A stretch of 64,000 nucleotides of DNA, taken from the NCBI GenBank assembly GCA_965153355.1, contig OZ231126.1:18662001-18726000 (forward strand), given 5' to 3'. This DNA is from Flaccisagitta enflata. Lineage: Eukaryota. Position numbers and translations under genes: made by a program. The first letter of the stretch is position 1. Each line of letters starts with the position of its first letter. Under the pieces are notes generated by a model, which was not told where the DNA came from, ran no database searches, and saw only the letters and a list, made by a program, of their open reading frames with translations. Shown piece by piece: positions 1 to 64,000 of this stretch.

Positions 1-615
1 CAGTTGGCCGCTTCAATTTCAAATAACGTGTTTGCAATATATCCCTTCGTCCCGCTTACCCAGTATGGAGTAAAAAAAATCATGAAGGTGACCGTTTTCT
101 TAAAATTCCTTCGTCTTACAATTTTTTTTAGCTCTTGAAGTTTCCCACAGAGTTCAATGGGGAAGCTAATTTCCCCATGCTCTTTTGTTGCTAAAGAGAC
201 TAGCAATTGCCATTAAAAATCTCTTATTAAACAAAAATCATCCATTAAACAAAGACGTAAATGTTGTGGGTCTCGCCTGTTACACAGATGTATGGCCTAG
301 ATAACGTTCAGGAAGTTGTTTATGGTTTCACGAGCAAACTGTAGCCTGACAGTATCTCCCACAGCATTTTGCAAATTAGGACATAAAAGAAGGCTGTTGA
401 AAAAATGGAAGATAAACTATTTATGGAAAAAGAAAAACGGTCAGGGTTTTAAAATTAGTTCCTCCATTCTGGGTAAGCGGAACGAGAAGAAATTCAAAAC
501 CTTTACTATGTGAAGCGCCCAACCGGGGCCTGTCTCTCTCATCCCATATTTATTAATCATTTTGCAATATGCATGGTTTCCTTTTTTCGCTCTACGCATG
601 TCATTTCTTTGATAG

Positions 616-16612
<15,997 letters not shown>

Positions 16613-17389
16613 TCTCGGATTACATCTCTTGAATCGTCAATTCGTTAGTTTAAAAAAAACGCCGTCGTCGACAAACAAGCGCGCATTTTTCGTCTACACG
16701 TGTGTTTGAACTTCCGCGCGACGGTAGCGCCGCGATCGCGAACGACGCTGATTCCTCCCATTCGAGTCCACCACGACTTCTGAATACTTCTTTAAATGTG
16801 TAAAGAAATGAAAGCTTCACGTAATGTATTTACCAAACAGTGACATGGCTTTCCTCTTTTTTTCCGAGCTCGGAACTCATTTCGCGCGAGAGAAAGCTAG
16901 CTCGAGACTAGTAGTAGTAAGCAAAAGCGAATGTCCCTCGGACGAGGGGAATCCTATCGAGGTATTTACGTTGAGAAAGGTTAGATTATATAAATGTATT
17001 CTTGGCGTGAAGCAAACTGTTCATTCAGATATTTGATATTGCTGCCGCTCCAAATCTGCAGCTTTACGGCTATAGCTATTGTTATCTTTCAATCGTTTTT
17101 TGAAAACCTACAGCTGTCGACAAAGCAGGTTTTATTGAATTAATGTGAGGAAAAGGATTTTACAAAAAAAAAACCCTGAAGTTATCGCCAAAGGAAAAAT
17201 TTGAACAAAAATCGCAAATTTGATACTAGTTATGTCATGACTTTTGAAGACGAGTTCACATTTGGAGACAATATCTTTAGTGTGGGGAACGAGTGGGGTC
17301 AGGGGTTAAAAGGAGGGGCCGGGGTTCATCGGACATTTTGACAGGGAATGTAAGGCAATAAAACTCGCTTGAAAAAAAAACGTTTTTTT

Positions 17390-18634
17390 GTCCTCGACGA
17401 TCAGTTTACGTCGAGGACTATAACATAGCCTTGATCGTGTAGTGAGTCGTTGTGTGTCTGTGTGTGTCAACCCTTAAAAACTTGGGAACCAGTACTCAGA
17501 TATTGATGAAACTTGGTCAGTGTTATTGTTAGGGCATTACTAATCTGTGTACCAACTTTCAACAACATTCATAAATATTTAATACCCTTTGCCTATTATT
17601 TTTGTAGTAATATTAATTCCTGGACTTGTGCAATTTACATAGGGGAAGGGTAGTAAAGGTTCACCAATGTTGTTCAAACTTGTTGTGAAGGTTTATTGCA
17701 TCAATTAAAGCTCCCCTGCAAGATTTCAGATAATTCTGAGTATTGGTTTAGAAGATATAGGTATTTTGCTAGCAATATTGATTCCTAGACTTGTGCAATT
17801 GAAGTTAATCACCAATGTTGGAACTGTTTGAATTTTGAAAATTTCAAAATTCTTATTTTAAGAAAATATGTATTTATGATGTATCTTACACTGCTAAATG
17901 TTAAAAATTTTTGAAAAATTTAATTTTTTTTTGAAAATTTTTGAAATTTTTTTTTGAAAAATTTTTAAAAAATTTTTTGAAAATTTTTCAAAATTTTTTT
18001 TTTTTTTTGTGAAGGGTCATTGCATCAGATTAAAGCTCCCCTGGAGTAGCCGGGTCAGACTGAGTGGTCAGACTGAGTAGCCGGGTCAGACTGAGAAAGA
18101 CTGAGTAGGGTCAGACTGAGTAGCCGGGTCAGACTGAGTAGCCGGGTCAGACTGAGTAGCCGGGTCAGACTGAGTAGCTGGAGACTGAGTTTTTTTTTCA
18201 ACTTTGGGTCAGACTAGTAGCCGGGTCAGATGAGTAGCCGGGTCAGACTGAGTTTGGGTCAGACTGAGTATCAGACTGAGTAGCTGGGTCAGACTGAGTA
18301 GCCGGGTCAGACTGAGTAGCCGGGTCAGACTGGGTCAGACTGAGTAGCCGGGTCAGACTGAGTAGCCGGGTCAGACTGAGTAGCCGGGTCAGACTGAGTA
18401 GCCGGGTCAGACTGAGTAGCCGGGTCAGACTGAGTAGCCGGGTCAGACTGAGTAGCCGGGTCAGACTGAGTAGCCGGGTCAGACTGAGTAGCCGGGTCAG
18501 ACTGAGTAGCCGGGTCAGACTGAGTAGCCGGGTCAGACTGAGTAGCCGGGTCAGACTGAGTAGCCGGGTCAGACTGAGTAGCCGGGTCAGACTGAGTAGC
18601 CGGGTCGGACACCAAATAGACTACAGTCGAGGAC
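17390..18634 (+). mobile_element. HINE/DINE-like element with a central 18-bp satellite
   Basis: 5' GTCCTCGAC with nearby inverted copy gtcgaggac, and 3' GTCGAGGAC. Follows a T-run. Body shares ccctttgcctattatttttgtagtaatatt with the elements at 52.9-57.1 kb. Confidence 0.65.
18044..18606. repeat. Tandem array of the 18-mer GAGTAGCCGGGTCAGACT
   Basis: About 30 head-to-tail units, degenerate at the left and near-perfect at the right; no spacers. Confidence 0.95.
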
Positions 18635-19766
18635 TGTTGTTTTTAAGCTTTTTTTTACCTGTTTTCTTTTTTTTTTTGGCTTTTTAAAAGAAATTTTGAA
18701 AAAACCCGAGTTTTTTCAAATAAAATTTTTATATGATTGTGCGCTGCTTAAAAGCATTTGTTTTCATAAAATATAGTTTTTCCCTATTTTAATTTCTTAT
18801 CACTTTAACAGCAAATTGTTGAACTTTTTCTGATACTGACATACTACAGATCAAACTAATGATATCTCTCTTGTCATGCTCAGGATCATGACCTCAGCAA
18901 TGTTTTGGCGACCAGGACTCATGAGTGTATGGCTCAATTCTTTCAATGTTAAGTTCAACCTGATGGGGACACTTATGAAGTTCCTAAAGAATTCTCATCT
19001 TGCTAGCTCGATACTATCTGTGAAATTCACCGATCCAAATAATTCATTAGCTCCATACTCTCCAGTTACACTTCGATTTAGTGAGATCGAGAAAACATGG
19101 CTAGCGGTAGTAGATGATCGTCTTGTAAAAAACTTAATCAGAAACGGTTTTAAAACAAGAAGAATTGTGTTTGTGTAATTCACATGAAGCAATATTATGC
19201 ATACATCAGTTTGCCTATTACATCAATTAAGTATCCCTATTTTATGAACCCTCTTTTATTGAACATGAATATATCCCAGTTTAGAACGTTTTTACAGTAG
19301 CACACAATCAACTTTTGAAAGAAACCTGGATTTTGAAAAAAAAACCTGATAAAACCCGGGTTTTTTTTAAAAAAAAACTGGCTTCTTTCGGGTTTTTTTT
19401 TCAAAATTTTGTTTTTGTTTACATTCCCTTTATTTTGAATCCTTCCTTTTCCATTGTCAATGATTCTCAAAAAATACGAAGAATACATGTAGGTAAATTT
19501 CCAAAATGAGGCAAGCTCGGTGACTCAGACGGTGATGCCTATCTACTGAAAACCATGATTTGGAGGTAGCTAAATGTTAGTTTGGTTTCGGATAAATAAT
19601 ATTTTTCACAATTATGACTATGGCTCCAGAAAAATATAGTATTTGTCACTTTCCAGGGTAGTGTTGGCAAACTGCTCCATCAGATTCTCATAAGCCAAGC
19701 TCTTTGGGACCGTTGATATTCTTTCATTGTGCTGTCATGTTCTAAATTGGTCAGTGTTCAACGCCG

Positions 19767-22700
19767 TCACGAAACTTCATCCATTTTGGTTTTGCCCTTA
19801 GTTGACCTCAAGGCAGCTTTGAGCGTTTCAGTCTCTTTTGTTACCCGGGCCAGTTCTTTGGACAGTTCATCCAGTTGCTTTTGTCGCTCCCTTGAGTGGA
19901 AGATAAAATTTACGATTTCATTTTTTGTATGCTGGCATTTTCGTCAATCTCTTACCACTCTATGTACGAGGTACGTGGGAAGCATCTGCTCATAGTTCGG
20001 GAGTTACTACCGAGATTTTTCATCCATGGTCTTTTCCAATTGACACTTCAGTAACTCCAGTTTTTCGTCTCTGGAACTCAATTCTCTTTGGTGTTCTTGC
20101 TTGATCGAGGCCAACTCCTGGTTAAAAGAAAAAAGAAATAAATGAAGAGAAGGGCAGTGACTTTAGATCAATTTTCTCATGTTTCCCTTTGGAAGTTTAC
20201 GATTTTTTCTGATTTCCATTTGGTTTTCGACCGAACATACTTTTTGATGCGCGAGGAACATATCATCGACCCTCTGCACTCTCCGTGCTAGTTTTTCTTT
20301 GAGCGACTCAATTTCCGTCTGGGCGCTCTCATACGCCTTTTCCATGGCATTGTACCCGGCTGTCTGTGGAAGTAAGAAAATGATTGACGCTCATGGTTTT
20401 CATCACGCATTGAGACACTGGCTAACACTTAAATCAAATTGGCTTATCCTTGATCTGTCAAACATTTACCAGTTCTTCAATACGTTTGTTAGCAGCCCTC
20501 AATTCCTCGTCCTTTTCTTGTATGGTGGCCTTCAGTTCCAAATTTTGCTTTTCTATGGACGCTTTGAACTTTTTCCACGTGTTCTCCCTTTCCTTGGCAT
20601 CTCTAAGTTGCAATTCACAGAAGCTGTGTAGATCTATGGGGAAAACCAAAGGGTTATTGTCACCAGTTAGTCAATCGCCTTTTTCATCCCATGTGTCAAA
20701 AGTTAGGTACCAGAACAAGAGCGAGGGATGCTCAATAAGCAATGAGAGAATACATTATGAATTGCTGTTATAGTTTCTGGCTATGATTAATGGTTTATCA
20801 TTAACCTTCTGTATGAGACGCATTTGATCCAGTTTCTACTAAGCGAACGTGAATGGTTGGTTTCTTCTCCTCGCGGATTGGAGGTGTTGGAACCCTCATC
20901 GCAAGTCCCTCCAATTCAAAGTCTGAAGAGGAATTTTGGATTCCGTTTAATTATTTTGAGCTTCAACGATATGTATTTAGATCGCTTGTGGCCAAAACAA
21001 GGCCAACACCTTACAGTCGCGTGCGGTTGTTTAGACCATAAGATCAAAGGACCAAAAGACTAAAACACTAAATGTAAAATGACTTAGAATGACTTAAAAT
21101 GTCAAAATTTGAAATAATGAAAAAAAATGACTAGTCATGACATAAAATGACTTAAAATGACTTAGAATGGCTTAAAATGACGTAGAATAGCTTGAAATTA
21201 CGTAAAACTTTGAAAAATACAAAGCGTTACGGATGGACGGACCGACAGATGGACAGAGCGGGTCATGGAGTCGCGTGCACTTACAAACTTATATACTGAA
21301 AAACCTGAATCCAAGTCGGAAATTGTGACAGGGGGAAGTTTGAGTCTGCTCTGCTTTTGACGTTCTCCTCTCGATGACTGACTCTGCCGTCGCAAATTAT
21401 CTCGATTGGCCGTGTTGGGAGCCCCGATCGACGCCGAATGAGACCCGAGGCGCCGAACAACCTAAAAGTTTGGTGAGCTTGTCAATTTCAAGTTCCACCA
21501 TGGTTGAGAATTATGATCTTTAAAGCGATGATCGCTATTTTTGGCTGAAATTTGGTATGGAGTCTCTAAATGGAAGGCCTCAACATATGTATATGATTTA
21601 TATGCATTTGAGCATGCTAACCAGCCAAACCGACCTACCAGCCAACCGGCCCAAAAGTGAAAAACTTGCATAACTTTGGCATTTTTCAACTAATTTGGTT
21701 GAAACTTGGTATTGGGTCTCTAAATGGAAGCCTCAACATATGCGCACTATTTATCCTGTCAAACCAGCCTACCACCCAACCAGCCTACCGGCCTAAAAGT
21801 GAAAAACGTGCATAACTTTGGCATTTTTCAACCGATTTGGTTGAAATTTGGTATGGAGTCTCTAAATGGAAGGACTCAACATGTGTATGTGATTTATATG
21901 CATTCGAGCATGCTAACCAGCCAAACCGACCTACCACTCAACCAGCCAACCGGCCCAAAAGTGAAAAACTTACTTAACTTTGTCATTTTTCAACTAATTT
22001 GGTTGAAACTTGGTATGGGGTCTCTAAATGGAAGAACTCAACATATGCGCACTATTTATCCTGTCAAACCAGCCTACCACCCAACCAGCCTACCAACCAA
22101 AAAGTGATAAATGTGCATATCTTTGGCGTTTTTCAACCAATTTGGTTGAAATTTGGTATGGAGTCTCTAAATGGAAGGACTCAACACATGTATGTGATTT
22201 ATTTATGTTTGAGCATGCTAACCGGCCAAACCAACCTACCACCCAACCAGCTTACCGGCCTAAAAGTAAAAACTTACATAAATTGGACATTTTTCAACCA
22301 AATGGGTTGAAACTTGGTATGGAGTCTCTAAATGGAAGAACTCAACATACGCACACTATTTATCTAAACCAGCCTACCAACCAACCACCCTACTAGCCTA
22401 AAAGTGAAAAACGTGCATAACTTTGTCATTTTTCAACGGATTTGCATGAAACTTTGTATGGCGGCTCTAAATGTAAAGACTTATAGTTTTGGGCGAACTT
22501 ACAGGGTTAGCGATCTTTTGGTCATAGCGATCTTACGGAATTGGTGATCTTTAACCCCCTTCCGTCGCGGACCCAGATACTGTTCAGATTTTTCTATCAC
22601 AAGTAAGAACGCCTCTTTCTCCCCCTTCCCCCCAAAAAAGACTGGAATGACGACGGAAAGCAAGTATTTTTCAAATCGCCAGCTGAATACAGCAGAATTA

Positions 22701-23048
22701 TGAACAATTGAATTGCGAAGGCGTTTAATTTTCATAGTTAATAATGATGCAGTTAAATCCCGCATTAATGAATGTCAAGGGATTAATAAATTTTATTTAT
22801 TATTGGTTGATTTCTGTTTTTGCCAGTATAGAAATTTGAAGAGATCGTGATTATAAGGTGTTAGTTTTGATATTGATCTGTTTAAGGTGGATTTCGGTCA
22901 AAGCGGGGTTTAACTGTATCTGAAAATGCTCTTCTTTTTGTGACCATCTCTCGAATATCACTGAAAGATGAAGTGGTAGTCTTACCCCAACAGTGTTGTC
23001 AGCGGATTGATTGCCTATTTTTCTGGTTTCTGTCAGTTTTGATGACAT
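19767..23048 (-). CDS. Uncharacterised ~284-aa coiled-coil protein; exons 23048-22986, 21461-21305, 20922-20806, 20633-20470, 20363-20241, 20117-20011, 19890-19767
   Basis: Seven GT-AG, phase-compatible exons sum to 855 nt. The C-terminal half is heptad-rich (ELQLRDAKERENTWKKFKASIEKQNLELKATIQEKDEEL...SRERQKQLDELSKELARVTKETETLK). The start codon and the donor at 21305 are uncertain. Confidence 0.7.
21540..22572 (+). mobile_element. Array of ~160-bp repeats ending in the HINE-like 3' terminus GTCGCGGAC
   Basis: About 6 units containing ttggttgaaa(t/c)ttggtatggagtctctaaatggaag and ccagcctacc. Same family as 40634-42483. Confidence 0.7.
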
Positions 23049-23339
23049 CTGGACATCGTCCAAACTCTTGCTTAAGCTAAGATAAAGCCAGCCTGTTATT
23101 ACTTGACGCTATCATTCCATCTTATACCCCTGGCCTGGGTTATAGCCTCTGGCTTGGTATCATAGCCTAGCAACTGATCCTTTTTGGCAAGGAATGGATA
23201 TAATTGATTTTGGGTGAATGTTGATCTCCAGATGAGCTTTTCTTGTAAGTTGTAAGGGGCCTGTAAGTTAACGATTTTGTTCTGATTTTGTCAATAAGTG
23301 GAAGTTTAACGTGCTATTGAAGCCTGTGATCCAGAAAAC

Positions 23340-23505
23340 TGCCAACAAAACGACAACTTACCGCGCGCATGCGCTATGATCTCCACTTCCAACCTCCCTC
23401 AAACAGATCCTCAATCTTCAAAAATTACCTTGGCCAATCAATGTGACGCGGCAAGTGTCATTAACTGTTGTGATCATAAACTTTGAATGAAAAAAATTGA
23501 CAGAA
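23340..23505. promoter_or_regulatory. Probable bidirectional promoter of the coiled-coil gene and VAP, with an NRF1/Ewg-type palindrome GCGCATGCGC and a CCAAT box
   Basis: A minus-strand GTAAGT donor at 23361 lies ~145 bp from the VAP ATG at 23506. GCGCATGCGC at 23365-23374; ggCCAATca at ~23432-23440. Confidence 0.5.
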
Positions 23506-26500
23506 ATGGCGAAGCAGGATCAAGTCATTATCTTGGAACCCAGTGCTGAATTACGATTTAGAGGTATGTTCAGAAACAATAGATTAAACCCGGGGGCCAA
23601 TTAGTCAATGTGACCCAAGGGCGTTTCTGCCATTGAGTTATCGCTGAGGGTTAATATTTGACTTTGGAGCTTAAATCTGGGGGTTCTCTCCATGATCTGG
23701 AATCTCTAGGGCGCTAAGGGTAAGTTAGTTTCCCTCAAAATCTTGGTTCAGGGGGCAAGTATGATAAATTTATGTGATGGCCTCAAAATCAATCTCATGA
23801 CAATCGTTCATTCGAAAATCTAGTCTAGGAGGTAGGGGTGAGGCTGAAAATGGGTCCTAACCGCTATAGCGCACCCACTTTTAAGGCATACCCGCCGCGA
23901 AGAAGTCGCTGTATCATCAGACATTTTAATGATTTTATTATATTTTTATATTTACAGTAAGGCCGCCTCCCCAAAGGCATAGTCGCCTATAAGTCGATAT
24001 GCCATCAGACATTTTATCGTCATTTCTATACATGGCAATGACGCAGCTTCCCTTTAAGGCATGGTTTTGTCTAGGCCTTAGCGTGCGCGCCATAGCGTCA
24101 TCCTTTATCACTGGTCATTTTTCATGTGACCCGTTCTAGCCCTAATTGACTCCTTTCATCGTCCTTCCGATTGCTTTATTTTATCACTCTTCTCTTCCTT
24201 ACAAGGTCCATTCACCGAAGTCGTCACGGCCTGTTTGACATTGACCAACCCGACAGAAAAGAAAATATGTTTCAAGGTAAGATTAAAAGCAGATAGCGGA
24301 AAAAGACGAAATTCGTTATTTTGACTTGTTGACAGGCGTGTATAAAGTTGAGCATTCCCCCCCCCCCGGGTTTGGAGATGGGGAAGAAAACCTAAGGGTT
24401 GAAGGAAGAAAAAAACAATTTTAGAAGATTTAACACTTTTGACAGTGCCGAAAGAGTATTTGACACTTCTGACAATATTTACTTAAACTCTATGGGGTAG
24501 AAAATCTAACAATTTTTCAACTGGGTGGGGAAGGAAATCAAAGACCAGGGAGGAAAGAAATCAAAAGCGGCTCAACTTTACTATACATCCCGGCTTTTTG
24601 ACTTGAGCTAGTGGTACGCCTCAAAGACGAAATTTCAGCTTTTTAGATGCGTCCTTCACCCTGATCAGGATATGGTAATTGAATCGCTTATAGCCTTGAT
24701 GCCATAAAAATGGAAGTCTTTGTTTGTTGTTTTTATTGACAAAAATTCGAAGAAAATATTTTTTGCAATTTTTTATATGCTTTTCAAGTAATTGAGTGTT
24801 CATTTCAGGTCTTGGTTGCAAAGTAAATCATCCTACTGCCCCAATCTTTTTGATTTAATATAGGGTAAAAGTAAGCGCATTTTTGCGCCATTTTCCTGGA
24901 AGTCTAAAAACTGTCTTTTTGAGTCTATTCTGTTTTCTAATGCTTTTGTTTTAACTTATACATGAGCGTCAAAACCTGGAACTAAATCATAGATTGTAAA
25001 ATAATTCAACTTTACTTATTTTCTTTCAAAAACAATAGTTCAAAGCCATAAATGAGTCTATTACCTAAAACCATATTAATGTGGAAAGGGTGCCTTGCAT
25101 CTGTATAAGTGGGTGTGTTCTTGGGTACAAAAGGAAAATTTTAAGGTTTTCTCTTCATATCTTCATATCTTCATCTCTTTGTATCTTTATATTCTTTATC
25201 TCAAGAGGACGCATCTCAATGATTGGGAATCTCGGAAAAAATGAATGATTCTCTGCACGATTTTGTTTTTCTCTCCGAATCCTCCGCCAGAGCGAATTTG
25301 ATTCAAATAGCTTCGGGCCGTAATACATAAAACCCAGCCAACCCTTAGCCGTAAAGCTAACCCTGTCCCTAACCCTAACTCTAAAACTATATCCAACTCT
25401 AACCCTAACCCTAAACCCACCCCTAACCCTAATTTAAAGAACCGCTTAAAAAGTCTTAAAAACAAAAGATCACAGATGATCGTACAATTGTACCGGAATC
25501 TCTTGGCCTTGTTCTAAGGGTCGAGAGGATCTTATCACTATAGCTGTATCAAATATTTTAAAAAGAACTTCCCTTACTGGCAAGTGTCACGCTTCGGCAG
25601 CAAGCAAGGGTGCCCGACTCTCCAACATCTTAAAGAGTTACCAGGCTTGAGCTATGGCTTTGAACTATGAATCAATGGTTTGATGTCATCCCTAATAGTC
25701 AGGTGTATATTGTCAAACCTATTATTGAGACACTCGTGACCCCTAGGGGGCCCTTAATTAGGGTCAAATGGTCAAATTTGGCTTGTCTCCTGCTTGTCTC
25801 CACATGAAAAGTGCAAGCAGAAGCAATCAAAAAATGTCTAAAGGGGCCATATCATGACTCCTTATCATTTATCATCAATCACTTGAAACATACAAAAAAT
25901 TTGTTTGAGCTCCGTTGACAATAAGTTCCTTAAAAACGGTTTTCTAGCGATCAGTACACCCACTCTATTTTTGAGCAAAATTTAACTCAGATCACAGTAT
26001 ATTGATTATTATTTTTTAAAACTTAACTTTACTTCATTGTTAAGCATATCATGTTTGTTTGTCTGAAAGACAACTACTTGAAGGGCATATTTCCCAAATT
26101 TCATGTTTCCAAGTGGCTCCAAAGCGGCTCAATTGCATTTTTTCTAGAGCGTATCAATTCGCGCACACCCCCAGATTTGTTCCTAACGCATACCTAACGC
26201 TTAAGATATGCCACTATGGCGTGAAAACGAAACAATTTACACAAAATCTGATCACACCACGTGAAAGAGCGTGAAATTTTGAAACTACACTAAAAATTTC
26301 AAGTCTTAACTACCAGACGTTTGGTCACAATGAAATTTTACATTTTGTTGGTCCTGAAGTGTGAACAGAATTGATACGCTCATCGACGGCTCATCGTAGT
26401 TAATTCTTTTTTGCCACACAGCGCTCACAATCATGCGCGATGCTTTTGTGTCTTAATTTGATAAAATTTCTTAAAACTAAAATTGGCATATCTCAGGAAC

Positions 26501-29500
26501 TGTTTGAGCTAGCCCATTGAAATTTTGCATGGTTGGTACCTAGACCAAGAGGGTCTTTTGCTTAAATTCTGATGCGACCTACAGAATGTCAAGCAGTCCA
26601 ACCAGACCAACCAGCCTACCAGATGAAAAAATGAAAAAATGGCATAACTTCTAAAGTAATTGTCCGATTTGGTTGAAATTTTTCATGAAGCTTCCTTTAA
26701 AGATTCCTCGTCACTGGCATAAAAAAGAGCTTGGGGAAAAAATATTTTCTTCCGACAGCCCACCCAGCCAGAAATGGTACTTATAGAGATTTTTTTAAAA
26801 ACTAAAAAAATTCAAAAAAATTTCAGAAACATGATCTTACATGTTTGCTTGAACCTTATCCATAAGATTTTCGCTGTCATATTGATTTCTTAGTTGTATT
26901 TAGCTAAATTGTCTAGTAATAAAATTGCCAACGATATCTATTTAAGCCTAATTTGCATGAAAAATGAGCTTACTTAAGAAAATCCAAGTATGGATTCATA
27001 TGTAAGAATAGGTAAGCTACATGATGATGTATGGTTTTGTTCAATATTCAAACATGTAAATTTGATGAATTTCATCCCGTCCATGTCGGGTTAGCATGAC
27101 ACAAGCCTACTCCGAGTAGTAGTCTGCTAACCTTTTTTTCGAGCAGAAATAGAACATTAGGAAATCAGCAAGCAATACTACTGAATGTTTTATCTCAAGA
27201 TTTGCTTTGTCGAAAAAGGGGAAAATAACCACTCCTGGCGTAAGCCGCGATATATACCGCTGTGACTGTTAGTAGGGCGTTGGGATGGTAACCACATCCT
27301 TATCAGGACTCCCGGTTTACAAAATATTCCACTCTCTACGATACCGATTTCATCCTCTTCTTGTAAATGACTAACTGCTTTTGGGAAAATAATGATCTCT
27401 CTCCTCTTCCTCCTCTCTCTCTTCTCCTCCTCTCCCTCCCCCCCCCCTCTTATCTCTCTCTCTCTTTCTCTCTCTCGCTCACTCACTCACTCACTCACTC
27501 ACTCACTCACTTTCTCTCTCCCTCCTGTTTGTATGATTAGTTCATCACATGAAGGGACATGTTGAAATCAATGATTCGGTTACAGAATCGAAAGAAAAAA
27601 GAAAAATGTAGTCAAGATGTGACCAATGACTTTCGGGGTTGCTATGGCCATCTTATGCGCCGCTGTTTATATCTGGAACATCTTGAACGTGTTGTTTAAC
27701 ATCTGTTTAATCATAATATCTACATATATCTTCATATTTTCAAGGTCAAAACTACCGCGCCCAAGCGGTACTGCGTTCGGCCAAATTCTGGCGTTGTCGA
27801 TCCCAAAGCCTCCGTTGAGGTGGCTGTTATGTTACAACCCTTCGAATATGATCCAGCAGAGAAGAATAAACACAAGTTCATGGTGCAAACAATGTACGCA
27901 CCTGATGGACCATACGACGCAGATACTCTGGTACGTTGAAATGAATAAACTCTGCAAGCTACACTATTCGGTTTTATTCAGTGCATGAAATTTTGACTGA
28001 CAAATTCACATTGTTTTGCGACATTGACCAAGAAATGTTGGTCACGGGATACCGGATTTTTCCTGTTTTTAGCGCCCCTCTTTTTTTTCCTGGAAATAAA
28101 TCGATTTTTACTTTTGGATTTTTTGGTTATTGTTAAAAACAGAGGAGAATTTGATTTTGGTTTATTTTCATTAGTTTCAAAAGATTCAACTAGAATTCAT
28201 TGAAACAATTTAAAGAATATAGAGAGTTTTTATTTGCAAGGGGGATTTAATGTAATGTGACTATCTTTGTTTACAATTTCAAAAGAAAACACGACATGTA
28301 TCTACCCCTCCAGCAACCACATGTCTCGCGTTGGTCAGCTCTATGACGATTACGACATACGCACTCCCTGACTCCTTTAGTTAGGTTGTTCGCCGCCTTC
28401 TTTCTCTGTTGTCAATAATCTGACCCAGTATTTGTGTTTCAGTGGAAAGACGCCAAGTCCGAAGCACTGATGGACTCCAAGTTGAAATGCGTTTTCGAAT
28501 TACCTGCCGCGGAACAAGTAGTTGTTGCGGCAACCGCAAAGGAAGATGCTTCAAGCAATGAGGTACGCCTTAATCTGCCAGATTTAATCTCTCATCTTTT
28601 ACGTATAGCATGATATAGAATCTTCGTCTTTCGTCTTGGTCTGAGCTCTAGTGCCTCCTATCTCTAGATCCTTAGCGGCAGTTCATCCACGGACGACGCG
28701 GCGAGTTGAGACTTGATACACTGTACACTTATACAGTAATTAGTAATCCAGTAAGAGCTTGCCAGTACTAATGCCAGGAAATTTGATATCTAAAAGACCA
28801 ATATAATCAAATAAACAAAGATTGTAGTGCCTTGATAACCTGGGTTTGGACAACGTTATGTTTAGTAGCGATCTGAATGCTCCTAAATACTGTTAAACAT
28901 TGAGGTCACTCCAGCAATGTATAGAAAGTAAAATTAATCATTAGTGCATCTTTGACCAGGCTTCTGCCCGCGCATGCGCAGTGTCATACGATCAACATCG
29001 TCATTCCTATGAAATAAAAACAAATCTTGATTCTTTCGCCCCCATGCAACAATTCATGAATCCTAAAAAATGATAATGAATAAAATAAAAACATCGAATA
29101 TTCATAAATCAAACTAAAAGAAATCGAGCCGGCGTCGTGGTAAATCTGGCACTCGTAATCATCGTCGACGGCGCACACCTGATGCCGATGACGAGGATGA
29201 TGACACCACGGTAAAATAAGTATATTCGGTTCTTATGCAATTGGTAGAAGATTTTATCCTTTCGGGAGAGTGCTGAACATTCCTGAATGCATTTTACAGA
29301 CGTCGAGAGAGACTCCGACGACGGCAAAAATGGCCGAAGAATCGGAAAATGCGAGTTTTGCCGACACGTCCTCTTCCTCCTCATATTCCACCGAAATCGA
29401 AACTCTGAAATTGACCGTCTCTCATCTGAGCGAAAGCCTCGCCGAAACCAAGATCAAAGTCGCCGACATGGAGGAACATAAAATAGGATTAGAGGGTGAA

Positions 29501-32500
29501 ATCCGCGATCTCAAAATAACCTTGGAAGAGAAAGAGACGCGGTTGCTATTGATCAAGAACAAAGCCGACGATCACGATCGCCTCGCGCAATTGCTCGTCG
29601 AATCCGAAGAACGCGAGCGAGCGCTCGAAGACGGCATGAAAATCATGCAAATGGGCAAAGCCGAAGCGGAGAAATTGGTAAGGAACTGCGAAGCTAAGAT
29701 CGACAATGCCAAGGCCACAGAAGACGCGCTGAGGGTCAAAGATGACGAAATCGCCGTCTTAAGACAAAATAAAAGGGAATTGGAAGACAAAGTGTGCGAG
29801 GTCACCGTTAAGAATGAGGAAAAAGACCAAAGCTTACAAAGCGGAATGGCGACGATTGAAGATCTACGCGCGAGAATATCATCCAAGGAAAACGAATTGT
29901 CGGTCCTGGAAGACGAACTTAACATGGCGCGGGCGGCCTCGAAACAAATGAAAACCGAAAAGGATAAGCTGGAAGCTGAGTCCAGCTCATTGAGGGACGC
30001 GGTGTCTTCTCAAGAAAGCAACGCGTCACGTCTGATGGATGATCTGAAAAAAGAAACGAACAAGTCTAATTGCCTCACGAATGAGATAGAACAGCTAAGA
30101 ACCTCGAAATCTTGCCTCCAGTCAGATTTGGATAACGCGAGAAAGAAATCCGACAAGGCGGAGACCGAAAGCGATCAAAGGTTACGAGAGTTGACAGCTG
30201 TCAAAAAGCAACTTGACGATTTGAAGATCGATCACGACCTGTCGATGCAACGAAAAGAATCGACCATCGACGAGTTGAAAAAAGAAATCGCGAACGGGAT
30301 CATCTCGTCGGATCAATCGATCCAGCTGCAATTGATCGCGTGTAAAGAAGAGATCGATTCGTTATCGAATGAACGAGAACGTTTGCAGAAGCGTTTGGCA
30401 GATGAGGAGCTGAAGAATGTCGGACGAGCGAAGGAGTTGGAAACTTACAAAAAATTATCGGAGGACGCGAGTGGAGAATACCGAGCTCTGCTTGCGAATA
30501 GGGAAGAGGAAGCTTCGAAATCCCTCGAGGACAAGGACCAGGAAATTCAATCCCTGATGAAAACGCTGGAAGAGGAGCGGCGCTCACGCCGTGACATTGC
30601 CACGCGGCTTGAGGGAGCTGAGCAGCAAGAGCTGACGCTGCAACGAGATAAGGCTGATTTGGCAGAGCTATTGGAAACAAAATTAAACGAATTGAAAGCA
30701 GCCAAGGACGAGGCAACGTTATTGGCTTCCACTAAAGAAGAGGTACTGAGACAGAAAGACCTCGTCGTTGCCGAATGTGATGCGGCGAAAGCTTCATTGA
30801 CCATTTGCGAAGAAAATCGGAGGAAGGAAAACGAAGAATTGGCCTCGGAGGTAGAAAGATTAAGACGCCTCGTGAATGAAAAGGAAGGTCTCATTGGGGA
30901 TTTAATTGAGAAAAGCGAGATTGATGCCAGTCGGAAAAACGCGCTGCTTAATGAAATAGAGGAATTGAAAGAGGCTGTCAATGAAAAAGAATCATCTCTC
31001 GCGCAGATCGCGGAGGAACGGAATAGTGTCGAGGACGAGTCTCAGAAAAGCAAGGTAAGAATGGATAAGCTGAAAACGAAATTAGAAAAATACGTAAAAG
31101 AAAATGATGACTACATTCAAACTCTTCATCATCTTAAGTTGGACGCCGATCGGCTGATTAAAGAATTAGAATCGGAGAAAATCAAGTCGGCGAAGAACGA
31201 AGAGAAGATGCGCAAATTGACGGCCGATCACGCCGAGCTGCTCCGCAAGAGCGAAGACGCCGATGCAAAGTTGAAAAGAGAGATGGGAAAAGTGGAATCC
31301 CTCACCGCCACAAACGAGAGATTAAAGGCGGAGAAATTGGCGGTCTCTAAAACTTACGAGGAGAAAATGGGCGGGTTGTCGGTGGAGAAAAACAAAATGG
31401 CAGATTTGGTGATGAGAAAGGACGACGACATGGTAAAGAGAGAACGTGAGTTTGAAGACGAGAAGGCGAGAATACTGAAGACGTTGGAGGAGGCGGATTC
31501 GTTGAACAACGAGCAAGAGTTATCAATCCTCGCCAAAAACGGCGAGATCGGCGAATTGACGAGCAAGATCGAATCGTTAGAAGCGCAGAATAAATTTCAT
31601 AAAGATGAGATTTCCCAATTGAGAGATAAAAAGTTGAGCGAATCCAAATACTTGGCCGCGAAGATGAGTGAAACAGACTCGTTGAACACAAAGGTAAAAG
31701 ATCTGACGAGCGAGTTAAAGAGCGTTGGAAATCAGTTTGAGTTGAGTAAAAAACTGGTCACAGAATGTCAGAAAGACCGGCAGAATTTTATCGCCGAGGC
31801 TGACAAGCTTCGGGCTAAAATAAATTTACAGGTTGAAGAGAAAGAAAAAATGGAGAGTACGCTAAAGGTGATGATCTTTTGTGGAGATGAATTCGCTTGG
31901 CCTATAACCGGGCATGCCCTTTTTTTACATGGTCATTGTTTTGTTAGCTTAGGGTAACCGTTGTTGTCCCCTACGTTATCGAGGCTTCGGGAATGGTCTT
32001 CATTCTTTGTTTTTCAAAATTATTAACATTCAGTTTTGGCCATTTTATAGACCATTCAACAAGTCTCGCCCACTCCTCCGCCCGCGGGAGAGGCAAGTGG
32101 CAAATATTAATTTGAGTGACTTTTTAGTTAACATTGCCGTTATCGCGTCGGTTACCGTTTTGCTTTCGTATCTAGTCCAAATCAGCATGATTTGCCGAGC
32201 GCTTCGTTAGAGCATACATGACTTAGCGCCGTCAACTGTCCTGGATGCTAATATCCTAGTCTTGCTAATTATTTACCACCTTTGTGTGCTTTAAGTTGCC
32301 ATCCTTTCGTGGTTCGATGTACTTCGATATGAACGCGCAGGTACAATGTCCTTTGCACTGGAAAATGACAGTTTGGGAAAAGCTCGCACTGTAGCTTAAA
32401 TGGTTATTTGAATCCCGACCTATACGGTTGTATTTAGATACAGGATGGAGGGTTGACTGATGGTAGCGTCATAGAGTAGTGTGCATGTGCCCGCGCTCCC

Positions 32501-33571
32501 GAGTAAAGATGCGATGGCTTGTCAGCAGCTTTGGGAGACTAATTTCGCTCACGTCTGTCAAATGGATAATAATGTAATGGTTCTCATACTTGGCATTCTG
32601 TAATATTGTACAAACACAGCTCCATAGACTCCATTTCTTGGCCCATCCGTTTGTCTGCCTGACTGTCTCATGGTTATTTTATTGCTCGCTAGTCAAATGC
32701 ATGGATGAAATTTTTCTCTTTCCTGTCCTTCATCCCTGTACCATAACCTGGCTAAAAGAACAACCTGAACGCTGAGTATCAACTGTACCAGGAACCAATT
32801 TCCCCATGTCTATCAACTAACAAAGTATATCTTTGCATACTCGGTGCTCTTGGGTTTCCGGTTAACAACTTTTTTTGCTGTGAGATGATGAAGTGGCGAT
32901 GTGGTTTTTAGATGCTCAGACGTATCAACCTATTTTCATTTTCTTGTTCTTTATTATCACATTTCTTAACAATTACTAACGTGTAATTTCGTCTTTGAAC
33001 AGAACAAGCTTGAAGTGGAGCTTCAGAAAGTCCTCGAAGACAAGAAGCGCATCATGTCTGAAAGCTCCGAGAAAGATGCTGAAATCATGCGACTGAAGGT
33101 GAGAGCTGATAATAGGGAAGGTGGTCTAAGAATTTACAATGGTTGTAGGCGTTGTTGTATTTTTAGGTGCGACAAGGCACCTCTATAACTGGCTCTGTCC
33201 GTCGGTCGGTTGTTTGGTCTGTCGGTCTGTCGTTAACGCGTTTGTTCGACGATCCACACGTCGCACCCTTTTGGGCTACTTGGCCTTGTGATTAAGTGAA
33301 CGATCGGCTTAGTTTGGCAGTATGTCAATGAGTCAAATTTGTATGTATCCCTTCCTCATCCAACAAGGACGAGGTGAACCGATTGGAGGAAACCGAGACG
33401 AAATTGCGCCGGAGATTCCTCGCCGAAACGACCAGCTCGGATCCTTCCCCTTCTTCCTCCCCCGTCACACCGACTCCTTCCGCGGGAGGCGTGATTCCCC
33501 AGGCACCGCTCCTAATTTATATCATAGTCTCAATCATTATCGGACTCGTTCTGGGGAAAGTGTTCTTGTAA
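23506..33571 (+). CDS. VAP: VAMP-associated protein (VAPA/B, Vap33 family); core exons 23506-23563, 24206-24276, 27745-27930, 28443-28562, 32051-32092, 33003-33098, 33368-33571 (258 aa), plus candidate cassette exons 29121-29210 and 29300-31867
   Basis: MSP domain [27 protein letters not shown]...[19 protein letters not shown]...[18 protein letters not shown]...[12 protein letters not shown]. Short coiled coil and a C-terminal tail anchor ([20 protein letters not shown]) with GxxxG. Confidence 0.93.
25585..27110. mobile_element. Degenerate ~1.5-kb non-autonomous repeat; related copy in opposite orientation at ~42860-44377
   Basis: Shared segments in inverted orientation: ttagggtcaaatggtcaaatttggc vs gccaatttgacctaa, and aaaaaatggcataacttctaaagtaattgtccgatttggttgaaattt vs aaatttcagccaaatcggacaaatattttagaagttatgccg. 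Boundaries approximate. Confidence 0.45.
29300..31867 (+). CDS. Giant 856-codon coiled-coil exon inside the VAP gene
   Basis: Uninterrupted ORF (track 29270-31957), E/K/L-rich heptads, non-repetitive at DNA level. Acceptor ttttacag| at 29299 and donor AAG|gtgatg at 31867, both phase 0. Confidence 0.8.
33160..33290 (+). mobile_element. Short HINE-like element (same family as 15878-16014)
   Basis: tttttaggtgcgacaaggcacctctataactggc...gtcgcacc...acttggccttg. Confidence 0.6.
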
Positions 33572-33785
33572 AAATGCCGGGCGCTCCACTGCCGCGTTGG
33601 TGAGAGGTCTCCCAAAATAATCGGTGATAAGAAGACATCGTGACCCGTGATTGCTTTGATGTATGCGGTTGCCCATTTTTTCTTGTGAACGGAAATAATT
33701 AGTTGAATAATAAGCTTTTTTTCCTCTTTTACATCTCTTTCCAATGAGTGGTGAATTTGTGGGTTATGTCAATTTGTCCTTATTA

Positions 33786-34554
33786 CAGTATGTTTTTTTT
33801 CGTTTGTAACATTACAGGACGGCACTAATCAGCCCTCAGGCCAGCGATTGACTTCTGCAACGGCTCATTTTGTAGGTAATAAGTGAGCATTTAATGATTT
33901 GTGACTTCTTGGACTTTTTTACATGAATCTAATCCTCTAAACACATAAGGGACAGACTGGGTCATAACCAAACTATCAAATTAACAAAATTTCCCACTTT
34001 AACGGTCTTTCTTTAAATTGCTCTCATTTCTGAACGGTTTGAGACTCTGATCCCAGATTGGTCTCAAATGGAAGGTATTTTGAAGTAGTTTTTGGGATTT
34101 TTTGAATTCAAGTATATTGTCGATATCCTGAGTAAGTTTTTTTAGTTGGGAGTCAATTCTTGAGCTAAATCTTGTTAAAGGAGCTAATTCCTTGCAATCT
34201 TGGTGTAATTTTTTCATCAAAAAGTGCTTCTTTCTTTATTTTTTTAAAAACTGGTCTTAATTTGCATTAATTTGGGACCAACCTGGCACTTTTTGTTCAA
34301 TCCGTTCAGATAATAGAGCCACTTGAAGAAGGAATGTTCCTTTAAAAACCTGAAATAATGGCCTTTTTCGCCTGTTTTGTCTAATGCTTCCTCGCCTATG
34401 GCAGAGGTCAGGTTTTTGTCAAAAAGTCCAAGACTTGTAAAATCATAAAATGCTCACTTATTATCTACAAATTGAGCCATTGTCGAAGTGGTTTGCATGC
34501 CAGGGGGCTGAGCAATGTCGTCGTGTAATGTTACAAACGAAAAAAAACATACTG
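33786..34554. mobile_element. Tc1/mariner-type MITE, TA TSD, ~140-bp imperfect TIRs, just 3' of the VAP stop
   Basis: ta|CAGTATGTTTTTTTTCGTTTGTAACATTACA ... TGTAATGTTACAAACGAAAAAAAACATACTG|ta. Confidence 0.85.
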
Positions 34555-36257
34555 TATTCTTGCCATAAGAAAGGGGGTGCATATTTCAATTTTGACACGC
34601 GTCGGGTTGCTATGGGAGATTAATCATATTTAACGATTCATGTATAAGCTTTTTTCAAGATCAAATTTATGCCGTAAATCTTATTTCTTTTTTTTATTTC
34701 TTGCGCTTTTAGTTTCCGTTTCGTTACCCCATTGTTATCGTCATTGCTCGTGACGAAGAAAAATTGTGACTTTTCGTGGGGGTTAAGAAAAAAATTTCGC
34801 GCTCAGCATACTTCTTATAAATCCATTATCTATTCCAGTCTTGTCATGACACTTTCTGCCCGTGCTATCTCGATGTATATCGTGTTTGACTCGACGTGTG
34901 TCAGGATTGTTCTATGATGGACAAATTGGCACACTTTGACGATACATTCTTGCTCGGTTTAAAGATTTAAAAAAGATTGTTCTCTAATAAAGCTTTCATG
35001 AATTTCTTGAAAGATTTTGTAACACAAAAGATCAAGATCGAAAACGAATGTTGTAATAATGTAACGTTGCCATATGTTGTGTTCTACCCACTTTAAAGTA
35101 GTCTGCTTAATATTATGTGGCTCTGCCTTTGTGCAAACTGCGCTGGATTCATTATTTTTTCTCCTCACGGAGTAGTAGTCTACTTGACATGTTTACATAC
35201 CTAGTTCTCAACTTTATTCTTTTCATCCCTTTCGGAATGATGAGCAGGGTTAATGGGTCCCTCCCCACTTCCCGTCCCGTTTCCTGTAACGAGATTGTAG
35301 GATATTTTCTTTCCTATTGAAAAAATAGTTTTATGTGCGGTGCGATCCCTTTTACTTAAAACTGTGAGACGTTGGATGTTGATTTGTACAGATGGCCGTT
35401 AGTAAGAGTTGAATCTTTTACGTCCCCATTTGAATATGCGTAAAGATTACTAATCGTAAGAAATACAGTCTTAATTATTATTCACGGTATATACACTCTG
35501 TATTGATTCGCCTTTTATCATTGAGTCTATGAACGTTCTGGTCTTTTCTTAACATCACGCGTAGGTTGATAACGTTAAATCTTTGGATGTTGTGGGTGTT
35601 GCGACTATACGATCATCTTTTACGCTCACTGACAGCCAATTTATCAGCCTGCCATAGCGAAATTAGCTAAGATACAGGTCCCTCTTCTATTCTAATGAAC
35701 GATGATTTGAAGAAAACCTATGCGCCAAAATCGGCTGCTGTCTCAAAAGTAAACGCACGCGCGGTGTCAGACGCTGCAGCGTTACCGCTTCGTCAGCCTT
35801 CTCAATTGTCTATCGTTTCTAGATGCAGACCCCTCCGCCCAGCGATATCTAGAATTAACTCTCTCTCGAGACCGGTAAGCGCCACTTAGTCAACGATATC
35901 CGGTATCGTTGGAGCATCGGGGGATCTCGACAAACTCTCTTACTCGACAACATTAAGGAATTCTCATCGGAGAGAAACTGTTTTCGCTTAATCTACACTC
36001 AACAGAGTTAAGAAAAAGAAGAGGGAACAGAAACAAAAAGATTTGACACTCACACTCGAAACCTGCATCGAAACAGCACTCGAATCCCGGCGAGCTCTGA
36101 CTCAGCTCCTCGACTTAGAAAACATTCAGCGACGACGACTCATTTCCTTATAAGGAAATAGCGGAGCCTTCTGTTGAGAAAAGTTTTGAGCTGTATACAT
36201 GTAAAGGAGTAAAAGTCTCTCTTCTGTTTCATTCGCGCTCTAAATCTACTGTCGAGG

Positions 36258-36524
36258 ATGTCGTCTTTTACCAACCTGAGAACCTACGCCACTTTACCGA
36301 AAACCACGCGGGGTCAGCATATCGTCATAGGCGGCGACCCGAAGGGTAAAAACTTTCTCTACTGTAACAACAACTCGGTGATCATTCGTGACGTCGGCGA
36401 CCCTACTGTCGTCGATATTTACACCGAACACGCCGTGCAAACCAACGTCGCCAAATATTCTCCATCTGGATTCTACATCGCTTCCGGAGGTTAGTTATTT
36501 AGTGAATGCCGCTCGACTCCATAT

Positions 36525-36563
<39 letters not shown>

Positions 36564-39500
36564 TGTGATGTTCAAGAGTGGGAGCGAGTCAGAATGGAAA
36601 TGATGATGGTCAAGAGGGGAAGGAGCGGAAATGGCGATAATGGTGGGTGATGGGAGTGATAATGGTAATGATGATATCATGATGAAGGGAATTGAGAATG
36701 GCGATGATGATGGAGAGGAAGGCGAGAGAATGGTAAGGATGATTATGAGGGGAAAGAAGCCAGAACAGCGCTGATAAGGATGGGGAAGGAGTGAGAATGG
36801 CGAAAATGATAATGAGGAAGAGGGGAACGGAGTGAGAATGGCGATAATGAAGAAGAGGGGAACGGAGTGAGAATGGCGATAATGATAATGAAGAAGAGGG
36901 GAACGGAGTGAGAATGGCGATAATGATAATGAGGAAGAGGGGAAGGAGTGACAATGGCGATAATGATGAGGAAGAGGGGGAAGGAGTGAGAATGGCGATA
37001 AGGAAAAGGGGGAAGGAGTGAGAATGGGGATGATGATGAAGAGGGGGGGAAGGAAAGAGAATGGGGGTGATGATGACGAGGGGGGAAGGAGTGAGAATGG
37101 CGATAATGATGATGAGGAAGAGGGGAAGGAGTGACAATGGGGATTATGATGAGGAAGAGGGGGAAGGAATGAGAATGGCGATGATGATGAGAAATAGGGG
37201 AAGGAGTGAGAATGGCGATAATGATAATGAGGAAGAGGGGGAAGGAGTGAGAATGATGATAATGAAGAAGAGGGGGAAGGAGAGAGGATGATGAGGAAGA
37301 GGGGGACGGAGTGAGAATGGCGATAATGATCATGAAGAGGGGAAGGAGTGAGAATGGCGATAATGATGATGAGGAAGAGGGGGAAGGAGTGAGAATGGCG
37401 ATAATGATGATGAGGAAGAGGGGGAAGGAGTGAGAATGGCGATAATGATGATGAGGAAGAGGGGGAAGGAGTGACAATGGCGATAATGATGATGAGGAAG
37501 AGGGGGAAGGAGAGAGAATGGTGATAAGGATGATGAGGAAGAGGGGGAGGAATGAGAATGGCGATAATGATGAAGAGGGGGAAGGAGTGAGAATGGTGAT
37601 AAAGATGAGGAAGAAGGGGAAGGAGTGAGAATGGCGATGAGGATGATGAGGAAGAGGGGGAAGGAATGAGGATGGCGATAATGATAATGAGGAAGAGGGG
37701 AAGGAGTGAGAATGGTGATAATGATGATGAGGAAGAGGGGAAGGAGTGAGAATGGCGATAATGATGAGGGAGAGGGGGAATTAGTGAGAATTATGATGAT
37801 GATGAGGAAGAGGGGGAAGGAGTGAGAATGGCGATAATGATGATGAGGAAGAGGGGAAGGAGTGACAATGGCGATAATGATGAGGAAGAGGGGGAAGGAG
37901 TGACAATGGCGATGATGATGATGAGGAAGAGGGGGAAGGAGTGATAATGGCGATAATGATGAGGAAGAGGGGGAAGGAGTGACAATGGCGATGATGATGA
38001 TGAGGAAGAGGGGGAAGGAGTGAGAATGGCGATAATGATGAGGAAGAGGGGGAAGGAGTGATAATGGCGATGAAGATGAGGAAGACGGGGAAGGAGTGAG
38101 GATGGCGATGATGAGGGAGGAGAAGAAATGGCAATGATGAAAAGGAGGAATGAGGACTGAAGTAGGGGGGATGAGGATAAGTGATAAGATGATGAAGGAA
38201 GAGGGGGAAGGAGTGAGAATGGCGATAATGATGATGAGGAAGAGGGGGAAGGAGTGAGAATGGCGATAATGATGATGAGGAAGAGGGGGAAGGAGTGAGA
38301 ATGGCGATAATGATGATGAGGAAGAGGGGGAAGGAGTGAGAATGGCGATAATGATGATGAGGAAGAGGGGGAAGGAGTGAGAATGGCGATAATGATGATG
38401 AGGAAGAGGGGGATGGAGTGAGAATGGCGATGATGAGGAAGAGGGGGAAGGAGTGGGAATGGCGATTGTAATGAGGAAGAGGGGGAAGGAGTGAAAATGA
38501 CGATAATGATGAGGAAGAGGGGGAAGGAGTAAGAATGGCGAAAAGGATGATGAGGAAGAGGGGGAAGGAGTGAGAATGGCGAAAAGGATGATGAGGAAGA
38601 GGGGGGAAGGAGTGAGAATGGCGATGATGATAATTATGAGGAAGAGGGGGGAAGGAGTGAGAATGGCAATGATGATAATTATGAGGAAGAGGGGGGAAGG
38701 AGTGAGAATGGCGATGATGATGATTATGAGGAAGGGGGGGGGAAGGAGTGAGAATGGCGATAATGATGATGAGGAAGAGGGGGGAACGAGTGAGAATGGC
38801 GATAATGATGATGTGGAAGAGGGGGAAGAAGTGAGAATGGTGATTATGATAATGAGGATCAGGGGGAAGGAGTGAGAATGGCGATGATGATAATGAACAG
38901 GGGGAAGGAGTGAGAATGGCGATGATGATAATGAACAGGGGGAAGGAGTGAGAATTGCGATAATGATGATGATGAGGAAAAGGGGGAAGGAGTGAGAATG
39001 GCGATGATGAGGAAGAGGGGGAAGGAGTGATAATGGCGATGAAGATGAGGAAGAGGGGGAAGGAGTGAGGATGGCGATGATGAGGGAGAGGGGGAAGGAG
39101 TGAGGATGGCGATGATGAGGGAGGAGAAGAAATGGCAATGATGAAAAGAGAGGAGGAATGAGGACTGAAGGAATGGCGGTTAGGATGACCGGGGATAAGT
39201 GATGCCAAGATGTTTCGAAGGGAAAGGATCTAGTCCTTCGAAGTGAGAAAGCTCAAGATAAGGGTAGGGACCGAGAAATGGTAAGATGAAAAGCCTTAGC
39301 ATGACAAAAAAAGTATGGCAAGAGAAAGAAGGACGGGATTACCAAGCATGTTAGCCTGTGTGGAGAAAAGCCGCGGGAATGGTCTGAGAATCGAGAGGAG
39401 TAAACTTTTGATCGGAGGAAAGGAAAACAAGGCCGGATAAACGGCCAATTCCAGTCGCGGACGGGTGGGCAGGGGCTGAAACGCGCGTTTTCACACTTTC

Positions 39501-42500
39501 CAACTCTTTCACCACGGACCAACGGACCAACGGAAGGACAGACAAAGCCTCCTATAGAGTCGCTTGTCCGCGACTAAAAACATGGTGTAACTCGAACTCC
39601 TGTGAATCGATCTGTGGGGGGGATGGTAATGACAACCCAATGCCATGACTGTCATAGACTGAGTAGCAAGGGTGAGGTTATGGAGAACAGGAAAATTTTG
39701 TTTTGCCAATGTGACCAGTTGATAAATATACTGGCAAGCACGGCTAGCCTGTTGGCTAGGTAGGAAGGAAGTCTCTTTGCTTTTTTACTTTGCCTTTTTA
39801 CTTTGCCTTTGCCTTTGCTTTTTTCCTGTTTCTGTCTACGTCATCATCGCACTCGGTTGTCATTAGGGGGCAGTCATTATTATGGTCCCGTCGTCGTCAT
39901 GGTGATCTACATCATTTGAGACTCGTGATGATGATCGTCCTTGTCATCGTTTCCAACGCGTCCTTTTCTTTCTCAAGCACCATCATCATCAACGTCGTCG
40001 TTTTCGTCGTCTTTCGCGTTCTTTTTCTCCGGCACCGTCATAATCATCAGCCTCGCCTTGCCTGTCGTCATCATCGTCGTACCGTCGTCGTTTTTCGCGT
40101 CGTCGTCGTTCATGGTTCGCAGTGGCACCATCATAATCATCAACGTTGTAGTCGCCGTCGTTCTCTGTGTCGTCGCTATCGTCGTCGCCGTGCGACATAA
40201 TGGTTCTTTCTCCCGTCGTCGATTGCTCGGCTCCTATCATCATCACCGTGATTCTCTGATGCTCGTGACGAAGTCTGTGGATGATGGTATATTTCTCAGC
40301 GAAAAAGAATGGACGCTCTGTGACTTTGTGACGTTCTTTTCTCCTCTTCCTCCCTTAATGATTCTCTGCAAATGATTCATTCTAATGAGCGAAAGAAATT
40401 TCCTCGTTGCGACCAAGCTTCATTGAACAAAAAATTCAGCATCTAAAGGAATTTTATCACAAAGAATGATGCTATGTAATGATAAACTCCTCGATTTTGT
40501 TCCGAAGTCAAATAAACGTTAAAGAAGAAATTTCCTCTTTCTTTCTTTCTTTCTCTTATTTATTTATTCTTTCATTTATCCTTTCATTCATTCCTTTCTT
40601 CCTCGAGATTCTATTCATCGTTTCTTTCTTTTTGTCCGCGACGGAATACCATTCCGACGCGGACTATAATTCGAGGCGGGTGGGTGTCGTCGTCGTTGTT
40701 GTCGTCGTCGTCGTTGTCCACACTTTTAAAAATGGGCTAACTTTTGAACGCCTTGACCGATTTGCTTCATATTTGGAGGGAAGTTGTACTAGGGTAAGCC
40801 GCTTTACATCCTATGCGTATGTTATGATCCGACCCACCCAACCGGCCCAACCAGCCTACCAGCCTAAAAGTGAAAAACGTGCATAACTTCGTCATTTTTC
40901 AACCAATATGGTTGAAACTCGGTATATAGTCTCTAAATGGAAGGACTCAACATATGTATTTGATTTGTACAGATTTTAGCATGTTAACCGGCCAAACCGG
41001 CCTACCACCCAACCAGCCTACCAGCCTAAAAGTGAAAAACGTGCATAACTTCGTCATTTTTCAACCAATTTGCTGAAACTTATGTAGTCTCTAAATGAAA
41101 GAACTCAACATATGTATTTGAATTGTAAAGGTTTAAGCATGCTAACCGGCCAAACCAGCCTACCACCCAACTGGCCTACCAGCCTAAAAGCTAACAACGT
41201 GCATAACTTCGGCATTTTTCAACCGATTTGGTTGAAACTTGGTATGTAGTCACTAAACGAAAGGACTCAACATATGTATTTGAATTGTAAAGATTTTAGC
41301 ATGCTAACCGGCCAAACCACCCAACTAGCCTACCATCCTAAAAGTGAAAAATGTGCATAACTTCGGCACTTTTCAACCGATTTGGTTGAAACTTGGTATG
41401 TAGTCTCTAAATGGAAGGACTCAACATATGTATTTGAATTGTAAAGATTTTAGCTTGCTAACCAGCCAAACCAGCCTACCACCCGACTAGCCTACCAGCC
41501 TAAAAGTCAAAAACGTGCATAACTTTGGCATTTTTCAACCGATTTGGTTGAAACTTGGTATGTAGTCCCTAAATGGAAGGACTCAACATATGAATTTGAT
41601 TTATAAAGATTTTAGCATGCTACCTGGTCAATGCCATTCAACAAATTTGACAATGTCGTTTGACAATGTTGTTTAACAACGGCGTTTGGCAACGCCATTT
41701 TACAATGCCGTTTTACAACGCCATTTTACAACGCCGTTTTACAACGCCGTTTTACAACGCCGTTTTACAACGCCGTTTTACAACGCCGTTTTACAACGCC
41801 GTTTTACAACGCCGTTTTACAACGCCGTTTTACAACGCCGTTTTACAACGCCGTTTTACAACGCCACATAACGCCGCTTACAACGCCGTTTAACGCGCGC
41901 TTTTACAACGCCGTTTTACAACGCCGTTTTACAACGCTGTATAACAACGCCGTTTTACAAGGTCAGACATAACGCCAGATTATAACGCCAGACATAACGC
42001 CCAGACATAACGCCCAGACATAACGCCAGACATAACGCCAGATACAACGCCTGACATAACGCCGCATGACAACGCCGCGCATGACAACGCTGCCATGATG
42101 ACGCCGCTTGACAACGCTGTTGACAACGCCGTTTGACAACGCCGTTTGACAACGCTGCTTGATAACGCCGCTTGACAACGCCGTTTGATAACGCCGTTTG
42201 ACAACGCCGTTTGACAACGCCGTTTGACAACGCCGTTTGACAACGCCGTTTGACAACGCCGTTTGACAACGCCGTTTGACAACGCCGTTTGACAACGCCG
42301 TTTGACAACGCCGTTTTACAACGCCGTTTTACAACGCCGTTTTACAACGCCGTTTTACAACGCCGCTTTGATAAGCGCGTTTTACGCCGTTTACAACGCC
42401 CGCATAACGCCGTTTTACAACGCCGTTTTACAACGTTGTTTTACAACGCCGTTTTACAACGCCGTTTGACCCCAGTCGCGGACCCATACTCTTTCAAGAT

Positions 42501-45500
42501 TTTTCTTTGTCTTTCTTTCATTCTCTTTATTTTTTCTTTCTTTCTTTTTCTTCTCTTCTATCTTCCCTCTTTTCTATCTTCTCCTCTTTCATTCTTTTTC
42601 CCCTTTTCTTCCTTTCGTTTGAACTCCATTTGATGCTTTATAGACAGAATCATCCTCGAATGAAACCTTTTATTTTTCTCCCTCGGCTATTTTCAGATGT
42701 TCACGGAAAAATCCGGATATGGGACACGACTCAGAAGGAGCACATTCTCAAGGCGGAATACCCTTGCATCGGTGGGCCGATCAAAGATATCGACTGGTCG
42801 CCCGATTCTCAGAAGATCGTCTGCGGCGGCGAAGGGAAAGAGAGATTCGGTGAGCCTTTGTGGGCTTGTCTTAGGCTGTTTCTATAATCTCCTTTTTGAG
42901 AGATGGCCAAATAGGTCAGTTTCAAAATTGAGAAAATTTGTCAAAAACATTCATATTCAGATAGCCCATGTCAATATGAACATGGTTCAAAAACTGAATT
43001 TTGTTACTGATCCTTGATTTTCATGTAAATTATGCTGAAATGCAACAAATAATGATCGAAAATAAGCAAAAATTGAGTTGTTAAAGTCCGCAAAACCAAA
43101 AAAATGGGAATATTTTACTAAATCACAGTTCAAGAATTCAATCAAAACCGATTCTGCTGAAAAAAAATTGAGATTTCAATTTTTTTTTGAAAATTCTCTA
43201 TAAGCAGCTTTTTTGGCTGGTTGGGCTTGTTGGCAAAAATTTACTGAATCTTTTGGCGACGATTAATTTAGGTAGGCATTCTCTGAAAGAACCACTGTGC
43301 AAAATTTCAGCCAAATCGGACAAATATTTTAGAAGTTATGCCGTTTTTTTAAATTTTTGGGTGGTAGGCTGGTTGGGCTGGTTGGGTTGGTTAGATGTGT
43401 CCCAGATGCACCAAATGCTCTGTTCGTAATAATTTCAGTACAGTATTGATCCATGCAAAAAATCTTTTGTCTCTCTCAAAGGGTTTCCAAGATATGGGCA
43501 TTTCCTGATTTTTTTGGTTTACCATTTTGCTGTAAGTGCATACATGCGCCGATAACAAAGAATTAACTACGAAGATTCATCTTGAGGCGTGATTATTCTG
43601 CAACAATTTACTGACCAATCACATTGAAAATTTCATTACGGTTGAATGCCCGGGAGTTAAGACCTGAAATTTTCAGTGTATATGCAAAATTTCATGCTCT
43701 TTCTCATCGTGTTATCCAAATTTCCATCATCAGTTTCACAATGGCGTGACAGTGACAGACTTAAAGCGTGACATGAGCGTGACAGAAGAGCTGGGGGGTG
43801 TGCAGAATAATCACGCTTGAAGAAAAGTGTCATTACGCGGGATTGGGGTGTCACAGTGGCATGAAATTTGGAGTGTATGTCCTTCAAGTATTTCTCTATT
43901 AGATAGAAACCTGAAAAGTGATTAACTTTGAGAATTTATAGTGTTTTAAAAAAAGATAATCGGCATACTCAGATTTTGCCATGAAATAGCAAAAAAATTA
44001 GAAGGATCAAAATTTGGTGATAATACAATATTTGAACAACTTAGCATTTGCGCAGTAGGATGAAATTTTTTGTACATCACATCGGAATGATGATAACTGA
44101 TTAAAAGCTGAGAAATGATCAGATAATCTATTTTTGATAGGTTTTGCTTGTTATTTGCTTGTCCGGACAAAATCCGGACATGCCAATGTGGCCAATTTGA
44201 CCTAATTTTTACTACCCCTAGGGGTAGGGGTAGTCACAAAAAATGGTTTGGCAAGGTAATCCAGGTAGTTAGGAAGGTCATCCAACTATAAAAACTTGTC
44301 ACAATGTGATAGACATTGCGGTAACACTGTTAACGTGGTGGTGAGTCGGGTTCTCTCGTCAAAAAGAGATTGTGACATTCGCCCTTAATAACTTAGTGAT
44401 TTCATTCATGATTGCTCTGTGCCATGATTTCATTCATGATTGTTCTGTGCCATGTTATTCGCATTTTCAACCTTTATTCCCGGTAATACCAGGGCGTGTC
44501 TTCTCAATGGATACCGGAACCACTGTCGGTGAGATCAGTGGACAAAGTAAAGCGCTTAATGCCGTCGCTTTCAGGTGCTTACTTCTGGTGCTCACTGTTC
44601 TAGCGCAATTCATATTGAGACATTGTTGAAGGGCCGACAATTGGCATTCTAATAAGTACAGTGGGGTTCATGGAATAACAGCCTAAACTGGAAGAAGGTA
44701 TTAAAGTGTCTCTATTTCATTTGACAAACTTGATGTTCGAAATATAAGTGGTTCAATTGATGGCTGTGTCCCTGAGTTTTTTGGTTGCTATGGAAATGAA
44801 AATTCTTTTTTTGAGCCTTGATAACAGCTAGAATATCAATATTTTGACAGATATGATCAGGGAACATTGTTCAGAATTAACTTCGCTACAACTTTCCCAT
44901 AGTATGTTCTGTAAGAATATTGCTGGCTTGGCCGTTGCTAGGGAGCATCACACATAGCAACCAGTAAATGATGCTCCCTAGCAATAGCCAAACAAGCGAT
45001 ATTCTTACAGAACATGCTGTGGGAAAGTTGTTGTAAATTTAATTTTGAGCAATGTTCCCTGATCATATCTGTCAAAATATTGATATTTTAGCGGTTATGA
45101 CTGTTCAAGAAAATAATTTCGGTTTCCGTAGCAACTCGGGGACACAAGCATTAATGGAACAACTAATATTTCAAATATCAAATCTGTCAAATGAAATTAG
45201 GACACTGAAATACCTTCCTCCAGTTTCTCCACGAACCCCACTGTAACTCTTTCTGATAAAGACTTCATATGGCGCCATAACGGTTTGAAAATAGTGTTCT
45301 TGAAAGTGTTTTTAATTTTCTTTTTGCGTCATTCTGACAACGCTCAGACCCGGTCGGCCTTTCCGAATTGCAACTGCGTCCGAGGACAACTCCATCGGTT
45401 TCTTTGAAGGACCACCTTTCAAGTTCAAGCACACCAATCAGGATCATTCACGATTTGCAACGGCCGTCAAGGTGTTTATTACGCTTCTAGCGATGTCTTT

Positions 45501-48500
45501 GTTCGTTTTAACGATGGGCAAGAAGAGGCAAACAGATTTTTACTCATGCATTTAGATGTTCCATCACTCCCATGTCTGTCTTTCTTTTCTGTTTGTCGAG
45601 CTGTTTGCTCATCTTATTGTTTGCCTGTCTTTCTGCCTGTCTGTATTTTTTTATCTGTCCGTTTCTCTCTGCTTGCCTTAGAAGAAAGAGCTTTCTCTCA
45701 CCATGTCACAAACAACTGCAATGCCTTCCCCTTTTTTTCCACTTCCCGCAAAACTTAGTTTTCTCCCGATGGCTCGGTGTTCATAAGCGCGAGTATGGAC
45801 GGCACAATCAACGTTTTCGACGGCAAAACTGGCGAGAAGACCGGATCTCTCGGATCCCCCGCTCATAAAGGAGGCATTTATGGCATTTCTTTCAACGCCG
45901 ACGGCACCAAACTGCTCAGTGGTAACTGATTCCCGGCTAATTTTATGATTTTCCATTTACCGTATTTTTTCTAAAAAGTGCCCCGGCCGCTTTTGAAATT
46001 GAAATATGACTTTGCTTTTTAACCCTCTTATTAGCGCCCCCTTTATATTATAGATGAACTGTCATGAACTGTCATTCAGCCTATCTTTTTCATGATAGGC
46101 TACCAAAATGTAAAATTTGACTCAAAATGAAGATATTCATTGCATATGTCTGTTTGAAAGTCTCTGAAAATGGCTCATTGATATGTATTATTTCATCATT
46201 TTACTTATTATTTCTGTCTAAATCTTTTCTAAAAAGTGTTACCGTATTTTTTCTAAAAAGCGCCCCCCTCCAAAAAGCGCCCCCCCTCTTTTTTTCTTAG
46301 TATAACATTTTTTAGAAAAGATTTAGACAGAAATAATAAGTAAAATGATGAAATAATACATCTCAATGAGCCATTTTCAGAGACTTTCAAACAGACATAT
46401 GCAATGAATATCTTCATTTTGAGTCAAATTCAACATTTTGGTAGCCTATCATGAAAAAGATAGGCTGAATGACAGTTCATCTACAATATAAAGGGGGCGC
46501 TAATTAGAGGGTTAAAAAGCAAAGTCATATTTCAATTTCAAAAGCTCCCAGGGCGCTTTTTAGAAAAAATACGGTATATTAAGAAAAAAAGAGGGGGGCG
46601 CTTTTTAGAAAAAATACTGTATCTTCACTCATTTGTTTCTGTGTTCCATTGTAGCAAGAACATGCAAATCGCTAACTGCCTAAAAGATCGCAGGCTATTC
46701 GTCGTGTTGATTTGTTTCTCTGCCGTCTATTTTGGAGTAACTGCAAATTTTCTGGTTTTTGTAGTTTCGGGTGACAAGACCTGCAAAGTTTGGGACGTCG
46801 CCGGGAAGGCGCTTCTCCACGATTTCCCCATGGGAACGACCACGGACGACATGCAAGTCGGCTGCTTATGGCAAGGTAACGCTATTGTATTGATACTTAT
46901 GACTAACTCGTTTATTATTTGCTTGATTTATTGATTGACTGATTTGTCCCATCTTTGTTGCAGGAAGTCATTTGGTATCCGTTTCGTTGAGTGGAAACAT
47001 CAACTACTTGGACTGTGATAATCCATCGAAGCCTTTAAAAGTTGTCACTGGCCACAACAAACCCATCACCGCTCTTTCTTGTAAGTTGAAAACGGCGCTG
47101 GATTTGAATGAGTTCTGGTTCATCCTTCGGACTGGGAGACGGGTAGATTGTATTGTTGTACTGGATTGGGACTGGTAAGTCAGCTTCTCATTCTCTCACT
47201 CATTCATTTACTCTCACGATCTCCACTTGCCTCTTTCCTTATTTCCTTTCCTAAGGCTGTGGGAATCGTTTGTTCTCGGGCTCATCCGACGGTCGTTTGG
47301 TTCATTGGGATCCCGTTACCGGGGACAACGACGTCGTCAAGGGCAAAGGACACACCAGCCAAGTGCAAATGCTCATTCCCAAAGGCCAAGATGAACTCCT
47401 TTCTATCGGCTGGGACGACCAATTGAAAGTCATCAGCTTGACGGGTCTGTTTAAGTACTCTCTAGCCGAAAGAGTTTGTCGCCTTTTAAGTTTGTTCAAC
47501 AGATCTCACAGATCTCTGTCGTCATTCTTTCCAGGTATGGAATACACCTCGTCTCAGGGCTTGGTATCTCAACCACGAGGCATCGACGTTAGCAAAGATG
47601 GATCTCTCGTTATAGTCGCCTGCATCAACCATGTAAGTCCCTGGAGAATGTAGATCCTATCTGTCAACCTTCTTTACTTTTTACTTCATCGCCGATCCTA
47701 TGCCTAGCCTTCTCTTATTTTCTTTTTCGCCCACGTAGATTGTCGTGATGGAAGATGGTAACGTCGTTAACACCGTGGCAGTGGATTACGAGCCAACGTC
47801 TGTGTCCATCCATCCGTCCAAGTCGGAATTCGCCGTTGGAGGATCCATGGATCAAATCCTTCACGTCTACGCGCTCTCGGCCGGGGGAAATTTCGAGGAG
47901 AAAAAGGTAGGATCACGCTAAGAGATTGGAAGATAAAGATGATCCTAGCAGATAAGTAGCCTTGACTTTTATCAGAGTAAAAGATATCCTTATTGGATTA
48001 AGACATTGCTATACGAGATTTAGAGATTACCATGTATTAGACAAAGATATCAAATATCATATCGTTCATATTCACAGAATTATTGTCAAAAACCTTAATT
48101 TAAATTTAGTTAGCACTTTCGATGTTCCACAGTCACTTTATCGGACAGTGATCGAGTTTGTATTTCTTCTGCCTTCGAATCTTTTTCAGACATTGAAACA
48201 CGACGGTGCCGTGACCGCAGTCGGATACTCTGGTAACGGAACTTTCCTAGCTGCCGGTGATGCCAACAGAAAGATCAAAGTTTACAATATCGCCGAGGAC
48301 TACGTCAATAAAACAGGTCAAGACTTGCAAATGTCAAATCCGCGAAGGGTATGGGTCTATGGGATCATGAGATGCATCTTTGCGGCCTTGATGAGGCGGA
48401 GTTGGCTCTGTATTGCTAGAGCGAAATGTTCTGACCATGCCATTGAATTCTTATAATGATATTTATCGCATTGTCATATTTTCATAGGCGAGTCATGGAC

Positions 48501-49108
48501 GACTCATACCGCCAAAGTTCTTTGTCTTGCATGGTGCCCGGATAATGTGAAAATTGGTAAGAGTATATGATTTATCGATGAGATTGTTCACAAGAAAAGT
48601 CTTTTAACGCATCAACGGCTCTTGCACAACACCGAAAGGGTTTGCCTTTGCTGCATACACGCATGTACGGATCAACACGCATTCGAACTAGCCTAGTCAG
48701 TATGATAGGTGGAACAATATCCCTCACACACCCTTTAGCACATGTTCAAAGACCAAAACATCCAAACGCATAACGTCAAGTCGTAATCCCGGTTTTTGCT
48801 TCTCCATTTTCAGCTACTGGAAGCATTGACACCAACGTCATCGTCTGGGATATAGAAAATATTATGAACATTACGAAGGTACGGTCAGCTGACTGCGCAT
48901 TTGTCTGATGGGTCGGTGGGTTTGTGCAACATGGGCAACATGGGCAAAATTCATCTTGCTTGTTCACATGTGTAAAATTTTCTATTTCATTTTCCAGATT
49001 GGTGGAGCTCATAGACCTTCGTCAGTGAATGCCGTGAGCTGGTTAAATGAGAATACCGTCGTTTCAACGGGCCATGACTCCAACATCAAATTCTGGCAGA
49101 TTCAATGA
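36258..49108 (+). CDS. WDR1: WD-repeat protein 1 / actin-interacting protein 1 (602 aa); exons 36258-36489, 42697-42849, 44493-44574, 45348-45471, 45759-45921, 46765-46875, 46964-47080, 47256-47444, 47535-47632, 47739-47906, 48190-48316, 48488-48556, 48814-48878, 48998-49108
   Basis: Signature segments [116 protein letters not shown]. The 14 GT-AG exons total 1809 nt in frame. Confidence 0.96.
36600..39150. repeat. Purine-rich minisatellite, ~41-bp unit GAGGAAGAGGGGGAAGGAGTGAGAATGGCGATAATGATGAT, in WDR1 intron 1
   Basis: About 60 variable units, directly visible. Confidence 0.93.
39427..39580 (-). mobile_element. Short HINE-like element; related copy at ~50490-50639
   Basis: Both copies have aacaaggccggata..cggc..ccagtcgcggacgg at one end, gtccgcgactaaaaa at the other, and (ggac/cgac) microsatellite between. 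Confidence 0.6.
40634..42483 (+). mobile_element. HINE/DINE-like element with ~160-bp repeats and a 13-mer satellite (ACAACGCCGTTTT / ACAACGCCGTTTG)
   Basis: 5' GTCCGCGAC with a nearby inverted gacgcggac, then (GTC)n, five ~155-162-bp units (40840-41620), a 13-mer array (41650-42468) and 3' GTCGCGGAC. Confidence 0.75.
44659..45243. mobile_element. Foldback MITE, TA TSD, CAGTGGGGTTC termini
   Basis: ta|CAGTGGGGTTC...GAACCCCACTG|ta; arms are complementary almost to the centre. Confidence 0.85.
45960..46619. mobile_element. Composite foldback MITE with CCGTATTTTTTCTAAAAAG termini (Tc2/pogo-like ends)
   Basis: Terminal motif present four times (45960 and 46242 forward; ending at 46574 and 46619 reverse), each next to TA. 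~270-bp inverted arms. Confidence 0.75.
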
Positions 49109-50738
49109 TATTTTCCTCGCTGATCCCAGCCAAGAACTGATTCTCCCATCGATGCTATTTTTAATCGATTCGCTTCGCAGATAACCATTTAATATAGGAT
49201 TCCGTGAGAAAAAGGTACCCATCTGATGGAAATATGAGGTAGAATCTTTTTTCAGGCGGTCCCGGTGTTTTTTATGCCATTTACATTCGAATTTTGCGTT
49301 TCACTTTCCATCCAAGACTTCTCAGCACCAAATATTATTCCCAGAGATCGTATTTGAGTCTAAGACTTGAGTTTTTTTTGAAAATTGGCGATTTTCATGT
49401 AATTTCACTTAAAAATAATGCTCAATTTTTGGTAAAAATCGTGTAGCAAATGTGTAGCACAGAAAAATACTCATTTTTTGGTGCCAGTTTTGCTTCATTT
49501 GTACCATGGGAAACGTGGAATTATCGCTATTGGCTTATTAGAGAAAGATGAAAAAAAAAATTAAGGCGATATCTTTATTTTGACGCGAAAAAGCTTGCTC
49601 AAGAGTTGCAGTATAAGTAGCACCAAAATTGCTTTCGACCCGTCAATTCTAAGTGTTTTTTCGTAATTTTTTAGAGGGGATCTGTCAAATGAATTAAAGT
49701 GATTTTTCTGTAGCAGTCCCTAGATCTAGGCCTAAAAGACCGAAGACTACCGTTGATTTGATTAACAAAATCGCCAGAAAAATTCCTTATCCGCTTTTCC
49801 GACCAGCCCTATTTCCGGCGCTTTAAGAAGACATGTTCCATTTTGTCACAAGTGTTCTTATCATGTCATATTCCGTTGTTAAGCAATCTATGTGGAATGA
49901 ACCTTCTTTATTACCTTCATTGGCATGTTTTAAACTCTGCAAAAAAAAGACAACGAAACAATTGGACGAAATGATATCAGAATTGATCATCTGACAGGAT
50001 GACCCTATTTCCGACGCTTTAAGAAACTCAGCGGAAAATAGGCAAAAGTTACCAGGGTCAATTTCAATAACTATCAGGTTGTTCAAAAGTCCGTATTTGC
50101 AAGCTCTTTGACGCATCTGAGAACTGATCCCAATGAAACATGCGTCGTCGTCGTCGTCGTCGTCGTCGTCATCGTCGTTGTCGTCGTCGTCATCGTCATC
50201 ACTATGTTTGCAAGAAGCATTTGTTTTGAACGCCTTGACTCGGAACCATGAAATTTGGTTTGGAGACACAGGAATGATAAGCTAATGCATTTTAGCGAAT
50301 ATTTGGGCTTTGATCATATAAACTGGCCAAACTGGTCCGAAAACTAGTAAAAACTAGTCGAAATTGATTAAAACGGGAGATAAACCAGAATGGCATGGGT
50401 AATCATTTTATGGTTTTGAGATTAAAGTTAAGCCATATAGATTTATATAACTCTCATGAAGAGTAGCCTAACTGGTCAAATTTGGCCTAACAAGGCCGGA
50501 TACACGGCAATCCAGTCGCGGACGGTTGGGCAGGAGCAGTAATGCGAAAACCGCTCGGAATTCAAAAATGTGACGGACCGATCTACCGACATACCGACCG
50601 ACACGGCAAGGTGTAGAGCCGCGTGTCCGCGACTAAAAAGCTAACTCTAACTCGAAGATAAAGCAATCAAGCCAGAGAGAAAACGAAGACATACCTGAAA
50701 GAGACAAACTCGCCATGGTTGTCATTCAGCAATCTGTT

Positions 50739-50741
<3 letters not shown>

Positions 50742-50822
<81 letters not shown>
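50742..50822. repeat. (CT)n microsatellite
   Basis: About 40 CT units. Confidence 0.95.
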
Positions 50823-50826
<4 letters not shown>

Positions 50827-52446
50827 CATGCGTCCTACAGGACATCGGCTCTTCGGGGCCGCTGCCCATAAAGGATGGATGGAGCGGGATAACGATTTGC
50901 AACTTTTGTTTTAACAAGGCCACGTTATGACTAATAAGTGATCCTCGCAGATAGAATTTCTGAATGGACGTCTTTGAACGAACGAACGAACAACAGAGTG
51001 AAAATAAATTTGGCGTGAAAGGTGATAAGAATGAAGAAAGACGTTAGAATCAGCCATTTTGTGCATTTCAATCGTTTGCGTGACCAACTGACTGACCGAT
51101 TGACTTACCAACAAACAGACCGACAGACATAACCTCTTGTAAAAGTTGGATCGAAGGACCCACTTAAATTTTTAGGGTTTTAAGTTAAATAGGGCTTCAT
51201 AATAATACCTACAGGAGGAAATTCTGCTTTAAGGAGCCATGCACTACCGTGCGTTTCTCTAATTTGCATAATTGAGTGAAATCTTGCATTTTCCGTTGTG
51301 CTACAATCCGCTAAGCGCCGATATCCTAAGAAATGACTTTAGGGGGTTTTAAGAAAAGATTATGGTGAGTTTAAAACGATTTCGAAAGATGAAAATTTTC
51401 CTTGTCACCTGACCGCCTGAAAAAAGATTCTACCATGAGCGACATGGTACAAATAACCTTTTTGTTTGATGAGTTAACTCATTCCTTTACCTCTTGCTGT
51501 TATGGTGAAGACATGTCTCCCTCCTTCGCCCCCTTTTCGAGAAGAGGATTTTTATTACATGAAAAAAAATGGCCCTTTACATTGTGATAATCAACCATCG
51601 AAAGAAATTTTGCCGCATATACGCGTATATTGGCGCATATTGCCACGCCATCCGTATTTATTCTTCGACTAATTTTTTACCTAGAAGTGCATGCTGTTCG
51701 TGACTGCTTACATCTTTCTTTCAAATAAATCTTTTAAAAGGAAAAAAAATCATTGAGTGATGTTTCGCTTCTTTCTATCCCTTTTCTCGTTTTTCTACGT
51801 TGGCTTTTCAGGTGTGATATCTTCCGATTTTTACACGGCTTAGATTATACTCGTTTTTAGGTGAAACCAATTGGATCATTATTTATGTTATCTTCCTTTA
51901 AAAAATATAAAAAATTGCGCTTCGCCAATTTTTGTGTTCTTTGAAAAAAAAAAAAAAACACACCACCTAATCGTCTTCTTTCGTAGATTTTATTTTAAGT
52001 GGACACACACGAAAAAAAAAAAACACTCAAGAGTTCAAACAATGGAGGGCTCGACTGTTTCGAGTTGAATATCTGTTCATTGACATTTGGGTCACCGTGT
52101 CATCCTGGCATTGCTCATTGATGGTTAGAAGTAAAAAAATTTTGACGTTGGGATCTGGGGCCAATGACGGAGGTTGAAACATCCTTACGATCTGCCTTAG
52201 AGTGACATAATTTATGTCATCATTCGTATCCGTCTATCCACCCTCGTGCGAATATCTTCAAGCGAGAGCCTACGCCTCGCATCACCTTCTGGAATCATCC
52301 CTCACCGACTCTCATCTTCATCATAGCATCCCCATCCTCCTCTTCGTCTTCATCCTCCTCTTTGTCCTCATCCTTCTCTTCGTCCCTATCCGCGCTCTAC
52401 CACCTTTCTCATCGCCTATCATCATCCTTCATTCGTACTTACCCCG

Positions 52447-52755
52447 ATGATGGCGTCGGCGTCTTCGCTTCTCGGCCTCGTCACTCAGCTTCAATCGATG
52501 GAATCCTCATTCGCATCCATTCTTTTTGAGGCTGCGATGAAGTTGTCTTCGCTCACAGACGCCAAAGTCTTTCTTATGGTCGATTCGCCCGAAGGAAGGT
52601 GTGGTCTACCTTGTACTTATATGCGCTTTTCAATCGTATCGCCTCCCAGTTGTTTCTTTCGTCATGATTTCGTCTCCTTAGTCAAAGCTTTGTCTTTTGC
52701 TCTCCCTTTCTGTATCCCTGTGTTTCCCCTAGCTGTTCGGTATCTTTTCTTTCTC

Positions 52756-52840
<85 letters not shown>

Positions 52841-55800
52841 TTTCCTTCTTCTTTCCTTCTTTCTTCCTTCCTTCTTTCCTTCCTTCTTTCTTTTTTCTTT
52901 TTCTTTTTTGTCCTTAACAGTTTTTGTCGGTGACTATGACAGTAGCAGTGACTATGAGTGTATGTGTAGTCTGTCTGTCTGTCTGTGTGTCTGTCTGTTT
53001 GTCTGATTAAAACCCTTGATATTTTTGGAACCAGACTTCAGAATTTTATGAAACTTTGCTGGTGTTGTTTTTAGGTCAATAGGAGCTTGTGCACCAATTT
53101 TCAAAAAAATTCATTAACTTTTACTACCCTTTGCCTATTATTTTTGTAGTAATATTTAGCTGGGACTTAAGCGTTTTACATAGGTAGAGGGTAGTAAAGG
53201 TTTATGAATTTTTTTTTAATTTGGTATACAAGTAGAGGGTAGTAAATAAACAACCCCTGCAAAATTCGAATTAAATCTGAAGTCTGGTTTATGAGATATT
53301 AGTTTATTTATGTAGTAGTATGTTGCTAGGACTTAGGCAATTTACATAGGCAAAGGGTAGTAAAGGTATGTGAATTTTTTTCTAATTTGATGAGCATGTA
53401 GAGGGTAGTAAATAAATAAGCCCTGCAAAATTCGAATTAAATCTGAAGTCTGGTTTATGAGATATTAGCTTATTTATATAGTAATATGTTACTATGACTT
53501 AGGCAGTTTTGTATAGCAAAGGGTAGCAAAGTTATGTGAATTCTTTTTAATTTGGTATACAAGTAAAGGATATTAATTGAAGTGCCCCTGCAAAATTCGA
53601 ATTAAATCTGAAGTCTGGTTTATAAGATATTAGCTTATTAATGTAGTAATATATTACTAGGACTTTAGCAATTTCTGTAGAGGATTGGAGTTGGAATTCT
53701 TTTACTATCTCATTTATTACATTCTGATTTTTTTTTTTTCTTTAGGTTTGCCATCATGGATTTCAAGATTCATCTTCAACTACTGTCACCATCTTCAACT
53801 ACTGTCACCATCTTCAACTACTGTCACCATCTTCAACTACTGTCACCATCTTCAACTACTGTCACCATCTTCAACTACTGTCACCATCTTCAACTACTGT
53901 CACCATCTTCAACTACTGTCACCATCTTCAACTACTGTCATCATCTTCAACTACTGTCATCATCTTCAACTACTGTCATCATCTTCAACTACTGTCATCA
54001 TCTTCAACTACTGTCATCATCTTCAACTACTGTCATCATCTTCAACTACTGTCATCATCTTCAACTACTGTCATCATCTTCAACTACTGTCATCATCTTC
54101 AACTACTGTCATCATCTTCAACTACTGTCATCATCTTCAACTGTCATCATCTTTCAACCATCATCATCTTCAACTACTGTCATCATCTTCAACTACTGTC
54201 ATCATCTTCAACTACTGTCATCATCTTCAACTACTGTCATCATCTTCAACTACTGTCATCATCTTCAACTACTGTCATCATCTTCAACTACTGTCATCAT
54301 CTTCAACTTTGAAAAAAAATTTTGAAAATTTCAAAAAAAAAAATTTTTTTTGAAAATTTTTTTTTGAATTTTTTTTTTTTTTTTTTTGAAATTTTTTTCG
54401 AAAATTTTTTATATTTTTTTTCTTATTATATATTTTTTTTGTCGTGTATCTTCTCGAGTTGCGTTTACGCGACGAGAAAGCTTCAATAATTGCAGTCCCA
54501 GTCAAGGATATTAATTGAACAGCCCCTGCAAAATTCGAATATAATCTGAAGTCTTGTTTATAAGATATTAGCTTATTAATGTAATTATATGTTACTAAAA
54601 CTTTGGCGATTTATATAGAAGATTGGAGTTCATAAATTTTTTTACTTGCACATTCATTATGTTCTGATTTCTTTTCTTTAGGTGTGCTATCATGGATATC
54701 AAGATTCATCTTCATCTGCTGTCATCATCATCCACTACTGTCATCATCATCCACTACTGTCATCATCATCGACTACTGTCATCATCATCCACTACTGTCA
54801 TCATCATCCACTACTGTCATCATCATCAACTACTGTCATCATCATCAACTACTGTCATCATCATCAACTACTGTCATCATCATCAACTACTGTCATCATC
54901 ATCAACTACTGTCATCATCATCAACTACTGTCATCATCATCAACTACTGTCATCATCATCAACTACTGTCATCATCATCAACTACTGTCATCATCATCCA
55001 CTACTGTCATCATCATCCACTACTGTCATCATCATCCACTACTGTCATCATCATCCACTACTGTCATCATCATCCACTACTGTCATCATCATCCACTACT
55101 GTCATCATCATCCACTACTGTCATCATCATCCACTACTGTCATCATCATCCACTACTGTCATCATCATCCACTACTGTCATCATCATCCACTACTGTCAT
55201 CATCATCAACAATCAATCAATCAAGCTTGCCCTTATCGGGTCATCCACTGGAAGTATTTGCTGGCCTACCTGGGCTTGTTTGAGTCTCAAAAGTAATATG
55301 TTCTGTTTCAGATAGATCGGCTCAAAGATCCCAACATTTTTGTCCCCGACGAAAAGTTTTCGTCGGTGACTATGTGATGGACCTGATCGTGTAGTCTGTT
55401 CGTTTGTTTGGCGTTTAAAACCTTCTCATATTTTTTGAACCAGACTTCAGAAGTTCATGAAACTTTACCAGTGTTATTTTTATGTCAATGGTAGCTTGTG
55501 TACCAATTTTCAGAAAAATTCATTAACTTTTACTACCCTTTGCCTATTATTTTTGTAGTAATATTTTACTGGACTTAGGCAATTTACATAAGTAAAGGGT
55601 AGTAAACCTATGTGAATTTTTTTGAAATTTGGTATACAAGTAAAGGGTACTAAATAAACAACCCCTGCAAAATTCGACTTAAATCTGAAGTCTGGTTTAT
55701 GAGATATTAGCTTATTTATGTAGTAGTATGTTGCTAGGACTTAGGCAATTTACATAGGCAAAGGATAGTAAAGGTATGTGAATTTTTTTTTTTTACACAG

Positions 55801-57245
55801 TAGTAGGGTAGTAAATAAACAACGCCTGCAAAATTCAAATTAAATCTGAAGTCTGTTTTATGAGATATTAGCTTATTAATGTAGTAATATGTTACTATGA
55901 CTTAAGCAGTTTTATAGGCAAAGGGTAGTAAAGTTATGTGAATTCTTTTTTAATTTGGTATACAAGTAAACGATATTAATTGAACTGCCCCTGCAAAATT
56001 CGAATTAAATCTGAAGTCTGGTTTATAAGATATTAGCTTTTTAATGTAGTAATATGTTACCAGGACTCAGGCGATTTATATAGAAGATTGGAGTTGATGA
56101 ATTCTTTTACTTGCTCATTTATTACATTCTGATTTTTCTTTAGGTTTGCCATCATGGATTTCAAGATTCATCTTCAACTACTGGCATCATCTTCAACTAC
56201 TGTCATCATCTTCAACTACTGCCATCATCTTCAACTACTGTCATCATCTTCAACTACTGTCATCATCTTCAACTACTGTCATCATCTTCAACTACTGTCA
56301 TCATCTTCAACTACTGTCATCATCTTCAACTACTGTCATCATCTTCAACTACTGTCATCATCTTCAACTACTGTCATCATCTTCAACTACTGTCATCATC
56401 TTCAACTACTGTCATCATCTTCAACTACTGTCATCTTCAACTACTGTCATCATCTTCAACTACTGTCATCATCTTCAACTACTGTCATCATCTTCAACTA
56501 CTGTCATCATCTTCAACTACTGTCATCATCTTCAACTACTGTCATCATCTTCAACTACTGTCATCATCTTCAACTACTGTCATCATCTTCAACTACTGTC
56601 ATCATCTTCAACTACTGTCATCATCTTCAACTACTGTCATCATCTTCAACTACTGTCATCATCCTTGACTACTAAATTTTTGAAAAAATTTTTGAAAATT
56701 TAAAAAAAAATTTTTTTTTGAAAATTTTTCAAAATTTTTTTTAAAATTTAAAAAAAAAAATTTGAAAAATTTTTTTTAAATTTTTAAAAATTTTTAAATT
56801 TTTTTGAAAATTTTTAAAATTTTTAAAAATTTTTGAAAATTTAATTTTTTTTTTTTCTTTAAATTTTTTTGAATATTTTTTTCTTAGATTTTTGTTGTTA
56901 TTATCATTCACTGTTGTCATCATCATCATCCACTATTGTTGTCATTATTAAGATTTGTCATCATTAAAACAATATTGAATATTTTTTTTCTTTTTTTCTT
57001 GAAATTGCTGTCTTGTCGTGTATCTCATCGAGTTGCGTTTACGCAACGAGAAAGCTTCAAAAATTGCAGTCCCCAGTCGGGGACTGTAATTTTGAAGCTT
57101 TTTTCTTTCTTTCTTTTCCTTTCTTGTCAATGTCTCTTTCTTTCCTTCTTTCTTCCTTTCTTTCTTTCCTTATTTCTTTCCGTCTTTTCCTTCCTTGTCA
57201 ATGTCTCTTTCTTTTCTTCCTTCTTTCCTTCTTTCCTTCTTTCCT

Positions 57246-57277
<32 letters not shown>

Positions 57278-57317
57278 TCCTTCTTTCTTTCTTTCTTTCT
57301 TTTTCTCTCTCTTTGTT

Positions 57318-57357
<40 letters not shown>

Positions 57358-57517
57358 TCCTTTCTTGTCACTGTCTTTTTCTTTCCTTTCTTGTCACTGT
57401 TTCTTTCTTTCTTTCTTTCCTTCTTTTCCTTTCTTGTCACTGTCTCTTTCCTTCTTTCTTTCTTTCCTTCTTTCTTTCTTTCCTTCTTTCCTTCTTTCTT
57501 TCTTGTCACTGTTTCAT

Positions 57518-57593
<76 letters not shown>

Positions 57594-60500
57594 GTCTTTG
57601 CGTCTATGTCCCCGTCCATCTCTCATAAATGCCACCTAATGCTCCGCATGTTTTGATACCTTTTTCTCTGTTTTAAGGAGCTGGGCTGGTCACCCCATCT
57701 TGCGCCGGACGTTCTTAAGTGAGGGTCTGCATCCTCAAGAAGAAGACACAGAGATTGACGTCGACCCAAACGTCAGCGCCATCGTCAGGAAGAAGACCAT
57801 GGCCGAAAGTCTGCGCAACAATGTAAGTCCTTGAATTCTCGATAATCATCCACTGATAGCCCGGATAAATTTTTACGCTTCTAATGTGGTCATGTTATGG
57901 ATGAAAAGAAAGGTTAAATTTGACCTTAATTTGTTGATAAATCTTTGACTATTTCTTATGCAGAACCAAAGCATGACGGGCTCCGATTTGGAGGAGGACG
58001 CTTATGATAGGTGGGATGAATTGATTTACTTCAAGTGTACCTCTTTCTTGCGCGGGGTTCGTGCTCGTGCTCGTGGAGTCATTACTCTTACGTCATTTCT
58101 ATTTACACGTGTATTACAGAATGCCAACCAACTATCAACGGAAGCGAAGACTCGAATCACAACTGAGCCAGCACGGCGTCAGCGCCAAAAAACATGGGCG
58201 AATGTCACCAGGTGAATTTGACATTTCTGGTTAACTCACTGAATCGTGTGAATTGGTGTTCATGCAACGCTTGACTCATAACGCGGGTATCTATTGTGAA
58301 CCCCATGTTAGGGAGAAGAGGGAGGAAGCCAAAACGCGAGGTTCAGTCAAGTTCTCTCGATGCCGATTTCCAAGTAACCAACTATGACGGTGAGACTGTC
58401 AGCTTGCTCTGTTTGATTACTTTGCTTATTGCCATTGGCATTGACAGCCCCTATACAAGATTTCTCTCTTCTTTCTCTCCTATTTCGAAAGAGTTTCAAG
58501 AAGGATTCTCGATAAGCGAAGGCGATGACCGAAAGAAAAAAGTCAACGATAGTGTCAACTTTTGTTTATGTACTATTCAGGACTGAACGAATCTGCTGGT
58601 GCCGGTCCTCTTCACGAAGTCGACGAGTTTCGGTCAGGAGATAACTCGCTCCATCAAAACAACGAAGACCTCCAGCAGCATCAGATTCAACAGCAACTTC
58701 AACAGCAGCAGCAACAACAACAACACCACCCGCGACTACCCGCTTTGACTCCATTGCGATTTGGATCGTCCAATTTGCCAAATCAGCAGCCCAGTAGTCA
58801 CGATGGACTTTCGCCCCCTGATGAACATGGCCAAACGAACTTTGACGGTGTTGGTGGGGCAGACAGAGACGGTGCTGGTAGTTGTGACGGTAGTGGTAAC
58901 GTGAGTGCGGCCGTTGCCGACGAAGATGGCGACGTTCAAATACTCGACTCGGGGAATGGCGGCTTTTGGTCTCATCCGGCCGAAGGGACTTGCGAAGTTG
59001 ATTTCCACGCGGATAACAACGGTCCTAATGCCGACGACGAGAATGCGGCCGTCAACAGCCTGCCGCTGACGAAAGCCGAAGGGCTCGAGGGTGAAATTGG
59101 TGGCGGTCAGGTCGTTCCGTTCGTCAATCACGAGGAGGAAAAAGTAAGACCCCGTCTGCCTGATACATCTGTTTTGCTCTCATTCTTCTAATGTTTGAGA
59201 CGATCTGACATGCCCTCGTTTTTAGATGCGTCCTCGCATCTCTATAAGAGGGTCTGTCCGTCCGTCCGTCCGTCCGTCCATTACGCCTCCTTAAAAATCG
59301 CAGTTTTTGGCACTTTTCAGCCGCAAGGATGTAATATATCAAGTCGTTAGGATATTTTGTGAGCCTCATTTGATACTATGTCTTCATCTGTCTGTCCGTC
59401 CAAGTCTAGCGCCAAAGTCAATACACGCTGAGACACAGTCAGGACGCATTGTTGCCCTGTTGGGCTTGTTTGTATCTAGCAAATCCCTAAGTATCAACCT
59501 ATCTGTTTTCCGATCGGTCAGTCAGCTGCAGATTCCTGCCTGGATACGTTTTTGCCTGCCGCAACCCGCAGGTTGTCTGACAGCCAGTGGCTCTATCCAG
59601 TTTACACTTGAATCTCTCATTTCCAGTTCAGATTTTCGCTGGGAATTCCGGACGTACAGAGCGACAACGCCTACCTTTATCCCTCGGGTCGTATTTCGGG
59701 GAAAGGCACACGACCAAAGGCAATGTGGAAAGGTACGTAACAATTTGAGTATAGAAAAAAAGACAAATCGTAAGATTGAAAAATGAGCCGGGAGTAGAAA
59801 AACAAGAATAACAAGTCATCCAAGGATTGCACTCGGTAAGCGGTACCCGATGTCCTGCTGGGAGTGATAGCTGAGAGGGCATATTTGAGGCCTTTGGAGC
59901 AATTTTCCATGATATTCAATGGGAGCCTTGCATTTTTTCAATTTCTCATCAATTTGCCATGTTATTCAATGGGAATTTCACATTTTTTCCATTTTTCATC
60001 AATTTCCAATGTTATTCAAATTCGAAGTTTGCATTTTATCTATTTCCCATGTTATTCAATAGAGATTGAGGCTTGAGAAGCTTCGGGGGGGGGGGGGGCG
60101 GTAGGACGGACCTATGGAAATTCACCCCTGTGTCCTACAGGACATCGGCCCTTTTGGGCCGCTGCCCAAAAAGGAATGAAAAAAAATTAGGAAATTTAAA
60201 TGATTATTTTAAAATGCTCAAGAGAAATTACATTGAAATTGAAACAGCAAAAATTGTGTAAATGATTGAAAGAATGATCGCATTCGAACTACAGATTGAA
60301 TGGTACAGTAGATCTCGTCTAGACTTGAGATAACGGGGGCAAGCATTGTGGAACGACAAATGAAGGCAGAGAAGCGATATTTGGATCATAGACTAATCAA
60401 AGGATGACTAATTCCCCATGATAGCTGGTTGCCATGGAAACACATTTCCTATTAAAGTATCATATTTTGAGAGATTTTGTGAACAAAATGCTATGTTTGT

Positions 60501-61163
60501 AAGAATGCTTTTGGCGTTGCTAGGAGCGTATCCATGTGTGACAACCCCTAGCAACCGCTAAACGAGCGACATTCTTACAGAACATACTGTGGGAAAGTTG
60601 TAGCAAATTTTATTTTAAGCAATGTTCCCTAAAAAAATCTCTCAAAATATTGATACTTTAGCGAAAATACATGGAAATGTGTTTCCATGGCAACCAGCTA
60701 TCATGGGCAATAAAGCATCCCGTTATTATTTTATATTTGAAATATCACTCCCCTAGCTTCATTTGTTTTCTTACAATACTTGCCCCCGTTATCTCAAGTC
60801 TAGACGAGATCTACTGTATAATGATTTGACCGATTTTGGAAAGAGAGAATGGTTTTGAGAAAGGTAAAAAATGTAAAACAAATATTTGTCTCTTCATTCT
60901 TAAGAAACTGAATATCTCTTAACAAAATTGATTTTTCACTTTTAGGCTGGCGTTACTCGTTTCATTCAGAGAGCACAATTCGTAATGTGATGTTGTTCAA
61001 CTGCAGCCACCGCCAACAAAACAAATGCAAAGGACAAATCTCTGTGAACCGCGACTCTCTTCAAGTGGTCGGTCACAAGTTACACGATTTTGACACTAAC
61101 CCGGATATTGAAGCTACCCTCCAGGAAATTGACGAGAAAGAGCTCTTGGCCGGGTTCAAGTAG
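52447..61163 (+). CDS. Putative transcription regulator (~466 aa): N-terminal degenerate SRF-type MADS-like domain, basic NLS/AT-hook-like motifs, polyQ, C-terminal FLYWCH/WRKY-GCM1-like zinc finger; exons 52447-52598, 57678-57822, 57964-58010, 58120-58211, 58312-58389, 58581-59143, 59627-59732, 60946-61163
   Basis: Eight GT-AG, phase-compatible exons total 1401 nt. N-term [35 protein letters not shown]; middle QRKRR and [11 protein letters not shown]-term [59 protein letters not shown]. Domain calls are by eye. Confidence 0.72.
52926..55210 (+). mobile_element. Rearranged HINE-like element with ~166-bp repeats and two 19-mer arrays (53770-54307, 54715-55210)
   Basis: Starts gtcggtgactatg, then (GTCT)n, three ccctgcaaaattcgaattaaatctgaagtctgg units ~166 bp apart, and arrays of AACTACTGTCATCATCTTC and (A/C)ACTACTGTCATCATCATC. 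Confidence 0.7.
55342..57084 (+). mobile_element. Complete HINE/DINE-like element with ~166-bp repeats and a 19-mer array (56170-56662)
   Basis: 5' GTCCCCGACgaaaagttttcGTCGGTGAC hairpin and 3' cagtcccc-agtc-ggggactg hairpin containing GTCGGGGAC. Follows a T-run. Confidence 0.75.
57105..57593. repeat. (TTTC)n-rich simple repeat
   Basis: Directly visible; a similar tract is at 52745-52910. Confidence 0.9.
59219..59470 (+). mobile_element. Short HINE-like element; second copy at 61540-61826
   Basis: Both copies: tttttagatgcgtcctcgcatctctataagagggtctgtccgtccg...ttacgcctcct...cagtcaggacgcat..ttgcc...gggcttgtt. Confidence 0.7.
60306..60816. mobile_element. Foldback MITE, TA TSD, CAGTAGATCTCGTCTAGACTTGAGATAACGGGGGCAAG termini
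   Basis: Perfect ~38-bp terminal inverted repeats flanked by TA, with further imperfect internal palindromy. Confidence 0.88.
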
Positions 61164-61922
61164 CTTAAATTCTCAAATCATTTTCCGTTTGGTAGTATTA
61201 CTTAAATTATTCGTTTTTTTATGAACGCCCTTATTTAAATGAGTTTCGTCTTTTGAACTTACGTATTTCTTGGCATTGTTCTCCGTCGGTTCTTGTGTAG
61301 ATGTATGTATCCAAATTCTCACATCTTGACAGGAGCGATATAATCATTTGATCTGACTATGATATATGTATACCCGTTTTAAGCTTAAAAGGGTATATGC
61401 TCCTATTTTTACTTTTCGATTGTTACTTCAATCGCAACGCAATATGTATGAGCTGGAACAGACTGTTTTTTGGTACCATCTGCATCTTCTAGTTTTACTG
61501 GTTTTTGATCTATTTGATTAAAGTCGACCAGCCTGGCCGTTTTTAGATGCGTCCTCGCATCTCTATAAGAGGGTCTGTCCGTCCGTCGGTCGGTCCGTCG
61601 GTCGGTCGGTCGGTCGGTCCGTTACGCCTCCTTGAAAATCGCAGTTTTTGGCCCTTTTCAGCCGTGAGGATGTTAAGGATCAAGTCAAACACTCGTTAGA
61701 ATGTTCTGAGAGCCTCTTTTGATCTGATAATAAGTCTTTTCATCTGTCAGTCAAACCAAATCTAGTGCCGAAGTCGCTACGCACAGAAATGCAGTCAGGA
61801 CGCATCGTTGCCTGATCGGGCTTGTTATTTTGACGTCTCGGTGTTCAATGCCAGTTGTTCACTCATTCTTTTGTTTCGATATGTCCTGTTATTTTGGAAC
61901 GAAAAAATATATACGCCATATT

Positions 61923-63017
61923 CAGGGGTACCAATGTTAAAAAATTTTTAACATTTTTTAACATTTTTTAACAAATTTGAGATTTTAAAAGTTACAAAAT
62001 GTTAAAAAATGTTAAAAAATGTTAAAAAATGTTAAAAAATGTTGAAAAATATTGAAAAATGTTAAAAAATGTTAAAAATGTTTAAAAATGTTTAAAAATG
62101 TTAAAAAATGTTAAAAAATATTAAAATTTTTTAAAAATGTTAGGAAGTGTTAAAAGATGTTAAAATATCAGAAAAGGTTAAAAATATCAAGACGTAATAA
62201 GAAATGGTAAAAAACATTAAAAAAATGTAAGATCATTGAATATTGTTCAAGGATATTAAAAAAGTATTGAAAAACATCAAATGCAAACAGTTAATTTGAA
62301 CGCAAATCCATAAATTTTATTTTTTCCCGTCTCAAATGATAGTTTCTAGCAATTCTGATGTTCAAGAGTTCTGAGATTTTTATGGTTTTTTTTTCCCAGT
62401 ATTTGCTTTAATTCAAAATCTTAATTTGCAAGAATTACAATACATTACAATGTATGCAAAAATTCAGTCATGTGCTAGACAACTGGACAATCTGCTCTAT
62501 CCGTCCATCGGTCCATCTGTTGGCTAGTTGGATGGTCTATCACACTTTTTTTATGATTTTATGACCTTGCTGCTCTCGCCCAATCAGTTTAGTGACCTTT
62601 AATATGGCCCCTGCCCACTTACATGCGACCGAGTGTAACCTGCCTGTAACCTGCCTTGTTTTTTTGCATTTTTTTTACATTTTCATTTGTGCCATATCAT
62701 TTTATACAATTTTTTAACATTTTTTAACAATTTTTAACATTTTTTAACATTTTTTAACATTTTTTAACAATTTCTAGTTTCAAGTTATTTTAATATATTA
62801 GTTTTTAACATTTATTAACTTTTTTGACAATGTGTTATTTTCTAAATTATTTCATGATATTCCTATTACATTTTTTAACAAATTCAAAACATTTTGATAA
62901 CCTTTTGAGCGTTTTTTCATTACCATTTTTTAACATTTTTTAACATTTTTTAACAAAAACTTTAAAAGTTACAAAATGTTAAAAAATGTTAAAAATTTTT
63001 TAGCATAGGTACCCCTG
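61923..63017. mobile_element. Non-autonomous TIR element with CAGGGGTACC termini and inverted arrays of a 10-mer (AAAAAATGTT / AACATTTTTT)
   Basis: catatt|CAGGGGTACC...GGTACCCCTG|catatt; subterminal 10-mer arrays in opposite orientations. Confidence 0.75.
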
Positions 63018-64000
63018 CATATTGTAAGATGTGGTTGTCGATGTTTTTGGAGTCGATGCATGATTCCAAATGTACTCCACTATACTGTAGTCTAATTAGC
63101 CAAGACGTTTATCCGTGCAAGCATAAAGATATGCCGAACGATCGGTCCTAGGTGTAGCGTCCCTTGAATGCTCGCGAACACTCAGTCATAGGTTTTAAGG
63201 AGGGACAGAAAATCTAAGAATAGAAAATGCATGAAGGTAGATAAACATGGTTGGCGAATAGAAGTACTATGTGCTTAGGTTGCCATTTCACTGATAGATG
63301 GGCCGACTGACTGACAGACAGCGGGGTGTAGAGTTGCGTGGTTCCTGGCGTCGGTCTTGAAACCTTCCATGTATGTGACATGTGCAACAATTCATCCTAC
63401 ATAAAACTCATACAATTAATCAAAAGGAAACAGAAATTGACAAGAATTCGTAAATAATATGGACATTTATATAGTGTAAGCTTCCATTACATACACATAG
63501 ATACCTAAAATATGGTCTTTTGAAACACTATCAAAATTCCTTAGGCATATACTTTTTACTAAGGCCAGTGCTCTCTAAGGCTTCCATTCGAATGTTTGTT
63601 TCGTCCACCTGTGTTGACTCAGACCCGTATCGATGCTTGAATGAAACTACATGCACATGCTTCATTATTTGCGGATAAAAATTTTAAGGCGGCCGAGAGT
63701 AGAAAAATTGAGGTGTGAGTTTTACGACGCGAATTTTAATGCAGTCCAAGACTCCTAGGGGGCTGACGTAAAGTGAGCTAAAGCCTTAGTTAAGGAACGT
63801 CCCTTTAATTGCCATGTAGTCGTTTAGTATGATCATCATGATCCTTTTGCGTAAATATGGCAGTGGAAGGATATCCATCTAGTTATCAAACTGTTTAAGG
63901 AAGATAGGTAGACTCGACTGCAGCCTGCGAGAGTGGTTGATGCAATCTGGCGGGGAAACAATCATCGTTTACGCACAATTGAACCCTTGTCGAAAGAATT

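Follow-up and report, generated by a model that had tools for sequence, protein, structure and literature searches.

An open frame of 2568 nt, situated between the MSP and tail-anchor exons of an invertebrate VAP gene, is a genuine, conserved and alternatively spliced coding exon of that gene. A minority of transcripts join exon 4, where the MSP domain ends, to a 90-nt exon and then to the 2568-nt exon; most skip the block. With moderate confidence, the long exon is read here as a cassette whose 5′ splicing to exon 4 is observed and whose presumed exit to a downstream exon would yield a tail-anchored long-range tether. The window (the whole stretch of DNA analysed) has a length of 64,000 nt; coordinates are positions in it, and all VAP exons are on the + strand.

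The flanking gene is a member of the VAP family. VAPs are the main endoplasmic reticulum (ER) receptors at membrane contact sites. RNA evidence was taken from contigs of the runs X1 (a marine metatranscriptome), X2 and X3 and from a raw-read poly(A) run, X4. The constitutive coding exons are the following.

23506..23563, + strand: coding exon 1, with the ATG and the start of the MSP domain (motif scan; spliced product identical to P0011)
24206..24276, + strand: exon 2, MSP domain (joints 23561>24204 and 24269>27738, the latter with cut +7; product check)
27745..27930, + strand: exon 3, MSP core (RNA joints)
28443..28562, + strand: exon 4, in which the MSP domain ends and linker 1 begins; the branch point of alternative splicing (RNA joints)
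33003..33098, + strand: constitutive exon encoding VAP's own short coiled-coil stem (joints 28560>33001 and 33095>33365)
33368..33571, + strand: last coding exon, with linker 2, the hydrophobic tail anchor and the stop at 33569-33571 (joint 33095>33365)

In the RNA contigs the joint 23561>24204 (cut +2, GT..AG) has a depth of 65.1 in X1 and 21.6 in X2, and 33095>33365 (cut +3) has a depth of 70.6, the last-exon product being that of P0011. The spliced products of 244, 258 and 259 amino acids derived from the window are letter-for-letter the database proteins P0011, P0008 and P0010, which score 111.3-111.8 bits with PF00635 (MSP; cut-off 25.9). Exon 3 is 100% identical to these three transcript-derived VAPs. 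Among the best 120 of its 986 relatives, all labels that name a family are VAP/synaptobrevin-binding or MSP-domain proteins, and identity to the annotated VAPs of Lingula, bivalves and ticks is 79-81% (e.g., Lingula 81%, Mytilus 80%). The remaining names among these 120 are placeholders (hypothetical or unnamed protein). The canonical layout consists of MSP domain, linker 1, short coiled coil, linker 2 and tail anchor. Read by eye, 33003-33098 encodes a heptad-like stem before the tail anchor, and the final 20 residues are hydrophobic, contain G-x-x-x-G and are directly followed by the stop. The skipped 244-, 258- and 259-amino-acid products are ordinary VAPs, with the same MSP domain and hydrophobic G-x-x-x-G anchor as canonical VAP-A/VAP-B (VAP33, Scs2 family).

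Alternative exons lie between exon 4 and the stem exon.

29121..29210, + strand: 90-nt exon '5a', phase 0, encoding 30 residues, basic then acidic (joints 28560>29119, cut +2, and 29209>29299, cut +1; depth 4.1)
29300..31867, + strand: 2568-nt exon (open frame, RNA contigs, relatives, helix prediction)
32051..32092, + strand: 42-nt cassette of 14 residues with a GC donor, giving the 258-amino-acid form (joints 28560>32049 and 32090>33001, depth 4.36; product identical to P0008)
32296..32340, + strand: 45-nt cassette of 15 residues, giving the 259-amino-acid form (AG|..|GT sites; product identical to P0010)

The 45-nt cassette is an addition to the original prediction; it is outside the coverage of X1-X4, and a similar cassette is found in the relative P0017.

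Three routes lead out of exon 4 in X1. The major one, about 87% of depth, goes directly to 33003 and gives the 244-amino-acid protein (joint 28562>33003, depth 56.7 in X1 and 21.6 in X2). A minor one, about 7%, goes to the 42-nt exon (28562>32051, depth 4.36). The other minor one, about 6%, goes through the 90-nt exon to 29300: joints 28562>29121 and 29210>29300, both GT..AG, are carried at depth 4.1 by one 342-nt contig composed of 26 nt of exon 4, the whole of 29121-29210 and 225 nt of the 2568-nt exon. The joints out of 28562 (4.1 + 4.36 + 56.7) total 65.2, compared with 65.1 at the constitutive joints. As this contig joins exon 4, the 90-nt exon and 29300, the long exon is truly spliced to the MSP exons, the support being one contig of low depth, from one run in one study, with 26 nt of exon 4. 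The original prediction had named both the alternative entry at 29121 and the skipping junction from 28562 to 32051, and both are found in RNA, the latter outnumbered by 28562>33003. Its 258-amino-acid skipped product exists as P0008 but is a minor form that includes the 42-nt cassette, the major product having 244 residues.

Further contigs are located within the long exon. Those of X1 cover 29299-29523, 29514-29724, 29697-29866, 30050-30385 and 31502-31735; those of X2 cover 30128-30302 and 31438-31656, and none of the latter has a joint into the exon. In X3 one 167-nt contig is found at 29803-29969, at the minimum depth of 2, and the constitutive VAP exons have no contig. This X3 contig is not what a purely VAP-linked transcript would predict; it could be DNA or pre-mRNA carry-over. 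X4 adds nothing, as its only two reads both sit at a microsatellite. The introns beside the long exon are silent while the exon has contigs, since bin depths, computed from contig depths, are explained by the small exons: the value of 0.98 for 28915-29295 equals the 90-nt exon alone at depth 4.1, that of 0.48 for 31963-32343 equals the 42-nt cassette alone, and the bin 32344-32724 has depth 0.

As originally described, the translation of 29300-31867 comprises 856 residues with no stop, and the exon is phase 0 at both ends; its acceptor at 29300 reads ttttacag|ACG and its donor at 31867 reads AAG|gtgatg. The surrounding stop-to-stop frame, 29204-31957, has 917 codons, and its chance probability at the local base composition is ~3e-26. 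The 90-nt exon is also phase 0, so the frame is kept on inclusion, and the long exon combinations are free of stops at 1130, 1144 and 1145 amino acids. These sizes replace the ~1114 amino acids first predicted, because the RNA enters the long exon through the 90-nt exon. The insertion amounts to 886 residues (30 + 856) within linker 1. Among the listed RNA/DNA differences in the exon, 7 of 14 are synonymous, compared with 21-36% expected, which is a weak sign of coding constraint.

The almost continuous coiled coil that had been proposed is borne out. The 856 residues contain one Pro (residue 6) and 17 Gly, and the mean best a/d hydrophobic fraction is 0.52 compared with 0.402 ± 0.013 in 100 shuffles, by a home-made heptad score that is neither COILS nor MARCOIL. 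AlphaFold2 predicts about 805 of the 856 residues in six helices with five breaks (29-172, 183-331, 337-505, 508-734, 738-746 and 749-855; mean pLDDT 78); the model is a monomer with a pTM of 0.30 and says nothing on a parallel extended dimer. Look-alikes in the Atlas are generic coiled coils (CENP-F, HOOK and GOLGA2 fragments), with 103-125 of 256 features in common. A Pfam search of the exon gave nothing above cut-off, a PDB sequence search gave 0 matches, and no internal tandem repeats were found at a score of 200 or more. The first 28 residues form a disordered, acidic, Ser-rich lead-in. An FFAT-like motif was considered there and rejected: it has 0 matches in P0001, P0003, P0005 and P0007, and with position 3 freed it matches at the homologous place in two of three species, as do 465 of 5000 shuffles.

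Judged by sequence matches, the long exon appears to be lineage-restricted. Only five matches are present among 1.84 billion representatives, and identity to the relatives P0003, P0005 and P0006 is 38-47% over the alignment as a whole (45-49% over matched stretches). P0003 is an open homologue of 466 amino acids, 47% identical overall. Its strongest likeness is to one segment of the exon.

29384..29719, + strand: most conserved module of the 2568-nt exon, exon residues 29-140 (75% of 109 aligned residues identical in P0003)

Exon residues 141-445 are 36-39% identical to P0003. The conserved module would sit at the rod's end next to the MSP domain and away from the membrane. In the window, P0003 and P0005, a Leu-Gln (the ..CAG acceptor context) precedes the homologous part, and the Met at 29330 of the window aligns with Lys in P0003. 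Since the Met is not conserved and the acceptor context is, the sequence represents an internal exon and not a self-starting gene. No protein of 470-1498 amino acids matching the exon was found in 5.8 billion clusters, the databases searched hold no assembled full-length long form, and no long coiled-coil VAP was found in a literature search.

Where the transcript goes at the 3′ side of the exon bears on the nature of the product. Retention of the anchor in the long form is inferred from the open frame, the quality of the donor and the absence of poly(A) signals downstream of it, the 3′ joint being outside contig coverage. An alternative last exon, which we consider possible though unlikely, would leave donor 31867 unused, read through another 30 codons as far as the stop at 31955-31957 and give an anchorless MSP and coiled-coil protein of ~1,060 amino acids. 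Such a product would be soluble, and might either draw FFAT partners away from ER-bound VAP or link them to one another in the cytosol. The frame does stay open over those 30 codons, the gene call P0007 reads the same tail, and RNA coverage is 0 over 31736-31962, a gap in the X1-X3 contigs that spans the donor and in which the 3′ joint is unseen. However, AATAAA and ATTAAA are absent from 31868-33000, the sole such signal, at 31819, preceding the donor, and the donor itself is of good quality and shares phase 0 with each of the three acceptors downstream. The variant contig P0004 has a frame shift within the tail, and directly after the donor both P0007 and P0004 show a one-codon insertion relative to the window; these differences suggest that coding constraint is absent from the tail. 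Neither P0007 nor P0004 informs on the mRNA, since both look like calls on unspliced DNA.

At the 5′ side, a nested gene with a promoter in the intron would start its main product at ATG 29330 and encode a coiled coil devoid of MSP domain, tail-anchored if spliced onward, with the joint to exon 4 a rare by-product. The in-frame ATG ten codons into the exon, the start assigned to P0007 there by gene callers and the X3 contig found in the absence of constitutive VAP exons are compatible with it. We regard it as improbable: the Met at 29330 is Lys in P0003, homology extends upstream to the conserved acceptor context, the spliced contig has a depth (4.1) like that of the other contigs of the exon (2.8-4.5), the segments 28915-29120 and 29211-29299, where a 5′ untranslated region is expected, have no RNA coverage as computed from contig depths, and the X3 contig is itself at minimum depth. 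An independent nested gene never spliced to VAP exons, one of the outcomes that would have contradicted the original prediction, is at odds with the X1 contig, which joins exon 4. It is more improbable still that splicing noise into a fortuitous or decaying frame accounts for the data and that the included form has no function. Inclusion is low, with one supporting contig, and homologues are as scarce as described above, yet a frame of 856-917 codons is not sustainable by chance, it is open in a relative at 47% identity (75% over 110 residues), it has a clean heptad, a helix-only composition and a single Pro, and it is retained with every downstream exon.

On the preferred reading, that of a cassette exon, the 2568-nt exon would leave by the phase-0 donor at 31867 and join the phase-0 exon at 32051, 32296 or 33003, and the outcome would be a tail-anchored VAP of 1130-1145 residues. 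Its presumably FFAT-binding MSP domain would stand at the tip of a rod with ~805 predicted helical residues, probably a coiled-coil dimer that runs on into the dimerising stem native to VAP. Coiled coils rise ~0.15 nm per residue. When extended, the long form might hold the MSP domain up to ~120 nm off the ER membrane, a figure obtained by multiplying ~805 residues by ~0.15 nm and assuming a fully extended parallel dimer. Five predicted hinges may let the rod collapse or fold back. The role would be golgin-like, with long-range capture and/or spacing of FFAT-bearing partners or organelles, and the conserved 110 residues beside the MSP end represent a putative second binding site. Action as a long-range tether is plausible. 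The original proposal, that splicing would determine the width of contact sites, is an inference only.

Tail-anchored golgins (giantin, golgin-84, CASP) and EEA1-type tethers consist of a C-terminal membrane anchor, a hinged coiled-coil rod hundreds of residues long and a capture module at the tip. The long VAP would in principle be built alike, provided that the 3′ joint, so far unobserved, exists; its length is a calculated one. There is no sequence relationship; in the VAP case the ER would serve as the membrane and the MSP domain as the capture module. Ankyrin-G/B have neuron-specific giant exons that insert an extended domain. The NASP-T exon, named in PMC3905889, is another giant, tissue-specific single exon. 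As in these genes, one huge optional exon would alter the reach of a membrane-associated adaptor and leave its binding and anchoring modules untouched; the genes and folds differ.

Relative to canonical VAPs, the long form has 886 additional residues in linker 1, and none of the best 120 of 986 relatives of the MSP exon exceeds 327 amino acids. VAP-A has a measured extension of 10 ± 2 to 17 ± 2 nm (PMC8187361), as against up to ~120 nm calculated for the long form. Human VAP-A occurs in a minor splice form whose linker 1 carries an insert of 45 residues, and mouse Vapa has a testis-only cassette exon (PMC10345920 and PMC3905889). These inserts occupy the same position in the protein, between MSP domain and stem, and are minor or tissue-restricted; the 42- and 45-nt cassettes found here are alike in kind. 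The VAP-A inserts are short, with disorder predicted, whereas the insert from the 2568-nt exon is 20 times longer and helical.

The long-exon VAP is a real and new form of the known VAP family, placed at a linker 1 site that also takes an optional insert in vertebrate VAP-A. Effects of tether length and flexibility on intermembrane distance have been approached through engineered linkers and through the VAP-A form that has 45 inserted residues (PMC10345920 and PMC8187361). A natural VAP isoform with a stem ~20 times longer, if true, would test tether length through two products of one gene, a natural experiment on tether length and contact-site geometry. More tentatively, this may be a lineage with a golgin-like VAP, in which regulated inclusion of a giant exon places the FFAT receptor on a hinged stalk of ~120 nm, the ER captures or holds partner organelles far beyond the normal 10-30 nm, and the conserved 110-residue segment serves as an isoform-specific second dock. 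If true, the finding would suggest a use of VAP, in some animals, for capture over long distances in addition to close apposition.

The gene that hosts the large coiled-coil exon encodes a VAP protein. Its six basic exons were placed from the sequence and from RNA joints.

Exons of the VAP gene (sequence and RNA joints)
23506-23563, forward strand: exon 1, from the ATG
24206-24276, forward strand: exon 2
27745-27930, forward strand: exon 3
28443-28562, forward strand: exon 4
33003-33098, forward strand: stem exon
33368-33571, forward strand: last coding exon, including the stop

Joined by script, these exons yield a product of 244 amino acids that is identical to the database VAP protein P0011. 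Addition of a 42-nt cassette, 32051-32092, gives 258 amino acids, identical to P0008, and addition of a 45-nt cassette, 32296-32340, gives 259 amino acids, identical to P0010. All three products contain the MSP domain (PF00635, 111 bits; cut-off 25.9). Among the best 120 of 986 relatives of exon 3, those with informative names are VAPs, at 74-85% identity, and include proteins of a brachiopod, bivalves and ticks. The original prediction that skipping of the big exon produces a 258-amino-acid VAP is thus correct as to the product, but only when the 42-nt cassette is included; without it the protein has 244 amino acids.

The 42-nt cassette has a GC donor in place of GT (GAG/gcaagt, 32093-32094, forward strand), and its joint to the stem exon is present in RNA. 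The 45-nt cassette (forward strand, 15 residues, flanked by AG and GT sites) was absent from the original prediction; a similar cassette is present in the relative P0017, and small cassettes like these two are found in the relatives P0014 and P0017. Further downstream, in the 3′ UTR, 771 nt at 33784-34554 (forward strand) are skipped by contigs of RNA runs X1 (depth 70.6) and X2 (depth 23.5). The ends are non-canonical, TA..TG; this genome may carry an insertion that the sampled population lacks, or the segment may be an unusual intron.

The big exon, 29300-31867 on the forward strand (2568 nt), translates into 856 residues with no stops. It lies in an open frame, 29204-31957 (forward strand), that is longer than any other in the 64-kb window, transposon remains excepted. 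The chance probability of a 917-codon open frame is ∼3e-26, as calculated from local base composition. The acceptor, ttttacag/ACG, and the donor, AAG/gtgatg, are both in phase 0, and no tandem repeats were found within the exon at a TRF score of 200 or more. The observation of an open, phase-0 exon inside VAP is confirmed, and it is refined by the RNA data described below.

Other features of the window are as follows. Long open frames at ∼3450-11750 (reverse strand) lie in a block of 50% GC, with the rest of the window at ∼40%. One frame has a match to the Pao retrotransposon peptidase (PF05380, 35.6 bits) and a second a sub-threshold match to DUF5641, and the block is likely the remains of a BEL/Pao-type LTR retrotransposon. 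A purine-rich tandem array at 36782-39118 (41-nt unit, 59.7 copies, 82% matches) accounts for the extreme skew in GC and AT at 36-40 kb. At 53138-56663 a 19-nt unit forms three arrays, with ∼26-29 copies each and 96-99% matches; as arrays of a 165/166-nt repeat precede two of them, this region represents a higher-order duplicated block. Upstream of VAP are an SH3-domain exon at 16445-16609 (forward strand; PF00018, 62.6 bits) and several coiled-coil-like open pieces at 19767-20670 (reverse strand), of which the one tested is without a Pfam match. These are probably exons of two neighbouring genes.

RNA was compared with positions 23200-34600 in four runs. X1, X2 and X3 consist of contigs from marine metatranscriptomes of a single study, and X4 of raw poly(A) reads. 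The RNA that matches the animal of the window at 95-100% comes from the marine metatranscriptomes. Only two X4 reads fall in the region, both at a microsatellite, which makes this run uninformative. The constitutive joints in X1, between exons 1 and 2, 2 and 3, and 3 and 4, have a contig depth of 65.1, and three alternative joints depart from exon 4 at 28562.

Alternative joints from exon 4 (forward strand)
28562>33003: to the stem exon; depth 56.7 in X1 and 21.6 in X2, where one 902-nt contig runs across exons 3, 4 and the last exon
28562>32051, then 32092>33003 via a GC-AG intron: 42-nt cassette; depth 4.36 in X1
28562>29121, then 29210>29300: 90-nt exon, then the big exon; depth 4.1 in X1

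The three depths sum to 65.2, the constitutive depth, as expected from a branch in the de Bruijn graph; for the same reason each alternative contig carries only 24-26 nt of exon 4. Entry into the long form amounts to ∼6% by depth in X1. The entire path from 28562 through 29121 into the big exon is on a single 342-nt contig, which extends to 29523 with one mismatch. Both the skipping junction and a junction into the big exon by way of 29121, as proposed originally, are thus found in RNA. No contig joins 28562 directly to 29300; the one contig available includes the 90-nt exon, for which 29121 had been named as an alternative start only. The 30 residues encoded by this exon, 29121-29210, form a strongly basic run and, after it, an acidic one. 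With its inclusion the possible long products have 1130, 1144 or 1145 amino acids, and all frames are open. An open long frame had been predicted correctly, but the predicted length of ∼1114 amino acids gives way to these values.

Contigs on the big exon
X1: five pieces, depth 2.8-4.5
X2: two pieces, depth 3.0-3.3
X3: one piece, depth 2

By binned contig depth over 23200-34600, no RNA was found in the introns that adjoin the big exon. By arithmetic, the depth of 0.98 in bin 28915-29295 is wholly explained by the 90-nt exon and that of 0.48 in bin 31963-32343 by the 42-nt cassette; bin 32344-32724 has a depth of 0. There are no contigs over 31736-31962, so the exit joint of the big exon is unseen. 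The X3 piece is a mismatch-free 167-nt contig at 29803-29969 (forward strand); X3 has nothing on the constitutive VAP exons, and this contig is possibly DNA or pre-mRNA carry-over at minimum depth.

An exhaustive search of 1.84 billion representatives gave five matches to the big exon, all fragments or DNA-type calls. No homologues of 470-1498 amino acids were found at E ≤ 1e-3 with the whole exon or residues 19-170 as queries. In JGI metagenome contigs, neither the protein query (93 pattern matches) nor A1, the alignment of the exon with its relatives (597 pattern matches), led to a confirmed locus. P0002 and its cluster mate P0007 are from the same species, P0007 differing at 14 of 846 aligned residues, and P0004 is a variant contig. 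P0007 and P0004 run past the donor into the intron and are therefore calls on unspliced DNA. P0004, a 553-nt contig, begins with 27 residues that have no relation to the window, and its remainder matches the big exon at its 3′ end plus the first part of the intron; the contig may be chimeric or represent a structural variant. P0003 (466 amino acids) is 47% identical to the big exon, and the short P0005 and P0006 are 38-44% identical in the alignment.

Over exon residues 29-140 the identity to P0003 reaches 75%, against 36-39% further on, which marks out a conserved module at the end near the MSP domain. Among 14 differences listed for RNA contigs relative to the window in the big exon, 7 are synonymous, against 21-36% expected, which is weakly consistent with constraint. 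A self-starting nested gene that never splices to VAP would be the alternative to an internal exon. It could begin at the in-frame Met at 29330, but this Met is opposite Lys in P0003, and homology reaches upstream of it to a Leu-Gln, the translated ..CAG acceptor, common to the window, P0003 and P0005. This argues against a self-starting gene and fits an internal exon, and the joint to exon 4 is present in RNA. Splicing on the 5′ side supports the splice-isoform reading, as does conservation.

The translated big exon contains 16% E, 12% K and 12% L, 17 Gly and a single Pro, at residue 6. On a simple heptad score it reaches 0.52, compared with 0.402 ± 0.013 in shuffles. AlphaFold2, given a five-row alignment, predicts a disordered lead-in at residues 1-28 and helices at 29-172, 183-331, 337-505, 508-734, 738-746 and 749-855 (mean pLDDT 78, pTM 0.30), i.e., ∼805 helical residues with five breaks. 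These values agree with the almost continuous coiled coil first proposed. With a helical rise of ∼0.15 nm per residue, the rod would measure ∼120 nm at full extension and less if folded at the breaks. No family could be assigned: Pfam gave four matches, all below cut-off, a PDB sequence search gave none, and the Atlas gave only generic coiled-coil look-alikes sharing 103-125 of 256 features.

A FFAT-like motif in the lead-in that binds the MSP domain was considered and dropped. The lead-in has an F-A-D-T/S stretch behind acidic residues, similar in P0003, with Y-S-D-S nearby in P0005. The stretch departs from the published FFAT-like pattern (PMC3261905), as position 3 is Ala or Ser, and a relaxed pattern occurs in 465 of 5000 shuffles and is not rarer than chance. 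A complex prediction of the VAP MSP part (residues 1-130 of A2) with exon residues 1-60 gave 0.31 (mark 0.34), without controls, and counts neither way.

At the 3′ side, the donor at 31867 is good and in phase with all three downstream acceptors, and no poly(A) signal is present in 31868-33000. The 30-codon read-through tail is frame-shifted in P0004, and its length differs by one codon in P0007 and P0004. On these grounds, transcripts that include the big exon probably keep the membrane anchor.

The extension of VAP-A has been measured at 10-17 nm (PMC8187361). A minor form of human VAP-A has 45 extra disordered residues in linker 1 (PMC10345920), and a cassette exon of mouse Vapa is used only in testis (PMC3905889). 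Both cassettes of the present gene, of 42 and 45 nt, are of the same type as these optional linker 1 inserts. None of the best 120 of 986 exon 3 relatives, all of 327 amino acids or fewer, has an insert of ∼886 coiled-coil residues. No description of a VAP with a long coiled-coil insert was found in the literature covered, a partial sample with most subscription papers outside it.

The long form would be held in the ER membrane by its tail anchor, with its FFAT-binding MSP domain at the end of a hinged rod. This rod, roughly ten times the length of VAP-A, would run on without a break into the native dimerising stem. The design would be analogous to that of tail-anchored golgins. The conserved 110-residue segment might serve in docking specific to this isoform. 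Read most economically, the long form may act as a long-reach capture or spacing device.

Follow-up and report, generated by a model that had tools for sequence, protein, structure and literature searches.

MADS boxes are textbook DNA-binding and dimerization domains. The locus described here raises the question of whether such a domain could give up its contact with DNA and serve purely to pair protein chains. The initial annotation of the window, that is, of the whole 64,000-nucleotide stretch of DNA that was analyzed, had proposed a MADS-like dimerization module without its basic helix, fused to a FLYWCH-like zinc finger. For animals, an excerpt of a preprint describes MADS-box genes of the SRF and MEF2 types (bioRxiv 10.1101/2023.01.10.523452). 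Literature searches returned no description of an architecture that combines a MADS-like head with a FLYWCH finger.

The gene occupies positions 52447-61163 on the plus strand of the window, which is also the strand of all the features given below. It runs from a start ATG at 52447 to a stop codon that ends at 61163, and its eight exons encode a protein of 466 amino acids (aa), with GT..AG ends at every intron; the coordinates and the spliced reading of the initial annotation were correct throughout. A 5′ UTR of about 236 nt probably lies beyond exon 1 upstream, as judged solely by the size of a transcript contig. Four transcript-derived orthologues of 425-466 aa have a common layout. Identity to one of them, P0003, over aligned columns is 94/103 at the N-terminus and 106/110 at the C-terminus, with 80/192 in the linker between them.

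The N-terminal module (N-module) is encoded by two exons. The coding part of exon 1 (52447..52598, aa 1-51) begins with the ATG, ends at a GT donor and provides a long helix and the first strand. It is followed by intron 1 (52599..57677; 5079 nt, phase 2, GT..AG ends), about half of which consists of tandem repeats. Exon 2 (57678..57822, aa 51-99) provides the second strand, a short helix and two extra strands. Both exons were found by tblastn, exon 1 with the orthologues as queries, and the N-terminal peptide quoted in the initial annotation is their joint product. The Pfam SRF-TF model (PF00319) matched exon 1 alone with an E-value of 0.007 (16.2 bits) and three of the four orthologues with E-values of 0.023-0.046 (13.6-14.6 bits), such that every score (13.6-16.2 bits) fell short of the gathering threshold of 26 bits. 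No other Pfam family matched exon 1 at E<=10, and exon 8 at the other end of the protein matched none besides FLYWCH at the same cut-off.

The fold of the N-module was examined with an AlphaFold (AF2) model of orthologue P0003, which was built from a 122-row alignment and reached a pLDDT of 84.2. Its elements are H3-38, E44-49, E52-57, H59-67, E77-81 and E88-92, and the long helix, the antiparallel two-stranded hairpin and the second helix of the MADS core fold are all present in this predicted structure. When the model was searched against the PDB with Foldseek, all 24 rows listed through rank 36 were SRF, MEF2, SEP3 or MCM1 cores. The match to SRF had a probability of 1.00; for its 48 aligned columns, the rmsd was 1.5 Å and the identity 27%. 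The first non-MADS fold among the matches listed stood at rank 37 with a probability of 0.08. None of the 241 Foldseek matches reached E<=0.001, the best E-value being 0.14. An Atlas feature search with aa 1-100 ranked SRF-TF clusters first with a score of 0.79, which serves as a lead only because it falls in the range of shuffled proteins. The segment paired with the MADS core appears common to Pfam, Foldseek and the alignment by eye, as judged by the matched ranges without a printed residue pairing. The likeness to the SRF core that had first been noticed by eye has been upheld by the sub-threshold Pfam match, the confident AF2 model and the MADS-only Foldseek rows. These observations suggest that the N-terminal ~90 aa probably adopt a MADS fold, although by Pfam cut-offs they are a divergent relative and not a family member.

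A shared fold could reflect common descent, and we consider it likely that the N-module is homologous to MADS domains. The alternative is an unrelated new domain that resembles MADS by convergence or through predictor bias; its function need not be dimerization and could, for example, be the docking of a cofactor. Convergence is conceivable since the fold is small and simple, and AlphaFold may lean on MADS structures that it has learned. Such an origin would agree with the SRF-TF scores, all under the Pfam cut-off, with the non-significant Foldseek E-values and with the two extra strands (E77-81 and E88-92), which lie outside the matched SRF core. It would also agree with PDB sequence searches using a four-orthologue profile, the N-terminal 100 aa and two family profiles, in which no MADS chain was found at E<=10 and only low-complexity or chance matches were returned. 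In addition, the nearly invariant residues of the family (E21, E30, K34, F44, R53 and G57) are partly different from the MADS consensus. On the other hand, the Pfam HMM, the language-model features and the predicted structure with Foldseek agree on the family and, by ranges, on the segment. The sequence identity to SRF at that rmsd is high for convergence, and other folds are absent among the Foldseek rows listed until rank 37. We regard an unrelated domain as unlikely, though it is the strongest of the alternatives.

If the N-module is derived from a MADS domain, its basic DNA-contacting surface has been lost. The initial annotation held that the basic DNA-contacting stretch was gone, and the family data concur. 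The helix of the N-module carries a net charge of -2.0 on average over 118 family rows, 105 of which have one or two K/R residues there. In the protein of the window, K34 (P0003 numbering) is the only basic residue of the helix within aa 1-40. Neither the basic N-terminal arm nor the basic helix face of MADS proteins is present. The resemblance of the N-module to the SRF core extends to the part that forms the dimer interface in MADS proteins, an interface treated in the excerpted preprint (bioRxiv 10.1101/2023.01.10.523452). The helix retains its hydrophobic pattern, and two family proteins contain tandem modules, both of which are no more than suggestive of self-association. By analogy, we would put dimerization of the N-module at slightly better than an even chance. 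A homodimer prediction for the first 100 aa, computed without an alignment and without controls, scored 0.26, where the mark is 0.32, and speaks neither for nor against pairing.

The middle of the protein is encoded by four exons. Exon 3 (57964..58010, 47 nt, aa 100-115) is acidic and variable and is below the length detectable by tblastn; it closes the reading frame of the gene model, and the joints at both of its ends are present in contigs from the runs X1, X2 and X3. Exon 4 (58120..58211, aa 115-146), placed by contig joints, encodes a conserved basic stretch with RKRR at aa 122-125, which is invariant in 4/4 orthologues. From its composition only, this stretch is likely a nuclear localization signal. 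Exon 5 (58312..58389, aa 146-172) starts with GRRGRKPKR (aa 146-154), of which GRRGRKPK is invariant in 4/4 orthologues and the last residue is L in P0001. This exon showed no Pfam match at E<=10. When compared with the R-G-R-P core of the AT-hook (PF02178), its core reads RGRKP, interrupted by K, and not the canonical RGRP; since there is no Pfam match, the patch is AT-hook-like by eye only. Exon 6 (58581..59143, aa 172-359) encodes a variable linker rich in Q, G and D. The pLDDT of this linker is <50 in the full-length AF2 model of an orthologue, and it is probably disordered.

The C-terminal finger is shared between the last two exons. Exon 7 (59627..59732, aa 360-395), bounded by the joints 59143>59627 and 59732>60946, contains the beginning of the FLYWCH-like domain, which starts at about 59699, and exon 8 (60946..61163, aa 395-466 and the stop) contains the finger to about 61085, followed by a conserved acidic C-terminal tail. 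Pfam FLYWCH (PF04500) matched exon 8 alone with an E-value of 1.7e-4 and 22.1 bits, and 4/4 orthologues with E-values of 1.9e-4 to 3e-4, the match in the orthologues starting in exon 7 (aa 373 in P0003). With 21.3-22.1 bits for exon 8 and 4/4 orthologues, the gathering threshold of 23.6 bits was narrowly missed. The pattern KG..P...WKGWRY, C-x7-C and HxxH that had been read from the sequence is present. The zinc ligands occur in the order C...C...H...H as C414-x7-C422-x15-H438-x2-H441, and all four are invariant in 4/4 orthologues. The spacing of the FLYWCH family is H-x-H, and that of the present finger is H-x2-H. The family also has a W two residues before the first Cys, as stated in an excerpt of Babu et al. 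2006 (PMC1702500). At this position the protein of the window and 4/4 orthologues have F412 (F-N-C), which is aromatic but not W.

An Atlas feature search with aa 350-455 of P0003 returned FLYWCH clusters in 30/30 matches, with scores of 0.91-0.92 and 195-202 of 256 features in common. A PDB sequence search with the C-terminal 109 aa gave one chance match and nothing relevant. The full-length AF2 model of P0003, which was based on four sequences, had a pLDDT of 36 with about 40 for the finger and is unusable as a structural test of the finger at this pLDDT. The FLYWCH likeness proposed earlier has held up, with sub-threshold Pfam E-values of about 2e-4 in 4/4 orthologues and the unanimous Atlas matches. 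By these sequence comparisons, the C-terminus is FLYWCH-like (WRKY-GCM1 superfamily) and a divergent relative by Pfam cut-offs. By analogy, the finger may bind DNA. The isoform-specific C-terminal part of at least one known FLYWCH protein is said to make protein contacts rather than to bind DNA in an excerpt of a published account (PMC5666082).

A query-profile search revealed that the N-module is not confined to this gene. It yielded 269 protein clusters at E<=1e-3, and 144 of the best 150 of these match N-terminal profile positions only. Among 172 module-bearing proteins, the module starts <=10 residues from the N-terminus in 157, and two proteins have two modules in tandem. The 20 family clusters checked all came solely from unannotated transcript or metagenome assemblies, and a word-based family search found no named relative among the 17 matches listed. 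In 13 of 147 members SRF-TF gives a match at E<=1 (best E-value 0.0061), more than any other Pfam family (5 for the next); the remaining 134 members have no SRF-TF match at this cut-off. The N-module heads a large unannotated protein family outside Pfam coverage, which is new here and would constitute a new domain family for databases.

The members of this family differ in their C-terminal ends. A conserved C-terminal domain of no known family is found in 56 of 80 long members, and a FLYWCH end in three. Single members end in a homeodomain (P0008), psq-like HTH repeats (P0124), an MBD (P0061) or a BED finger. The suggestion in the initial annotation that the module might be combined with different DNA-binding domains gains support from the homeodomain, HTH, MBD and BED ends; the commonest end is the unnamed domain. 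No second finger exon and no second module exon were detected by tblastn in the window. A quick tree of the N-module (92 columns; 22 of 147 rows with <78 residues left out) grouped the FLYWCH trio with a support of 99. Within a clade of 16 rows it also united these three with the members that end in a homeodomain or HTH repeats, at an SH-aLRT of 88, which is too weak to build on. One broader reading, to which we give even odds, is that the family represents a third MADS-fold lineage beside SRF and MEF2 in marine animals, probably arthropod plankton. With hundreds of members, such a lineage would have lost its DNA-reading surface and turned into a transferable N-terminal module for pairing. This module would have been shuffled among proteins with a FLYWCH, homeodomain, psq-HTH, MBD or BED end or the unnamed C-terminal domain, so as to form a combinatorial network like those of BTB and ZAD proteins.

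A non-basic module could also act on the MADS proteins of its own cell. It might pair with SRF or MEF2 in the manner of Id, giving dimers in which one of the two DNA-reading halves is lacking or is redirected by the finger. The only grounds for this antagonist or modifier role are the likeness to the SRF core, which takes in the part that forms the MADS dimer interface, and the lack of basic residues. The hundreds of module clusters and the tandem modules in two proteins are better explained by partners from the family itself than by titration of two conserved factors, and neither the finger nor the basic patch, both conserved, would be required of a dedicated antagonist. We consider this role quite improbable.

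Contigs from marine metatranscriptomes of two studies contain each of introns 2-7 as a GT..AG joint in 2-3 of 3 runs, with the joint 57822>57964 between exons 2 and 3 in 3/3. Over the coding sequence the window and the contigs differ at 10 sites, 8 of them synonymous; both non-synonymous differences are in exon 6. An 894-nt contig matches exon 2, and the 30 letters upstream of the match equal window positions 52566-52595 with one synonymous difference; this 30-letter match is unique in the window and was found in 0/100 shuffled controls. Since the contig letters 5′ of exon 2 are the end of exon 1, the junction between 52598 and 57678 is confirmed, if indirectly. Exons 1 and 2 are in a single ORF in three of the four orthologues, and the fourth begins at Met33, within exon 1. 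The junction proposed in the initial annotation is borne out by the contig and these three orthologues. A chimeric model, with exon 1 taken from another transcript and the finger gene beginning downstream of the 5-kb repeat-filled interval, could appeal to the length and repetitiveness of that interval and to the lack of exon coverage in run X6, but it is very improbable given the contig, the orthologous ORFs and the absence of an in-frame start for exon 2 upstream of its acceptor. The 69 raw reads of X6 are all partial and lie on repeats, and they are uninformative on expression. A scan of metagenome contigs with the orthologue alignment gave 247 pattern matches, 0 of which were confirmed, and an Rfam search of the window gave no match. 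The locus is a genuine, spliced and expressed gene.

The best explanation, to which we assign a probability of roughly 0.7, is that the gene encodes a 466-aa nuclear regulator composed of a non-basic MADS-fold pairing head, a basic patch, a disordered linker and a FLYWCH-like finger. We propose that the N-terminal ~90 aa descended from, or at least adopt, the MADS core and have lost its K/R-rich DNA-reading face. Like the MADS core of SRF, MEF2 and MCM1, the head would bring two chains together. The RKRR ... GRRGRKPKR patch would probably direct nuclear import and might perhaps contact the minor groove, and the linker is fast-evolving and probably disordered. The finger, along with the basic patch, would bind DNA or a chromatin partner, and the protein would work in the manner of BTB-, ZAD- or SCAN-headed factors. 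If a MADS-derived domain did give up DNA contact, it would represent a new mode of re-use for an old transcription-factor fold, and the present protein offers a concrete case for the MADS core as a pure pairing module.

In the MADS core of SRF, MCM1 and MEF2 (PF00319; 1SRS, 1HBX, 1MNM and 1EGW), as in the N-module, a long helix comes first, followed by a hairpin of two strands and then a short helix, and the central motif A-x-x-L-S-x-L-T-D-A-x-V-x-L-h-V-x-S-x-x-G-R of the N-module can be aligned with this core. In contrast to MADS proteins, the N-module is without the basic arm and helix face, its helix reaches further N-terminal and two extra strands follow the core. It is also at the extreme N-terminus, and the DNA-binding part, if any, is elsewhere in the protein. 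C. elegans PEB-1 and FLH likewise have one FLYWCH finger per chain, and to our knowledge they have no MADS-like head. Their finger is reported as necessary for DNA binding in work cited as reference 56 by Babu et al. (PMC1702500). The same excerpt describes insect BTB-FLYWCH proteins of the Mod(mdg4) type, which similarly combine an N-terminal protein-protein module with a single C-terminal FLYWCH-type finger (PMC1702500). The head of the present protein is MADS-like rather than BTB/POZ, and the array of alternative finger exons of Mod(mdg4) is absent by tblastn in the window. The ZAD-, SCAN- and BTB-headed factors follow the same logic: a small self-association domain begins the chain at residue 1, and a disordered linker connects it to the part at the C-terminus that binds DNA. 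By analogy, they suggest that the N-module may self-associate. The lineage-specific expansion of ZAD-headed factors, as described in an excerpt of PMC7913770, may also apply here. Compared with all three groups, the N-module differs in fold and is combined with more varied C-terminal partners: FLYWCH, homeodomain, HTH, MBD, BED and the unnamed domain.

The interval 52000-62000 was read directly and in three-frame translation, and it contains a single coherent gene on the plus strand. Its eight coding exons lie at 52447-52598, 57678-57822, 57964-58010, 58120-58211, 58312-58389, 58581-59143, 59627-59732 and 60946-61163. All introns have GT..AG ends, and splicing yields an uninterrupted frame of 466 codons, followed by a TAG stop at 61161-61163. 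The initial annotation had placed the same start and end and quoted peptides from the product, all of which agree exactly with this spliced reading. A word search with exon 8 retrieved four proteins of 466, 446, 455 and 425 aa, the only four of 12 candidates with E≤0.01. Since their contigs measure 1.6-1.9 kb and cannot contain a gene of 8.7 kb, they must be transcript assemblies. In three of these orthologues, a single ORF runs through exons 1 and 2 across the expected junction (...VDSPEG/RSWAGHP...); the first residue of the fourth is Met33, within exon 1.

Transcripts very close to the window itself were found in marine metatranscriptomes. Between 22% and 29% of the words sampled from 57600-61400 were present in five such runs from two studies. 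In contigs over this interval, GT..AG joints were seen for introns 2, 3 and 6 in all three contig runs and for introns 4, 5 and 7 in two of the three. The long first intron was addressed by an 894-nt contig that matches exon 2 and carries a further 385 letters upstream of it, the final 30 of which equal 52566-52595 with one mismatch, a match that is unique in the window and was obtained with none of 100 shuffles. The three bases between the matched parts are AAG, which ends both exon 1 and intron 1 and explains why the contig alignment begins at 57675. Because this contig continues into the end of exon 1, the proposed junction between 52598 and 57678 is confirmed for a near-identical transcript. 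The contigs differ from the window at 10 coding positions, of which eight are synonymous and the two replacements are both in the linker encoded by exon 6. A raw-read polyA run gave partial reads only, on repeats. These results show a conserved, spliced and expressed gene.

The introns and flanks are rich in repeats. About half of the 5-kb intron 1 (52599-57677) is repetitive. A composite unit occurs in it twice: a 165-166-nt repeat, present three times (53138-53665 and 55547-56083), is followed by about 26-29 copies of a 19-nt minisatellite (53770-54308 and 56168-56663). Another 19-nt array, related to these, occupies 54719-55207, and the whole repeat region is bordered by (TTTC)n at 52746-52900 and (CTTT)n at 57098-57599. 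Intron 6 (59217-59470) and the sequence downstream of the gene (61538-61826) each contain a copy of a short interspersed element that includes a run of (GTCC)n or (GTCG)n, the two copies being 77-97% identical in pieces. Metatranscriptome contig depth rises to 75-976 where the intron 6 copy starts (bin 59124-59250), which points to an element that is either abundant or transcribed at other loci. In intron 7, a MITE-like inverted repeat at 60304-60818 has 146-nt arms, 84% complementary and 223 nt apart, and its contig depth is very high, up to about 1170. Elsewhere in the window, long overlapping ORFs on the minus strand at 3453-13416 match Peptidase_A17, the Pao retrotransposon peptidase (E 1.1e-8), and DUF5641 (E 2.6e-4), and belong to a BEL/Pao-type LTR retrotransposon, a class typical of animals. 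Neighbouring genes on the plus strand contribute an SH3 domain exon (16025-16612, E 4e-16) and an exon for a WD40 or EML-like propeller blade (47956-48456, E 2.7e-5). No Pfam match was found for a 917-aa open frame at 29204-31957 on the plus strand, nor for a 640-aa frame in a G- and A-skewed minus-strand stretch at 36495-39252, where the GC skew is about 0.58 and several frames are open.

The two ends of the protein are more strongly conserved than its middle. Against P0003, the closest orthologue, 94 of 103 aligned columns are identical over the first 100 aa and 106 of 110 over the last 110 aa, compared with 80 of 192 in the linker. All four orthologues agree, exactly or almost so, in the N-terminal module, in a basic stretch of two runs (18 and 10 residues) and in the entire finger together with the acidic tail.

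The initial annotation had likened the N-terminus to the core of SRF. Pfam SRF-TF does match exon 1 alone (E 0.007, 16.2 bits; aa 26-50 on profile positions 19-43 of 48), as the sole Pfam match of this exon at E≤10, and matches three of the four orthologues with E 0.023-0.046, but all of these scores lie below the 26-bit cut-off. Four HMMER searches of PDB sequences returned no MADS chain at E≤10. The top clusters for aa 1-100 in Atlas, a protein-language feature search, were SRF-TF at 0.79, 0.77 and 0.77, a level that provides a lead only. An AlphaFold2 model of the module, built from a 122-row family alignment, had a pLDDT of 84.2, with values above 90 through the core, and placed helices at residues 3-38 and 59-67 and strands at 44-49, 52-57, 77-81 and 88-92. 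When this model was compared with the PDB by Foldseek, all 24 rows listed through rank 36 were MADS cores, among them SRF (1hbx, 1k6o, 1srs), MEF2 entries, SEPALLATA3 (7nb0) and MCM1 (1mnm). The SRF match had a probability of 1.00 and an rmsd of 1.5 Å over 48 columns with 27% identity; the earliest non-MADS fold was at rank 37 with a probability of 0.08. None of the 241 Foldseek matches reached E≤0.001, the best being 0.14. We consider homology of the module to MADS probable, at about 0.8, though unproven.

MADS boxes carry many lysines and arginines in a region where the window encodes a 16-residue stretch of neutral or acidic residues. The loss of this DNA-contacting basic stretch, proposed from the window alone, holds across the family: the mean net charge of the first 40 aligned positions is -2.0 in 118 family rows, 105 of which have only one or two K/R there. 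The hydrophobic spacing of the helix is preserved, and E21, E30, K34, F44, R53 and G57 (P0003 numbering) are conserved in at least 90% of rows. The module is confidently predicted by the model to be an N-terminal helix, hairpin, helix domain without basic residues.

The suggestion of a FLYWCH-like C-terminus was borne out. Pfam FLYWCH matches exon 8 alone with E 1.7e-4 and 22.1 bits, and all four orthologues with E 1.9e-4 to 3e-4, just below the 23.6-bit cut-off, the match beginning in exon 7. All 30 clusters returned by Atlas for aa 350-455 were FLYWCH (0.91-0.92, 195-202 shared features), Arthropoda being the commonest phylum among their few labelled members. Taken with the BEL/Pao element, the eukaryotic introns and the marine metatranscriptome matches, these labels suggest that the DNA may come from a marine planktonic animal, possibly an arthropod. 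A sequence search of the PDB with the C-terminus found nothing relevant. The zinc-ligand residues C414, C422, H438 and H441 are all present and invariant in the orthologues. Two residues ahead of the first Cys the finger has F, the position of a characteristic W according to Babu et al. (PMC1702500). Within the WRKY-GCM1 superfamily, the finger belongs to the FLYWCH branch as a divergent member. As for the basic patch, RKRR (aa 122-125) is suggestive of a nuclear localisation signal, and GRRGRKPKR resembles an AT-hook by eye, with no Pfam match.

The distribution of the module was examined by running an orthologue profile with HMMER against all 1.84 billion representatives; 269 proteins passed E≤1e-3, and 99 of these passed E≤1e-10. 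Among the best 150 of the 269, 144 matched the N-terminal part of the profile only, one was a full-length orthologue and five were fragments of the linker or finger of this gene, including P0007 and P0048, with 99% and 96% identity to the window. A family HMM located the module in 172 of 186 collected proteins, a count that is circular as evidence but informative on position: the module begins no later than residue 10 in 157 of them. In P0044 and P0128 it occurs twice in tandem on one chain, and the two copies may form an intramolecular pair. None of the 25 Pfam families listed at E≤0.01 falls on the module. At E≤1 SRF-TF was the most frequent, in 13 of 147 members, with five for the next family. 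Pfam thus lacks a family for the module. All 20 family clusters looked up came from JGI/IMG, Logan or ENA assemblies only, and the name attached to one of them seems to be an automatic mis-annotation.

The module is joined to varied C-termini. Of the long members (250 aa or more; 80 in all), 56 (including P0010, P0016, P0021, P0024, P0036 and P0047) have in common a conserved C-terminal domain of roughly 100 aa without a recurrent Pfam match, three end in FLYWCH, and the other 21 comprise two pairs and 17 singletons. Single members end in a homeodomain (P0008), psq-like HTH repeats (P0124), an MBD (P0061) or a BED finger; no Pfam domain was found in 19 of 20 odd-ended members scanned. In a quick and weakly resolved tree of the module, which dropped 22 incomplete rows and is not relied on, the FLYWCH trio and the homeodomain and HTH members formed one clade (SH-aLRT 88).

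MADS proteins dimerise and bind DNA through an interface built from these helices and strands, as stated in a preprint (bioRxiv 10.1101/2023.01.10.523452). By analogy, the module would pair chains through the same elements, and the finger and basic patch could contact DNA or some chromatin partner. The tandem modules, the strict N-terminal position and the varied DNA-binding partners are in keeping with a module that pairs chains as BTB, ZAD or SCAN domains do.

The literature searched yielded no account of a FLYWCH protein, or of any other DNA-binding protein, with a MADS-like head. By predicted fold, the SRF core is closest to the module, but the protein differs from the MADS family in its profile score and in lacking the basic DNA-binding region; from the FLYWCH family the finger differs narrowly, in profile score and at the W residue. 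The locus does not form an array of finger exons in the manner of mod(mdg4): tblastn with 173 proteins gave 181 matches, all inside the gene, with no second module or finger exon in the window. In its mode of working, the protein may be likened to BTB-FLYWCH or ZAD-finger factors.
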